A stretch of 63,991 nucleotides of DNA, filler included, from Stramenopiles sp. TOSAG23-2 (lineage: Eukaryota), in assembly GCA_900128395.1 (NCBI GenBank). It is 3 parts of 3 records of this genome, joined end to end, with 100 filler letters (N's around TTAATTAATTAA, not from the genome) between each part and the next. Parts side by side here need not be neighbours in the genome. Positions count along the whole stretch, not along the records: positions 1 to 21,914 come from LT649523.1; 2 more parts are not named here. The stretch is one strand, 5' to 3'. Shown in pieces: positions 1 through 63,991 of this stretch. The notes beneath the pieces are model-generated. The model saw nothing but the letters and a program-made list of their open reading frames with translations, had not been told where the DNA came from and did not search any database. Position 1 is the first letter of the stretch; each line of letters starts with the position of its first letter. Made by a program: the position numbers and the translations under genes.

Positions 1-1
1 A

Positions 2-3000
2 TGTCCTTTTGATATCAAGGCCTGGGCAAAAGGGGCAGCGGCTATCAAGGAGGGATCCAATGAAGCGTTAAATATTTATAATTCATTTTCAACTAATATT
101 GTCGTTATAGACAAAAATTTTGCCAAGGAAAGAATAAAGGCAATAGGTTTACCACCAGATGCGTTTGTCCAAATTTGCCTTCAACTAGCTTTTTACAGAA
201 TGCATAATTATGTGGCACCAACTTACGAGACGGGAAGCACACGACAATTTTTCCACGGTCGAACGGAGACAATTCGCAGCTGTACGAGGGAGGTCAAAGA
301 TTTTTGTGAAGCAATGGATCAGTTTACTGCTAACGAAAGGGGTAATGCTATTACAGATATTGTGTTAAAAAAATTTGAGCAGGCATTGTCTGCGCATGTT
401 GATTTAACAGTTGACGCAATGTCTGGAAGGGGAATTGACCGTCACTTGCTTGTCCTACAGTTACTAGCCAGTGAAATCGGCCTTGAACATGACTTATTTA
501 CAAACGCATCATTTTTAAAGTCAAAATCATATAGTTTAAGCACGTCAAACATATCTTCCAGTGGTTGGAATGCTAAAGATAATGAATGGGCAGTTGGTTA
601 CTTCCCAGCAATGATTGATGGATATGGTTGTGCTTACACAATTAGTCCATCATGTATTAAGATAATGGTATCGTCATTTACTGCATCCAAAGAAACTGAT
701 ATATCTAAGTTTGAAGATCAAATTGTAAAAGCAGCTAGTGGGTTATTTGAACTAGGAAAACTACTCCTGTCCAAGAATATTGGTGCCAGCACTAGTAACA
801 ACTCGGGGCAACAAGATCATAATAATAAGAAAAATCCCCTTGAAACGCAGATTACAAACTTATGGCGAAAGGTATTAAAAGTAAAGCCAAGTGAACCAGC
901 ACCTCAAAATTTTTTCGAAGCAGGCGGCGATTCCCTATCTGCAGTTGCATTGCTCCAAACATTAAAAAACTTTTCGGGGTCAACTATTTCATTAACCGCG
1001 TTTTACGGTAAACCTTCTTTGCAATTTTTATTAAGGACAGTCAGGCCAAAAAAGGGAACAAACTTGAAAATTTTTGGCAACAAAGAAACACTGGATAAAT
1101 TATATGAAGGAGTAAATGATGCTCCTCTATCTCATACTGCGCGTGATATTGCGTGGGGGTGTTATACAAATGAACAAGGTAAGCAGGTTGTATATATATA
1201 TGCATTTAAATACACACACTGTAAAGTTGTAAACGTATATATCCTATTTGCGTACATATAATGATGACTAACAAAGACCACATTTACTAGATGCCTCGGA
1301 ATTCAAAAATACTTACAGAAATGCAATTCGCGGTGACGTATGGACTGCGGAAAATTTACATGCGTACATTGAAAGCCTTATTAAAAGATTTCCTGCTCTT
1401 CGCTCAACTGTTTGGTTTAAGGCGAGTGTACCACATGCAAAAATTTATCCAAATGATAATACTTTGGCCTATGACATTGCTCACAGGGCAGTGTTAGAAG
1501 TTGATACCACTGATGGTAAGAAAATCACACCCAGAAAAATCGTTGAATTAACAAAACAAATGATACATGTTATCGACGCAGATAAGGATACATATACTCC
1601 ATTTGCGTTGTGCGTTTTACGCCCGGAAGATATACAATACGAAGGTGGTGATGAGCCACCACCAGTAAATATAGGTGAAAACTACTTTTGGCTTTACATG
1701 TGTACGCATCACGCTATTTTCGACCATACAGGTATACAACATTTCGTACGTGATCTATGCGAAAGCTCAGAAGAATTTAATTTAGGTGGAATTGCAAAGT
1801 CTATCACCCTTTCACAATTGCATGAGTTATCAAGAAATGATTCTGCAAGAGATAGTGATGAAAGTGCAAAAGAATTTTGGAGGAAAGAATACCGTGGATT
1901 TGTGGCCGATCAAACAAAGGGCATTTTTGATGGTCGCCGCATGGAAAGCGAAGGAAGCAGTGGCAAACCGGGAATTACCAAAGCGTTGTCTATTTCGTTG
2001 GATGGTTTAAAAGCGGTATGTAAACGTAATTCATCTTCGATTTTTACTGGTTTAATTGTTGCGACACAGACTGCTCTGGCTCGCCTAGGTGGAGCAGAAA
2101 GTTATACTATTCAGATCCCAGTCTCAATACGGCATGTACTAAGTAGTGTTACAAGCGATAATAAGTACGGTATTTATAGTGCTTTGAACGTTATACCATT
2201 CAAATGTTTAGCAACAGACGCATTGGACGGGTCTCTTGAACGACGTCTAATGGCAGTGAATTTGAAATGGCAAGCATACATGACGAATTTAGCTTTTTCG
2301 TCCTCTACAATTGTTGATATTTTAAGAATCAATGGTCAGATTGATGAAGCTGCTGCCTTGGTTCGATGTCGCCGTGACGTACTTTTAGTCCTAGCGCCAA
2401 CTGAATCCTTAAGGCATCCATTAGTTATACCAGGAACGAATCATTTAGTTTTTCCAACTCCATCGGCTTCAATGGGGATGTCACTTGTGTCAAGCATATT
2501 CACAGGGGTAGACGGCAAAGAATATCTCAAGCTGCATGCTGAATACGATGGCAATAAGGTATCTTTGGGTTTAGCAGAGACTACTATTGAGGCTATGAAA
2601 TCAATCTTAATTGCTTTTGACGCAGCAGAGAATAAGGGAGAATCGATTAATTTATATCGAAATTCGATACCTACAGATATGATTTTTACAACAACTCAAC
2701 AACGTTTATCGCGGTTATCACTACAGTATACTTCAGATAAAAACTTTCTAGAAGAAGCAAACAACCTTTACCAGTATGGAGAATCTATGTACAGCCTCGT
2801 CTGTAATTCCGAAGACAGTGTTAACATTGCATTGATTGAGGCTGTGGACGGAGATAAGGCTGGTTTAGGAAAAGGAAAAGGAATAGAGACAACTTACAGA
2901 GCATTGTTGTCGAAAGTTTTTGCCTTATCTCAGAAATTGAAAGAACTGTTTCCCAGGTCTAATACTGGAGAAATGCAAGTGGTGGTGTTAGATCTTTCTG

Positions 3001-6000
3001 ATACCATGTATCTGTATATCGCTATGCTTGCAGTGTCGCATGCGGGATTTACATTTGTTCCGGCGGACAGAAAGTGGGTAAAAAGCAATGTTGAACATGT
3101 AAGAAATACACTAAGTGATTCTATTGTTGCTGTGATTAAATTGCAAAATCAAGAGGCCAGAGATTTTGGAACAACAAATGTATTATCTATCGATCATATT
3201 GTTGATGGAATCACAAATGTAGACGACTCTGATAATACATGTGCGTATATTGTGGAACCCGATGATATTGCGTATATTTTATTTACATCTGGATCAACAG
3301 GTACTCCAAAAGCATGTAGAATTACCAATTTTAACATTGTTAGTATGATTCGATCACAGCAAATGTATGTTTACAAGCCGTGCAAAGATGACATTATTTT
3401 ACACTTGTGCTCCCCTCTCTTTGATGCTTTTTTGGAAGAGACATTTTTGGCACTAGCCCAGGGTGGAACTCTCGTTCTCCCGGCTTCAGAAGAGGAACGA
3501 ATAAGTGCATCTGGGATTAGGAGGCTAATATCTACGCATGATGTAACAATAATATCAACAGTACCCGCAATACTAGACCTTTTGACGCCTGATGACGTTA
3601 AAGGATTGAACTTAATTATATCTGGGGGAGATGTATTACGACAAGCTACTGTAAATATTCTTATGGGAAGCAGCGATTCTTTGCGTATCATAAATACGTA
3701 TGGCCCAACAGAGACCACAATAGTAGCTACGTATGCAGAATGCATAAAAGGGGTAACGCCTTCTATAGGAAAGCCTTTTCCAGGAGTTGGTGTTGCACTT
3801 GTCAACCAGAAATATGGTCATCCTTGTAAAAATTTCGAAGTAGGAGAGATTGTAATTAGGGGGATTGGCTTAACACCAGGGTATGTATTGGCGAAGGAAA
3901 ATAGTGGATTTAGAAGTTGCCAAGGAGCTCCCGCTTATTGGACCGGAGATTTGGCATGGCGAGACAGAAAGGGTGATATTTGGTTTTGTGGTCGAGCTGA
4001 TCGCCAATTAAAAATTAATGGGGTACGATTTGATCTCTCAGAAATTGACCATGTTTGCATGGCTGTACCAGGCTTGCAAGAAGTTCGAACCATTGCAGTA
4101 AAAAACAAAGGTGGTAAAGATACTGCTAAGTTAGTGACATTCGTGGTGCCCGCAAGTTGCAGGCCCTTTTGTGAAAGTATGTTCGTAAAACAGTTACCTT
4201 ACTTCAAACGCCCTGTTTTAGTGGTTGGGGTAAATATATTACCAAGAAATAAAACGCAAACTAAAGTAGATGTCAAAGCTTTGACTCAAATGGCCAAGAA
4301 ATTAATTTCAAATATAAAGGAAAAAGATTTGGAACCACAACCCAGAAATGAAAGCGGCGCCAAGATGTTCCAAAAATTGATGACAGAACCGGTTGCATTG
4401 TTGTTAAATGCACTGAACATTGTTCTCGGGACAACATTTTCTGAATCAATTCTTGAAAAAACTTTTTTGTCTCTTGGGGGAGACTCGTTAAAAGGCGCAC
4501 AATTGTCGGAGGGGTTGAAAAAATACGGATTAAAGTGTAAATTAGAGTTGTTGATGTCTCACACACCCCTTTCTGGCATTTTAGAGAATTCTTCGAGCAA
4601 TAGTTCTGTTACATTTAACCTAAAAGACGAGAAATACACATCGACTGATGCATTTCAAACAGGAAAAGCATCTCCGCTACAAAGAAGTATGTGGTATCTA
4701 GAAAAGTTAGGAGACACTTCCTATGTAATATCGGAAATTTTTAATTTAGAATCAATTAATGCGCAAAACAAGTTAAGTATTGACAAAATTAAAATAGCAT
4801 GGAATTGCGTTGTCGAACGTCATGTTTTATTGACAGCCACTTTTCTTGAAAAACTTGATTCGAAAACAAATCAACCTATTTTGTATTGGGATGCAGTGAG
4901 TGGCAGAGTAACAAATACCGAAAGAAATTGGTTTAATGTTGTCAAAATGAAACCAGGAACAACGGAAGATGCTATTCTCTCTAAAGTTAACTCTATAGTA
5001 AATTGTAATTTGAAAATGACTAATGATGCCTTGTTTCGGATAAATTTAATTGTATTAGAAGACGAACAGAAAAAAATAGAAGTCAGCAAAATGGTGGTTA
5101 CTGTTCATCATGCCATTTTTGATGGCGCTTCGTTTGATGTGCTGTATAAAGATTTTAGCTTCTATTACGCCGCGTCTGGATCACAATCAAACTTGAATAC
5201 TCTATTGCCACCTTTAAATGTACAATTTGGCAAATGGTGTCTTGAGACCCAGAGATTTGAGAATTCAAAAGAATTCAAAGATTGTCTTGATTGGTGGGAC
5301 AAAAATTTAGAAGATTCGTTTTCAAATTTGGGGTTGCCATATGAAGATACAAAAGTTAACAACGCCAAAAATGTTCAGGCTCCGGCAAGAGATGTTGTTT
5401 ATAAAGTTGGCTCAAAGCTATCAGAGCGATTTAAAGTCGCAGTTCAAAAGCTTGAAACAACAACATTTGGTCTTCTTTATGCTATATTTGCTTCGGTGTT
5501 ACACCGCATTGGAGATGTTACTGATATAGTTATAGGTACACCTGTAAGTGTTCGTAACGACGATGGTACATATGGACTATGTGGGCCATTCATAAATACA
5601 ATACCATTACGGGTCCAACTTGACAGTGAAAGGGATACTTTTTTTGATTTGGTAAAAAAGTGTCTTAGTACTACTATCCGAGGCACCCTCCACTCTGCAA
5701 CGCCTTACGCAGACATTCTAAGAAAAACAATGGTGATGTCAAAAAGTGTATCATTATTTGATATACTTTTTTCCATCGATTATCAAAGTGAAAATTTAAA
5801 ACTCGACCAGCAATGTCCAGAACAAATAACGGTGAATAGGACACTATATTCAAATAGATCGATGACTGTTTTTATTAATATGCACAAGGATGATATTGCT
5901 GTTAGGGTAGTCTATTCAAAATGCGTAGGTTTTGGGCTTGCAAATGCTATTGCCTCTCAAACCGGATTTCTTATTGGCGAAGTGGTAAAGAATATTGGTG

Positions 6001-9000
6001 GACTTCGTAATACACTTGTTGCTGAGTTGCCACTTCACGACGACGCGTCAGAGTATTGGAACTGGAGAGAGAAAGCAAATCCAGTTGTACCCCTAACACC
6101 TGCGAAAGATGCTTCCTTAATTATGATGTTCCACAATACTGTCATGAGAACGCCAAATGCATATGCAGTCTTATCAGAGGAAAAATGCTTGACTTATCAA
6201 GAAGTGTGGGATGCGGTAGAAACGGTAGCTCTCGCTATAATCAGTTCCATGAATTCAGATTTAAAAGAAGAGGATCACTTTGTTCCCGTTTTGATCAAGA
6301 AAGGCTGGAGACAAACCATCGCAATACTTGCCATTTTGAGGGCTGACTGTGTTTTTGTGGTACTTGATACAAAAAGCCCTTTGACACGCAATGCTACTGT
6401 TATGAATCATTGCGAGGCCATTGCAGTATTGACATGTAACAAGCACGAAAAAAATATTCCTGGTGGATTTAACGTTATTCTTATGGATAATTTGGACCTC
6501 CTAAAAAATACGGCAGAATTTGAAAATAAATTGAAATGGCCCCCTGCTCGCGACGGCGACAGTTTGGCATACGTTTTATATACGTCTGGATCTACTGGCG
6601 TTCCAAAGGGGTGTATGATTACCCATAGTGGAGTATTAAATACAGTAAAAGACATAAATAAAAGATTTCAAGCTACGGCAGACGATAGAACTCTCTCAAT
6701 TTCAAAGCTAGGTTTTGATTTATCCATGTACGATACCTTCGGTATTTGGGAAATCGGTGGGGCCATTATTTATCCCAAAGAATTTAGTAGACTGGGATGG
6801 CTCGAAGCTGGAAAAAAATTTCAGGCAACACTTTGGAACACTGTGCCTGCCCTGATGGGTATCATGTTGGATGATCAAACTTTTGGAGCAAGTGAAACAA
6901 TTAGTTGTGCTGATGTTCCGTTAAAAGCCGCAATTTTAAGTGGTGATTGGATACCTTTATCAACGCCAGATAAAATTTTCAATATATGGCCAGATATATA
7001 TTTAACATCGGGCGGGGGAGCTACAGAAGCTTCTATTTGGAGTATATTGTATCCTATTCCATCAAACAAAACGTTGCGGGAAAAATGGAGGTCTGTACCA
7101 TATGGAATTCCGATGTCACACCAGCACTTTTATGTGCTCGATCCAAGTTTCAAACCATGTCCAGCTTACGTTACTGGGGAACTTTATATAGCTGGCGATG
7201 GCGTAGCAAAGGGTTACTTGCGGGATGAACGAAGTGCAAAGGCATTTTTCCCACATCCAGAGACTGGGGAATGGATTTATAAGACTGGGGATAAGGGGCG
7301 TTTTGTTAGCGACGGTTATTATTTTGAATTTCTAGGGCGCATAAAAAATAATGAACAGGTAAAAATTAACGGACTAAGAATAGAGTTGGGGGCAATAGAA
7401 AATATTCTAGAAATGCATGGGTTGGTGAAAAAGGCGGCATGCATAGTAGCCGGTGCTGAAGCGTCAAAAAGGTCACTTCACGCGTATGTTACATTGAAAT
7501 TAAAAAACGATGAAATAAACGAGACAACGGGCTCTGATTTTGCTCAGAGCTTGATCGATCACGTTTCCAAACACGAACAAGCTTATCTTGTGCCTCGTAT
7601 AATTCACATAATAGACAGTATGCCATTATCAGGAAATGGCAAGGTTTTGAAAAACGCTTTATCAAAATGTCCAGTAGTGTATTTGCATGAACGCAAGTCA
7701 AAAAAGGGAGGGAAAATGAATGCGAAACACACGCAAATGATTTCCCTGTGGACATCAGCGATTGGAAAAGAGATTGACGAGGAAGAAGAAAATCTTCATT
7801 CTGGGATGGATTTTTTTTCTGACTTTGGTGGCACTTCGTTGCAGGCAATGTCACTTGTTACACGGTTAAAAATAGTGTACTCAGTAGAAGATATTTCGGT
7901 CATTGATCTTTTTGATTACAGTACTCTTGAAAAGTTAGTCGAGTTCCTTGAATCGAAAGGAGCAGTATTTAAGGGTGAAACTGCATTGATTCAATCCGAC
8001 GAAACATTAACACCGATGTCAAACAATAGCCTATTTTTGAAATTAGGAATGTTCTCAGCTGCAGATCCATTTCAAAGTTGGTTATGGAATGAATCAAAAA
8101 GTTTAGCTATGATTGGGGGTGACGATAACCCAGCCCAGTATAATTGCGTGCGCATATTTAAGATTTCACCAAAAATAAAATTGCTTCCGATGACAGTTGC
8201 TGCAACAGCCGTTGCAAGTCGCCATGAAGTTTTACGAAGTAACTTTAAAGTATCAGATAAAAGCAATCAGTTGCAACGAGTCATAGTTTCAAGTATTGAT
8301 TCTGACGAAAACATTGTTTCCTATTCGATATCAAAAACAACAAAAGCAGCACTGACATGGATCGCTAATGTTACGGGTCAACACTTCACATCACGTACTA
8401 GTCTATTTAAAGTTCTGGTAAGCGACTTCATTCAAAATGGTGAAAACGAGGGGAACACCAATTTCAGTATTGCTGCGGTTGTAACGCACCATGCCATTGT
8501 GGACGACGAAGCATTTGGCATTATTTTCAAAGATTTACAAAAAGCTTATACATCAGCGCTTGCAGACGTTGACTTTGAATCCGTATTTAATTCCCTTCCC
8601 TCCAGCGTTCTTCCTTCTACAGTGTACGACTGGCTAGATAACATCTATTTAAATGGGAAAGAAGCACAGGAACTTGATTATTGGGGTAGGAAATTGTTAA
8701 AAGCGCCAACTCACGTTGATTTACCATACGCTTACCCTGTAGAAACTGACACCGATACTTTGGGGGGAGCTGTAGACCGTAAAGCTGAATCAAGTGTACT
8801 ATCATCAGTCGATGAAATTTGCGCTAAATACCAGGTTTCAAGAGCGGTTGTCTTACTAGCATCGTTTGCCATGACCATTTCGCGCCACACTGGGTGCAAC
8901 GATTTATTGATTGCCTTGCCTATATCTTTAAGAAAAGGCAAATCGTTTGAAAGGTATGTTGGCAATTTAATTAACGTTGCAATTGTCAGAATGACCACTC

Positions 9001-12000
9001 ACGATACAATGTCGGTTGGGCAATTTTTAATGTATACCAGAAAAACGTTGAGCGAAGCTATTGAGAATTCTATGGTTCCGTTCAATAAAGTTATGCAACA
9101 TTTAAAAACCACGAAAATATGGCGTGGGCAAGGTCGTTCAAATAGGGACAATCCTCTTAGAATAATGTTTAGCTACGTCACATCTGATGTTGAGGCTCAA
9201 AACGAAGGTAGCAAAGGGGTAAGCAACGAGAGCTGGGGTAGGCAAGAAGAAATATTTTTACCAGCAGAGACTTCAAAGTATGATTTATCACTTTTCGCCA
9301 CACTCCAAACGAACGGCAATAAGAGTCACGACGAAACGCTTCGTTGGAGCCTTGACTACCGTGCTAAGTGTTTTTCTAATTTTCAATGTAGAAGAATGCT
9401 TGATTTATACGAGTACACTGTCAATTTATTTGTATCGTTACCAAGTAACCGACTGATTGAATCTGTTGATTTGTTGGGAAATATTGGCGATAACACAGTG
9501 TGTAAAGTCAGTAATTTAATTGAAAGTTTGAGTACACAAACGGTACAAGTAACCTGTCCACTGTCATCGGAATTAAAAGCTTCAAATTGTACCAGTATTG
9601 GCGACTTAATATTCACAGCATTTAAAACTCGCTCTAATCCAAATGTGCTACGAGAAAATCGAGGATTCAAAGGAAATGGGGGTTCGGGTGATTTTGTTTT
9701 GAATACAGAAGAATTTGTGAACGCCGTTGGTCATGTTTCAACAGCACTAAGTGAAGCAGGTGTAACAAAGTCGTCTGTAGTAGCTGTTGAAATCGGAAGA
9801 AGTATGGCTCTAATCATTGTTATGTTGGCAACATGGAAATGCGGTGGTGTGTTTATGCCTATAGGAAATAAGTCAGGAAAAACATTTCGAGATCGTGCAT
9901 GTTCCACTGCCGGGGTTTCTGTAATTATATCAGAAAGCACTGTTAATGAGCGTTGGGGCGCGGCGTTGAATCTACCAGGTATATATGTGCCAAAAATTTT
10001 CATAACTGTTAGGCCTACGGCAAATATTGTACAAACTATTATTAATGAAGATACTGCGTATATATTGTTTACCTCCGGTTCAACTGGGAAACCTAAGGGA
10101 ATAGCAGTATCCCACAGTAATATAATAAACTATGCACTGACATCATGTGATTTGTATTGCAATGAGGGTATTAACAACAATAAAACTGTACCGCTGCTTG
10201 GAGAACCAACTTTTGATGCCACGTTTACCAGTATGATAGTTCCATTATTAGCAGACTGTACAACACATATAGTTCCACCTTCGATAAATGGTTTAGGCCT
10301 TTTCCTAGAAAATAGTTTGCTTAGTAATGAGTGGGTATTTGCAAAGTTGACTCCGGGCCAACTTCGTCATGCTATTGCTGCTGCAAAACCTTCGTCAAGT
10401 GTAATGTCTAAATTGCTAGTACTTGGAGGAGAAGCATTAAAACTAGACGATGTAACATCTTTGGGAAACCTTGAAAATGCGCAAGACATCATAATTTATA
10501 ATGAATATGGACCTACTGAAGCTACTGTGGCCTGTGCGGCCTTCCGGGCATCCGTGGGTGAAATAATTGCGAAATGGGGTAATTCTATTTCTAAGACTGT
10601 TCCATTTGGACGCAGTATTGCTGGGGCTGGGTTGCTTGTTTTGGACCATAAATTCCACCGCGTTCCAGAAGGTTGTTCCGGTGAATTGTTTGTTCGCGGC
10701 CCGTGTCTTTCTCAGGGTTACATTGGGGCCATCGCGGAAAAAGATAAACATAGATTTATTACCTTGAAAGACGGGCAGCAATACTATCGCACCGGTGATT
10801 TGGTACGCTGGACTGTGTCATTGGAAGAGAACAAAGGAAACGGCGATAGTAGTAATCCCTACGAACTGACAATAAACAACAGTCAATTGGAATTTATTTC
10901 TCGGGTTCACACGGATATTAAAATTCGCGGTATGAGGGTCAACAAGGAAGCTGTTGCCGCGCTTTTAAAATCACAACCAGGTGTTGTTTCTTGTACCGTT
11001 TTTGCTCCGTCGGATATCTATTTCATTGCTGCTTGTTATCTAAAGGATGATTTTAAGACGCACCGGGAATTAGAAAGTATGGAAAAAGAGTTTAAAATTA
11101 TTTGCCAATCTTCATTGCCATCGTGGATGGTACCTAGAGTGCGGGTTTTGTCGGGAACAGCGCCTTTAACTAAACATGGAAAAGTTGACGTGAAAGCTAT
11201 AAAAAGTCTTTTGAAGGATAGATTGGATGACATGGAATCAGAACTAGATGATGTCGATAGCTTGAAGAAAATCCAATCCTTGCTTCTGGATCTATGGAAA
11301 CGAGTGCTTAAACTAGAAAAAGTGGATTCAAGTGATGATTGGTACAGCCTAGGAGGGAACTCAATCCAGTTTGCTCAGCTCCAATTTCTGGGGAAAAAAC
11401 AAGGTTTAAAATTAAGCAGCAATGATATAGATTTGGGTATGTCACTAAACGAGATGGCAATTACTCTTCACAAATTTGAAAATCGACAGAAACAACTTCC
11501 AGATATTCGATCAAGTGTCAAACGAGCCTCTAGATTAAGTATGAATAGTTTTAACTTAAACTCATTGGGTGTGGACACTCTTAATGATGAATTTCCCCTC
11601 TCGCCAATTCAGCGTTGGTTTGTCGCAAAAGATTATGCGAAAGGGGCTAATAAAAATGTATTTACCCAAGACTTCGTGATTGATTGTCACCCATCTTTTT
11701 TTGCAACAGATTCAGAAATCGAACCCTTTGCCGCAGTAAAGAAGGCATTAAATACACTAGTAATGCAACACAAAAATTTGCGGGCACGGTTTAATTTATC
11801 TAACCCTACTAATCAAAATAAGTCTGTTTGCGAAATTTTGCCATATGACGACGATGTATATACAATTAAACATGTTACTCTTGACATTACTGGAAATAAA
11901 TCTGTAACCGAAACGGAAGCTCGGAAGTGTATATACCGCGAGAAAAATAAGTGGCATCAGTACATAGCTTTAGACGTAACCACTGGTCCTGTTTTTGCTG

Positions 12001-14606
12001 GTGTACTGTTGTCTATAAATAATTTTCATTTTTTGATCCTTGTAGCACATCACATGGTTGTTGATTGGGTATCATGGTACTTTGTGAAGGATAGTTTTTT
12101 AGAATATTTAAACTTGGTTTTAAATGACAAAGAACTTCCTTTATCCATCGAAGATGAAATTGATGAAATAGAATCAGACAATAATAATTATGCAACGTAT
12201 TGCAATATTATAAATAGTGATTACATTGTGGAAAAAGCGTTAAAGAATGCATGGCATTGGAAAACAGCAATAAATGCTGGTGTAGTGAATAATAATAATA
12301 TTATCTCTAGAATGAAAAATAAATGTTACAGTGGACAAGGGGTTGATTTCAAACCAGCGCGCTGCAAATTAACGCTTCCATTGCGAGAAACAAACTGGAT
12401 CTACAAATATTTAGAGAGAAACACGGAAAACAAGTTGAACAGTATGATGACGATAGAAAATTTGATTATAGTGGCAATGTATATTGTCGAGATAAAGGAG
12501 AAAAATGTTAGCTCTAATTCGAACACATCCAAGTCTAGTAACAATGGTTTATACCTCATGTTAGAGCATAATGGTCGAAAAAGCAAAGTCAAAGGTATTG
12601 ATACCAGTGGTGTTATTGGTTGGTTTACCACACGTTATCCGATATTTATGGGTACCGATGATGAACTAGTTAACGGCCAAGTCACATTAAAAGTAATTGA
12701 GAAAACATTGGAGATATTGAAATCATGCAAGTCAAAAACTCCGTTGGCAGAAATGGAATACAGCATTTTGGCAGATTATAGTAACGAAATGGACAGTGCA
12801 AGATCGTTAGGGGTGAGGGGGAAAGAACCTTTGGTCACTTTGAATTATTTAGGTAATGTTGATTCAGATATGAATTTGGACGTATCCACTGGTATCGATC
12901 TTGTATTTGATCGCGGAAGCCAAAAATGCATGGATTTTCTGGCATGGTCCGTTGTGGGCGGCCCTTTGACGTTTGAAGTACTTTATAGCAATAACTTTTA
13001 CGACAGCGAATCGATTAAAAACTCTTTTAGCGATTTTATCAACACACTAAGTACCATGTGTCGCTTATTAGTGAATGTACCGGACAGTGTAGCCACATTT
13101 CAAGATCCATTATTCAGGGAATCAAAGGTTGAATATATTATGCCTACATCACCACTGCAACACAAGTGGTTATTGCAATCTCATTTTGACTCGGTTTATA
13201 TAAAGGAGAACATAAAGTTACATCATTTACAAAACATTTATGAATTAAAGGCTGCCGATACGCCAAGTGTTGTTTTAGATAATTTGAAATCTGGATGGTA
13301 CGAAGCAACAAAAATATTTCCAATACTTCGCACACATGCAGTTATACACCCAACCAATCCAGGGATGTCAATTTTACGTATTTTAAAAGCTGAATATTTT
13401 TCAATATTTTCAAAATGGACTTTATTGGTTGATGGCAACACAAGTTTGAAGGATGTTCTGAATCAACAAAGGCAGGAGCAGTTTACAATCGACAAAGGGC
13501 CTCCATGGCGGTTTACGCTTGTGAAAGATATAAAGTCAGCAAAACTTTACCTAATTATTGAAATGCACCACGCACTACTAGATGCGGCTATGCGAAGAAT
13601 TATTTGGCCAACGGTACTACGTCACATGAAAGTTCCATGGGAAACCGAAAACATATTCTCTAAAAGTGTTACAGGAGACCAATCATTGGTTCATCTTACT
13701 TGTATAAATATAGAGAGGAAAACTGATAAATTGAAAGAAATCGAACGCTATGTTAATTCCGTTGAAACCACATTATTGGAAAGTAGCAACAGTTGCATTG
13801 TTAGAATGAGCAACTTCTTGCGAATGCCGGAGGGCCTAAGCAATAGAGTTCATTTTGTAGAAAAAGATGGAGCATCTCATGCATCTTTTATTGTGGAAAG
13901 TAAAGTTATTGAAAAATTAAAAGCATTTGCACGAACTTCGAAAGTATCTATGAGTGATGTTTTTCACGGTATCTATGGTGCTACACTTTTAAGACTTGGG
14001 ATAACAACAGGAATGTCTGAAGGTTCACCAAGATTGAGAATTGGTGCACGTAGACGAGGATTGACTGTCGAAGAATTTGATAAAATACTTGAAACAAAAT
14101 TTCGAGTTACTGGATTTTGCACTTACGTCTCATGTAGGCACAATAATTCCCTTCAAGAAAGTTCAAAAATGGCGTGGCCGTTAATATCAAATTGCCCGGT
14201 ACTTGTTGGTGCAATGGAAGAGGAAACATCTTTGATTGATATATGTAAAAGTATTTGTAATCAACGCCATGCCAGGAGACAATATGAATTCAATATGCAC
14301 CCAGGCATGTCCAGTATACTAGAGACACTTGGTAGGGATTCATGCGCAATGGTATACAATGAAAACGAAACTTCACTGTTAAGTGAAAGGGAAACAATAA
14401 GTATTAACAATTCAAATGGAGACAGTCCATTTTTTGAGATGAAACTGGTCGATTCGATTGAACCTGTTTCATATAGATTCTTGTTGAATATAAATCTATG
14501 TAAAGATTGTTGTGAAATTGCGGTACAATATAATAAAAACAACGACAAATGTGGAAGTGCAATGATTATAAAAGAAATTTACGAAATCTTATGCAATGAT
14601 TTATAA
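2..14606 (+). CDS. Multimodular NRPS, 5'-incomplete: carnitine/choline O-acyltransferase-T-C-A-T-C-A-T-C-A-T-E-C. Exons 2..1178 and 1291..14606, >4830 aa
   Basis: The frame is open from nt 2 and contains acyltransferase motifs PDAFVQICLQLAFYR, TYETGSTRQFFHGRTETIRS, GIDRHLL, LSTSN and GYGCAY. Four carrier-domain serines: GGDS (932), GGDS (4485), GGTS (7836), GGNS (11361). C-domain cores: HHAIFD (1707), HHAIFDG (5106), HHAIVD (8487), HHALLD (13566). Three A-domain TSGSTGxPK motifs at about 3273, 6570 and 10059. E-domain motifs PIQRWF, HHMVVDWVSW (12048), GWFTTRYP and NYLG. Splicing the 1179-1290 intron joins the 353-aa and 4380-aa ORFs in frame. Confidence 0.93.
1179..1290 (+). other. Spliceosomal intron (112 nt, phase 1) inside the first condensation domain of the NRPS
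   Basis: Donor CAAG|GTAAGC, branch point TGACTAAC at 1265-1272, acceptor TTTACTAG|AT. Splicing joins the C1 motif APLSHTARDIAW to the C2-like motif LIKRFPALRST and continues into the 4380-aa frame. Confidence 0.9.
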
Positions 14607-15632
14607 AATGGGGATTTCGAAGGGGATTGAATTCTTTACAACTTTTTTATTTAAAAAAAATACGAGTATAAATTTGAAAGAGGATGATTATAGATTAATT
14701 ACGGTAAATATATATCTTTACGTGTAATCGCAGTTCTGATGCTCCAGATACTAATCAAAAGACCACCACTGGCAAGTCATCACCTGGCATTAATATTGAA
14801 TTCGCCGATTACTGACTCTGATGCGAGTCATATTCATTGCACTTTAAACTGTATATGCAAGAAGGATCATGATATACTCTACCACGGCACGATGTATCAC
14901 ACACCTTTGAACAATACATGGTTTTCAATTGATGCATATAATGCGTTAATTGCATCTATTTACCTCCACCAATGTTTTTATATCTTAAAAATATTGGCAC
15001 ACTCTGTGGATTTCAATGAACTCTATCGCAATGTTACGATTCATTGTCCATCTTTCAGTTTAGTGAGATAGATTTGTCTCAGTTATTGTATTCTTTCTGG
15101 AGAGTAGGAATTATCATGAGTAAATTAAAAAATAAGTTATGCATTAATTAAATTATATATCTTTACTACCAACCAGACTTTAATTCTCCTTTTTTATTCA
15201 AGATATACTACGTCGTATATATCACGCACCCTCTTTCTTCCCCTGAACTGTCACCAACCACCAACCTACACAAACATATGATCATGTAATGCGCATTTTT
15301 CATCAAGATGGAAGGTTGATACCATCTATTTTATATGATACCTCATCGGTAATTCCTGTAGACGTATGGGATTTATTGTCACTCATTGTGAGATAGATAT
15401 TAATAACATTGATGTTTAAAATAGATATTAATATTGGTTCAGTCACTGTATTCTTTTGAGAGTAAGAATTGTCAATGATGGGTAGAAATAAAAAATTAAA
15501 ATACAAAATACGCGGTACTCGTACATTATTTTTATACTTCGTATTATATATAAATTATACGACCCCTCGTATTTAAATATACGCATTTAATTAGAATTCT
15601 TCTTTTCTTTCTCTCTCTCCCTGCTACTTTCT

Positions 15633-18600
15633 TTATACACTTTGTTGTACGGCATGCATCGTTTTGTATCTTCCATTTTCACGAGTCATCAATTCCTTAT
15701 GATTTCCACGTTCCATAATTTCGCCTTGATGCATCACAATGATTTCATTATAGTTTGCAATTGTACTTAATCGATGAGCAACTGCAATTGTTATACAAGA
15801 CTTTCCTAATCGATTAAATGCTTCGACAATAATCCTTTCCCCTTTAGGATCCAATGCCGACGTTGCTTCGTCCAACAAAAGAAGTTTTGGTTTTGTTAAA
15901 AACAGACGAGCAATAGCAATCCTTTGCTGTTGCCCACCAGATAATTTACTACCCTTTTTACCTACCGCTTTCGAATCATCTATACCAATTAATGTGCCAT
16001 TCGGCTTACCCGTTGGAAGCGTAAAGTCCAAGTTTACAAAATCACTTGCATTTGACATATTAATAGAATGTTTAAATTTTTCTTCCGAAACTAAACGCTT
16101 ACGACCACCCCAGAAGAAGTCGCCGTCTTCAATTCCATATGTAACATTTTCGTATATCGATCTAGAAAAAATAACTGGTTTTTGCGTTACGCAGCCAACA
16201 GATTTGTAGTACTCATCTAATGGCAATGTACTAATATCCTTCCCGTTGATCATTATTTTACCACGATTCAACTCATAATTTGTCTTTGTCTTTAGCTCAT
16301 ATTGACGCAAAAGCAAACATAGAATTGTACTTTTCCCAGAACCAGACGCGCCAATGAGAGCGATTTTCTCTCCAGTGACAGCAGAGAAAGTAACGCCTTT
16401 TAGTACTTGTCGGGTTGATTTTGGATATGAAAAGAAGACATTTTTACATTCAATTTTAGTATCATCACTTTTTCCATTTTTTTTTTCTTCTTCATCATCA
16501 ACAGCAATACTACTACGCTTAACTGCAATTGTCTTTAATTGATATTTTATTTGTTTCTTATTACATAAAACATTGTATACTCGACACGCTATTCGTTCAA
16601 CTGATATAATTTTCGGCCCTGTATCAGCCATTAAAATAAAATTATTACATATAACCTGTTTTGTGTGCAATATTATGTCGAATATTTGTATACTATGTTA
16701 GCATATATTTCGCATTATAAAAATAAATAAAGATAGTAGATGAAGAGAAACATACGAACGAAGCAAATGCATATACTGTTAATTGACCAGGCTTCAATTC
16801 GCCTATACTTTCAACATACCCTGCATATGCCATTCCTACACATGCAGTTGCCATCATAACATGTATTTGCATTGAAGTACAAAATGTAGAAATTAGAGCC
16901 ATCATGTTTCCAATATTTACATGTTTGCGTATAACTTCCATAGATTTTTTTTTTTCGTCTTCTTGTCGTCGAAATAAAAAGACTGTTTCCAGGAAGTCAA
17001 TTATCTCGCCAGTGTATGAACCAAGTTCATCTTGCACAGCGTTATATTTTACAGTGTATGTCTGCAATAATTTAAATTGGATACGATTCCACACCAACGT
17101 AACTGAAACTAAGAATAGAAGCATTATACTAAGTCTTACATTGATCATAAAGACTAACACCAAACCGGAGATCACTTCTGTCAGTGGGGTAAATGAATTT
17201 GTTATTTCTTGTAGCCCTGGCCTTGTTACCAATTCACATTCTTCAGTAATACATCTCCGCATTTTCGCTGTGTCCGTCTCTTCTAACTCTTGTAAAGTCG
17301 AATTCAGATAAGAATTAAAAATTTTGGTCCTTAACTCGAAAGAGTACAAAACTAAACCTCTCCCGAACATCGCCTTTTCAGTAAACATGCACAATCCTTT
17401 CATAGCAATAAAACCAATATAAATAAGGGCGTTTTCAAGTTGGCCCCCTTTACCTGTAAAGTCTGTTCCTTGTACATTTCCGTTAACTAATTTCGATAAA
17501 TAACTCAATGAAATTATTTGTATAACACCTTCAAGAATTGAAAATAATACACCTACAAACATATACTTGTAAAATCCAAATGAATGTTGGGGTACAACAT
17601 TTCCAAAAAAAGATGGCCATTTCTCAATCTGCACCTCCATATTGCCGCTGGTTTCTGAGGATAATGTAGATTCATTAATAAGACAAAACACTTCTTCTAA
17701 CGTGTTTTCATCAAATTCAAAATTTCCAACCTGCATATTAAACAAGGGCGTCCATAACCATAAAATGATTAAAAAATTCACTGTGACCAAAGCAGCAGTA
17801 ATCCATGGATAAGTATTTTTTTCTTCCATCCCAACAAATGCAAATAATTTTGAAACATTAAACCCAAAACGTATCAAGTAAAACAGACGAACAAAACCTG
17901 GCACTCGCCTGCTAGTAGAGGTCGATATTTCGATAACTAAAATTGAAGATATAATGCAAGGGGCCATCAACCAATTTAGCTCACTGCATCTTTCACAACC
18001 CTGGAATTCCACAACAGTACTTGCAATGATCAAAAGCGTAAGATCAACCGTTAACAAAATAAATTTTAATATTTTATGACATGTTTTATTTTTATAATTG
18101 CAAGCAGTATTTACATCGCTACTATCATATATATTATCAAAATGTATTGTTAAATGCTTTTTAACATCAAGCGTCGATGGCAAAAAATACAAGCGTCTGC
18201 CCGTAATAACCAACCAAAATAATACAAATATCAACAGTGTTATTTGGTTGCCTGCTGAAAAATACGCCATTGAATCCAATGCGTGTTTCCTTTCAAATAG
18301 CGATGATATCCCCCCACCGGGGTTGTGAACGATATCAACTACGAGTCCTATCAAAATAGTCATCGCAAGAAATGATATCAGTGGCTTCAAAGTTTTTGTA
18401 GTAATTTTTTTGTGTGTATTCTGTTCATGCGCAATTTTGATATGTTTCATCACTGCATCTGATAAAATTGGTGTCAAACTTGAATCATAGCCAAAGTGCA
18501 CGCCATCAAGGGGTGCATTTATCCTGCTACTATGACCGCTAGTTCTCCTCCTCCCGTCAATATTGTCTTCACGATCATTAGCCCCAAGAGTAGATGGGAA

Positions 18601-18684
18601 AACCCTTGATTCTTGCGATTCCCTGCTGAATGACGACAACAACGGTATGCTTATAGAGTCGAACCTGCTTGAACGAAAAGACAT
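15633..18684 (-). CDS. ABCB-type half ABC transporter (N-terminal extra TM region + TMD + NBD). Exons 18684..16756 and 16655..15633, about 983 aa
   Basis: Walker A GASGSGKST, Q-loop VTQKPVIF, signature LSGGQQQRIAIAR, Walker B LLLDEATSALD and H-switch VAHRLSTI. The upstream ORF supplies the TM helices. The 100-nt intron 16755..16656 (GTATGT...GCTAAC...AACAG) is phase 0 and fuses the two ORFs in frame (YAFASF|VICNNF). Confidence 0.9.
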
Positions 18685-18865
18685 TTCACTACTATGCGTG
18701 CCTCAACAACTACGTCTACCATGACTATAGTCCTTTTTATTTCAATTAAATATTAGTCTATCTAGATCTATTAATATGTGTGTGTAGTAGTATATAGTAG
18801 TATTTAGTAATTATAAATCGACGAAAAAGTAGAGAGGATCCCCTCGACGAAAAAGCAGCCACTCG

Positions 18866-19037
18866 TACATAAGGAAAAATATCTGAAATCCGTCATACTT
18901 TTTTTTATATATATTAAGTATATATATTTGTACACTAATAGTTCTACCAAATAAAATAGGAATACTAGTATACAAATATACATACTTAATATATTTTTAA
19001 AAAAGTATTACGGATTCCAGAAATTTTTCCTTATGTA
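18866..19037. mobile_element. MITE-like foldback element (about 80-bp imperfect inverted arms) flanked by TA
   Basis: TA|CATAAGGAAAAATATCTGAAATCCGTCATAC... pairs with ...GTATTACGGATTCCAGAAATTTTTCCTTATG|TA. The arms are complementary along almost their whole length, and the flanking TA fits a Tc1/mariner-type target duplication. Confidence 0.65.
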
Positions 19038-19391
19038 AGAACTGTGAGCAGCATCATCAGCATGTTTTCTTCTTCGATCGACACCAAATTATTAAATCCA
19101 AATTACTGTGGGATGACGGTAAATATGGTCATTCAATATTAATATTTATCGCTTGCAAAAGCTTCACAATTCCAAATTTACGGGAAAAACCAGATTTGAA
19201 TAAATAAATCTATATATTACTTATTTTTTAATTTTATTTTGTTTTAATAATCCTGTGCTCTGCACATTTCAAGAGAATCGGTGTCGCATATAGTTTAAGT
19301 TTTGGAGAACATTATATCTGTAAAAGTAAAGCCTGGAAAGGTGATTGGTTTTTGTATTTACGTAATTGATACACATTCAACTCAACTAACA

Positions 19392-21053
19392 ATGGGAAAA
19401 GAACCGGATGAGGAGGAAATAGTAAAGTTTAGTTGGAGCACGGCGAAACCATGCATAGGTGTAATTGTGTATTTCTTCGTTGCTAACGTTGTGTACAGTG
19501 TAATCTTGGCCTGTGCGTTAACGTTACGAGTATTGTATGCAGCAAAAAGTAGTAATTGCTTGGACAAAGGCGCGGCAAATGATACATGGATGTCAAATAC
19601 TTCCTGGCCTTTCTCGATCATGCTTCTATGGGCTCCTTTTTTAGATGGGTACTCTTTATTTGGGTGGAAAAAGTACCATCGCCGTTGTTACATGTGCGTA
19701 TCTATGATTGTGATATCAATTTTGTTGGTGGTATTGTCTATATTGTACAAGTCCGCTTTATCAATAGATGGAAAATGCCCGAACGGAGCATTGACATTTT
19801 CCATAGTTTTGCCTTTATATTTTGTTAGTACAGTTTTTATGATCAATCTTCAAGGTTATGGAATACTTATGTTGCAAGGACCGAATATCTTTCTTGTAGC
19901 AATTATACAAACGGCAGGGAACATTATTGGTAACTCTGCCGGTCAAGCTGGTATTATATTTTTTCGGCAATATATCGAAATCAGTGTTATTTTCCTTTTC
20001 TTAGCAGGTTGTGCATTGGTACTAGCATTTATTGCTGCAACGCAATTGGAGGAAAAAATTCCGGAGGATAAGGAATTGCAATCCCCAATAGAATCTTACA
20101 AGCAATTACTTTTAATGATATTAAATAAAAGGGTGCTTGTTCTGCTCTTGCTTATTTTCACTTTCAATTGTGGAACTGGTGGTATTATCGGCAACACAAT
20201 CGCGTTGAATAATAGAGGAATATCGCCTACAAACCAAGGGTTGAACCCTTTGGTAACGTTTATACCAAGTATTTTATCGGTTTACATAAGTGGGGTTGTT
20301 GCCTCTAAATCTAAACCACTTCAAAAATTTACATATTTATTTCCATTTTATATTGTAGGGATGATGGCATATTTTTCGATGAGATTTCTTGCCCCGTATG
20401 TACAAGGGAGTAAATGTGATGTTCATGGGCATGTATGTAAGTCACGGCATGATTGGGTTGTAACAATGTATTACGTAGTCGATTGTATACAGATTTTGTT
20501 TGGGCGCCCTGCAGTAACATTGGTGTTTACCCATGCAAACCAAGTTACTCCGACCTCAATGGCAGGGACATTTTCCTCTGCTGTTCAAGCAGCTTATTCT
20601 ACAGGGACAACTGCACCAGCTGCGGTGGCAAATCAACTTTTTATAGCTGCAATGAATAAAAATATCCAATGCAATGCTAATTCGGATTATTATGGTCCTG
20701 AGGTGTTTACAAATTCAACGACAGGCGAAACGACCCGTTTTTGCGGCACGTTTTCTTGCAAATCAAATATTATCAACAACACTGTACTGAGAAAAAAAGA
20801 AACCGGGTTTTGCAACCCGTTGGGCGATGGTTATAATATTGTTTCAATGATAACGCTTCTTCTTTGTGTATTGTTTTGGATTATATATACATTTTTGTGC
20901 AAAAAATTTTTGGATGTAGAGAAGGAAAAATATGATCCTAAAAACGGAAATGAATCGCTTTTGGGGGCTAAAAAAGCGTCAGATGTAGTAGAACCAAGAT
21001 ATTCTTCATTGGACGATGGAGATGATGACTCCGGGTCATATCATGCTATATAA
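19392..21053 (+). CDS. MFS permease of the acetyl-CoA transporter AT-1 (SLC33A1)/AmpG-like family
   Basis: About 12 hydrophobic helices. SWPFSIMLLWAPFLDG matches the family motif SWPFSLKLLWAPxxD; AGTFSS lies in the late TM region. The first ATG is at 19392 (the ORF track starts at an upstream TTG). Confidence 0.8.
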   Translation: MGKEPDEEEIVKFSWSTAKPCIGVIVYFFVANVVYSVILACALTLRVLYAAKSSNCLDKGAANDTWMSNTSWPFSIMLLWAPFLDGYSLFGWKKYHRRCYMCVSMIVISILLVVLSILYKSALSIDGKCPNGALTFSIVLPLYFVSTVFMINLQGYGILMLQGPNIFLVAIIQTAGNIIGNSAGQAGIIFFRQYIEISVIFLFLAGCALVLAFIAATQLEEKIPEDKELQSPIESYKQLLLMILNKRVLVLLLLIFTFNCGTGGIIGNTIALNNRGISPTNQGLNPLVTFIPSILSVYISGVVASKSKPLQKFTYLFPFYIVGMMAYFSMRFLAPYVQGSKCDVHGHVCKSRHDWVVTMYYVVDCIQILFGRPAVTLVFTHANQVTPTSMAGTFSSAVQAAYSTGTTAPAAVANQLFIAAMNKNIQCNANSDYYGPEVFTNSTTGETTRFCGTFSCKSNIINNTVLRKKETGFCNPLGDGYNIVSMITLLLCVLFWIIYTFLCKKFLDVEKEKYDPKNGNESLLGAKKASDVVEPRYSSLDDGDDDSGSYHAI

Positions 21054-21212
21054 CTCTCACAAGCTACTTTAGGAAATATTAATACTCCTCAACCCTCAGG
21101 TTTTTTTAATTATAAATTATCTGAAAAATGGAAAAGTTGGAATGAATGTAAGGATCTTGAAACCGAAAAAGCACAACAAAAATATATTGATATTGTGAAT
21201 AGTTTTATTTAA
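21054..21212 (+). pseudogene. Acyl-CoA-binding protein (ACBP) C-terminal fragment, in frame behind the MFS stop codon
   Basis: Translates as LSQATLGNINTPQPSGFFNYKLSEKWKSWNECKDLETEKAQQKYIDIVNSFI*, matching the ACBP pattern KQATxGxxNxxxPGxFxxxxxxKWxxWxxxKxxxxExAxxxYIxxV. It has no ATG and lacks the N-terminal helix. It is too short for the ORF track. Confidence 0.75.
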
Positions 21213-21253
21213 TAAAAAAAAATATAGATAAAAAAGGTTATATTTTTTTTTAT
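21212..21253. terminator. Perfect 15-bp AT-rich hairpin between two convergent stop codons
   Basis: ATAAAAAAAAATATA (21212-21226), a 12-nt loop, then TATATTTTTTTTTAT (21239-21253). It touches the stop codons of both flanking fragments. Confidence 0.5.
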
Positions 21254-21384
21254 AAGTAATGTTTTCTACCTCCTTTTAAGACGTATTTGCCACCACGTGG
21301 GCCCTTATATACTTTTTGTGATTTCTTTTTAGATGGTGATTTCTTCTTTCTATTTCCACCTTTCTGGATCTTGAGCAAAAATTT
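21250..21384 (-). pseudogene. Lys-rich fragment ending in a GPRGG basic domain (PBCV basic adaptor-like)
   Basis: Translates as KFLLKIQKGGNRKKKSPSKKKSQKVYKGPRGGKYVLKGGRKHYL*. It has no start codon and is bounded upstream by an in-frame TAG at 21385-21387. Confidence 0.6.
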
Positions 21385-21914
21385 CTAACATTTTCGTTCG
21401 GTCCATTGCATTGAAGGATTAAAAACAAATAATACATTAACGACATTGGGCCTAGATAATAATAATATTACTGATTTTATATGCTACATCTAACGGGGTA
21501 TCACCAATTGTATTCACAAATCGTATCTCCATAATCTAATTGATTATCGGCATGGAAGGGACGATAATAGCAGTATATGGATTGTAAATTAATTAATATA
21601 TATATTTATATACTACCAACTACAATACCCCTATCCATTTATGTTACCGATCTCTTCAATCTCAATCTAAATCATCCTCCTCGTAAATCAGACATGAAAT
21701 ATGAAATTCCACTTTCAAGTATAAATTATGTAAGTCATTTGATAGGCAGAATCGAAAAATGTCCAATGTCCGGCGCATATACATGATTGAAAAATGAATG
21801 AAAATCTACTAAAATGTGTTATTTAAATAAAATAATATTGAAGCAAGCTGACAACTGACGACTACGGGGAAAAGAAGAAGATTACAGAGATATTCTTCGT
21901 TGTGACATACAGTT

Positions 21915-22014
21915 NNNNNNNNNNNNNNNNNNNNNNNNNNNNNNNNNNNNNNNNNNNNTTAATTAATTAANNNNNNNNNNNNNNNNNNNNNNNNNNNNNN
22001 NNNNNNNNNNNNNN
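21915..22014. other. Artificial contig-joining spacer
   Basis: 44 N + TTAATTAATTAA (stops in all six frames) + 44 N. Confidence 0.97.
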
Positions 22015-22016
22015 AG

Positions 22017-22316
22017 AAAGATCGTGAAAATATATTTAATGATCATATTGAGAAATTAATAAAGGATCGCGATGAACAGAAAGATAGTAGAAATAATAGT
22101 AATACAACTAATACGAACAACAGGTTTTCAAATCCAGTAGTAAGTGGGGATAAAAATGATGATCAAGGCGGTACAAAAGTCAATGAAGAAGTATTAGGAA
22201 TGATGGAAGAGACAGATGATGAAGGACATTTATTATCAATGGGCTCAGGCGATGAAATAGATAATGGTTTGAGTGATAGTGAAAGAAGTGGAATTGATAG
22301 TGATGCACCACATTGA
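22017..22316 (+). CDS. 3' end of a gene cut by the contig edge; possible FF-domain remnant followed by an acidic tail
   Basis: Open frame KDRENIFNDHIEKLIK...SDSERSGIDSDAPH*. DRENIFNDHIEKL resembles the last helix of an FF domain. Confidence 0.35.
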   Translation, partial: KDRENIFNDHIEKLIKDRDEQKDSRNNSNTTNTNNRFSNPVVSGDKNDDQGGTKVNEEVLGMMEETDDEGHLLSMGSGDEIDNGLSDSERSGIDSDAPH

Positions 22317-22765
22317 GAAAAGAAAAAAAGATTTGTGTCAGCGCAGACAAACACTGGTGGTGATTGATCTTATCATTAAATACACAATATATAATACACA
22401 ATATATTCAAATTTATTTTTTTATTTTATTATTGTTGTATGAATATATATATTTTTTAGAAAAATATTCACATACAAACTGTTGTGTATTTTTTAGTCTT
22501 TTTTTTAAAATATAATACCACTCTCTCAACTTTTTTTTGTGTTTTTAATTTTTATTTTTCATTATTATTTAATTTTTATTTTTCATTTTTATATATAATA
22601 TTTTTTTATTATAAAAATATTTTGTTTATTTGTACATTATTTTACATTATGTATACTTTATATATATGTATATATATATGGAGAGAGAGAGAGAGAGAGA
22701 GAGAAGGAAAGAATGGCTTTGATCGAAGAGACCGAATCATACGTGGTAAAGAGAATGGACGGTTA

Positions 22766-23259
22766 CCGTATAAGTTCCAGTTCCAACCTCCAAACCAGCC
22801 AGTATTTTCTGAAACAACTACTGCTTTTTTAGCTACTGCTTTCTTTTTGGCAACTTTCTCTTCTTCTGCAGTTTCTTTTTCTTCAACTTTATCTTCTGCT
22901 TTTTTCTTGGCGACTTTATCTTCAATGACTCTTTCTTCTTCTTCAACTTCATCTTCTGCTTCTTTTTCTTGATCATCTTCTGCAGAATGGCAAACTAGCT
23001 TCTCTGGCTTAGTATGCACCATTTCTCTTACCTGCCTTACCATATAAGTTCCAGTTCCAACCTCCAAACCAGCCAGTATTTTTTGAAACAACTACTGCTT
23101 TTTCAGCTACTGCTTTCTTTTTGGCAACTTTATCTTCTTCTACAGTTTCTGTTTCTTCAACTTCATCTTCTGCTTTTTTCTTGGCGACTTTATCTTCTTT
23201 GACACTTTCTTCTTCTTCAACTTCATCTTCTGCTTCTTTTTCTTGATCATCTTCTGCAG
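22766..23259. repeat. Diverged tandem duplication (about 220-bp unit, two copies separated by about 55 nt)
   Basis: 22766-22985 aligns with about 23040-23259; both encode AEDDQEKEAEDEVEEEE...NTGWFGGWNWNLYG on the minus strand. Confidence 0.9.
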
Positions 23260-23617
23260 TTTCTTCTTTTTTAACAACTCCAGCTTCTGCTTTCTCTTTT
23301 GCTTCCTTACCATCATCAAGCTCATTTATCAATAACTTGACCATGCCAGATGTTGCAGTATTGCATTTTAAGAGATGATCGATTTTTTTGTCATGCTCTT
23401 GCAAGACATCTACTACCACATCAAATTTTTCGTCAAGTTTTTTGATATGTGTGGAATTTTCTTCACCAACTTTCAGTGCCTGTGTTATTTGAACATCATG
23501 TTCTGCTAACACACTATCGACAACATTTTTTCTTTCTTCATTTTCTTTTTCTAACCTAGCTGCTACTTCTAAAAATGCTGCTTGTTGTTTTGCAGCTTCA
23601 CTTGAAAAGGAAAACAT
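23009..23617 (-). CDS. Hypothetical coiled-coil, Glu/Lys-rich protein with a Trp-rich tail (GWFGGWNW); may splice into a duplicated exon downstream
   Basis: ATG-initiated 202-aa ORF with coding-like composition. Its last ~220 nt are duplicated at 22766-22985. Confidence 0.55.
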   Translation of the reverse strand: MFSFSSEAAKQQAAFLEVAARLEKENEERKNVVDSVLAEHDVQITQALKVGEENSTHIKKLDEKFDVVVDVLQEHDKKIDHLLKCNTATSGMVKLLINELDDGKEAKEKAEAGVVKKEETAEDDQEKEAEDEVEEEESVKEDKVAKKKAEDEVEETETVEEDKVAKKKAVAEKAVVVSKNTGWFGGWNWNLYGKAGKRNGAY

Positions 23618-24363
23618 CTTTATATATGAAGTTTGTCTATACTCTTGTTTTTGTTTTGTTTGGATTTGGTATTGTGTTAAAAAGTTTTACACACTATATG
23701 GTTTGTGGAAATAATTGTCTAATATTCTTCTCTGTGTATATATATGTTGTGATTATTAGTAATATAGATAATAATGAAATAATATGTTCGTCGCCCACGC
23801 CCTTTTCCCTGGCTTTCCAATTCAATGTTAGTGCTATGTACATGTTAAATAAGCTAGTGCTATGTTCATCTTAAAATAAATGACAACCATGGTCTAACGT
23901 TCATTAAGGCAAGATGTTCACTTTGCAAATTAGTGTCAAAAGTAGATTTAATCTTATTCTATGTTAAATTTATGTAAAAAGCTATACTTGATAGGTTTTA
24001 AATTTAACATTTCAAAAATATTTAAGTATAAATAAACATGCATTGGTTTTCTATATTATCTATCATGCATATTTATAACCATTTATAATGTAGACTATTA
24101 TATTTTTAGGAAAACAACTAACATATAAATAGCACTATAAAAACATATTGTTATCCTTAATTTAGGACAAAAGATACATATTCAAGAGTCGTCGTCGAAA
24201 ATACAGTACAGGGAGGCTCATTCACAATACATGTATAATAATAAATAAATATATAAGCTCTATAATACTCACACAAACACAAAATACTCAGTATAACATC
24301 TTGATATATACTTCTTTTTAATTAGAAATTATCAAAGTTCTACAATAACAAATTACCAAGATA

Positions 24364-25302
24364 ATGTCCACAATTATGGAAACACCAGTAAAAAATCCCA
24401 CAGGTGCAGCAGCAACTTTATCTGTAGTAAGACATACAGCTAATCATTTACTACAAAGAAATGAAGTGCTACGTTTAGAGCATGAACTAAAAGAGAAGGA
24501 AGATGTTATTAAAAAATTAAAGGATGCACTTGATAAACAAGAGAAAAATTATCAAATAATACAAACAAGTGCCAAAAGCACCATATCTAATTTGATTGGT
24601 CATATTAAAATGCTTGAGAATCTTTTGCAGAAAGCAAAAAGCACAAAATGTCGACCAAAAAAAAAAAATGAAGAGACTGTTATAAAGAAGATGATGAATA
24701 ATATTAGCAAAGAGCTAATGAAACATCTTCTTTATAACAGGAATGAAAATAATGGTAATACACCAGAAATGGAAGGATTAATGAAACAAATTATAACACA
24801 GGAAAGAATTAAAAATGGAAAATGCACTTTTCAAACCTGGCATAACATTGGATATGGAATCCAATGCCTTCCCTTGAAACAGCAACAATTATTAGCATTT
24901 AATGTCGTAAAAATGTTAAAACCTGAAAAGTTTAAACTGTTGGATCCAACATGTAAGCAAAGGAACGGTAGAAAGGCATATCATGATCTATACATAAAAT
25001 TTTTTGAATCAATTCCCTGTGATTGGGTAGAGAAAAAGGCATTCTTAAAGATGAATGGAGTTTGGAGACATTTTCGTGGTGTTTTAAAAAGACCCGAAAG
25101 CACAGCTGATAAAAAGAAATATGGAACAAGATTAGAAAAGTATTTAAAAGCATGGCAAGTATACTTTGATCTAATTCGACTCATCATACGTAACTTTGTA
25201 CCATCATCATCATCAGATGCAGGCAGAAAAAGCCTTTATACAATTATCCAATATACAGGATTGTGTGATATTAATGAAAAGATTGAAAAATTTATCTTGT
25301 AA
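24364..25302 (+). CDS. Hypothetical protein with an N-terminal coiled coil
   Basis: 312-aa ATG ORF in AT-rich DNA; heptad-like segment LRLEHELKEKEDVIKKLKDALDKQE. No family recognised. Confidence 0.6.
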   Translation: MSTIMETPVKNPTGAAATLSVVRHTANHLLQRNEVLRLEHELKEKEDVIKKLKDALDKQEKNYQIIQTSAKSTISNLIGHIKMLENLLQKAKSTKCRPKKKNEETVIKKMMNNISKELMKHLLYNRNENNGNTPEMEGLMKQIITQERIKNGKCTFQTWHNIGYGIQCLPLKQQQLLAFNVVKMLKPEKFKLLDPTCKQRNGRKAYHDLYIKFFESIPCDWVEKKAFLKMNGVWRHFRGVLKRPESTADKKKYGTRLEKYLKAWQVYFDLIRLIIRNFVPSSSSDAGRKSLYTIIQYTGLCDINEKIEKFIL

Positions 25303-25487
25303 ATCCTTTTTCACAAGTAAAACCCCTTTGTTTCACAGACCTAAAATATAAAAAAAACAAAAACATGAAAAAAATGATAAAACAAAAGAAAACAATGAAA
25401 AAAAATTGATAAAACAAAAAAAACAAAAGAAGGTTATCTAGATGTGTGAGACATAAAATATTTTAAAAAAAAAAATATTTCGCTCTC

Positions 25488-28400
25488 TCAAACAAACGCC
25501 TTATTCGTCACCACATCACTTTCACTTCTTTTCTTTGCCACGCTCCCTCCCATTAAATTTTTCGCACTTTTAATTTTTAAAAATGCATGGGACCATCCTT
25601 TGTTTTTACCCAAACGCATGTATTGACGAAATGTAGATTTACTTTCTATCCTTTTATTGTCAAAATGCACTGCCAAATGTGTGATTTCACGTTTCAATTC
25701 TTTCGTTTCTTCTTTGCCATTGCTGTCATCATCATCTACTAAAATTTGGAATGTCCAATTACTGCTTTCACCAACGGATGGTTTTAATCGTAAACAAAAT
25801 ATTGAATTCTTATTTTCAAATGTTTCCGCAACAAAATTATCATCCAATCTAATCAATTTAATAACTTTCTTCCGTTTGTTATCATCTATTACTTTTGCTA
25901 ATACTAAAATATCTTTAAAGACATATAAACAATATGCACCGTCTTTCTCTACTCCTTCAATGTCCTCCATTATTTTCACACGAGCGACAGTTTGATATAC
26001 ATGATTGGATAATATATCAGCATCAAATCCAAATTCATATTGTACTAATGATTTATCTTTCAATATTTCGCACATATCTTTCCATCTATCAACTTGCGTG
26101 GATAAAACTTTAATTTGCTCGTATGCTTCTAACCAATTATCATAGTCATCATGGAATTTTGGCGTAAAATCAAAGATCACTTCAATTTTTGCAGCAAAAT
26201 TTACAACATGTGATATTGGCAAATACAAGTATGAAAATAAATTCATTTTTGATTTTGTATTTGCATCCGCTTCATAAAATACGCGATATGCAATTTGTTT
26301 CTCTTCCCCTTTGCATAAAGTGGACATTCTATCTAATAAATTTTTGAATTTCATCGTATACGTGACATGGTGTCTAAATGCAGGTATTAAATCTAAAATT
26401 AATTCCCCTACAACTTTTGAAGCTAATTCTGCATTGTCAGATATACCTGCATCGTCTAATGAATTGATGAATCCTTTATGTATCCGTATGACATGCCTGA
26501 AATTATTCAGCCATAAATGCAAGCGATGAGACAATGATTTTGGATTTGATATATGCTCATCTTCAAGTTTTATATCACACAATGGTTTAAAGTATATTTC
26601 CCAAGCAGTTTCAATATCATTTAAAAATGCTTGTTCGAATTTTACCACTTCGTTTACCAATAACGAGCGTTTTTGCATAGAGATCGGAGTCATCTCTCCA
26701 AGAATGTTTTGATCTGTTCCACCATGAATAGTTGTAGTGGTTGCTGGTGCATCTGATCCAACTTTTATCGTCAATCCTCGCTTTCTAAATGTATGCGGTT
26801 CCTCTCCTTCCTTCTTATTTTCAACTCCAACTTTCCCAGATTCTTCGCCTTCTTCTTTGCCTTCTTCAACCTCTGCAATAACATCTTCCTTTGATATACC
26901 TTTGCTCTCCTCTTTTTCAATTTGTTTTCGTTCTTGTCTTAATCGTTTTTCTTCCTCTTCCTCTTCTATTTTCTTTTGTATCGTGATGAAATCTTCTTCA
27001 ACTCGACCCATCGTCGATAAAATTGATTTTAAATTGGAAACATCCCCTTGTACTTTTTTAATATCATTTTGTACATTCACACTAACTTCTTTCAACGACG
27101 TGATTGTCCCATCGATACTTTCATCTTTGATATTGTTGTTTCGTAATGCGTGATTGAGATCCTCAATTCTTTCATTCATACTTTTCGCAAATAGCTCAAG
27201 CTCATGCTCAATCATTCTAACACTATACTCACTCGCTTCAATTCTTTCTTCTTTATCTAATTTGATTTTCGACTCTTTTAAAAGAGCAATTATATGTGCT
27301 GTTTTATCAGCTTTGCTTTGTTGTACGTTTAAATTTGGATTTCGTTTATCACGTTGTTGTTTCATCCAAGCAGAAACCCACAGCGTTGCAGTGTGTTCAT
27401 CAATATATCTTTTCGCAGTGAAATACCTTTGTACATGTTCGCGAAATTTCATGCCGACTTTTCGCCTCAGTTTTCTGACTTTTTCCATACGATTGATCCA
27501 ATCCGATTCTTGTTTTCCAGCGAAATCGGCAAATGTTTTAGATGGAACACCCGATGCTTCCTCCTCGACTAATTTTCCAATTGGGCCCAACATTGCCATT
27601 ACTTCTAATTGTGCAATGGCTATTTTATCTGGGCGCCGCGGTGGAACAATAGCACCGAAGACACCACCAGGTCCAGTAACAACTTCTTTCGAACCACCAA
27701 CGTCAGTACATACTACTGGAAGACCTGCAAGGCCAGCTTCACCAAGTGCTAATGGCAAACCTTCCGATAATGACGAATTTAAAAAGATCCATCCTTCCGT
27801 CAAAACTAGTTTTGCATTGCCAAAACCACATAAAAAAACGTTGGAACCTAAATTATTTGATGAGATTAAATCTCTACATTCCGACGTATATGCAACGTCC
27901 TTATCCAACGACCCATAAATTTTTAATCTATATTTCGTAATTTTATACACATTAACAATAATAGCAGCAGCTTGAATTGCATCTTTAACTCCTTTTAATT
28001 CATATACGTGTGACAACATGACGACTGTTGGTAGTTGTGCTTCATTATCGCGCAAGACAACAAAGCGATTTGTTTCCATCCCATTGATTACTGGAAATAT
28101 CTTTCGTCTCATCATGACCTCTAAACCATTATTGCCACGCAAAGAGCCCATCCACGCTTCCCAAGACACATTTGTCTCGCAACAAGGAACAATACAATCA
28201 GCACTATTGAATACTACATGAACGCATAACCTATTCAAACCAATAAGTGCATTTCTAGCAAATAATGGGAATCCGCGAAATCCAGAGATTGCCCTTAGGC
28301 GCTCTCTCCATAATACACCGTGATCCCATACAGCAAGCGATGTACCTCGCTTTTCTTTCGCAACAACTGCTAATATCGTTTGTATGCCATGATGTGTTGC

Positions 28401-31400
28401 ATGTGCAACAGGAATATCATAATCTGGCAAAGGACACGATAAAATTTCCAGAAAATGTATGAACAACGATAAAGCCATATTAAAATCCTCAAGTTGAGGA
28501 TCTTCGCATGTCATCATCGGGTGTTGACCTTCTGCATTTGCAACCATCACGTCATGCAACACTTTCCACTGCTTCATCCACGCTTGCCTGACTAATTTAT
28601 GTTCCCAAGATGTTTGCCAATCAAAATGTTGAAAATAGGTCCATAAGTTTACGAAATTTTGCGTGTACGAGGCAACTTCTACTTCTGTAAATACGCTTTT
28701 TGCGCAGCCAACAGCAAGTTTTTGTACCATTGGAACAAAATATGTTTTTATTACATCATCGGTTGTTTTATAAACTTCCATCTGCATCTTACAGACTGGT
28801 TGATCACCTCGAACAGTTTCATACGGCGAACCAAAATCGTTTCCCCAAAGTGGTACAAAGTTAATTGTTTCCACATTTTCCTCCACTTGATATGATTTTT
28901 GTACAACTTTCATATCATTACCAACTTCAGCAACCATATTCCATGCCACATTTTGAACGTGCATGACGACATCGCGTCTGCAAGATGCAACGCCACCGCC
29001 ATCCATTGGCCAAGTGCCGCTATCTAATCCTAAAACTCGTAAATGGGTAAAACTTTTATCTTCATCTTCCCCGTCATCAGATGTCTTCTTCGTATTTTGT
29101 GCAATGTTAATGGATTCCCCACCACGTCCCATAATTTCTAAATCACTCAATCTCATGGCTAATCTACTTCGAACTCCAGGGAGGGGCTTAATGTAAGTAG
29201 CACTTAAGATTCCACCCATATCTTTTCTCAATGCATCGACAGCATCATCCGTTTTGCATGAATCTCGTAATTTCCAATAGTCCTTTAACGTGGGCTCATC
29301 GCGTAATAAGAATTCATCCAAAAGTTGGCAATGAATACCTGCTAATTTACCATGCTCGGTATTCCACATCTCCCACAACGACGTCCGTTTGACTCCCGTC
29401 CGTTTGTTACCAGTTTTAAAATGTATTTTTCTCGATTTCTTCAGGTAACATGTTTTCCAAGATCGATGCTGCTGTAAACGTTGCAAACTATACAACGCAA
29501 TATCATCATTGTATACATTCGATGCTGATTCTTTTTGTGAGAAATTATCTTTCAATAAATTTTCATTTACACCAATTAATCCATATGGATCATCTTTCAC
29601 AAATGATGGGATCTCGTGCTCAATTTCATACGTTATCTCTTTTGTTTTTCTTCGCCTGCGATATGCCGTTTGTCTCTCAGCGGCTGTATCAACTAATTTC
29701 AATTGACTCGTAGTATGTCCCAATGTTTTCTTATGTTGTTTTTTCTCATCACGGGATAAATTACGAGTTAAAGTTTTTTTCTTCGCACTCATTCCCTCCG
29801 TTGCACTTCGTTGTCGCATACTTAGACCTCTATTATGAAAACTTACCTTACTAAATTTTCGCGAGCTTCTACTCAAATCTCCAGAAAGAGTTGTACTATT
29901 AACGTTTATGGCATCCGTAAATTCTTCAGATAATTCATTCATGAAATTTTTTGATTTTCGCATCATGCTATTAAATCGGTTTTTCACGCTAGATCGTTTT
30001 GAACTCCGGTCCTTTTTCTCCGTCTCCTCTTCATCAGGAACTTCGATTCTTTCACGGGTTAATTTCACGGTTTTCGTACTCGGTTCTTTCGCATGACGGT
30101 ATGTAAATTTAGTTAAAAAGATATCATTATCCCATCGAAACATAACACTTTGAACGCGGCTTGTTAAAAATCGTTCACCATCTTTAGTATGATGATGATT
30201 TACAACCAGGGTCCAATTATCCCGTTTACACTCGTATACTGATCTATATGCATAACTGCGAGCGGGGTGGTGACTCTCATCATGAAAATAACTCGCTTTG
30301 ATCTCTACCATATCATTCAATTCATCTTCAATTTCTTGATTACTTTTATCAGTCATCGTTATGACAGATCTTTTAGAGGTGACTGAAAATTTATGAGCTC
30401 CCAACCCCGCAATGCCACCGCGATTTTTACTCATTTCTTCATCTTTTTTACTAGCTCGCATTTTGCTCTTTCTCATTGCTAATGCTTCTTCAGGGCTTAA
30501 TTTTATTTTCAACATTTCCGATCTATGTTCTTTAAATGCAATTTTAATCCCTTCCTCAATTTTTGCTCTCCAATTCATTGATTCAACGGTAGACTTAATC
30601 ATGAATTGCAATATATCACGTTTATCTCTAAGACTGTACAATGATGAAAATGGTATTCCATTATTCTTATGCCTTCCACTATGATCTTTCCAAACTAAAC
30701 CTGTCAAGTCAAATTTGCTTTCAAACGCTTTTGAATCATCTCGAAATGCAACATCAGAACGATAATAAAATAATGGACCATTTGGTGGCAAGACGAAGAA
30801 ACGCTTTGACCATCTGCTGTATCCATAGCGTCTTATTGTGCGACACTCGAACCACCCCATAGTTAACAATTCTTCCTGTTTTGAATTGTCTCCAGCCTTT
30901 TTCTTACCATAATGTTTGCTATCATGGCCAACTTTAAACATTCCATGTCTCCTTTTGAATATATTTGCTTTTATAATTCTACCTTCCTTATCATAGAATT
31001 CCTTCTCGATCAGCAGACCCTGGTTATCAACAATTTCTACACCAGATGGACATATTTCATATTCATGCGAATATTCAAAAAATTTCTCTTGCTCTACCTT
31101 TCCTTTTTTATAGATAATTTGTTTTTCTAGTCGTCCGAATGGCAACTTCGATCCCCCATCATTTCTTTCTGCATAAAACGTTTCTGACATTAATGCGGCC
31201 TTTGTTTTTTTAACTATCTCCTCTCCTTTAGGTAAATATGCGCTACCAAATTTTTGATTGCCGGATATTATTTTATTACGCAATTGCTCGTATTGCCTAA
31301 CAACCGTATTTCCTGTTCTAGTTTTATCAAAGTATCCAACACGACATAGTCGTACACTTTCATCCAATACGCAAAATAATTTATGACTTTCACCAAAAAA

Positions 31401-34400
31401 TATCGTTCGATCCAACCCATCCCAACTAGCATGCAATGTTTGTACTTGTTCCTTTAAATTCCAGATTATTTTCCAAAACACCTTTTGTTTTAATGAGGAT
31501 GCAAGTTTGAAAACATTAATTAAATACGTGTTGAGGATATTCTTAAAAAGCCAGTTTAACTTCGTCTGTTTTAAGAGATAGCTAGCTTCCCGAGGAAAAT
31601 CATTATCACCGCGATGGGACAAAACAAGCATTTCAAACATGACGAAAAAATGCCACATTATGCTAGATTCAGCCTTCATACTTAAACGATGATCAATTTC
31701 AAGAAACTCTTCAAAGTTATCAAAAGCTTCGATATCACCGCTAGTACTAAATTTAGACTCCGCATCTGGCCGTAATGGATTGTAGCCCCACTTTTCTGAA
31801 CCGGCATTTTCTGTAATAGATGCCATACGGCGTTTTAAAAGCATCCTTGCAGCTGTTCCAATGCGTCGTGTCATCGTAATAGTACCTAGTGCGCGTATCA
31901 CAACACGCCGCATGATCCTTTTTGACAATAAATTACTTTTGTCAAAAGTTAATAGCTCCTCCGAGCCAAGTTCTTTTGCAACAATAAATTTCATTCCTTC
32001 CGGTGAATCCACATCCGTCAAATAATCAATTGCAGAGAAAATAGCACCTTGAAACACTTTTGTACCCATGTTTTTTTGCAACGTTTTAAAAAGTGTTGCA
32101 AGCCCTTCGTCATCGTAACATGTATCAATTCCATATATAATGGCTAAAATTAAATGTCGGACTGGGTGAGACATAGTTTGCCAATCATTGTCAAAATCCA
32201 TACCAAGTCCAGATGCTTTAAATACCCTAAATTCGGTATCTTCATCTAGAATATACAACATGCTTGGCGGCATTAATCGCAACTGGCATAGTATTCTCAT
32301 CGGTAAAAGACTTTCCGCATCCATTTCTTCATTATTTTCATTACCATCGGGTGACAATTTTGGATTGGAGTGACTGTCATGAACTGCAAGCTCGGCTAAA
32401 CATGCTAAACTGTGCGAAGTTCCCATGATGCTCTCTGCTACTTCATGTACAAACGATTCTGCAAGTGCTTTTGCTAAAAAAATATTGTTTTTGTTGGAAG
32501 ATGGTCGATTTGCAGATTTTTTGTAAGTTTCCCACGGGACGCCAATATATATAAATAGTATATTATCTGTTAATGTGTTTTCAGGGCTATCTGTATACGA
32601 TGATATTGCAGAATAGCCTTCGCCATGAGCTCGATCAACAACCATTTCATTATCAGGAACAATTAAAATACTTGTGCTTTTTATATACTGTTCAATATCA
32701 TCATTAGCAACAATGCTCCTTGATGAACCAACGCTATCTTTGTTCATTTTTACCCAAGAGGACATTTCTTTTTCAATATCAGCTTCATTATTTGATAAAA
32801 ATGCTTCAGCAACTTTAAGTATTTTCTTTACATAATTTTCTCCATTGGCATCGTTTATAAATGATCGCAATGTACCTTCAATAGACAGATTGTTCTTGTT
32901 TATTTTCTCAGCAGCGTCTTCAACAAATGTTATGCTATCATGTATGACTTTTAATACGTACTTTCCAAGATTAGTATCTTGAGTAATAAGTACCTTCTTC
33001 TGCAACTTAGCCAATTTTGTTGACATTTTTCTTTGCTCCGACGGCAACTTGCATTTCTTTGCTCCAATCCAACTTTGTCCTGAAGTTTGCATAGTTGGGC
33101 TCAGCAACTTGTGGTCGGCGCCATATGCAGCTATAGATGATAGATGATTTATTTGTATGCTATAAATTGAATAAATTCCATAGGTCCATCCACCAATTAC
33201 AGTTGCAGCAACTGCTGAACCAGACGCTCCTGTAAGTCTTAGGAAAATAATTCCGCCTAAAAGACCAGCAATGATACCATAGACAAGGCCCACTAGCCTG
33301 GCTCCAGTCCAATTGGATGCGGACGTACTCATGAAGAGTTTATTAAATAATGCAAATATTAAACCTACATATCCAAAACATCCAATGGTAAAAATTACAA
33401 TAGGATGTTGCGCTCCAAATTCGCCTTTATATGCAGTTTGAGAATGCCAAATGCATAGCCCAAGAGTAAAGAAATAACAAATGATAGCTAAAAACGACAA
33501 ATTTCTAACTTCTGAAAAGTAAATTTTTTTCTTGTGTTCAAAGCGCTCTTGTATAAGGTTACCAATACTGCCATCGGATGCTGCTTCCGCTTTGTTATAT
33601 GTGCGTCCTTTGAATGTTGTGTTAAAAGATGTAATCTTAGGAACAACAAGTTCTAAATATGCACTGGTTAACATCAAGAATACAGTTGCCCAAAGCATCC
33701 CTTGTGTATAACCGCTTGTTGGGTCGCCAACAAATAAAAATGCCCCACGACCAGAAAATAAGAAAGCAAAGCGATCTAAAAAGATAAAGATAAAATAACA
33801 CATTCCGTACAACATTTCAGGCCCTTCAAAATCGAACAAAATACCACCTCGTATACCAATATCCGTCATTTGCTTCACAGTAACTGCACCAATTGCTTCT
33901 TTCAAAGTGCTATCCCAGTCACTCGAAAATGGTTGTGTATTTGCTTCCTTGCTGGATTGCAAGCAATACCATTTCATCAATAAATGTTCTTTAGCAAATA
34001 ATTTTGCCCGTTGTGCAACCGCACGTGATTGGACAGGGTCAAGATAATCCACGCATGGATTAATTGGAAACCATTTTGGTAGCTTTAGGACAAATTGACT
34101 CCTTCGCTTTATTGCTTTTTCAACTTGCAAACAAAAATATTGTCGCAAGTCATGCTTTCGCTTTGCTTCTAGTTTTTTTGCTGCAGATGGATCAACTGCA
34201 TCATTATTAGTAGCAGCATTTCCAGGTTGCAATTCTGGGCGTTCACGGCAAAACGTAGCTGCCCACTCATCTAGCTGTTTTTGACTTGGTACACTAAGAT
34301 TATTAAAAGATTGAGATCTCGCATAACATATACGTCGAAAGAAAATTATCATCATGACGTCGACTAAAAATATAAACCCAATATATGTTGGTGCTATCCA

Positions 34401-37400
34401 CTCCGTACCAAATCTATTATCCCCTTTTGATCCTTGAATTAACAAACTTGGAATTGCCAAAACAGCTGATGCGAAGAGTAAGACCCTTCCCCCACTTGAC
34501 ATCCATACGGGGTGGATACGAATGGTAGTCAATGCAGCAAGCATTAATAAATATGTTCCAAAGCCAAATGAATAACCAAAAAAATAAAGTGCATATATAA
34601 AATTTTGCATGTACAAACCACAGACAATGGAACACATGGTAGCGCCTAGCAGCATCATTATACAGCCCATCATCACTCGCTCTGTCACTGTTACAATAGC
34701 AACATCAAATGAATATTGAAACATATAGTACGATCCCACACGCCCAATTGAAGCATTTACTGCACCACAAATAACAAATGCCAACAACATTGCAACACTC
34801 GCAATTGATTTTTCATCATCTGACATTGCCATTGATGCAAAAAGGCCATCCCCTGTTGTTAAAACCAAACAAATTTCCAATAATGTACTAATGGAGAAAA
34901 ACATACCAGATGCATATTTAGAATATTTCGATTCTTCATCTTTAATCTCTTTCTTCTTTGGTTTAAATATGAAAGATGGTGGTTCTTCCTGAACCATTTG
35001 AGACCGGATGTATTCATACAACAGCTTCCCCGTCTCTCTACGCGACATGTCAAATGCACAATTAATAACATCTTCATCCAACCCAATCATCTCGATCAAA
35101 ACGACAATGATATCCGCATCACGTATTGGAAATGCATCCATATCTCGCACTGATATATTCATTTCGCTAATTGCAACCATACGCATTGCACATAGCAAAT
35201 GAAGCTGAATTGCCAATATATCATCTATCATAGGGACGCCTTCCCTTGTACATCTAGTTATTTCACCAATTAAACGATTCAATTGCCTCATATCTTCCTC
35301 CTTCCAACATGCACGCTTAACCAGATGAACCAACACATCAAGCAATTTTTTATCGATTGAATTCAAATCATCGCGAGATACATCACTTGGTACAGTTGTA
35401 ACTATGTTCTCAATGACTAGGCCAAACGGAATGGTACCCCACCGTTTTGCCCGTTGTTTGCTATTGACTGTATCTAGTAAAAAATGATCCGCTTCATCCC
35501 TTATACCCCTTGCCAATTCTATTAAGACTCTTTCTATCATTTTATTATGATGTCTCTTTTTTGTTTTATGAATGACACGAGATGTTCGATGTACCATCAT
35601 AGCAAGTTCTTCATACGATGCATTTTTTATTTGATTATAAATTCTATCCGGTAAAAGAGGAGATTTTGCTTTTTTCAACTTTTTTGATCCCAGCAATTCC
35701 AATAATACACATTCCGGATGATCAAACCCTCTAGCTTGTGCATAGGAATGTAAAACTGCTTCCACTGGATTAACATGTGAACTTGATATAAAAATATGTA
35801 TTCCGTAGGGTGTAACTTCATGTAAAGAGAAAAATCGTCTGCTACGCCCACGTCCATTTTCAACTGTAGAAAAAGCCCTTGGATATGCACTCCATAGATG
35901 AACTTTTTTGTACACTCCATCAGCACTGGTTTCAGTTAATTCACGTCTAAGATCGGCAACTAGTTTGCTTACAGTTAAGATTGGGGATAGGGCTGTTTGA
36001 ATATCATGATTTGCACCCAAGTATATTGCATCTAGTTCTTTTAAAATTTCGTTAAATGTTGGTGAATATTCTTTTTTTTTTACATTTTTCCAATCACTGC
36101 CAACATAAACTTCTCTTTCTGTCTGTTCGGAAAGGTTTCCTAAGCAATTATTGGAACGGAGTAAACGAAGCAAGCCAAGCACTTCTTCAAAATCATTCAT
36201 AGTACATCGTGTTCCAAATTCTTTTTGTCCACCACAATCTTTCACTGGCGAATCGACTGCATATATATTGTCAAGCATGTGTGCAGATTTTATTAATTTC
36301 TCGGTATTTTTTTTCTTAATGCCATCTTTCTTTATCACTTCTTCTTTTTTGTCCTCGTGCTCCTCCTCCCCTTCTTCTTCTTCTTCTTCTTCTTCTCCTT
36401 CTCCAATATCTTGTAAACCATCATCATTTATAGTGTTCAAAAATAGCATAGGTTTTTCTAGTTGGTTTGGGGCAAAACCAGGATCGTTCTCTAATTGGTG
36501 CCAAGAACTTCTACCGCTGCTAGTTGAAGAAGATCTAGATGATTTAGTTGACATAGACATATAATCATAGCTACTTCCACGACGGCGTACGCTACTTTGC
36601 ACATTACCACCATTGCCGGCATGAGCTGACCAATGTCGACTATGGCGACCACCTTGTTTTTGTGGTGACTCAGGTGTTTGAGAAAGAAACGACCATCTGC
36701 GATGCGTCTTTTTCTGTCCTAACTTTCCTTCCGGAGAAAATTTTGTCATATTTGCTTCTTTAATCACAGCCACTACAGGTTTAATCTTAAGCGGAGAAGC
36801 ATCTTCGTCTTCTTTCTTCAACTTGTAGTTATACTCCTGGTCCGTTAAAGCAGTGGTTAATCCAGCTATTAATTCTCTTGTATCTACAGTGTAATTGTTA
36901 TTATTGTCAGGCCTAAGGCATGTTTCCGGGTTCCATTTCCGGGTTACTTGACTGCTACTCGCAACAGACGTATAACCACGATTTTTAATTAAATTCCGTA
37001 CTCTATCACCAATGGATTTCCCAACGCCTTCTGTCAACATATCGACAACTGAAAGGATGGCACTTCCACTTTTACTGGCGTCATTAAAAACCGCTTTTGG
37101 ATCTGTAAATGTTGGATCTGTACATATTGTACATGCCATTTGGATGTCACCAGCCCATGAACGGCGAAAAAAACGTTTTATGGCGCTAGGATCGATGCAA
37201 TCCTCATTACTAAAAACTTCTAAACCAATGACTACAAAATTTTGACGTCGAGATGTCACATCTTTCAAAAGTCTCGTTAAATTTTGTATATTATTGTATC
37301 GCTCGCCAAAAAATGGTTTCAAATTACCATCCATATCCATTGTAGGATTATACATTACAATACCATCTACCGTATTTTGTATATCAAAATTATCATTTGC

Positions 37401-37757
37401 AAATGATGAAGCTGCATCTTCTACCAAAATTATTTTATTAACATCATTCTCTTTTAGATACAATTCTATATCCTGAAACATTTGAAAGACCCATTGTTGG
37501 CCTTTCTTATTTGCAGCAATATCAACTTGCGTAATCAACACACCATCATACTCTGTTTTAAAAATTTCTTCAATAGTATGATGATTTAATTCATCTTCGT
37601 CTAATGCTAACATTGAAAATTCACCAACAAAAAGGGGAGGTTTATCTTCATCCGTTAATTTTCCTGCTCCACCTGTCAACTTCGATTTGCTAAGAGCATA
37701 TTGATGCACTAACCGTTTAATGCCATTTATATTCATATTTGATTTAAGAATAGCCAT
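25488..37757 (-). CDS. Giant membrane GT4 glycosyltransferase (fungal Gtb3/bacterial PelF-like) with an internal PH domain and a C-terminal RhoGEF DH-PH, 4089 aa
   Basis: Multi-TM block at about 34920-33160. PH-like GWFECR..RWSKRFFVL...WRAKIEEGI at about 30860-30545. DSGTWPMDGGGVASCRRD at about 29025-28970. PelF-like HATHHG and DHGVLWRER, and the GT4 E-x7-E motif NSSLSEGLPLALGEAG plus VVCTDVGG at about 27780-27695. DH start KRSLLVNEVVKFEQAFLNDI at about 26670 with LFSYLYLPISHV, followed by PH-like LYVFKDILVLAK. Confidence 0.85.
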   Translation of the reverse strand: MAILKSNMNINGIKRLVHQYALSKSKLTGGAGKLTDEDKPPLFVGEFSMLALDEDELNHHTIEEIFKTEYDGVLITQVDIAANKKGQQWVFQMFQDIELYLKENDVNKIILVEDAASSFANDNFDIQNTVDGIVMYNPTMDMDGNLKPFFGERYNNIQNLTRLLKDVTSRRQNFVVIGLEVFSNEDCIDPSAIKRFFRRSWAGDIQMACTICTDPTFTDPKAVFNDASKSGSAILSVVDMLTEGVGKSIGDRVRNLIKNRGYTSVASSSQVTRKWNPETCLRPDNNNNYTVDTRELIAGLTTALTDQEYNYKLKKEDEDASPLKIKPVVAVIKEANMTKFSPEGKLGQKKTHRRWSFLSQTPESPQKQGGRHSRHWSAHAGNGGNVQSSVRRRGSSYDYMSMSTKSSRSSSTSSGRSSWHQLENDPGFAPNQLEKPMLFLNTINDDGLQDIGEGEEEEEEEEGEEEHEDKKEEVIKKDGIKKKNTEKLIKSAHMLDNIYAVDSPVKDCGGQKEFGTRCTMNDFEEVLGLLRLLRSNNCLGNLSEQTEREVYVGSDWKNVKKKEYSPTFNEILKELDAIYLGANHDIQTALSPILTVSKLVADLRRELTETSADGVYKKVHLWSAYPRAFSTVENGRGRSRRFFSLHEVTPYGIHIFISSSHVNPVEAVLHSYAQARGFDHPECVLLELLGSKKLKKAKSPLLPDRIYNQIKNASYEELAMMVHRTSRVIHKTKKRHHNKMIERVLIELARGIRDEADHFLLDTVNSKQRAKRWGTIPFGLVIENIVTTVPSDVSRDDLNSIDKKLLDVLVHLVKRACWKEEDMRQLNRLIGEITRCTREGVPMIDDILAIQLHLLCAMRMVAISEMNISVRDMDAFPIRDADIIVVLIEMIGLDEDVINCAFDMSRRETGKLLYEYIRSQMVQEEPPSFIFKPKKKEIKDEESKYSKYASGMFFSISTLLEICLVLTTGDGLFASMAMSDDEKSIASVAMLLAFVICGAVNASIGRVGSYYMFQYSFDVAIVTVTERVMMGCIMMLLGATMCSIVCGLYMQNFIYALYFFGYSFGFGTYLLMLAALTTIRIHPVWMSSGGRVLLFASAVLAIPSLLIQGSKGDNRFGTEWIAPTYIGFIFLVDVMMIIFFRRICYARSQSFNNLSVPSQKQLDEWAATFCRERPELQPGNAATNNDAVDPSAAKKLEAKRKHDLRQYFCLQVEKAIKRRSQFVLKLPKWFPINPCVDYLDPVQSRAVAQRAKLFAKEHLLMKWYCLQSSKEANTQPFSSDWDSTLKEAIGAVTVKQMTDIGIRGGILFDFEGPEMLYGMCYFIFIFLDRFAFLFSGRGAFLFVGDPTSGYTQGMLWATVFLMLTSAYLELVVPKITSFNTTFKGRTYNKAEAASDGSIGNLIQERFEHKKKIYFSEVRNLSFLAIICYFFTLGLCIWHSQTAYKGEFGAQHPIVIFTIGCFGYVGLIFALFNKLFMSTSASNWTGARLVGLVYGIIAGLLGGIIFLRLTGASGSAVAATVIGGWTYGIYSIYSIQINHLSSIAAYGADHKLLSPTMQTSGQSWIGAKKCKLPSEQRKMSTKLAKLQKKVLITQDTNLGKYVLKVIHDSITFVEDAAEKINKNNLSIEGTLRSFINDANGENYVKKILKVAEAFLSNNEADIEKEMSSWVKMNKDSVGSSRSIVANDDIEQYIKSTSILIVPDNEMVVDRAHGEGYSAISSYTDSPENTLTDNILFIYIGVPWETYKKSANRPSSNKNNIFLAKALAESFVHEVAESIMGTSHSLACLAELAVHDSHSNPKLSPDGNENNEEMDAESLLPMRILCQLRLMPPSMLYILDEDTEFRVFKASGLGMDFDNDWQTMSHPVRHLILAIIYGIDTCYDDEGLATLFKTLQKNMGTKVFQGAIFSAIDYLTDVDSPEGMKFIVAKELGSEELLTFDKSNLLSKRIMRRVVIRALGTITMTRRIGTAARMLLKRRMASITENAGSEKWGYNPLRPDAESKFSTSGDIEAFDNFEEFLEIDHRLSMKAESSIMWHFFVMFEMLVLSHRGDNDFPREASYLLKQTKLNWLFKNILNTYLINVFKLASSLKQKVFWKIIWNLKEQVQTLHASWDGLDRTIFFGESHKLFCVLDESVRLCRVGYFDKTRTGNTVVRQYEQLRNKIISGNQKFGSAYLPKGEEIVKKTKAALMSETFYAERNDGGSKLPFGRLEKQIIYKKGKVEQEKFFEYSHEYEICPSGVEIVDNQGLLIEKEFYDKEGRIIKANIFKRRHGMFKVGHDSKHYGKKKAGDNSKQEELLTMGWFECRTIRRYGYSRWSKRFFVLPPNGPLFYYRSDVAFRDDSKAFESKFDLTGLVWKDHSGRHKNNGIPFSSLYSLRDKRDILQFMIKSTVESMNWRAKIEEGIKIAFKEHRSEMLKIKLSPEEALAMRKSKMRASKKDEEMSKNRGGIAGLGAHKFSVTSKRSVITMTDKSNQEIEDELNDMVEIKASYFHDESHHPARSYAYRSVYECKRDNWTLVVNHHHTKDGERFLTSRVQSVMFRWDNDIFLTKFTYRHAKEPSTKTVKLTRERIEVPDEEETEKKDRSSKRSSVKNRFNSMMRKSKNFMNELSEEFTDAINVNSTTLSGDLSRSSRKFSKVSFHNRGLSMRQRSATEGMSAKKKTLTRNLSRDEKKQHKKTLGHTTSQLKLVDTAAERQTAYRRRRKTKEITYEIEHEIPSFVKDDPYGLIGVNENLLKDNFSQKESASNVYNDDIALYSLQRLQQHRSWKTCYLKKSRKIHFKTGNKRTGVKRTSLWEMWNTEHGKLAGIHCQLLDEFLLRDEPTLKDYWKLRDSCKTDDAVDALRKDMGGILSATYIKPLPGVRSRLAMRLSDLEIMGRGGESINIAQNTKKTSDDGEDEDKSFTHLRVLGLDSGTWPMDGGGVASCRRDVVMHVQNVAWNMVAEVGNDMKVVQKSYQVEENVETINFVPLWGNDFGSPYETVRGDQPVCKMQMEVYKTTDDVIKTYFVPMVQKLAVGCAKSVFTEVEVASYTQNFVNLWTYFQHFDWQTSWEHKLVRQAWMKQWKVLHDVMVANAEGQHPMMTCEDPQLEDFNMALSLFIHFLEILSCPLPDYDIPVAHATHHGIQTILAVVAKEKRGTSLAVWDHGVLWRERLRAISGFRGFPLFARNALIGLNRLCVHVVFNSADCIVPCCETNVSWEAWMGSLRGNNGLEVMMRRKIFPVINGMETNRFVVLRDNEAQLPTVVMLSHVYELKGVKDAIQAAAIIVNVYKITKYRLKIYGSLDKDVAYTSECRDLISSNNLGSNVFLCGFGNAKLVLTEGWIFLNSSLSEGLPLALGEAGLAGLPVVCTDVGGSKEVVTGPGGVFGAIVPPRRPDKIAIAQLEVMAMLGPIGKLVEEEASGVPSKTFADFAGKQESDWINRMEKVRKLRRKVGMKFREHVQRYFTAKRYIDEHTATLWVSAWMKQQRDKRNPNLNVQQSKADKTAHIIALLKESKIKLDKEERIEASEYSVRMIEHELELFAKSMNERIEDLNHALRNNNIKDESIDGTITSLKEVSVNVQNDIKKVQGDVSNLKSILSTMGRVEEDFITIQKKIEEEEEEKRLRQERKQIEKEESKGISKEDVIAEVEEGKEEGEESGKVGVENKKEGEEPHTFRKRGLTIKVGSDAPATTTTIHGGTDQNILGEMTPISMQKRSLLVNEVVKFEQAFLNDIETAWEIYFKPLCDIKLEDEHISNPKSLSHRLHLWLNNFRHVIRIHKGFINSLDDAGISDNAELASKVVGELILDLIPAFRHHVTYTMKFKNLLDRMSTLCKGEEKQIAYRVFYEADANTKSKMNLFSYLYLPISHVVNFAAKIEVIFDFTPKFHDDYDNWLEAYEQIKVLSTQVDRWKDMCEILKDKSLVQYEFGFDADILSNHVYQTVARVKIMEDIEGVEKDGAYCLYVFKDILVLAKVIDDNKRKKVIKLIRLDDNFVAETFENKNSIFCLRLKPSVGESSNWTFQILVDDDDSNGKEETKELKREITHLAVHFDNKRIESKSTFRQYMRLGKNKGWSHAFLKIKSAKNLMGGSVAKKRSESDVVTNKAFV

Positions 37758-37857
37758 GTCAACCGTACATAATTTCTTAATACTTAAACTTTTTCAATAA
37801 TATTATTACTAATTGATATTACACATCCAGGATCACCAATGAGTATACCGTTAAGTA

Positions 37858-38325
37858 TTATGTATTTCTATTATTATTATTATTATTATTATCATTGTCC
37901 ATTTCTAGTTCCTCACTTAAATTTAATAACATTTTTGCATCATTTTTAAATGAGTCCGCCTCGTCGATCGTACCAAAATATTTTACAACTTTCTTTACTT
38001 TAGACAATCTAACTTTGAGATCCTCTGTTGATAAAAATTTTAATTTTTCTTCCATTTTGGAGTCAATGGATGCAGGTGTATTAACATTATACAATCCATG
38101 AAAAGAATGTTTTTTATCACTTAAATTTTCTAAACCATGTTTTGCTAAAATATCTTTCTTTTTCTTTTCATCTTCAATAATTTTTTCAAAGGATTTCAAT
38201 GCTTCTTTTCTTTCTAAATATTTGGACCAATTATAGAAAACAATAAGAATCCCTGTGATTGTTAAGAAAAATGTTAACGATGCATAATATCTACCTTCGT
38301 TATGATATGCATATTGTTCATCCAT
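37858..38325 (-). CDS. Small single-pass membrane protein (hypothetical)
   Basis: 155-aa ATG ORF with a hydrophobic helix YYASLTFFLTITGILIVFY and a poly-Asn tail; it stops 100 nt before the GT4 start codon. Confidence 0.6.
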   Translation of the reverse strand: MDEQYAYHNEGRYYASLTFFLTITGILIVFYNWSKYLERKEALKSFEKIIEDEKKKKDILAKHGLENLSDKKHSFHGLYNVNTPASIDSKMEEKLKFLSTEDLKVRLSKVKKVVKYFGTIDEADSFKNDAKMLLNLSEELEMDNDNNNNNNNRNT

Positions 38326-39181
38326 TTTTGTTGTTGTTGTTGTATTATTATAAAAGGAAGTTGATGGTGGTATTTTAGGGATGGGGAGAAAAATTAATTT
38401 TTAAAAGTTAAACAAACGAAAAGATGTGTTATATGAATTAAAAGTATGTTAACAATGATGAAAATATGATTATGATTGATATTTGTTGCAGATGTAATAT
38501 GATAAAATGTGTATATATATAGATACAAATTGTTTTGTTTTGTTTTTTCATCACTACTTGTGCAATTTTATGATGATGAGGAGTGCAGGACACAATTTTT
38601 TAGGCACAGCAGATAGAATTCTGTGCCTAATTCATAAAAATTGTTCAGATTGGTTGAGATGATTATTTACTGTATCTTCAACATCCAATGGTGCCCTGTT
38701 GCCTGGACCGATTAAAATAATAAGACTGAAAAGACAGATTTTACGAAAATTTAATTTATACGAACTGGACATGTACCTATTATAATACCGTGAAAATTAA
38801 CCTTTTCGGAAATTATTATGAATATTATATTTTTTTACAATTATAACATAGGGATAGGGTTATATAGTAATGTAAATATGAATTTATTGGGCTTATTTTT
38901 ATTTTCAAAATGCAAATTTAAATAATTATTTTATTTTAATCATCAGTGTGCCGCCAGTCTAAGTCGTCGTTATCGTCTCGTCTTTTCTTTCTGTCCAATG
39001 TCCTTTTACTATGTATATGGTGATGTAATTGTTTCAGCGTAAAAAATCAAATAATTCCACAGAAAATATCTTTTTCGTATTTCGTCCAGTTTGTTTCGGG
39101 AACTTTATGAAGCATTCACAAAAAACATATCATCCGAACGTTAGCATAATATATATTTAAACAACAACAACAACAACAACA

Positions 39182-39397
39182 ATGAAAATATCAGCATCAA
39201 TATTAGCGTTGATTGCATTCGTTGCAATATTTATGGCCGTTCCTACCGAAGCACGACTAGGGCGTCGGCCACGCTATCCATGCTATTGTAGAGGTATTGG
39301 ATGTTGTGGGGGTATTCCGAATACGGGGCCAATACCACACTACAATTTCGACGAGGAAGACGAAGATGTAGGAGGGGCAATTGTAAGTTTTCTTTGA
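39182..39397 (+). CDS. Small secreted Cys/Arg-rich peptide precursor (3' end possibly spliced)
   Basis: Good start context (ACAACAATG), signal peptide MKISASILALIAFVAIFMAVPTEA, then RLGRRPRYPCYCRGIGCCGG and the acidic DEEDEDVG. A GTAAGT donor lies at 39383. Confidence 0.6.
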   Translation: MKISASILALIAFVAIFMAVPTEARLGRRPRYPCYCRGIGCCGGIPNTGPIPHYNFDEEDEDVGGAIVSFL

Positions 39398-40152
39398 TAT
39401 TGACTTATCCGATGACTGGCCTAACTATGGCACTGGAAAGGGTATTTTATTGTTGGAGAAGAGCAAAGTAAAAATTGTTGGTAACAGTGTTATATTGGAC
39501 TATATTGGAAAAGGAGCTGCAGAAATACATTCAGAAATAAATATGGGCAACAAAACTATTAGAAATTTGGAAAGGTTAAATGAAGAGTTACAGGAAAATG
39601 TTAAAGAAGCAAATAAAAGACATGACACATTTAAAGACAAGGCAATAGAGCGAGTTAATATTAATACATTGGTTTTTGGAAGCATGAGTGTTTATAATGG
39701 TAATATTTTCCTGTAATGCTATTCCAATGGTAAAATATATATACTTTTTTTTAAGGATTGCTGGATCGTCAAAATATACGAGTAATTTTTTTTGTTTAGA
39801 GGTACAGGTGAAAAGTCTAGGACCTAGATTAAGGTACAGGTGTACAGGTAGAGTACGATACAAAGCATGATGTGTATTTTAAAATTGTATTTTTAATAAA
39901 ATATTTTAAAATATTTAATTTACGCATCATAAATTTACTCGTACCTTTTTTTATTTTTTTAACACCTAACAAAACTTTTCTCCACTCTCTCGACACATTT
40001 TTTTTTCAGATCATCTTTTTATACCTTGTATTTTTTTGATAGTACTAAATGATATCATAAAAGTAGCTTGTATAATGTCTCCTGGCATATCATATGATAT
40101 ATCAATAATATATACACACAAAGTATATACCTTTAAAATATAGTTCATACAT

Positions 40153-41547
40153 TTACTTCTTAGTATCAAACAATTCGGATACAGATTTCCTTGCATGTAC
40201 TCGTAAAATTGCATTTGCTAACAATTCCCCTACAGATAATTGTACTAATTTCTCATTTGATTCCATATGCTTTGGCAATGGTACGGTATTAACAACTAAT
40301 ACTTTTTCCATACATGAATTACGGATACGTTTATCAGCTGGACCTGAAAATAATCCATGAGAAGCAAATGCATATACTTTACGTGCACCATATTTTTTAA
40401 TATTTTCTGCTGCTTTGCATAATGTACCAGCTGAATCAATCATATCATCTACTATAATTGCATCGCAACCTTCAACACTACCAACTAAATCCATCCTTGC
40501 AATTTCACCAGCTTTTTGACGTTGTTTAATAATCATTGCAACACCTGGTTCCGTACCTATACGTTTATGCAACGCTTCACCAAATTTTTTAGCACGATAT
40601 ACACCACCAGCATCTGGTGATACTACCACAGGATTTTGCAATGGTGGGTCTAAATTGCCAAAATATTCAACACCAACTTGTGCTGCTTCTAAATTATCCA
40701 CAGGAACACGTGGTCCAAAGAAACCTTGGATTTGGCCACAATGTAAATCAACTGCGATGACTCTATCAACACCCATTGATTCCAATAAACGGGCAACATC
40801 TGCTGCAGAGATTGGAACTCGTGATGTCATTTTACGATCTTGTCTAGCATATCCATAATATGGTATGACAGCAGTAATTCTACGTGCCGATGCACGTCTC
40901 ATCGTACTAACTATTAATAATAATTCCACTAAACTTTCATTTACGTTTGGTGGGCATGTTGGTTGGATTAAATAGACATCTTGTCCACGTACATTTTCAT
41001 TTACCATAACGTTTACCTCACCATCAGCAAAACGACCAACTGTTATATCACCAAGTTTCATTCCTAAATGTTCTGTAATTTCTTCCGCTAATTTATGATT
41101 CGAACCGCCACAAAATACTTTTGCGCGTCGCATTGGGTTAAATCCTTTCTCTTGCCCTGCATCTTCTAAGCCACTTTTATCGACTGGCTCATCATCATCA
41201 TCCTCATCATCATCCTCATTCTGTTCCACAGTATCTTCCGCATTATTATTATTAGCTTTTGCATGTAACACAGAAGCAAATCCAGCGCAAGAGGTTAAAC
41301 AAATAGTAAAAATAGTTGCTGAGGATGAATTATTTTGCTTCGAGCTAAAAGTTGTCACCCTGTTTGTTTTATTAAACGTTGAAAATTGTTTATTTGTACC
41401 TTTGCCAAATTGTTGGTAGTTGGTTCTTTTACTATTTTTCAAAGTATTGGTGAAAAAACGTTTTGACGTAGTGGTAATAGGTTTGTTGGATATTGATAAT
41501 ATTGCATGGCGTTGTGCTGCTAATTTTTGAATAGATGAACGTAACAT
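40153..41547 (-). CDS. PRS: Ribose-phosphate pyrophosphokinase (PRPP synthetase) with a probable mitochondrial presequence
   Basis: Motifs FADGE, ENVRGQDVY, PYYGYARQDRK, DLHCGQIQGFF, VVSPDAGG and IIVDDMIDSAGT. The N-terminus is rich in Arg/Ser/Thr and lacks acidic residues. Confidence 0.96.
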   Translation of the reverse strand: MLRSSIQKLAAQRHAILSISNKPITTTSKRFFTNTLKNSKRTNYQQFGKGTNKQFSTFNKTNRVTTFSSKQNNSSSATIFTICLTSCAGFASVLHAKANNNNAEDTVEQNEDDDEDDDDEPVDKSGLEDAGQEKGFNPMRRAKVFCGGSNHKLAEEITEHLGMKLGDITVGRFADGEVNVMVNENVRGQDVYLIQPTCPPNVNESLVELLLIVSTMRRASARRITAVIPYYGYARQDRKMTSRVPISAADVARLLESMGVDRVIAVDLHCGQIQGFFGPRVPVDNLEAAQVGVEYFGNLDPPLQNPVVVSPDAGGVYRAKKFGEALHKRIGTEPGVAMIIKQRQKAGEIARMDLVGSVEGCDAIIVDDMIDSAGTLCKAAENIKKYGARKVYAFASHGLFSGPADKRIRNSCMEKVLVVNTVPLPKHMESNEKLVQLSVGELLANAILRVHARKSVSELFDTKK

Positions 41548-42419
41548 ATTTGTTTTAATTTTCTATAAATATATATATATATGTATATATATAGTATATA
41601 TCAATTATGACTAATCCAAACCTATGAATGATCCAACCTAAGATGAGGGGAGAATAGATGGATAGAAAAGGGGACGGGGTGATGAAGATGGAGTATTTGT
41701 TATTGTTTTGTCCAATAGATATTCACATTTCTTACATAAAAATGAACCTTTTCCATTAATTATTTTGCCAGTTTGCACTATTCATTACTTGTTGTATTTT
41801 TTTTTCTGGTGTAGTAGTAATTCGACGGCCCGTATCTTTTTGTTTATATAGGGTATTGTTCTGACTGTAGTTATTAGAATATAATGTTGGGGCAGGAATA
41901 TAGCAGGGAAAAAACACAATAATAACAATGCTGGAATGGCAAAAACAGAGGGGCAGAATTTAAAAAATCACAGACTAAATTGACCGTATTCATCAGAGCC
42001 ATATACCACCAATAATACTACTTTAGGAAATCTCAGCTGGGAAGACTCTGCGCTTGCTGGCTTGCCAGCTTGCTTGCCAGCTTGCCAGAGTACTATTAAT
42101 AGTATTTACTATACTTCTTTAACTTCTTATAGCGATCATTGTGCCAGATGATTGCACTATTATTCGGTTTTTTTTTGTTGGAAGAATTATTAAAAAAAAA
42201 AAACAGAAGAAGATGTAGTATATCTTTATCTTTTGTACAGATTGAAAAAGGAGTTATAATACCAAAGTAATTATAGAAGAACGAGTGAATAAAAAAGTAG
42301 ATAGATATCAGTATTGTTAGTATATTTACTTGAAAGTTATTTTTTTACGTGAAAAAAGCAGGAACGGATCCATATATAAATATACAATATTTTGTAAAAA
42401 CAAATATAATTACATCAAT

Positions 42420-43568
42420 ATGATGACAGTTCCAGAAAATAATAATTATAATGAAGACAGTAGAAATAATAATACTGATAATAATAACGAATTGCAAGGT
42501 TTTCATGATTTACCAAAATTTTTACAATTTGGTTTGAAATATACAGCTTCACGGTATAAGAAATCATATATTGTGATACAATTTTTAGTACAATTTGGAC
42601 TACTTATTCCAATATTTGGTTATATGACTAAATCACTACCATTTTCAATAATATTATCTGGGTATTTATTTATATCGAATTTGGCACAAATGTTTGCACC
42701 TGACTTTACAAAAGGTGTATTTCTTGATTTATTATTGAAAGATGCAAAAATAACAAAAAGAATCAATGATAATATGTATAAGTTATGTATTGGATCAATG
42801 GTAACTTTTCTACTTATTTTACCTCCCTTCTTCTTTTACTATATAATAATACCATTTGCAACAGACCCTAATCAAATGCTTGGTCCATCGACATTCGTAA
42901 TAACCCTTCTTATGTCAATTATTGGATATATTGCGATGATTCCCATGTTTATATTAACTAGTTGTCAAACCCTTATCGATCAAGTAAGCTTAGTGCATAT
43001 TTCGACTATTAAAGCATATCTTGAAAAAGTTCGTATTATTATTATGAATAATAATAATAATGTTGAAGAGGATGGGATTCCACTAGTTGATAAATTATCA
43101 AAAGAACAGGAACAAGTTGAAAAATGGATCATGGATATTAATAATGGTATATCATTGTGTAATACTTTACAATTATGCAATTATATGGGAGGATCTATTT
43201 TATTTTTGGTAATTGCAGATGGAGATTATGGTATTGGGCCAACTGTGGGATGTGCTATTACCTCTCTCTTTGCATGGTTGCTGGTTGGTAATGCATTATA
43301 TGCAATTGCAAAACCAAATATGGTTTGGGAACAACAAAAAGTATTATTATTAAACGATGCAAAAGTTATTTTAAATTTAAAATTTCCAAAAGAAAATTTT
43401 GAATCATGGTTACTTTTACATCATATCAATGCAAGCAAAGCATTTGGTACTAAAATAACATTTGAAAAGATGAAGCAAACAGCTGGTGTATTGACATCCT
43501 TATTCGGTATTACGTTGTATTTATTATTACGACATCAATTGAGGAATGTGTGGAATATGTTTGGGTAA
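42420..43568 (+). CDS. Multi-pass membrane protein, gustatory-receptor-like/7TM ion channel candidate
   Basis: About 7 hydrophobic segments, a long helical loop before INNGISL, and a C-terminal helix AFGTKITFEKMKQTAGVLTSLFGITLYLLLR. ATG at 42420. Confidence 0.5.
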   Translation: MMTVPENNNYNEDSRNNNTDNNNELQGFHDLPKFLQFGLKYTASRYKKSYIVIQFLVQFGLLIPIFGYMTKSLPFSIILSGYLFISNLAQMFAPDFTKGVFLDLLLKDAKITKRINDNMYKLCIGSMVTFLLILPPFFFYYIIIPFATDPNQMLGPSTFVITLLMSIIGYIAMIPMFILTSCQTLIDQVSLVHISTIKAYLEKVRIIIMNNNNNVEEDGIPLVDKLSKEQEQVEKWIMDINNGISLCNTLQLCNYMGGSILFLVIADGDYGIGPTVGCAITSLFAWLLVGNALYAIAKPNMVWEQQKVLLLNDAKVILNLKFPKENFESWLLLHHINASKAFGTKITFEKMKQTAGVLTSLFGITLYLLLRHQLRNVWNMFG

Positions 43569-43919
43569 TGATCGAACTTTATGTGAGTTGCTTTGTATTT
43601 CTTATTTTTACGAGATAATTTGGGGAATATGATATATAATGTGGTAAAAGGATTACTGATACGAAGTGTATATTATACGAAGTAGTATTAGTATTTTACA
43701 AATCGCATCGTATTATTAATTTTAAAAAAAATCTTATTTTATTAATTTTAAAAAAAATCTTATTTTTTTTAAACAGGGGCGATATGTTTTACTCGTACGA
43801 AGTAATAATCATTTAAAAAATACATTGATGGTTAAAATCTAAGTTATTAATAATTTTAGTTCCCGTGGTAAATACTACGCTCAATACTCAATCTCAGGAA
43901 TAACATTGTTAATACATGA

Positions 43920-44019
43920 NNNNNNNNNNNNNNNNNNNNNNNNNNNNNNNNNNNNNNNNNNNNTTAATTAATTAANNNNNNNNNNNNNNNNNNNNNNNNN
44001 NNNNNNNNNNNNNNNNNNN
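43920..44019. other. Artificial contig-joining spacer
   Basis: 44 N + TTAATTAATTAA + 44 N, identical to 21915-22014. Confidence 0.97.
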
Positions 44020-44363
44020 ACCAGAGTTGCATGGAGAGCGAAGCTCTCCATGCTATTCCCATTGTGTCCAGTAAGCTGGACATAGTAAGAGATATTTCCT
44101 GGACATAATAAGGAGTGAAAGATGAATACAGTGGATGCGTACCGCGTACCGGTTATTTAAGGTATATTTTTTATTTTTATTTATTGGTTTTTATTTTAAT
44201 TTAAATATTGAAAATATATAAATATCATAATTTAAAATTACAATAACTTGTTGCGTGTTTGTTAAGAACAAAAAAGGCAGGATTATTTGTTATGTTTGAA
44301 AGGAAGATTATTTGTTATGTTTGACTGACATTGTATGTTTATCTATTGATAATAATAACACAT

Positions 44364-45932
44364 ATGGGTTTCACTGATAAATACAATCAATTGATAATAA
44401 TAATAATAACTTTTTTCCTTATACTTTCAAAATTCAATAATTCTGCTGTTGTTACAAATGCAACACCTTCTATTTGTAACGGGAAAACGCACAATGTAGA
44501 TCATGAAGCGAAGAATATTTATGGATTGCAGTGTAAAAATGATGGCACAGATGATTGTATCGTGTGTTTTGAGTCATCAAATATTGTAATTTCAAAGAAT
44601 ATTAAATATGATATTTATTTTCTTTTGCACTATCATGATTATAGGAGTAGTTCTATGCAAACATTAAACATACCAACCTTTGTGCATGATATTGCAAATG
44701 AAAATGATGACAGAAGAACCACTATTTTTGCTTGTCATTTGCAGGCAAAAAATGCGGGCGATTTCAACTACAGTCACGTGTCAGATATAGAAATAAACGT
44801 AATTGATTCTGTAAACAAAATGCAAATAATGAAACGTAAATATGTAATATTATATCATGGCAAGAAAATTGGCATTCCTCTCATTGAAAATAAAAAACAA
44901 TTTCTTCATTTAGGAAGTGGTACGAATATTATTAAAAACAAAAGATCTACAGAAGAATGGTTTAATTTTGATTCTTTAATGGGATTAGGGGCTGATTGGG
45001 GGCAAGCTGGGCAACTAAGAACGAATGAAAATTTGATACGATGGAAAATTTCTGACACTCTAGCTTTCATACCATCCAATTCAATTGATTTAATATATAT
45101 GAATACTTTATTAAGCGTGGCATCCTTTCCGCAAACAATTGAAAATTTTAAAAGTGGAAATGGCACTAATTCTTTTTATTCTAGAAATACGCGTGCAGAT
45201 TCTGCATTTAAGGCCTTATTTCATGAAATATGTAAGTTTACTATGTGTGTTTTAATAGCTTTTTTTTCTACTGGCATTTTATATCCAACTGTGGCACGGA
45301 CTAACTCCAAATTTTTGATATTGATTATTATTACACATATGTGTCTAGATCGAGTACTAAAACCCAATACTGGTATGTTTAGAATTGGTGATCGAACAGG
45401 TCGGAATTTTAATTATAAATTAAAAGGGTACATACAAGATTTCTTTGCTATGGAATACAATATGACATTGCTTGAACATGGTCCTGCATCTACTAGCACA
45501 AATGCTGCTGATGTTTTTCATTTAATGACATCGGAATGTTTAGAATGTGCAAGAAAAGTTCTCTGTCCAGGATTGACTCCATCACTACGTCCAGATCATC
45601 CAGTCATTGTTGAAAAATTAAACACATATGGTTGGTCATCGTGTTGGATATGCCATGTTGAATTTTTCTATAAGTATGATAAACCTTTGAAAGATGTAAA
45701 TGAAAAAAACTGTATATATTATGATATTTCATCGGATCAAAGTACGTATATTTTTTATGGCAATACAAACATGTCTTATTGGGCAATCGAAGGAGTTAAA
45801 GGGAATGACTGGGAAAATATTCAACCATCATCACCAAATATTCGCTTTGACATCATGAAATGGCCATGTATTACAGAAGATGAATTTATATACGGGCGTA
45901 AAGCAGGTCATAGTTCTGATACTGAGTTGTAA
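44364..45932 (+). CDS. Signal-anchored/secreted class I SAM-dependent methyltransferase-like protein; exons 44364..45231 and 45349..45932
   Basis: N-terminal hydrophobic helix, motif I FLHLGSG and FIPSNSIDLIY. Removing the 117-nt intron (GTAAGT...GACTAAC...TCTAG) yields LFHEIYRVLKPNTG, the typical E-x-x-R-V-L-K-P motif. Confidence 0.7.
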   Translation: MGFTDKYNQLIIIIITFFLILSKFNNSAVVTNATPSICNGKTHNVDHEAKNIYGLQCKNDGTDDCIVCFESSNIVISKNIKYDIYFLLHYHDYRSSSMQTLNIPTFVHDIANENDDRRTTIFACHLQAKNAGDFNYSHVSDIEINVIDSVNKMQIMKRKYVILYHGKKIGIPLIENKKQFLHLGSGTNIIKNKRSTEEWFNFDSLMGLGADWGQAGQLRTNENLIRWKISDTLAFIPSNSIDLIYMNTLLSVASFPQTIENFKSGNGTNSFYSRNTRADSAFKALFHEICKFTMCVLIAFFSTGILYPTVARTNSKFLILIIITHMCLDRVLKPNTGMFRIGDRTGRNFNYKLKGYIQDFFAMEYNMTLLEHGPASTSTNAADVFHLMTSECLECARKVLCPGLTPSLRPDHPVIVEKLNTYGWSSCWICHVEFFYKYDKPLKDVNEKNCIYYDISSDQSTYIFYGNTNMSYWAIEGVKGNDWENIQPSSPNIRFDIMKWPCITEDEFIYGRKAGHSSDTEL

Positions 45933-45945
45933 ATTAATAATATGT

Positions 45946-45948
<3 letters not shown>

Positions 45949-45980
<32 letters not shown>
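45949..45980. repeat. (AC)16 microsatellite
   Basis: Direct reading, just downstream of the methyltransferase stop codon. Confidence 0.95.
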
Positions 45981-45982
<2 letters not shown>

Positions 45983-46073
45983 TTGCGTATTAAGTAAAGA
46001 AAATATTTTTTATTCGATCGCGTATAAAATATAAATATTAATTAAATTTAAAATATTAAAAATTAAATTAATG

Positions 46074-46259
46074 ATTGGTTAAAAATCTAAAAGTTATAAT
46101 AATTTTACACTTCCCGTGTTAAGTAAATTAAAATATATTTAATTAATAAAAATTTTATACTATAGAGTAGGATAGAATATTATTCTTGCGATTGAGTATT
46201 GAGCATATTACTTAACACGGGAAGTGTAAAATTATTATTAACTTAGATTTTTAACCAAT
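46074..46259. mobile_element. MITE-like element with about 52-bp terminal inverted repeats
   Basis: ATTGGTTAAAAATCTAA...ACACTTCCCGTGTTAAGTAA (46074-46126) pairs with TTACTTAACACGGGAAGTGT...TTAGATTTTTAACCAAT (46208-46259). A related sequence lies at about 43828-43905. Confidence 0.65.
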
Positions 46260-46417
46260 ACATTTATATAATTAATAATATTCGTACGTAATATTATATT
46301 ATTTCTCCTTACTCATATATATTATTACTGAACCGTATATTAAAATATTTTAATAAAAATATACGATTCGTATATAATCTCTTTGCAGAATAATTTTACA
46401 CGCCGAGAACATTTTTT

Positions 46418-47113
46418 TTATGTTGATTTCTGTTGTGTTGATTTCTGTTGTACTGATTTCAAAAACATTCTTTCTCGTACCACACATATTTTATTTCTTT
46501 TAACAACGATATTTAATGTGATTGGTTGTTTGATTCTATTACTAATCTGAGGTGATGACGGGCGTTTGATAATAAAAGAAGATGATTCGTTGATTATATT
46601 TGAAAATATTTTTGGCTGAATAATTTGTCTTAGTTTTGGATGAGATAAAAATGCTTCTCTATTTCCATCTCCATTTTCATCAAAAACAAATGCTTTCATC
46701 AACTCTAGTCGCTTAATTACACCCTTTTTTTTTTTATCTACATTTGCAAAAACCCTTTTCACTTGTGATTCAATATTATTTTCCCAATATTTTGATGTTC
46801 GGTAACGTTTTAATGGTGAAATACTTGATTTACTACTCTTATTTAACTTTCCAGTTTTATTGTCGTTGTTGTTGTCATTACCATCCGTTCCCTTCTTAGG
46901 TGGTGGGGATGGTTTTAAACTATTTTTTAATAATTTTTTTTTAACAACTCGTTCGTAATAGCTTTTCGATGTTGATAAATCTGGTTTAAAATTTGGTTTA
47001 GATCTTTCATTGTATACCTTATCACGTTTTGCTAATGATTTTTTACCTGTTTCATATAATCGTTTGTATGCATTATTCTTTTTATGGTATGGAAAAATTA
47101 AATAATGAAACTC
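46418..47113 (-). CDS. Hypothetical exon with a degenerate EF-hand-like segment
   Basis: The frame stays open upstream of the listed GTG as far as a TTTAG (stop or splice acceptor) at about 47114. It contains VFANVDKKKKGVIKRLELMKAF. No ATG was found. Confidence 0.35.
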   Translation of the reverse strand, partial: EFHYLIFPYHKKNNAYKRLYETGKKSLAKRDKVYNERSKPNFKPDLSTSKSYYERVVKKKLLKNSLKPSPPPKKGTDGNDNNNDNKTGKLNKSSKSSISPLKRYRTSKYWENNIESQVKRVFANVDKKKKGVIKRLELMKAFVFDENGDGNREAFLSHPKLRQIIQPKIFSNIINESSSFIIKRPSSPQISNRIKQPITLNIVVKRNKICVVRERMFLKSVQQKSTQQKST

Positions 47114-47796
47114 CTAAATTGAAAGGATATATATATCGGGGCCTCACTCAACATTCTTTTTTACAAAATAATATAGATGAAACAACATCCTACTATGCGA
47201 AAATAAAAAGAGCGAAAGGTAGCAAAGTTGATAATGTCACTACGCTTGGGCGGCCAGTACAAGATAGATCTATTGTTTATACGCCTAGTCCTCGTAAACC
47301 GAAATTTAGAAGTCATTTGAAACAATCTGGGGATAATAAATCATACATGGAACAACCATCGGTAGTAATATTTAGCAAAAACATGAAATATGATAAACCG
47401 TTATATAATGATCAAAGGAGATTAAAACAAGATGAACTTAAAGAAGCAATGTTACGATCTGAAAAATTGACAAATGATTTCTTAAATTATTCTAATGAAA
47501 TCGTTAAAAAGCGTACGAATGATCTTAATAACAAAATACTTTCTGCTTTTGGTGGCAGCAAAAGTACGGATCTTGGAGGGAAACAGTTTAGTATGCCAGA
47601 TCCTTTATTTTTAATGTCAGCATTGGTATCTAGAGTCCCAGGTAATACTAATGATGGAATTGGTGGTGGTGGTATGGAGATTGTATATAAAGAGATAGAA
47701 GAAAAGAAAACAATGAAAGATCGTGTAGAAGAAAGACATGCAAAATATTACCATAATGTTATCAAAGGACAAATACACAATCATACAGTAAGATAG
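47089..47796 (+). CDS. Hypothetical protein
   Basis: Long ORF with coding-like composition and a probable ATG at 47089 (MEKLNNETPK). No family recognised. Confidence 0.5.
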   Translation: MEKLNNETPKLKGYIYRGLTQHSFLQNNIDETTSYYAKIKRAKGSKVDNVTTLGRPVQDRSIVYTPSPRKPKFRSHLKQSGDNKSYMEQPSVVIFSKNMKYDKPLYNDQRRLKQDELKEAMLRSEKLTNDFLNYSNEIVKKRTNDLNNKILSAFGGSKSTDLGGKQFSMPDPLFLMSALVSRVPGNTNDGIGGGGMEIVYKEIEEKKTMKDRVEERHAKYYHNVIKGQIHNHTVR

Positions 47797-48029
47797 AGCG
47801 TGTGTGTGGTGAAAAAAGGGTAAATTTTTTTTTTAACATTCTACCTGTACCTTAATTTTTTGCACACATAATTATATAATTCGTATGATGTGTAAAAATT
47901 TATATAATATCAAGGAATTCTTAATTCTTGTACTGAGCACACACAAACACAAACACAAGCTCTGTTTTTTGTATTTTACACACACACAGAGAGTGGCTAT
48001 ACTCCTCTTGACGACTATCACCACACCTG

Positions 48030-49073
48030 TTAGTACCTCCCACCATATCGTTGATTTAATGAAAAATTACATGTATGTTTTAAAGGACATATAGTACATT
48101 TTGGCTTCTTTGTAGTACACACAAGTTGTCCAAATCCAACAATGTTTTGTGTTGATTTTGCCCATTGCCCTTTTGGCCACCATTTTCCTAATTGTTTGCT
48201 AAGTTCATTTGGCCCCATTTCTTTTGTACCCCATCCTATACGTTTAGTTACTCGATATACATTACTATCAACAACAACGCCAGTATTATCAATATGAAAT
48301 AAAACAGATCGTATTAAATGTGCAATTTTTGGACCAACGCCTGGTAATTTAAGCAAAGATTTATAGTCTGAAGGAACTTGACTATTAAAATCTTCCAACA
48401 AAATTTTTGCTATTCCTTTCGTAAATTTTGCTTTATTGTTTTTGAAATTAACTGTTTTAACACTGTCCTCTATATCTTCAATGCTTGCAAGATGACAAGA
48501 TTTAATCGTTTGGAATTTCTTTTCAAAAACTTTAGCTGCTGCTAAGGCTACTTTATCTAAACATTGTGTAGATAACATAGCTGCTATAACACCATGAAAT
48601 AAGCTGTCAACAGATGTATCATTATTGCTAGCTTTTTCATCTAAATATTTACGAAAATTATCCACTGATGCATTACCATTTTTTCTTTCGCGATATTCAG
48701 CTATGTCTTCTAACTGTTCTAGAAAAAGTTTAAAATTAGTAGGACTGATACTATTATTATTATTATCATTATCATATTTAACTTTTTTTTTTTTATTTAA
48801 ATTGGTATACTTATTATTCTCATATTCTATTGTTGGCCTTTTTTTTTTCAATTGAAAAGAATTCTTGACATTATTATTATTGATATGATTATTGGTGCTA
48901 TTGGTGTTGAATATACTTGCTGTAGCAGTTGTATTTGAATTTAAATTTGTGTGTTGAATTTGAGAAATAGTAGTAGTGGTGGTAGTAGCACCACGATATG
49001 CAAATGCTGCAAATGGGTTTAGTTCTTCTTCATTATTGTCTGATTCATCACTGTCATTTCCTAACGAAGACAT
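48030..49073 (-). CDS. NTH1: Endonuclease III-like DNA glycosylase/AP lyase (HhH-GPD, 4Fe-4S)
   Basis: Motifs MLSTQ, HhH LLKLPGVGPKIA with the catalytic Lys, VVVDSNVYRV, and the FeS motif CTTKKPKCTICPLKHTC. The N-terminus is Asn-rich. Confidence 0.92.
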   Translation of the reverse strand: MSSLGNDSDESDNNEEELNPFAAFAYRGATTTTTTISQIQHTNLNSNTTATASIFNTNSTNNHINNNNVKNSFQLKKKRPTIEYENNKYTNLNKKKKVKYDNDNNNNSISPTNFKLFLEQLEDIAEYRERKNGNASVDNFRKYLDEKASNNDTSVDSLFHGVIAAMLSTQCLDKVALAAAKVFEKKFQTIKSCHLASIEDIEDSVKTVNFKNNKAKFTKGIAKILLEDFNSQVPSDYKSLLKLPGVGPKIAHLIRSVLFHIDNTGVVVDSNVYRVTKRIGWGTKEMGPNELSKQLGKWWPKGQWAKSTQNIVGFGQLVCTTKKPKCTICPLKHTCNFSLNQRYGGRY

Positions 49074-49251
49074 ATTGTTTTGATAAATTTTCTGTTGAAG
49101 ACATATAATATTGGTATATGATTGATTTAAAATGAAACAATTTTTATTTTTATATGTAGTCTAATTAAAATATAAATTAAATGTGTTTTTTCCGGATTAT
49201 TGAAATTATTTATTATTTCAGGTATTCTGGTATTCACACACATACTAGAGG

Positions 49252-49471
49252 TAGGTTTTGTGGAAGGATTTTTTAGCAGGGGCGTATTATTAGACGAGCA
49301 AAGTATTTTAGCACGTGGATAAGATTATTCCGCCGCCCAAGTAAGCCTTTTCCTAGAGTCAAGACACCTGCGGCCTACCACGGTGGTATGTGCGCATGCG
49401 ATGCTACCCGCCTGCTAGGTTTTCTAATTTTGTGAAGATTTTTTAGTAAGGGCGTATCATTGTACGCGCAA
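49252..49471. repeat. Dispersed repeat, copy 1 (about 1.4 units of a ~165-bp GC-richer element)
   Basis: GATAAGATTA..CCGCC.CCCAAGTAA..TTCCTAGAGTCAAGAC..CCTGCGGCCTA..GCGATGCTACCCGC.TGCTAGG..GATTTTTTAG.A.GGGCGTATCATT is shared with 51879-52038. Confidence 0.85.
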
Positions 49472-49817
49472 GCCTTATTAATACCACCAGGTAGGGCAAG
49501 GTTGTTGTTTGTTGGAGAATGGGGAATTACTGTAATAGAATGGGCTGGAAGGCCAGCCAGGCTGTCCAGCTGTCCCGGCTGCATGCCCGGCCCGGCTGTC
49601 CAGCTGTCTTATAGAACTTATCCGGTATAAACCTTGATATATATCTTCAAGAAATGAAAATGTGTGCCTTTTTCCTGGATACAGTACACTTCATATTCTG
49701 TTCAACACAAATACATATATATATATAGCTTTTCAATATAAATTTATCAACACTTTCTACAACATTAATAACTAAAGAAATAAACATATACATTTTACAA
49801 TTACATATATATATACT

Positions 49818-51253
49818 ATGCATAGAATAAAAATCGATGAAAATAATCCTGAAAGTGATTATGAGAGATATTTATTTGATCCTAAAGCGGAATTAAAAGA
49901 TGTTCCAAAATTTCTAAAGATAAAATATCCAAGAGATTTATCGTATGATAAACAACGCCCTAAATATAAACGATTTATGGTCATGAAAACATTAAAAAGG
50001 CCTAAAACAGCAGCGGAGAAAGATTCTGTGATTGCAAATGCAATGCTTAAAGATAGATTTCATGAGGAAGGACTTGTTGATCCATACAATTTTGCAGAAA
50101 GATCATCGAAAGAGTTTTGGAGCGCTGGTGGTGGTGAAAATTATTTTAAGTTCGATGCATGGTGTGGAAGAGAAAGGCCGCCACCTCATTTAGTCTTGAC
50201 AGAAGGGGAGAAGGCATTATTAAGCAGTACTAGTGCAAAGACTGATACCAAAAATACTAAAAACAATAAAATTAAATTGTCTCCAATAAAAAAGCAAGAT
50301 ATTAGCAACAAACGGAGAAGTAAAAAGAGTCCAAGTATAGTGTACATGCAACGGCCACGTACATCAGGTAGTGATACTACATCTAAAGGCCGTATCACAA
50401 GTCGTAAATTGCCACGTGCACCGCAACCAATTTTAAAAACAGTATCAAGATTTGGTGGTGAAATTGATCCATATGGCATACAACTAAGAGATTTATGGGA
50501 AAATGATTCTGTCCCATCATTAGGTGAAAAATCAACCTCTCGCTTCAATTCACATTTTAATAGCAATTTAAATGGTACATCATCTCTTGGATCTTTATCA
50601 TCTTCTATTTCGTTATCTGAATTGAACTTTAATGAAATGAAAGAGGAAAAAAACTTAAATATTGAAAATAATAATGCTAAAAATCATAATAATAATAATA
50701 AAAGAAGGAAAAAGAAATTAACAGAAGAAGAAGAAGAAATGGAATTGAAAATAGAAACATTTAAATCATTTATAAAACCTGTTGTTCCCGAGCACCAATT
50801 AGAAGTTGGCGATTTAATCGAGTTACATACTATTGATCATCAATTGACAGGCAAATGGAGACGTGCGCGTATTGTAGCTTTAAAAAATGGTGGTAACGTG
50901 ATCCAAATAAGACCGTGAAGAATTTAAAATGGTATAGAGAGCAACAAATGAAAAACATTGTAACACCCCGTGAAATAACTGTTGCTAGAGCGCAACGATC
51001 TGGTAAATTATTTAGGAATGAAGTGAAAACAGCAAGAAGCGAAACAGATAAATTAGCGAAACAGATAAAAAGGTCACGAAAAGTAAAGCAAATTATTGAA
51101 AATAATTTTGGTGAAGAATTTAATTCATTAAATAGGCAATTGGCAGAAGCAGTGGAAGCACGTAAAGCATCTAATGGCAAATTAGCTGCATTAGTACAAC
51201 TTGCGAAAGACGTTCGAGAAGAACGTCAAGCTGAAGCTGAAATGAAACAATAA
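49818..51253 (+). CDS. Hypothetical protein split into two frames (49818-50918 and 50915-51253); Tudor/Agenet-like segment then a coiled coil
   Basis: Two abutting ORFs. The second frame opens at about 50897 (RDPNKTVKNLKWY), which suggests a small indel. LEVGDLIEL..KWRRARIVAL is Tudor-like. Confidence 0.5.
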
Positions 51254-51878
51254 AAATATATCACATTTGATGGGGGAGGAAATATAAAATAATAATTTTT
51301 TTTATTAGTAGTAATAATACAATTGCACAATTGGTTGCAATTGCTGCAATTATTTTAAATATTTTTAAGCAGCACTATTTTAATATTTTTGAGGCTATTA
51401 AAATATATAGATATATAATTGTATCTTAGTATACTATATCTAAGTAGTTGTTTGTATTGATCTTACGCACCTTAATAAATCTCATTCCGCAGGTCTCCTC
51501 ATAGTACAGTAGCTACTCAGTACTGTACAGTACAGTCTACAAACTGTGCGCCCTCGTCAATATTCACAAAACCTTAATGTTTCTGTGCTGTGTCCCCTAC
51601 CACCAACTTTCGGGCTCTCACGCGTTTACAATAGCATTACGCTTACGGACAAAACTCCTAAAACAGGTAAAATAAGTACGAAAATGTGCCGTAGCATTCA
51701 CCACACCGGTTTGCCTATCATATTGTACCGCTTAAAAATATCCGCGACTGGTTCATTAGCACTCACACAGTATGGAGAGTTTTTCTATTCGGACCGATAC
51801 ATCTAAAAAAAGACTTGTACAACATAAAAATAGTATTGCAAACAACAACCCGAATCGGTGAAAAAAGAATCCGCCTTC

Positions 51879-52038
51879 GATAAGATTATGCCGCCACCCA
51901 AGTAACATGTTTCCTAGAGTCAAGACTTCCTGCGGCCTATGTGCGCGTGCGATGCTACCCGCATGCTAGGGTTTCTAATTTTGTGAACGATTTTTTAGCA
52001 GGGGCGTATCATTGGACGCGCAAAGAGTCTTAGCACGT
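51879..52038. repeat. Dispersed repeat, copy 2
   Basis: Direct, diverged copy of 49318-49471 plus the 49267-49316 segment. Confidence 0.85.
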
Positions 52039-52483
52039 TTTTGGTTTTGGAGGAGAGGCGAGACTATGGGAAGGGTGTAGTCTGTGTCCCTATGTGTAGG
52101 GGATTCTCTATGGTGTGACAATGCTATGGTTTGATACCTTTAAACGAGGAAAGTGGTTCGTTTTTTCGTAGAAAAAAATATTTATTATATTAAAAAGAAG
52201 GGGAGGGCACCCTGTTACCCTGTTGTTTACTACAGTGTTTTTAATACTAACAACAAGACAATATATATATTTACACAAGAAATAGACTGACTGAGGCAGA
52301 AACGTCAAAACAAACAAAGAAAATCGAAAGAAGAATTAAAACAATCAAGGAAGTTTTATAAAATTTACTGCGGTGTTGAACATTTACGTGCGCGGTGTTT
52401 TAAAAAAGCAAGAGGATATTTTCAAACAAGGTTGAGAATAGTTTTGATCGAGACGATCGAAAATACTTTTTTTTGTTGATACA

Positions 52484-55243
52484 ATGAAACAAGTTCGTGT
52501 ATTGATAATATGTTTGTTGTTACTATCTGTTGTTAGTGGTAAGGATGTTACTTGTGAAGCTGGTGAAGGTGTTCCAAGTGGAAAGATATTTACATCTGGT
52601 TTAGCATCAGAATGTAGTGGTATATCTAAAATAACAACAGAAGCAGAATGTAAATTAGCAGCTGAATATAATAGGAAGAATAATATTGATAAAAATGTAG
52701 GATTTAGAGGCCGATGGAGTAGGTCGGATGTTCCTCCTGGATGTTTTTATAGTGATTATAGTAAGAAATATTGGTGGAATGACGACACAAAAGCAACAGG
52801 ACAATGTAGTGATAGTTATAAATGTATATGCAAAACAAAAACATGTACCAAATGCCCAATCAATACACTAAAATAACAACAGAAGCAGAATGTAAATTAG
52901 CAGCTGAATATAATAGTAAGAACAATATTGATAAAAATAAAGGATATGGAGGCCGAAGAAGTATTTATTCGGGGAATTTACCACCACCTGGATGTTATTA
53001 TAGTGGTGTGTGGCATGATAAATATTGGTTTAATGACAAGTTTGCACTTGTCGCAATAATCGGAAGCAAATGTAGTGATAGATTTAAATGTATATGCAAA
53101 CCAAAAACATGTATCAAATGCCCAATCAATACATATAGTGAAGGTGGTATCAATCCAGTATATCTAAAATAACAACAGAAGCAGAATGTAAATTAGCAGC
53201 TGAATATAATAGTAAGAATAATATTGATAAAAATGTAGGATATGGAGGCCGAAGGAGTTTGTCGTATGAACCACCTGGATGTTTTTATACCCCTGGTGGT
53301 TATAATAAATATTATTTTAATGACATCACAAAATCAAGAGGAAAATGTAGTACTATTGGTAAATGTATATGCAAACCAAAAACATGTATCAAATGCCCAA
53401 TCAATACATATAGTGAAGGTGGTATCAATCCAACATGTACACCATGTCCAAAACCAAAAAGAGTAGTAGTCGATGGAAAAGCTGCGTTAAATGTAAATTG
53501 TGTATCAAGTTGCCCATCTGGTTATGGGTACCATAAAAAAAAAAAAATGGTCAGACAAGTTGCATACAATGTCAGAAAAACCATGCTAGTAAAGGTGGTG
53601 ATATGAAATGTGAAGCATGTTCTGATGGCAAACGATCAGACAAAGGTGCATCTGAATGCGTGCAAGGTGAAATTATAGATGAAATAGATGGTAAACTTGA
53701 GAAAATTTTCAAACGATTAGATGCACAAAAAGAAAAACAAAACGATTTATCAATTAAAAATTCACGTTTATGGCAAAAAGAACAAATACGTTTACAACAT
53801 GACAAAATCATGCAAGCACGTAAAGAACAAGATGATAAAGACGAAAAAAAATCATGTGAAACACAACGTTTAAAAGGTACTGTTATTTTCCCTGCAATTG
53901 AAATATCAAATGAAATTGAAAAGATTGAAGATACAACATGCATTGATACCAATCGTGATGAATTATTAAAATCATTTTGTTCTTTTACATCTGATTTAGA
54001 TAATTTATTTCAAATTCAATCTATTGATAGAGAAGCAAAGTCGTTTTGGCCAAATATATGTTGTAAAGAACGGAATGATAAAACATTAGAAGTTTGTGAA
54101 GACCCAACTGGAAAGATAAAACGTCAAAATATTATACCCTTTGCATTATCGCAAGGAGGTGATTATAGTCGCCATAATTTATACGTAGAAGTGACTGATA
54201 CCATAAAAAAAAATGGTTATTTGCACAAAGGTATGAAGAAGTTACTACGCTCGCTTGGTAAAAGTAAAACAAGACATGCAAACGAATTAGTCAATTCATT
54301 TTTCAACGATGTATCTTTATGTGGCCCACGTATAATGGATGCACCGGGTGCAAAGGAGAAAACGAAATTATGTGAATTGTTTGTGCCATATAAGCGTGCG
54401 ATGACGAACTTTTACAACTTAATTAAAAGTTTGTACATGCAACCAATGAAAATCCAGACCTCATCGTTTTTAGAGACCGTGGAAAAATCGTTACGTAAAC
54501 GTTCGACTGTCAAACGCATAGGAAAAAACAATATACAAAACATGATACAAATGAAACCAATGCCAAAAGCAGCAGCAGAAAAATGTACTGGCGGCTCTAA
54601 ATTTGTCTCATCAGAGCTGAAGCAGAGGAAAACGGCGTTTTGTCATGGATACAACCATTTGGATTTAAGTGATACCAACGTCAAAAATGTGGCGGTCCAT
54701 TATTTGAAAAATGACATTGCTTACAATGATACAGAAATGTTTCGTTTATCTGAACAGCTGCGGTATCAAGTAACAGACACATCCTGCCCTGCGCCATTGT
54801 TTACGGCAAACGATATATCCATACAGCAGGTTGCGATGGATGTATTGGGAAAGGAGAAAGAATGGGTTGCCGTGATTAATTTGAACACCGAAGATAAAAA
54901 TGGGTATTTACAAAGTGAATTGCCGTATTGCGAGTCAAAACCGCATCTAATTGGTGCAAAAACAACCGTTAAAGCCTATGTGGATAATGACAATGATTGT
55001 AATGGGCTGGTTGATTATGAGAAATGTAAAGATAATTGTATAAAAGAATGTAGTTTTGGAAAAACTACAGAATCATCGTCGTATTGTGACACAAGTTGTG
55101 AAAAGAAATTGGAGCCATTGAAAGACAAACGCCACAAGCACTATTCCAAAGACGTGGTGTTGACGGGAACGCAATACACGGTGAAGAGTTCACATGTGAG
55201 TAGGAGGAGGCGGTTGTTACAGTACGGTCGAGGTGGTTGTTGA
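52484..55243 (+). pseudogene. Secreted Cys-rich repeat protein gene broken by frameshifts (pseudogene or mis-assembly)
   Basis: Signal peptide MKQVRVLIICLLLLSVVSG. Three ITTEAECKLAA...PPGC..CICK modules start at about 52620, 52868 and 53158, with out-of-frame junctions. An A13 run at 53535-53547 shifts the frame into the 546-aa ORF that ends RRRRLLQYGRGGC. Confidence 0.7.
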
Positions 55244-55278
55244 AAGTGTGTAGTTTGTAAAATTATATTTTCTTACGC

Positions 55279-55577
55279 TAGGAAATAAAAATGGTTGTTT
55301 TAACTATAAATGTTATTATTCTTGCAGAATATTCGTACAGTAGCGAATCCGGACATCCGGACAACTTAGATAGGAAATGAAAATGGTTGATTTAACTATA
55401 AATGTTATTACTCTATAGAAATATTCGTAGCGAATTCGGACAACTTAGATAGGAAATGAAAATGGCTGATTTAACTATAAATGTTATTACAAATATTCGT
55501 AGCGTATTGATAGGAGGTGAAATGTTCCAATATAAGTATAAAAAACATTATTCTTGCAGAATATTCTTATCGAATTC
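55279..55577. repeat. Degenerate tandem repeat (about 4 units of 60-90 bp)
   Basis: Recurring TAGGAAATGAAAATGGTTGATTTAACTATAAATGTTATTA...AATATTCGTAGCGAAT.CGGACAACTTAGA. Confidence 0.85.
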
Positions 55578-56100
55578 TGTACCTTATTTTCTAGAATAAA
55601 ATTCCAACATCTCCTTTTCTCAAAAGTATACGAAATAATTCTATTTAAGTACGATTATTCAACCGTGTGATAGGCTCCCTACAGGTTTTTAGTAGTTTAA
55701 GGAGTTTGGTGGAAAAAAGCACGAAAGGACGGTGAAAATAAAATATGTCATAGCATACAAATAGGCTTACGATGTTGACTTTCTTTTTGGTATTTATTAT
55801 TACCAAGGGAGCCCTCACTCTCTACGAAGGAAATACCATTGAGAGAGGGGCTGTTAGGGGTGGGGACACAGCACAGTAGCTCTCTGGCTCTCTATGCAAA
55901 GCGGCGAGGCACTCGACTACCTTCTCCCCAGATCTCATCATATAATATATTAACCCGAAGATAGATATGTGCATATACTCAGTTGGAAAAAATGGAAAAA
56001 AAGAAAGACAAACACATAACAGTAGAGAGAGTAAATTTATATATACGTACATGTACATATATGTATATATATATATACATATATCACCTTATCTATAAAT

Positions 56101-57450
56101 ATGAGTAATAGTAATAATGCACTTGATATGGGTGCAAGATCGGCAATTCAAACATCTATTGCGATGATCATTGCGCCTGCGAAGAAAAAGAAGAAGAAAA
56201 AAAAGAATGTAAAAAAAAATATTCATCAGACAAATAATAATAGTAAGAAAAGAAAATCAGCAACTTCTTCATATAATAGTGATAATATTAATAATAATAG
56301 AATAGTAGTACTTCCAGATAAAATTAATGTGAAAAAGATATCAGATGTATGTCAATATAATGCAAATCATTGTATATCTGCGAAAGAATCATTGTTTGAA
56401 ACGATGACTAGTTATAATAGTCATATTCGACTTTTGATTCTTCAAGTTATTAATCAGTTATTTCTTCAACATGAAAAATTTCGCAAAGAAGTTGTAAACG
56501 ATTTGCGTAATTTGGTTCTTCTTTGTATCGGGGATACATCGAATTTAAGAGGTCAGCTTCCACCACCAGCAAAGTTTGCAAAATTTTTGAAAGACAGATT
56601 TATAGATATGTTTGAAGATTGGCATTTAAATCATGGTACAGATTACAAAGCTTTAAGAGTCGCATATACATATATGCAAGAAAAACGTGGAATTGTCTTC
56701 TTAAATAGAAATCCTAATAAACGTTTGAGAATAAATAATAATAATAATAATAATAATGGAAATCAAAAAAAATTGTCATCTTATAATATGGAAAATGCTT
56801 GGAGAGATTTTCTGTCTTTAAAAAATGATACAATGAATATAGAGGATGTTGAAGATGCCGTAAAAATTGTAGAAGAAGCTTTAACTATGCTTTTGACAAA
56901 TCAAATAAAATGTAGTAAGGAAGATAATGTTGATAGCAGCAACAACAACAATAATAATAACAATAATAATAATAACTCTGAACAACAAAATATCATCAAT
57001 AATTATAAAAAAGAAAAACAAATTGTTTTAAGTGATAATACCACATATGATTATGATGATAATAGTAGTAGTAATGAAGAAGATGATGATGACGATGACG
57101 ACGAGGAATGGTTAGATGCAGAGACAAATTTACCTTTAACAAATAAAACCATGACAACGACTACGACAACGACGACAAAGAGTATTGCCAATACTGCAGC
57201 GACAACAATTAATAATAAATATAGTTTGCTTGTACAAAAAATGAATGAATTTAAGAAATTATTAGATACTAAATATTCAGGAAATGTACAAAATTGGATT
57301 AAGAAACTTATTGATATACTAAAAGCAGTTGAATCATCAAAAGAAAGACATTTTGAAGTCAAAATGATACGAGATAAGTTAATTAATATTCGTAATAAAA
57401 TTGACATATTGAATGATAAGTACAGTCAATTTAAGCATGTACGAGTATAA
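56101..57450 (+). CDS. UVSSA: UVSSA-like protein (N-terminal VHS-like domain), apparently lacking the C-terminal part
   Basis: HIRLLILQVINQLF..HEKFR..VVNDL..LVLLCIG..LPPPAKFAKFLK..FEDWH..HG..YKAL..AY.YM resembles the UVSSA N-terminal domain. Poly-Asn, poly-Asp and poly-Thr tracts are present. Confidence 0.7.
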   Translation: MSNSNNALDMGARSAIQTSIAMIIAPAKKKKKKKKNVKKNIHQTNNNSKKRKSATSSYNSDNINNNRIVVLPDKINVKKISDVCQYNANHCISAKESLFETMTSYNSHIRLLILQVINQLFLQHEKFRKEVVNDLRNLVLLCIGDTSNLRGQLPPPAKFAKFLKDRFIDMFEDWHLNHGTDYKALRVAYTYMQEKRGIVFLNRNPNKRLRINNNNNNNNGNQKKLSSYNMENAWRDFLSLKNDTMNIEDVEDAVKIVEEALTMLLTNQIKCSKEDNVDSSNNNNNNNNNNNNSEQQNIINNYKKEKQIVLSDNTTYDYDDNSSSNEEDDDDDDDEEWLDAETNLPLTNKTMTTTTTTTTKSIANTAATTINNKYSLLVQKMNEFKKLLDTKYSGNVQNWIKKLIDILKAVESSKERHFEVKMIRDKLINIRNKIDILNDKYSQFKHVRV

Positions 57451-57929
57451 AAAAATAAAATGATCTCCCTAGTGTATTGATACAGCCGAGAGAGAAGAAA
57501 AATTTTACGAACGTACTAAAAGTATGATATATAATAATTAATATTATAAAATTATACGAAGTATTTCTATATATTTGAATATATTATACGAAGTACGTAC
57601 AGTATATAATATATACGAACACGTATGCATATAAAATTATTTATGTACACACCGTATATTTAATTAGAGAGAGCTATATATATATATATATGTTGTATTC
57701 TCTTCTTTCCCTATCTCCCTCTCTCCTCTTTCATTTTCGTAATTACCGTATGACATACGAAGTATAATATTATATATATTATATATATAATAACATATAC
57801 ATGTATGCATGTCAAATGATGCTCATCATATATACCCGGAGTATGCATAGGATATCATATATTCGTATTTTATATCTTTTTAATATTACACATACTAATC
57901 ATATATACGAATCGTACGTCTTATCATAT

Positions 57930-58985
57930 TTATCCATAAAGAGTAATTAACCATTTTTTATATAATTGCATGAATTTCGCTACAAATGCTTCCAAATGAA
58001 AAATCTCTTTTTGTCCAGTTTGTAAACGATGTTCATAAAATGCAGCCCAATGACATACTTGAATTTTTAAGTTATCATCGCATTTTTTCAAAAGTTCGTT
58101 TGTCAATGTTTTTAATATGACATCTGCTGGTATACAATTTGTTAATAATTCGTATAATTTACCACGTACGCTTAACAATCGTGCTGGACTTTGCTCCTTT
58201 ATAATATCATTAGCAACTCCGATGGTATATGCTTCCCAATCTGTAATTTGGATTTCTTGATCATCTTTGAAAGGATAATTTTGAACTTTGCATGCTTCTA
58301 ACATCAATATAGCGCGTCTTAAATTTCGTCCAGATGCATCAGCAATACGTCTTGAAAATGCATCTGAAATTTTCAAACCTTCCTTTTTACAAACGCTGGT
58401 CAATACTTGGCATATTTCTGGCACTTTTGGCAATCCAACACGAACACAAAGGCAACGACTACGTACTGGATCGATTACTTTTGATAAACGTTGGCAACAT
58501 AATATTAAACGGCAATTGGCGGTGTATTTCTCCATCGTCCTGCGCAATGCTGCTTGTGCTTGTTTTGATAGGCGATCTACTTCGCTTAAAATAACTACTT
58601 TAAATTTCTTTTGTCCAGAGTTATCAAGAGAACGAAATTGTGCAATTTCTTTAATAACTTCTTGTACAACAAAACAATCTTTGTTTCCAACATCAGCAGG
58701 GTTTAATTCTGTATGATAATTACTACCCATCATGCTAATTTCTACCGTCGCGTTGGTAGGTGTTTTGAACGTCCGATGTTCCATCTTTATCTTTTGAACA
58801 CTTGGACCAAAGATAGCACGTAACAATGCCATGATACGTGTTTTCTTTCCAGCACCAGATGGTCCATAAAATAACATATGTGGTAATGAACCAGTAGATG
58901 CTAATGTTTTTAATTGCGTTGATATTTCATTATGATAATCTAACCTATCCAACGTGTTTGGTCTGTATTTATCCACCCAAAGCAT
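57930..58985 (-). CDS. RFC3: Replication factor C subunit 3 (38 kDa; yeast Rfc5 orthologue)
   Basis: Motifs LWVDKYRP, YGPSGAGKKTRI, AQAALRRTMEKY, SRC and IFHLEAFVAKFM. Confidence 0.96.
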   Translation of the reverse strand: MLWVDKYRPNTLDRLDYHNEISTQLKTLASTGSLPHMLFYGPSGAGKKTRIMALLRAIFGPSVQKIKMEHRTFKTPTNATVEISMMGSNYHTELNPADVGNKDCFVVQEVIKEIAQFRSLDNSGQKKFKVVILSEVDRLSKQAQAALRRTMEKYTANCRLILCCQRLSKVIDPVRSRCLCVRVGLPKVPEICQVLTSVCKKEGLKISDAFSRRIADASGRNLRRAILMLEACKVQNYPFKDDQEIQITDWEAYTIGVANDIIKEQSPARLLSVRGKLYELLTNCIPADVILKTLTNELLKKCDDNLKIQVCHWAAFYEHRLQTGQKEIFHLEAFVAKFMQLYKKWLITLYG

Positions 58986-59586
58986 GTTTGTTTCTCCTTT
59001 TTTTTTTAATGCTAATTTAAATGATTTTCGTTCTAATTTTTCTTATTACTGTATTAGTCTTTCTATAATCCGTATATATATATGTACATACATTATTCAA
59101 GTACCTGTATTGTACTATAAATTGAAATAAATATATATATAGAGAGAGAGTCGTCTATTAACTAGTACTAACAATGGGCAATGCTATTATAATTAGTGTT
59201 ATTATTTATTGACTCAAAATCATCAATTCAAATTTCACACAAATCATTCCCACGCATTCTGATGGCATTCCACAGCATTTTCCAGGCATTTTCTGGCATT
59301 CCTTAGAGTACCTACCTAGGTAGTCTACAAATAATATTAAGTGCTATTTATATGCTATCCAGCCTGGCCAGCTATTATAAAATTCTTCTCTTCAATCAGC
59401 AACAACAATAATAATAATTGCAACAACATAATTAACGTAGCGATATGTGCATAATATTTTTTAGTTTTTAGTATAGAGAAGATAGATGAAAGAGATAGAT
59501 AGATAAGTAGAGAGAGATTAGATTAGATTAGAGTAAATGACGTGGAAGAGGAAAAGACAATCAAAGATCAAAACGAGATAAACAAT

Positions 59587-60759
59587 ATGAAAGATTTAAA
59601 ACAAGTCATTATTTTCGTAATTGTAATTGTAATCAATTATGTACATGCATTAGAACAATGCAAAATTTATTTTACTTACCCGTTAAATTGGGAAACAGTA
59701 AAAAAAGGTATAACTAACTCCCATCCACAGCCATTCGATGCACAGACTGTAAATAACATGTGTAGCCAATACAAAAGCAATGCATGTTGTTCAACGGAAT
59801 TTGTGAATAAATTTGTATATGAATATTTCAAAGGTACGATAGAGGACCTTGAAACGCCAAGATGCCGTGCTGCTATTACAAGTGTTGAATGTTTTGCCTG
59901 TGGTTTAAATCAATTTGATTATATGGTAGTGGATGATGACCAACAAAAAGCGGAAGTTAAAATTTGTCGTAAAACATGTCAATCAATATTCGATGACTGT
60001 AAAGATGATGATGGATTTCGAGACAAGGAAGGGATGAAACCTGATAATGCAAATCAAGTATGTGCATATATTGACCAATTAGATGATGATGATATTGAAA
60101 TAAAAATAACTGATTCTATTGATCATTGTTTTTTATATGACAATGATGGTCCAAAAATTGTTTCAACATCGCCATGGACTGGTAATCATGAAGTTAGTGC
60201 AGCAACGGAAGAATTTAGCGTTGTCTTGGATGAACCTGTTGCATTTGGAAAAAGTGGTAAAATAAGATTGTATGATGGAAATGGGAAAGAAATTTCAGTA
60301 TTGGATATCGTTGAAGATTCAGAGAATATTAAATTAGTAAAAACGAAAGAAGAGGATGATACTATTGAAATCAAATTTGCAAATCATATGGATGATAATA
60401 ATAATAATAAAAAAAATTGTATATTAAAGGCACAAAATAGTAAATATTTTATTGATATTGACGAAGGTTCATTTATTGATCGTAATAATAATTCATTTGC
60501 TGGCATACATGGACGGGCATGGGAATTTCAAACCGAAGGAGTTGATAAATGCCCGTTTAGACATTCAGTAGATGTTGGGTTGATAATTGGCTTATCCTTA
60601 CTTGGTGTCTTTCTGATTGGAATCATTACCTTTGTCGTGATATATTATCGTCGTCGTGTACGGGAGACACAACGTAAATATACTACTGTAAATGATACAT
60701 TATCATTAAATGTTTTTAATGGTGATGGCATCATTCCTGATTTAGATGGTAAGATATAG
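59587..60759 (+). CDS. Type I membrane protein: folate-receptor/NPC1-like Cys-rich domain + Ig-like domain + TM
   Basis: Signal peptide; Cys spacing CSQYKSNACC..C..EC..C..ICRKTCQSIFDDC..C..CF. The segment DNDGPKIVSTSP..LDEPV..YFIDIDEGSFIDRNNNSFAGI..WEFQT is SbsA/Big_5-like. TM helix VGLIIGLSLLGVFLIGIITFVVIYY followed by RRR. Confidence 0.7.
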   Translation: MKDLKQVIIFVIVIVINYVHALEQCKIYFTYPLNWETVKKGITNSHPQPFDAQTVNNMCSQYKSNACCSTEFVNKFVYEYFKGTIEDLETPRCRAAITSVECFACGLNQFDYMVVDDDQQKAEVKICRKTCQSIFDDCKDDDGFRDKEGMKPDNANQVCAYIDQLDDDDIEIKITDSIDHCFLYDNDGPKIVSTSPWTGNHEVSAATEEFSVVLDEPVAFGKSGKIRLYDGNGKEISVLDIVEDSENIKLVKTKEEDDTIEIKFANHMDDNNNNKKNCILKAQNSKYFIDIDEGSFIDRNNNSFAGIHGRAWEFQTEGVDKCPFRHSVDVGLIIGLSLLGVFLIGIITFVVIYYRRRVRETQRKYTTVNDTLSLNVFNGDGIIPDLDGKI

Positions 60760-61285
60760 TGTGTATATATATAATATACGTATATACGAAGTAATATATA
60801 AAATCTTTTAATATAATAAAAATAAAATAAAATATATTAAAAAATTTAAAAAAATATACGAACAAGAGATACCGTGGTGTATTTTATTCTTTATTATTCG
60901 AATTGCATACCAGCATACTGGCATACCAGCATACTTATGCCTCTCTTTCTCTTTCTGCTCTGCTGCTGCTAGACTACCACCAGTGTGGTAGACCTAATAC
61001 ATGTACCAGGTGGGATAGCTCAGCTAGTTGCGTACTCATTTTCAGCAGCACCTTCCCAAGCTGGCCACCACTACTGCAAATCTTTTTTTTTGATATATAT
61101 ATCGATATACAAGTAAAATATAAAATAGGATATTATAGAAAATATACGCATACCAGCATAGTAGGTATAACATAAAGTATTGAAACAAAACAAAGAAACA
61201 ATCAATATTCAAATTCGATTCATATATATCTTATCATATATATACATAGTGTGTGTGTGAGAGAGAGAGAGAGAGAACAAAAACA

Positions 61286-62914
61286 ATGAACAACTTTATC
61301 CTTTACATAACTTCCATTATATTAACATTTTCGTATGTACAATCATTAACAGTATGGCCAAAACCCGCAACAACAACAAATAGTGGTGAAATATATCAAC
61401 TTTCAGACCAAGAAAGGAACTTTGATTTCAAAGCTACTGGTTACGTATCTAATACATTGGATGAAGCATTTGAGCGTTACAATGGGATTATTTTTCGTAG
61501 GAACAATATGTTGCAAAAAGCAAGAAATCAAAAAGTTATAAACTCAAAGATCGTACTTGATGAAGACTCTATTATTAATGGTGTTGATGTTAATGTATTA
61601 ACAAATGACCTGTCTTTGACACTTGAGACGAACCAAGCATATACTCTTAGTATTGAGAGTCCAAGAGTACAAATCAGTGCTCAAACGGTCTATGGTGCTA
61701 TGTATGGATTGGAGACGTTCTCGCAATTGATTTCGCGTGAAGGCTTTGTGAATGGAACAAAAATTACGGATAAACCGCGATTTCAATTTCGTTCTAGCAT
61801 GATCGATACGGCAAGACATTGGTTGCCTCTGGAGACGATATTTGCTCATCTAGATGCTATGGCATATAATAAAATGAATGTACTACATTGGCATATTGTC
61901 GATAGCCAATCCTTTCCATATTGTTCGTACACCTTTCCTACGTTGTGCGAGGAGGGTGCGTATACGCAGACGCATCTATACCATAGGGAAGATGTTCAAC
62001 AGGTAATTGATTATGCAACGAACCGTGGAATCCGTGTTATTCCAGAATTTGATACACCAGGGCATGTGCAACAAGGATTGATCACGATTAAGAATCTATT
62101 GACGCCATGCTATGATACAAAAACTGGGAAACCGGATGGAACCACTGGGCCATTGAATCCGACATTAGATTCTACGTATAATTTTTTGACGCAATTTTAT
62201 GCTGAAATTAAAGATGTTTTCCCGGATAAATTCGTTCATGTAGGTGGTGATGAAGTTAGCTTTGCATGTTGGCAAAGCAATCCGGAAATTACAAAATTTA
62301 TGAAAGCACATCCAAATATCACGACATATGCTGAGTTGGAATCATATTATGAAGTTCAGTTGCTTGAAATCTTGAAGAAACAAAACACTTCGTATATTAT
62401 TTGGCAAGAGATATTTGATAATGGTGTCGATATTTTACCAGATACTGTTGTTGATGTATGGAAAGGTGGCGGTTGGGAAGCTGAAATGGGACGTGTAACA
62501 AGTGCTGGTTTCCACAGTGTATTATCTGCGCCATTTTATTTGAATTACATCAGTTATGGTTTGGATTGGACTACATATTACAGTGTTGAGCCTACTAACT
62601 TTACATGCCCAACAGACGGTCCGTGTGATAAGTCTTTAGTAGGTGGGGTTGAACAATGCATGTGGGCAGAGTTTGTTGATGCAACGAATTTTTTGCCAAG
62701 GGTATGGCCGCGAGCATCTGCTGTTGCTGAAAGAGGTTGGTCACAGGAAAATGTACGAGATTTAGTTGAAGCACAAGTACGAATTCAAGAGTTTCGATGT
62801 AAATTGATTGAAAGAGGTATCCCAGCTGAACCTATTGCAAATGGTGGCAGTGGTGGTGAATTTTCTTATTGCGACCAAGAGTGGCAACCAACATACAGGA
62901 CGCCGTGGAATTGA
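61286..62914 (+). CDS. Beta-N-acetylhexosaminidase, GH20 (HEXA/HEXB-like)
   Basis: Signal peptide, then VWPKP, DKPRFQFR, DTARH, NVLHWHIVDSQSFP, PEFDTPGH, the catalytic HVGGDE, and WPRASAVAER. Confidence 0.96.
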   Translation: MNNFILYITSIILTFSYVQSLTVWPKPATTTNSGEIYQLSDQERNFDFKATGYVSNTLDEAFERYNGIIFRRNNMLQKARNQKVINSKIVLDEDSIINGVDVNVLTNDLSLTLETNQAYTLSIESPRVQISAQTVYGAMYGLETFSQLISREGFVNGTKITDKPRFQFRSSMIDTARHWLPLETIFAHLDAMAYNKMNVLHWHIVDSQSFPYCSYTFPTLCEEGAYTQTHLYHREDVQQVIDYATNRGIRVIPEFDTPGHVQQGLITIKNLLTPCYDTKTGKPDGTTGPLNPTLDSTYNFLTQFYAEIKDVFPDKFVHVGGDEVSFACWQSNPEITKFMKAHPNITTYAELESYYEVQLLEILKKQNTSYIIWQEIFDNGVDILPDTVVDVWKGGGWEAEMGRVTSAGFHSVLSAPFYLNYISYGLDWTTYYSVEPTNFTCPTDGPCDKSLVGGVEQCMWAEFVDATNFLPRVWPRASAVAERGWSQENVRDLVEAQVRIQEFRCKLIERGIPAEPIANGGSGGEFSYCDQEWQPTYRTPWN

Positions 62915-63056
62915 TTTCTTTTCGGAAGTATTGATTGAAAGAGGTATCCCAGCTGAACCTATTGCAAATGGTGGCAGTGGTGGTGAATTTTCTTATTGCG
63001 ACCAAGAGTGGCAACCAACATACAGGACGCCGTGGAATTGATTTCTTTTCGGAAGT
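62803..63056 (+). repeat. Exact 127-bp tandem duplication of the hexosaminidase 3' end, including its stop codon
   Basis: 62803-62929 equals 62930-63056; this explains the spurious 62808..63041 ORF. Confidence 0.95.
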
Positions 63057-63510
63057 CTTATTTGAAATTTAAGAAAAACCGTAATTTTTTAAATATTTTT
63101 TCATAATTCAGATTTTGACCCATCTTTAAATATTAATATTATAACACTATTTTTCATTATTAGGTGCATTACGAGGAGCGTACACCCGCATATTTTCCAT
63201 CAAATTTCATCATTTTCAACATTTTTGATCTAAATTCTTCTATTTCATTGTTTTCGTGATGGATTTTTCATTTCATTACAAGAAAACAAAGGAAAAACAT
63301 TGAAAATACCTTTTTAAACTTAGGCTCCACTAGTATACCATTTTTCCTATCAATTGGCAAAATAATTTTGACATTTCTTGTTTTCAGAAATTAGGGATAG
63401 CAGAATTTCTGGCATCAAATTTTTACACTAAAATTTATACTTAAATAAATTATTAATTTACATAAATGACTAAAATAAACTATAAAATTCATAAAAATCA
63501 TTAAATTATA

Positions 63511-63855
63511 AAAATATCCATTTTTTAAAACACAAAATACGTAAAAATTACATCGTCATTTTAACAATTTCATCCTCTTCTTAAAATTACATATAAATAC
63601 TATCAAATATGAAATCATACAAAATATCATATTTTAGATGGAAATTCACTTTTTTACATAAATTATAAATATCGTTTTTGGAAAATATCCATTTTATAAA
63701 ACACAAAAAACATGTAAAAATTACATCGTCATTTTAACAATTTCATCCTCTTCTTAAAATTACATATAAATACTATCAATATGAAATCATACAAAATATC
63801 ATATTTTAGATGGAAATTCACTTTTTACACATAATTGTAAATATCGTTTTTGGAA
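63511..63855. repeat. AT-rich tandem repeat, two units of about 172 bp
   Basis: AAAATATCCATTTT...TTACATCGTCATTTTAACAATTTCATCCTCTTC...AATATCGTTTTTGG occurs from 63511 and again from 63682. Confidence 0.9.
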
Positions 63856-63991
63856 TATTGAAACCTATCAAAAACTTAGTATAAAATTTTTGTACTAAAT
63901 TGTGTGAGACAGAGCCGACACTACATGTGAAAACCACCTATCAAGTAGTGTTACAGCTATAGGGTTACGCGTTTTTTTTAACTTTTAACGG

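Follow-up and report, generated by a model that had tools for sequence, protein, structure and literature searches.

NRPS assembly lines are started by starter C domains, by an acyl-AMP ligase together with a carrier, or by GNAT or AT loaders, and to our knowledge, either an adenylate or a thioester supplies the acyl group in all known start routes. The fungal lipopeptide NRPSs for echinocandin (EcdA/EcdI) and emericellamide (EasA/EasC/EasD) have an N-terminal T0-C that is loaded in trans. In bacteria, loading is done by didomains such as GNAT-ACP (CurA/PedI type) and AT_L-ACP_L, and by starter C domains. We analyzed one locus, in a 64-kb window (the whole stretch of DNA studied) of Stramenopiles sp. 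TOSAG23-2, an uncultured marine protist, where a carnitine acyltransferase (cAT) domain is fused to an NRPS. As in fungal T0-C lipoinitiation, no A domain accompanies the first carrier seen, and the C domain directly behind it would join the acyl group and the first amino acid. However, T0 of the fungal systems depends for loading on an acyl-AMP ligase or acyltransferase that is a separate enzyme, whereas the cAT lies in cis here and no such gene is found nearby among the ORFs scanned. In the bacterial loaders, as proposed here, the acyl group of a soluble carrier passes to a first carrier domain without ATP, but the cAT belongs to another protein family and its donor is probably an O-ester (acyl-carnitine), not acyl-CoA alone.

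The initial annotation described cAT as a C-terminal domain of fungal HR-PKSs, and the available text of PMC10901484 agrees; our literature search returned only such domains as fused cATs. In that text, fungal PKS cAT domains exchange acyl groups between carrier thiol and alcohol, and the cAT of Tv6-931 also works backwards, termed 'recapture' (PMC10901484). Like the cATs of Tv6-931, LtbA and MaPKS17a as presented there, the domain studied here is a Carn_acyltransf-family member fused into a carrier-protein line, where it would act on the carrier thioester; the catalytic His of these domains is probably kept here too, judged by the metagenome protein P0084. The fungal enzymes, as far as this source covers them, carry ACP-cAT at the C-terminus and offload to polyols or glucinol, whereas here the cAT stands before the carrier of an NRPS line from a marine protist, and loading is the direction proposed. 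The order KS-AT-...-ACP-cAT with the cAT last is not found in this gene, as T0 and 4400 residues of NRPS follow the cAT.

The free-standing peroxisomal or mitochondrial enzymes CrAT, CROT and CPT2 (PDB 1nm8, 1ndb, 1xl7, 2h4t) are of the same family (E 1e-36 to 1e-45 against the solved structures), and their catalytic, carnitine-site and CoA-site residues align with those of the window cAT, the catalytic ones via the metagenome protein P0084. The nearest relatives are free-standing cATs with 44-49% identity that end in SKL, a peroxisomal signal; AKL is also seen. In contrast, a linker, a carrier and the 4400 NRPS residues replace the C-terminal targeting signal here.

Gene architecture and genomic setting

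Table 1. Features of the cAT-NRPS locus, in window coordinates
Feature	Position	Strand	Basis
cAT, C-terminal half	2..781	+	Pfam PF00755 E 1.7e-63; alignments to rat ChAT and relatives
cAT-T0 linker, low-complexity (IGASTSNNSGQQDHNNKKN...)	782..847	+	differs between population variants
T0 carrier (thiolation) domain	848..1030	+	Pfam PF00550 41.8 bits; Ser codon 932-934 (FFEAGGDSLSAV)
Predicted spliceosomal intron, 112 nt, phase 1	1179..1290	+	GTAAGC ... GACTAAC ... TAG
C1, divergent condensation domain	1291..2651	+	HHAIFD at 1707-1724
Module 1	2652..4646	+	A1 ~2874-3884, Pfam AMP-binding E 3.3e-55; T1 ~4452-4574, GGDSL
Module 2 (C2, A2, T2)	4647..8021	+	Pfam Condensation E 1.6e-43, AMP-binding E 5.4e-66, AMP-binding_C, PP-binding
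Module 3 (C3, A3, T3 with GGNSI)	8022..11531	+	Condensation E 8e-32, AMP-binding E 3e-40, PP-binding E 9e-5
Probable epimerisation domain E	11532..13061	+	HHMVVDWVSW; Pfam Condensation E 1.4e-16; weak TIGR01720 E 1.1e-4
Terminal condensation-like domain and stop	13062..14606	+	MHHALLD; Pfam Condensation 40.8 bits, E 1.5e-10
ABC transporter (transmembrane region and ATPase), convergent	15633..18702	-	ABC_membrane E 3.2e-23; ABC_tran E 5.6e-28

Frame 2, shared by the cAT and T0, stays open over bases 2-1261 and, if unspliced, ends in a stop at 1259-1261. Removal of the predicted intron (Table 1), with GT-AG borders (GTAAGC at 1179, TAG ending at 1290) and a GACTAAC (CTAAC) branch site, joins G (1178) and AT (1291-2) as Asp and leaves one frame open to the stop codon at 14604-14606. 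Borders, branch site and restored frame thus support an intron between T0 and the C domain, as proposed earlier, and splicing, as predicted from the DNA, would join cAT-T0 to the NRPS. RNA contigs of four runs had zero coverage of 1010-1348, splice junction included. The ABC transporter gene has an intron of the same type (16656-16755, 100 nt) that links its two ORFs.

The order cAT-T0-(intron)-C-(A-T)x3 put forward in the initial annotation was borne out by Pfam and the motif scan, and a cAT half followed in one frame by a carrier without its own A domain was confirmed (PF00755 and PF00550). The architecture, the carnitine-type residues and the setting of that first description hold, and the E and terminal C domains are added here. 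Domain order, motifs, conserved residues and intron signals are the directly observed part of the best explanation, in which a nuclear gene would encode a single polypeptide, cAT-T0-C1-A1-T1-C2-A2-T2-C3-A3-T3-E-C(terminal), with cAT-T0 as its loading didomain; for this joint reading, we consider the prospects evenly balanced.

The neighbours are cellular genes (UVSSA, an RFC subunit, an endonuclease III type protein, a hexosaminidase and PRPP synthetase). Together with the introns, they support the eukaryotic, protist-like setting assumed before. A giant-virus origin was considered and rejected given the cellular neighbours and the introns with branch sites. None of the 19 further ORFs that were scanned along the 64-kb window is a stand-alone AMP-ligase, FAAL or PKS gene; KS and AT domains were absent from the window ORFs scanned, and an Rfam scan of the window gave no match. 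The ABC transporter may be a candidate exporter of the product.

The cAT domain

The Pfam Carn_acyltransf match covers residues 13-242 and profile positions 357-573 of 574 (215.6 bits, with the cut-off at 22.3; E 1.7e-63), the C-terminal half of the domain. P0084 equals the window in all 256 of 256 shared residues and matches PF00755 with 378.2 bits from profile position 101, and about 100 positions are missing even from this protein. As the cAT N-terminus and anything upstream are outside the sequence, other domains may precede the cAT. The catalytic His (HxxxD) looked for since the initial annotation could be followed in part: the window starts after the site, but P0084, by inference the same gene given the 256-residue identity, has GNHGVAD, whose His aligns with catalytic His343 of CrAT and with the EHS of ChAT and relatives. 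The residue before this His is Asn instead of Glu, likewise in the free-standing relative P0085.

The window cAT keeps the residues aligned to CrAT K419, K423, D430, Y452, E453, T465 and R518 and the STS motif. The T465 position lies within GRTETIR (GRTETIRS at nt 257-280) and that of R518 within IDRH; both positions were reportedly assigned to the carnitine carboxylate, by Jogl and Tong in 2003 and Cronin in 1998. In one alignment, rat ChAT (1t1u) has GRVDNIR and IDNH at these sites, in line with the carnitine-type assignment made earlier. However, bacterial cAT homologues beside PKS genes likewise retain GRTETIR and DRH, which makes retention of the carnitine site weaker evidence for carnitine use. 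The Met564 position holds Val and then Gly, unlike both the CrAT-type and the Gly-Gly type sequences aligned.

At the CoA site, the equivalents of K419, K423, D430 and E453 (FAKERIKAIGLPPD and TYE) are kept in an ungapped alignment to ChAT and CrAT-type sequences; the available text of PMC11852590 gives their roles in CrAT. With both lysines for binding of the CoA 3'-phosphate retained, the cAT can probably still use free CoA or acyl-CoA. Judged by these residues, the cAT looks canonical and appears active.

The T0 carrier and the NRPS modules

T0 matches PP-binding over residues 283-343 (41.8 bits, E 1.3e-10), and the serine previously numbered 932 is the GGDS serine, residue 311, with its codon at 932-934. 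Against NCBIfam, the top partial matches of T0 fall on the T domains within models of NRPS and of aminoadipate reductase.

Downstream, three domains match AMP-binding with E values from 3e-40 to 5e-66 and are colinear with C domains and carriers, as in a modular NRPS. All four carriers have GGxS; T0, T2 and T3 exceed the Pfam cut-off and T1 falls below it (17.3 bits against 20.8), yet has GGDSL. The motif scan found five HHxxxD motifs. The FD motif at core A4, whose Asp is a mark of amino-acid substrates, is present in all three A domains, and A2 has an unusual SGGGATEAS where NxYGPTE is expected.

C1 is likely a divergent condensation domain. It scores 19.2 bits with Pfam Condensation, under the cut-off of 30.6, and the assignment is based on HHAIFD, a partial hhalign match to the other C domains of the gene (probability 44%) and protein-atlas features (0.98), where 29 of 30 matches were Condensation clusters. 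A word search with P0002 residues 1-620 among long proteins gave no match for C1, a PDB sequence search gave none at E<=1, and NCBIfam gave nothing meaningful for C1 or the terminal C domain. An AlphaFold2 model of C1 built without an alignment had a mean pLDDT of 34.4, too low for use. The distance from the T0 Ser to the HH of C1 is 221 aa, compared with 207 for T1-C2 and 217 for T2-C3.

At 11532..13061, HHMVVDWVSW, which we take to be an E-type motif, points to a probable epimerisation domain. No carrier follows the terminal condensation-like domain, which is a probable release domain.

Proposed loading by cAT-T0

As in T0-C lipoinitiation, the first carrier seen has no A domain and stands directly before a C domain, here divergent (19.2 bits). 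Because T0 lacks its own A domain and precedes a C domain with an intact HHxxxD at normal spacing, it would be a donor carrier that needs a loader. We propose that cAT-T0 might be this loading didomain and that T0 would receive its acyl group either from acyl-carnitine or, by way of bound carnitine, from acyl-CoA; we give this reading about even odds. The initial annotation had offered loading of T0 or O-acylation of a tethered intermediate. Loading is the reading we favour, at this same even strength, and O-acylation is rated less likely as the residues that bind free carnitine are kept.

We infer each catalytic step, as well as the donor, the length of the acyl chain and the product. The pantetheine arm of T0 would enter the CoA tunnel of the cAT in place of CoA. 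Two opposed channels, that of carnitine and that of CoA, lead to His343 (PMC11852590); with the arm in the CoA channel, the donor would hence be in the carnitine channel. From this opposite tunnel, the catalytic His would shift the acyl group of acyl-carnitine to the T0 thiol, i.e., the usual reverse reaction of a cAT. Acyl-CoA is probably also accepted first, with the acyl group parked on bound carnitine until T0 arrives; this alternative entry is proposed because the lysines for the CoA 3'-phosphate are kept. C1 would then couple acyl-S-T0 with the amino acid held on T1, modules 2 and 3 would lengthen the chain, residue 3 would be inverted by E, and release by the terminal C domain would give an N-acyl tripeptide that the adjacent ABC transporter may export.

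Points for a loader include the frame shared by cAT and T0 with matching RNA contigs, the absence of another T0 loader gene among the ORFs scanned in the window, the canonical cAT residues and the acyl exchange between carrier thiol and alcohol by fungal PKS cATs; points against it include the cAT start outside the window, P0084 without the fusion, the sub-threshold C1, the LtbA cAT, which does not run backwards in vitro, and the single locus.

Alternative explanations

The cAT could instead be internal, with upstream modules, e.g., an HR-PKS ending in ACP or an NRPS module, whose chain is passed to T0 via an ester or edited. The megasynthase cAT domains described in the available parts of PMC10901484 and PMC8582187 all come after an ACP, 4 of the 80 metagenome loci with a cAT show a bacterial PKS with a terminal carrier directly upstream of the cAT gene, and the N-terminus of the gene is beyond the window, with P0084 beginning only at Pfam profile position 101. 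Nevertheless, the nearest relatives are single-domain, free-standing cATs with SKL or AKL ends, a single ORF holds the whole cAT at L001, the closest locus, where no synthase lies in the vicinity, and no positive sign of an upstream PKS was seen, although the P0084 contig is short (3889 nt, with a 1602-nt ORF) and gives little upstream context. We find an internal cAT rather unlikely. Still less probable is a tailoring or releasing cAT that esterifies the chain bound to T0 or to the final carrier onto carnitine or an alcohol, or O-acylates a tethered hydroxy-amino acid, with the T0 loader encoded elsewhere. The characterised megasynthase cATs covered by the available text all offload from carrier to alcohol, and the cAT of LtbA did not work backwards in vitro (PMC10901484). 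Here, however, the cAT adjoins the first carrier rather than the last, the terminal C-like domain already makes release possible at the end of the line, and T0 followed by C1 with HHxxxD requires a donor acyl group, for which the ORFs scanned in the window encode no other loader.

The fusion itself was confirmed in the window sequence, where the cAT half runs in frame into T0. At least one natural contig, that of the population variant P0084, is without it; P0084 leaves the window sequence in the linker and its frame closes six residues later (CKEGLP), before T0. Among contigs of the RNA library, X15 matches 280-806 and its record 2 leaves the window sequence at 806, a loose end inside the linker. 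This shared divergence within the linker would fit an assembly join in low-complexity sequence, separate genes or a decaying remnant, as would the finding that neither protein sequence searches nor the 80 metagenome cAT loci held a second cAT-T fusion. A locus search with P0084 gave no relatives in metagenome, viral or genome contigs, and a protein-atlas search with cAT-T0 reached a best score of 0.79, a lead only. On the other hand, X16 record 3 (716-866), an RNA contig from a separate study, bridges the end of the cAT and the start of T0 as an exact match; a further RNA contig, X18, matches 859-1009. The N runs are at 21.9 and 43.9 kb and none is close to cAT-T0, the 4830-codon frame is open with every core motif intact, and without splicing the first Met of the NRPS frame would be residue 97, cutting into C1. 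An unreal or non-functional fusion is thus quite improbable.

Biological implications

In the literature searched, an acyl-carnitine start of peptide synthesis may be a route without description so far. More tentatively, and with somewhat less than even confidence, cAT-T0 could represent a new class of NRPS starter module, primed by an O-ester (acyl-carnitine) and not by an adenylate or a CoA thioester. As the ancestor would be a peroxisomal-type cAT, the synthetase could draw directly on acyl-carnitines exported from organelles. A chain released as a carnitine ester by a PKS-cAT elsewhere could, if this is true, be recaptured, giving a diffusible 'carnitine relay' between megasynthases. Loading by cAT-T0 would also show that cAT domains can be loaders besides off-loaders, and cAT-T0 might be a portable loading part for engineered synthetases. 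Collectively, the locus adds a large NRPS gene with a predicted intron from a marine protist that is abundant but uncultured and, if the loading role is true, would provide an ATP-free start route that ties secondary metabolism to the eukaryotic carnitine shuttle.

Architecture of the cAT-T0 synthetase

A carnitine/choline acyltransferase domain (cAT) and a carrier domain without its own A domain (T0) lie in one frame, open from 2 to 1261 in the ORF scan, with a Pfam gap of about 40 residues between them. T0 carries the motif FFEAGGDSLSAV, with the serine encoded at 932-934, which bears out the carrier serine that the initial annotation placed at 932. Unspliced, this frame stops at 1259-1261. 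Removal of a predicted intron joins G (1178) to AT (1291-1292) as an Asp codon and opens into a 4444-codon frame ending at 14606, giving a product of 4830 residues within the window. Domain spacing over the predicted splice is normal, and without splicing the first Met of the NRPS frame is residue 97, within C1.

The intron scan (GTAWG...YTAAC...AG elements with 300-nt flanks on each side open once joined) gave five matches. Two sit at junctions of separate ORFs, the second of these (16755-16656, minus strand, 100 nt) uniting the halves of an ABC transporter, and the remaining three fall within frames already open. As the same intron type occurs at the NRPS and ABC-transporter junctions, the organism appears to use it.

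Pfam scans of eight in-frame pieces recovered the C domain and three A-T modules previously described after the intron (table). The Condensation-family domain with HHMVVDWVSW, presumably an epimerisation-type motif, is read as an epimerisation domain (E). In A2 (window about 6042-8021), SGGGATEASIW replaces the customary NxYGPTE core and core A4 reads FDLSMYD, motifs that we take to resemble those of cysteine-activating A domains in thiazoline-forming lines; despite this resemblance, C2 keeps a normal HHxxxD.

Features of the synthetase locus, RNA contigs falling on it, and two metagenome PKS loci (own coordinates)
Feature	Position	Strand	Details
Carn_acyltransf	residues 13-242	+	last 217 of 574 profile positions, 215.6 bits, E 1.7e-63 (Pfam)
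PP-binding (T0)	residues 283-343	+	41.8 bits (Pfam)
Intron (predicted)	1179-1290	+	112 nt; GTAAGC at 1179, GACTAAC branch site, TAG ending 1290
C1			Condensation 19.2 bits, E 5.4e-4; below cut-off of 30.6
A1			AMP-binding E 3.3e-55
T1			PP-binding weak, 17.3 bits; GGDSL present
C2			Condensation E 1.6e-43
A2			AMP-binding E 5.4e-66, plus AMP-binding_C
T2			carrier after A2 (Pfam)
C3			Condensation E 8e-32
A3			AMP-binding E 3e-40
T3			carrier after A3 (Pfam)
E (putative)			Condensation-family with HHMVVDWVSW; weak TIGR01720 match
Terminal domain			Condensation-like, 40.8 bits, MHHALLD; no carrier behind
ABC half-transporter	15633-18702	-	convergent with NRPS, 1 kb from NRPS stop
X15	199-806		RNA contigs
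X16	716-866, 1349-1635, 3006-3156		RNA contigs
X17	3201-4000, in pieces		RNA contigs
X18	859-1009, 1766-1958, 2680-2899		RNA contigs
L052	1-7212		5'-open PKS ORF KS-AT-KR-T, no thioesterase; cAT; Abhydrolase_3 esterase
L069	3-7667		PKS A-T-KS-KR-T, no thioesterase; cAT; Abhydrolase_3 esterase

C1 is taken as a genuine but divergent condensation domain. Its HHAIFD is intact, and its C-terminal subdomain was matched by hhalign to an alignment of the same gene's four other C-type domains (probability 44%, E 2.4e-4). By protein-atlas features it scored 0.98, and 29 of 30 matches were Condensation clusters. The spacing from the T0 serine to the C1 HH is 221 residues, compared with 207 for T1-C2 and 217 for T2-C3. 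A PDB sequence search with C1 returned no match, and a single-sequence AlphaFold model was unusable (pLDDT 34.4).

The neighbouring genes are cellular eukaryotic, which together with the introns supports the protist-like genome first suggested. GC is about 0.27-0.40 along the window, and the stretch is present in marine and seawater metagenomes from 15 studies; no close relative of the NRPS turned up in the searched databases. The ABC half-transporter, its gene interrupted by the 100-nt intron (branch site GCTAAC), could plausibly export the NRPS product. Elsewhere, a giant gene (25488-38400, minus strand; >4100 codons plus an upstream exon) joins DUF3492 and a GT1-type glycosyltransferase to PH and RhoGEF domains, an unusual fusion.

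Acyltransferase residues and relatives

The only database protein closely matching the window cAT is P0084, which has 533 aa and is encoded on a metagenome contig of 3889 nt. Alignments were made against rat choline acetyltransferase (ChAT) and against nine relatives. The catalytic His, to be confirmed according to the initial annotation, has an aligned counterpart in P0084 (GNHGVAD with EHSPFD), at a position outside the window itself. FAK-ERIK-...PPD and TYE align to K419, K423, D430 and E453, which PMC11852590 describes, respectively, as the lysines that bind the 3'-phosphate and the pair at the pantetheine site. In place of the GRVDNIR and IDNH of ChAT, the cAT has GRTETIR and IDRH, in line with the carnitine-type motif noted earlier, and it carries LSTSN. 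Thr465 and Arg518 reportedly bind the carnitine carboxylate and Met564 gates chain length, findings said to come from Jogl and Tong 2003, Cronin 1998 and Hsiao 2004. The Met564 position is Val-Gly in the window, Met-Ala in a CrAT-like fly protein and Gly-Gly in CPT1 and SKL-ending relatives; since Val-Gly is unlike either group, no chain length is assigned.

The best relatives carry a C-terminal SKL or AKL, matching the PTS1 consensus: P0085 (49% identity), P0086, P0089 and P0004 of Cafeteria. In L001, the closest non-self cAT locus fetched (44% identity), the cAT is complete in one ORF and no synthase lies near it. This single-exon gene adjoins a dynein heavy chain gene (4750-6777 and 7537-12768), which points to a flagellated relative. 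Given these SKL/AKL-ending and single-ORF relatives, the cAT resembles a peroxisomal-type housekeeping carnitine acyltransferase, its targeting signal apparently lost to the fusion.

Search for a second fusion

No second cAT-T fusion turned up in the protein searches or at 80 metagenome cAT loci. The best 150 of 7543 cAT matches, among 1.84 billion representatives, are all at most 1276 residues long. Seven have more than one matched stretch, and the six inspected (P0086-P0088 by eye; P0097, P0100 and P0116 by Pfam; P0121 left out) lack the cAT and carrier combination. PF00550 was found in none of 81 cAT matches of 687-2000 residues. Among NRPS relatives, the 120 listed span 2444-7777 residues and all lack PF00755; the best of them are bacterial (22-25% identity). 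An alignment-based metagenome contig scan supplied the 80 cAT loci; by hand count, the cAT match is followed by at least 400 nt in 64 of them, and in none of these did tblastn and a local carrier-domain HMM find a carrier after the cAT. A 2008 survey (PMC2613160) mentions NRPS/PKS proteins that combine cAT with C-MT domains.

Proposed loading and alternatives

The T0 pantetheine arm corresponds chemically to the reactive end of CoA. In the simplest reading, which we infer, this arm would enter the CoA channel of the cAT and be acylated, with acyl-carnitine as the donor. Two opposite channels, for carnitine and CoA, lead to the catalytic His, which deprotonates the hydroxyl of carnitine or the thiol of CoA (PMC11852590). 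The retained CoA-phosphate lysines suggest that free acyl-CoA may be a further substrate, bound carnitine then serving as relay; such loading would mirror the 'release and recapture' reported for Tv6-931 (PMC10901484). C1 would then make the N-acyl bond, and the remaining domains would yield an acylated tripeptide whose third residue is a D-residue, with release by the terminal C domain.

Against this reading stand three alternatives. One, judged unlikely, is that unseen modules lie upstream of the cAT. The window begins inside a reading frame, and P0084, which adds 268 residues upstream and corresponds to Carn_acyltransf positions 101-573 (378 bits), leaves about 100 positions still absent. 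Somewhat less probable is a tailoring or off-loading role. In the papers searched, supplements aside, fungal HR-PKSs with a C-terminal cAT, the case named in the initial annotation, were the only place where such domains were found (PMC10901484, PMC8582187). Carriers occur in four of the 80 cAT loci (L040, L052, L053, L069), all upstream of the cAT. These loci carry a conserved bacterial operon in which a PKS gene with a terminal KR-T precedes a free-standing cAT gene of 590 residues and then an Abhydrolase_3 gene (layout from Pfam for L052 and L069, from coordinates for L040 and L053). Their cAT is full-length (Pfam E about 1e-170) with GRTETIR and DRH kept, and may off-load in trans, much as the cAT domains of fungal PKSs do.

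We give the lowest probability to a non-functional or artefactual fusion. One frame spans cAT through T0, and contigs of four RNA libraries, which may also contain DNA, fall on both exons at ≥99% identity; 1010-1348 is uncovered by them, the splice being a sequence prediction. X16 record 3 spans the cAT end and T0 start with zero differences. P0084 is identical to the window for 256 residues, then has Ser-to-Asn, two more identical residues and a divergent end (CKEGLP vs IGASTSNN...), where its frame ends, so the fusion is not seen in one linker variant. X15 record 2 departs from the window at 806. The cAT-T0 linker (window 775-820) thus exists in at least three versions (window/X16 record 3, P0084, X15 record 2), and the P0084 and X15 departures indicate that this low-complexity linker is polymorphic or misassembly-prone. 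The only N runs (21915-22014 and 43920-44019) lie far from this region. Each place has two 44-N stretches separated by twelve bases, probably scaffold gaps, at the same positions as the joining filler.

The initial annotation had proposed cAT-T-C as an acyl-loading module fed from acyl-carnitine or acyl-CoA; its observation is confirmed and its interpretation partly supported, at one locus that is incompletely seen. As a candidate loading module, cAT-T0 touches two known kinds, the NRPS loading module and the megasynthase cAT domain.

Follow-up and report, generated by a model that had tools for sequence, protein, structure and literature searches.

Contig C1317 of Stramenopiles sp. TOSAG23-2 places an NRPS, an ABCB half-transporter and a divergent SLC33A1-like MFS permease side by side, and our preferred reading, which we hold tentatively and at a little less than even confidence, is that they form an accessory, lipopeptide-making module of the protist's own genome in which a bacterial-type NRPS body is combined with host-type parts. 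The contig in its entirety makes up positions 1–21,914 of the window, the stretch of 63,991 nucleotides analysed here. As an earlier note on this DNA described, the plus-strand NRPS gene converges on the minus-strand ABCB gene (gene ends at 14,606 and 15,633, gap 1,026 bp); a further 707 bp separate ABCB from the MFS gene, and the synthetase adjoins accessory genes on a single contig. The same note's remark that no housekeeping gene intervenes holds insofar as no other ORF of at least 300 aa lies between them, but it rests on three genes with the left flank unseen, since those positions are the whole contig. The three genes look like a small biosynthetic gene cluster, which suggests that they work jointly, and together with an ACBP remnant they are all part of the protist genome.

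The NRPS gene lacks its 5′ end and occupies positions 2–14,606 (<2–1178 joined to 1291–14606, plus strand), encoding 4,830 aa within the window in the order cAT-T0-C1-A1-T1-C2-A2-T2-C3-A3-T3-E-C5. It is multimodular, with five HHxxxD, three A3/A7 and four GG(D/T/N)S motifs, and the best identities of its domains are 22–44%. The join between cAT-T0 and C1 is predicted because the intron at 1179–1290 (plus strand, 112 nt, in-frame, spliceosomal-type with GT, branch site and AG) is predicted; its removal puts T0 in frame with C1, and both RNA runs have zero cover over 1–5,336, a region including the cAT and this intron, which counts as no evidence either way. The specificity codes, all on the plus strand, are lysine-like for A1 (DAESIGTIVK, 2820–4310), of the cysteine clade for A2 (DLYNISGIWK, 6120–7640) and asparagine-like for A3 (DATKVGEVAK, 9540–11180); they agree with published Lys, Cys/Ala and Asn codes, and each has Lys at code position 517. 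A2 has Gly at code position 322, its predicted substrate being Cys or Ala/small aliphatic. C2 (HHAIFDG) scores as LCL-like (169.5 vs 39.8 for Cy), and the subtype scores of C1 (48 vs 27 bits) and C5 (40 vs 41) are weak. Motifs and profiles place an E domain at about 11560–12990 (plus strand; HHMVVD, LEHNGR, GWFTT, LNYLG) and the terminal condensation domain C5 at about 13100–14606 (plus strand; HHALLD), and Pfam finds neither a thioesterase (TE) nor a reductase (R) after C5. From these domains and codes, we predict an acyl-Lys-(Cys/Ala)-D-Asn product.

The synthetase begins with a carnitine acyltransferase domain (cAT). Its C-terminal part (38–727, plus strand; Pfam PF00755 positions 357–573) has the TET motif, the GIDRHL arginine and the STS motif, and the part with the catalytic His motif lies on contig C338, linked by an 11-nt end overlap and complementary Pfam ranges; the 5′ end was not found in the assembly. 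In a common open frame with the cAT follows the T0 carrier, recognised by profile and by its GGDS serine (848–1030, plus strand). Choline acetyltransferase has VDN and Asn where this protein has TET and Arg, which we take to be carnitine-type residues, as we likewise assume the roles of the other cAT residues. Because these residues are retained, acylcarnitine is a likelier donor than acyl-CoA. In the literature searched, no NRPS loaded from an acylcarnitine pool was found. The domain is 28–37% identical to five other cATs of the genome; in the tree its placement is not starred, and none of the five is its sister. A comparison of cAT-T0 with proteins of 686–2,000 aa gave 82 matches, none with a carrier domain. 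As a side observation, the sole full-length KS in the genome is stand-alone, and a PfaA-like fragment lies on contig C694.

The ABCB half-transporter (983 aa; 15633–18684, minus strand, exons 18684–16756 and 16655–15633) is defined by profile, motifs and RNA, and, as a contig from RNA run X11 shows, splicing removes its 100-nt GT-AG intron (16656–16755, minus strand). A single mRNA encodes one ABC_membrane and one ATPase domain, with Walker A/B, Q-loop, signature and H-loop all intact. In this it resembles eukaryotic ABCB proteins such as the P-glycoprotein halves and ABCB10, with extra N-terminal helices: an extension of about 370 aa has five predicted. N-terminal extensions are also found in TAPL/ABCB9- and ABCB6/HMT1-type transporters. 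Unlike known ABCB proteins, it has a membrane domain only 20–22% identical to the genome's own half-transporter paralogues and no orthologue that we could find; among metagenome contigs, from which own-genome records were possibly left out, none of 55 pattern matches to the membrane part was confirmed.

The MFS gene (19392–21053, plus strand, 553 aa) was taken in the earlier note to be AT-1/AmpG-like, and comparisons with PDB, Atlas and paralogues bear this out in the wide sense of the SLC33/AmpG family: it is homologous to SLC33A1 (9mun, 9m0s; E 1.7e-8) and its best Atlas matches are Acatn clusters (0.99). It is not an SLC33A1/AT-1 orthologue in the strict sense, having no match to Pfam Acatn at E ≤ 1. 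The genome's AT-1 orthologue is on contig C656 (275.7 bits, with E 2.9e-100 against SLC33A1), is 24% identical to the MFS and matches AmpG, which the MFS does not. Its closest kin is instead a paralogue on contig C6026 (26% identity) that passes Acatn, and it groups with that paralogue and L096–L098 in a Cys-loop subfamily. Like SLC33A1/AT-1 and the AmpG/RhtX/FptX permeases, it keeps the WPFS..LWAP..D segment; unlike the SLC33A1/AT-1 family, it has lost the lysine in SLKLLWAP and the two aspartates in QDIAVDG, alone among the AT-1-like relatives compared. This loss of conserved residues may be decay. A single-sequence structure model was unusable (pLDDT 43). With the AT-1 orthologue on another contig and ABCB so distant from its paralogues, neither transporter belongs to a housekeeping orthologue group, as the earlier note's reading needed.

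Both transporters are unusual neighbours for the genome. Each has seven predicted helices, and at least six occur in only 5 of 150 background ORFs and in both members of none of 110 adjacent pairs. The GC3 values of NRPS, ABCB and MFS (0.319, 0.301 and 0.342) exceed the median of an unselected background sample (0.228) and are reached by 5, 10 and 3 of its 103 ORFs, respectively; both members are at least 0.30 in none of 63 adjacent background pairs. No other ABC ORF (0/18) reaches 0.301, the remaining two AT-1-like genes stand at 0.195 and 0.212, and the five other cATs at 0.203–0.224. GC3 climbs with gene length (rho 0.41), and among length-matched genes 1 of 11, 3 of 24 and 1 of 41 are as high as NRPS, ABCB and MFS; moreover, three of the five polytopic background ORFs belong to the top-GC3 genes. 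In a first codon model, three background frames scored above ABCB, two of them non-genes (a frame over a repeat and an antisense frame). Pieces of NRPS and ABCB were present as contigs in both RNA runs compared, which is not co-regulation because the query used to pick these runs spanned the NRPS 3′ part and ABCB; the two runs, oligo-dT/poly-A, had no cover over 19,344–20,000 (the 5′ third of the MFS, of which the 5′ 609 bp were compared), which again counts as no evidence.

An alternative that we consider unlikely but serious is that the NRPS is real but unconnected with the two transporters, which would adjoin it by chance in a patch of accessory genes that evolves fast and is rich in repeats; the shared GC3 would then reflect the region or low expression, and the MFS may be decaying. 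The layout of the contig lends it weight. The divergent region of some 700 bp that the earlier note had ABCB and MFS share does measure 707 bp between first ATGs, but that length is nothing unusual (among 35 background head-to-head pairs, 11 have 707 bp or less) and the region includes a palindromic, MITE-like dispersed repeat (18863–19040, 178 bp, unstranded; 84-nt arms, 86% complementary) with copies on five other contigs. Sequence comparison places another dispersed repeat of about 360 bp (14804–15165, unstranded) between the converging 3′ ends; of 936 candidates 40 were scored, and these gave copies on 32 other contigs, with identity reaching 98% over about 355 bp. Rfam has no match over 14,500–21,914. 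The ACBP is broken: the match noted earlier exists (21054–21212, plus strand), but only as the C-terminal part (Pfam 32–76 of 76). It follows immediately on the stop codon of the MFS, has no in-frame start codon and lacks the first 31 model positions of the four-helix domain. A splice from MFS to ACBP, judged by eye, was rejected, as the N-terminal part would still be missing. The last 335 bp (21580–21914, plus strand) match at 96% a stretch just upstream of TAF10 on contig C6159; this match begins at a short dispersed repeat, and two other contigs have different sequence upstream of TAF10. Furthermore, ABC ATPase matches on about 50 contigs could supply product export, and the sister MFS subfamily, in another assembly of the species (L098), has non-NRPS genes as its neighbours. 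Against unrelated neighbours stand the rarity of two adjacent polytopic genes, the weak GC3 correlation of adjacent background genes (r 0.12), the lower GC3 of all family-matched paralogues, and an ABCB that is intact and spliced. In the module that we favour, the ACBP would be a relic of rearrangement.

No close orthologue of the NRPS, ABCB or MFS emerged from the searches made. Among 8,000 candidates scored, the only match to the MFS was itself; an NRPS search gave 851 matches, of which the 120 listed were 21–31% identical and had PF00755 in none; and the best 150 matches of C2-A2-T2 among 1.84 billion representatives were 25–39% identical, with no cAT match among them.

A siderophore or metallophore system, in which the product would be synthesised, exported by ABCB and taken up again by the MFS as its metal complex, seems improbable to us. 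It draws on the kinship of AT-1 with RhtX/FptX and on A2, whose nearest relatives are Cys-activating domains (for example, of bacillamide BmdB and dihydroaeruginoic acid synthetase), and acyl-Lys and Asn/Asp are usual chelator precursors. However, the NRPS has no cyclisation (Cy) domain, as a thiazoline/oxazoline siderophore NRPS would, and therefore makes no thiazoline; there is no hydroxylase or oxygenase on the contig; and on the RhtX/FptX model (TIGR02718, cut-off 356 bits) the MFS scores 23 bits, further away than the housekeeping AT-1 at 84.6. The suggestion of siderophore uptake has no specific support: neither a special RhtX/FptX affinity nor a chelator-forming domain was found.

Still harder to sustain is a supply route that would bring acyl-CoA to the cAT by way of the AT-1-like permease and the ACBP, the acyl-CoA theme of the earlier note. 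The contig does combine a cAT with an SLC33A1 homologue and an ACBP match, but a cAT offers a single thiol site, which has to be occupied by T0, and this one is of carnitine type. In a printed alignment, with residues per PMC11982209, positions equivalent to human N229, Y390 and Y418 are conserved in the MFS, whereas those equivalent to Y225, D328, N457 and N461 are changed, Y225 also in the housekeeping AT-1 copy. [quoted passage not shown] With two family motifs lost from the MFS and the ACBP a fragment, the theme dissolves.

Least credible is that an amplification chimera or contaminant joined these genes: the assembly is fragmented (9,146 contigs), contig C338 carries an inverted 47-nt chimera, the TAF10 upstream sequences differ and none of the listed contigs of independent runs spans two genes, yet of the 30 bins over 1–20,000 one independent DNA run covers 29 and another all 30, with nearly identical listed pieces (four of 24 listed runs were compared, among them two of six RNA runs; bin 1–667 had depth 0 in run X2 and 0.15 in X3), spliceosomal introns and host repeats are present, the nearest kin of the MFS is a host paralogue, the cAT is no more than 28–37% identical to the genome's other five, and GC3 is common to cAT and NRPS.

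For the accessory module, we infer a route in which the cAT would transfer an acyl group from an acylcarnitine-like O-ester to the T0 phosphopantetheine, T0 occupying the CoA site. C1 would then acylate Lys, C2 and C3 would add Cys (or Ala/small aliphatic) and Asn, and E would make D-Asn, after which C5 may free the chain, either by transfer to an amine or by closing a ring, as an N-acyl-Lys-Cys/Ala-D-Asn lipopeptide. An ABCB homodimer could pump this product from the cytosol into a vesicle or outside, and the remodelled SLC33-like MFS might carry the peptide or a derivative, not acetyl-CoA, across an endomembrane or back in. SLC33A1 transports GSSG, a cysteine peptide, according to the available text of PMC12889552. 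Our guess is that the product is most likely used for chemical defence or in handling prey, and next most likely for binding metal through a thiol.

Each part has partial counterparts. Bacterial lipopeptide NRPSs load an acyl starter via FAAL-ACP or a starter C domain; the present synthetase shares with them an acyl starter on a carrier, C-A-T modules, bacterial-type codes and an E domain, and differs in having a cAT for FAAL, a spliceosomal intron and an E-C end without TE. ACV synthetase of penicillin/cephalosporin clusters has three modules, a middle Cys, an epimerised third residue and a TE, of which the three modules, a possible middle Cys and the epimerised third residue recur here; the acyl-loading unit, the Lys-like and Asn-like codes and the terminal C instead of TE do not belong to ACV, and the contig has no isopenicillin N synthase. 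Fungal HR-PKSs with a C-terminal cAT domain, Trichoderma virens Tv6-931 and Aspergillus luteorubrus LtbA, are described in the available text of PMC10901484, which cites Hang et al. 2017 on such enzymes; there, cAT domains swap acyl groups between carrier domain and alcohol, reversibly in one case, and the ltb cluster likewise includes an MFS transporter. As in these, as far as that text goes, a cAT is fused beside a phosphopantetheine carrier in a megasynthase, but theirs comes after the ACP, where it releases a polyketide or captures it again, whereas the protist cAT precedes carrier and NRPS, in a loading position.

To our knowledge, heterotrophic marine flagellates do not count among the known producers of specialised metabolites. 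A word search of the MAST genome papers PMC8163842 and PMC12614181 found no NRPS term. That a marine heterotrophic flagellate built its own lipopeptide cluster, priming a bacterial-type trimodular NRPS from acylcarnitine through a eukaryotic cAT and recruiting and remodelling duplicated host ABCB and SLC33-like transporters, in a block present in only part of the population, is a doubtful proposition in this full form. The NRPS is colinear and motif-complete and its product predictable, so that a direct test by expression and mass spectrometry is possible. The cAT loading unit, if true, would be a new start for lipopeptide assembly lines. Gene clusters that form by recruiting host paralogues are well known in fungi and plants; should the transporters be part of this cluster, such recruitment would occur in phagotrophic protists too, and an SLC33 protein would have gained a peptide-metabolite substrate.

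The first 21,914 nt of the window, which joins several contigs with N linkers between them, are a complete contig (C1317, LT649523.1) of a eukaryotic assembly of 32.8 Mb in 9,146 contigs, and contain three genes and one remnant. This stretch is found in seawater metagenomes and in poly-A RNA runs, from which we conclude that it belongs to a marine protist not in culture; the lineage, 'stramenopile-like', is a guess. Two independent DNA runs cover 29/30 and 30/30 bins of positions 1–20,000, so the three genes occur in nature nearly unchanged, and none of the pieces listed bridges two genes (1,010 further pieces lie outside this list). Pieces of the NRPS 3′ part and of the ABCB gene are present in both RNA runs examined, which were picked with a query spanning these same regions and whose pieces, being contigs, give no ranking of expression.

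The NRPS (2..14606, + strand) carries all condensation-domain matches of the assembly (4/4). Removal of a predicted 112-nt intron (1179–1290; GT donor, branch site, AG acceptor) connects its first frame, with no stop between, to one of 4,444 codons. The resulting 4,830 aa have the order cAT-T0-C1-A1-T1-C2-A2-T2-C3-A3-T3-E-C5, in which the join of cAT-T0 to C1 is predicted. Class profiles made from 110 long NRPS proteins among those retrieved place C2 and C3 with ordinary LCL-like domains, C4 with E domains (109.7 bits) and C1, weakly, with the N-terminal type; C5 shows no clear type, and none scores as a cyclisation domain. The A1 specificity code, DAESIGTIVK, is identical to the bacitracin Lys code DAESIGSV at 6/8 positions (PMC3207962, available text), and the A3 code, DATKVGEVAK, matches at 9/10 positions DATKVGEVGK, for which the available text of PMC3547906 gives Asn as the prediction. 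The A2 code, DLYNISGIWK, is 8/10 identical both to the Cys-type DLYNLSLIWK and to the Ala-accepting DLYNLSGVWK (PMC12283262, available text), and its Gly position is occupied by Leu or Met in 20/20 of the nearest A domains. No close relative was found in the collections searched; among the matches listed, the best domain identities are 22–44% and the nearest named proteins are nearly all bacterial. We are highly confident that this NRPS is real and unusual.

The window begins within the cAT, a carnitine acyltransferase domain (PF00755), of which it holds the C-terminal part (Pfam positions 357–573). Positions 115–327, including the His motif, are carried by another contig, C338, which shares an 11-nt overlap with the start of the window, and positions 1–114 and anything upstream were not found in the assembly. 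C338 itself starts (1–47) with an inverted copy of window 325–371, as is typical of an amplification chimera. The genome has five further cATs, to which this one is 28–37% identical and none of which is its sister, and no carrier domain stands beside the cAT in any of the 82 matches of a longer-protein search, all being stand-alone in that respect. Elsewhere in the genome (C2274), a housekeeping-type carnitine acyltransferase appears split across frames with one stop, which may reflect an intron, an error or a pseudogene. At the positions of VDN and Asn in choline acetyltransferase, the cAT has TET and Arg, presumably carnitine determinants. Enzymes of this type possess one pantetheine-thiol site and one alcohol site. 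Fungal cAT domains transfer acyl groups from ACP to an alcohol; Tv6-931 performs the return transfer onto ACP as well (PMC10901484, available text). Taking these properties together, we infer that T0, the carrier after the cAT, would occupy the CoA site and that the acyl donor should be an acylcarnitine-like ester.

A literature search (titles and abstract starts, few subscription papers) found no paper describing a cAT-primed NRPS, a heterotrophic protist with an NRPS cluster, or an NRPS cluster that includes an acetyl-CoA transporter (0 papers for the last), although such a locus could appear in the gene tables of protist genome papers. In its available text, PMC8582187 describes cAT as known only in fungal HR-PKS, and that of PMC2613160 mentions, without detail, NRPS/PKS proteins that carry cAT and C-methyltransferase domains, which may be an earlier sighting; a haptophyte PKS-NRPS hybrid is described in PMC4580454 (available text).

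Other contigs carry three further carrier-domain enzymes, as read from translations: an A-T-reductase (C810), a FAAL-like-T protein (C644) and an A-T-membrane protein of the poly-amino-acid synthetase type (C705). A tandem ACP and KR segment (C694:1–1832) resembles, we assume, a PfaA-type PUFA synthase. On a different contig of the window, a 4,101-codon frame (25488–37793, − strand) combines a multi-pass membrane part, a PH domain, a DUF3492 and GT4 glycosyltransferase that we take to be PelF-like, and a C-terminal RhoGEF; it is an odd fusion of polysaccharide synthase and signalling module.

The ABCB half-transporter (15633..18684, − strand) has an intron (16,656–16,755) that is skipped by a contig of one RNA run, X11, and the spliced product is a 983-aa protein with every ATPase motif intact and five helices predicted ahead of the ABC membrane domain. 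Its PDB neighbours are eukaryotic ABCBs, and its membrane domain is 20–22% identical to those of the two half-transporters found in the same genome.

The MFS protein (19392..21053, + strand), which the earlier note called AT-1/AmpG-like, is indeed homologous to SLC33A1 (PDB E 1.7e-8; Atlas 0.99) but is not its orthologue, which lies on C656 and, unlike the cluster MFS, matches AmpG structures. Its closest relative is the C6026 paralogue (26%, BLAST), which shares its cysteine-containing loops, and together they define an SLC33-like subfamily that is separate from the AT-1 orthologue and occurs in at least two protist species. L096 and L097 are members of the C6026 subfamily in a species of 45% GC, and L098, from another assembly of the TOSAG23-2 species, is 98.9% identical to the C6026 paralogue; none of the six ORFs downstream of L098 reads as an NRPS, and its upstream side is cut off. 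Among the SLC33-like proteins compared, loss of the SLKLLWAP Lys and of the two QDIAVDG Asp residues is confined to the cluster MFS. With the RhtX/FptX profile of siderophore permeases, the MFS scores 23 bits, below the C6026 paralogue (45.2) and the housekeeping AT-1 (84.6). The acyl-CoA supply theme is unlikely: the ACBP match (21054..21212, + strand) comprises model positions 32–76 immediately after the MFS stop, without a start codon, and is most likely a relic; the genome has five other ACBP matches.

Is the arrangement of the three genes a cluster or chance? The divergent spacer, which the earlier note described as a shared promoter region, is of ordinary length (11/35 background head-to-head pairs are as close) and contains a dispersed 178-bp palindromic MITE-like repeat (18863–19040). 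The convergent gap holds a ~360-bp dispersed repeat (14804–15165) with copies on at least 32 contigs, up to 98% identical, and plentiful in DNA and RNA runs; neither repeat has an Rfam match. At the right boundary, the final 335 bp of the contig are 96% identical to a stretch upstream of TAF10 on C6159, whereas C6159 and C834 have 1.27 kb of different non-coding sequence left of the match point. The switch coincides with a short dispersed repeat, and both contigs end too early to separate three possible causes: a misjoin, or an allele that either lacks the block or carries an insertion. The TAF10 upstream region exists in two diverged versions (C6159 and C834, 82–91%), and C6159 has several tandem duplications of 70–195 bp there.

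Against a background of 40 unselected 10-kb stretches of the genome, ORFs of ≥200 aa with ≥6 predicted helices are rare (5/150) and never adjacent (0/110 pairs), whereas both NRPS neighbours score 7, for a naive chance, computed post hoc, of ~0.001. GC3 is raised in the NRPS (0.319), ABCB (0.301) and MFS (0.342) relative to the background median (0.228), with 5/103, 10/103 and 3/103 background ORFs at least as high and 0/63 adjacent pairs both at ≥0.30. At the 24 best paralogue loci, none of the ABC ORFs (0/18) reaches the GC3 of the ABCB, and the cluster genes also lie above the two other AT-1-like genes and each of the five further cATs. However, GC3 climbs with gene length (length-matched ORFs as high: 1/11, 3/24 and 1/41, respectively), and 3/5 polytopic background ORFs are also high. 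The 90% protein cluster of the MFS has 1 member versus 19–65 for five ordinary genes, in a collection where 8/14 own-genome sequences queried had no exact match, which is consistent with a gene that is rare or weakly expressed. In favour of the proposed cluster are the polytopic neighbours and the raised GC3; against it are the length effect, the ordinary spacer and the repeats in the gaps.

In humans, SLC33A1 brings acetyl-CoA into the ER (PMC11982209, available text) and also exports GSSG via an overlapping site (PMC12889552, available text), which places a peptide substrate within reach of the family. Both transporters beside the NRPS look like remodelled paralogues of host type that carry its codon signature. 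The common codon bias shows a shared history or regime, not a shared function; that both transporters serve the NRPS, counting a metallophore variant, we consider about evenly balanced, if anything leaning slightly in favour.
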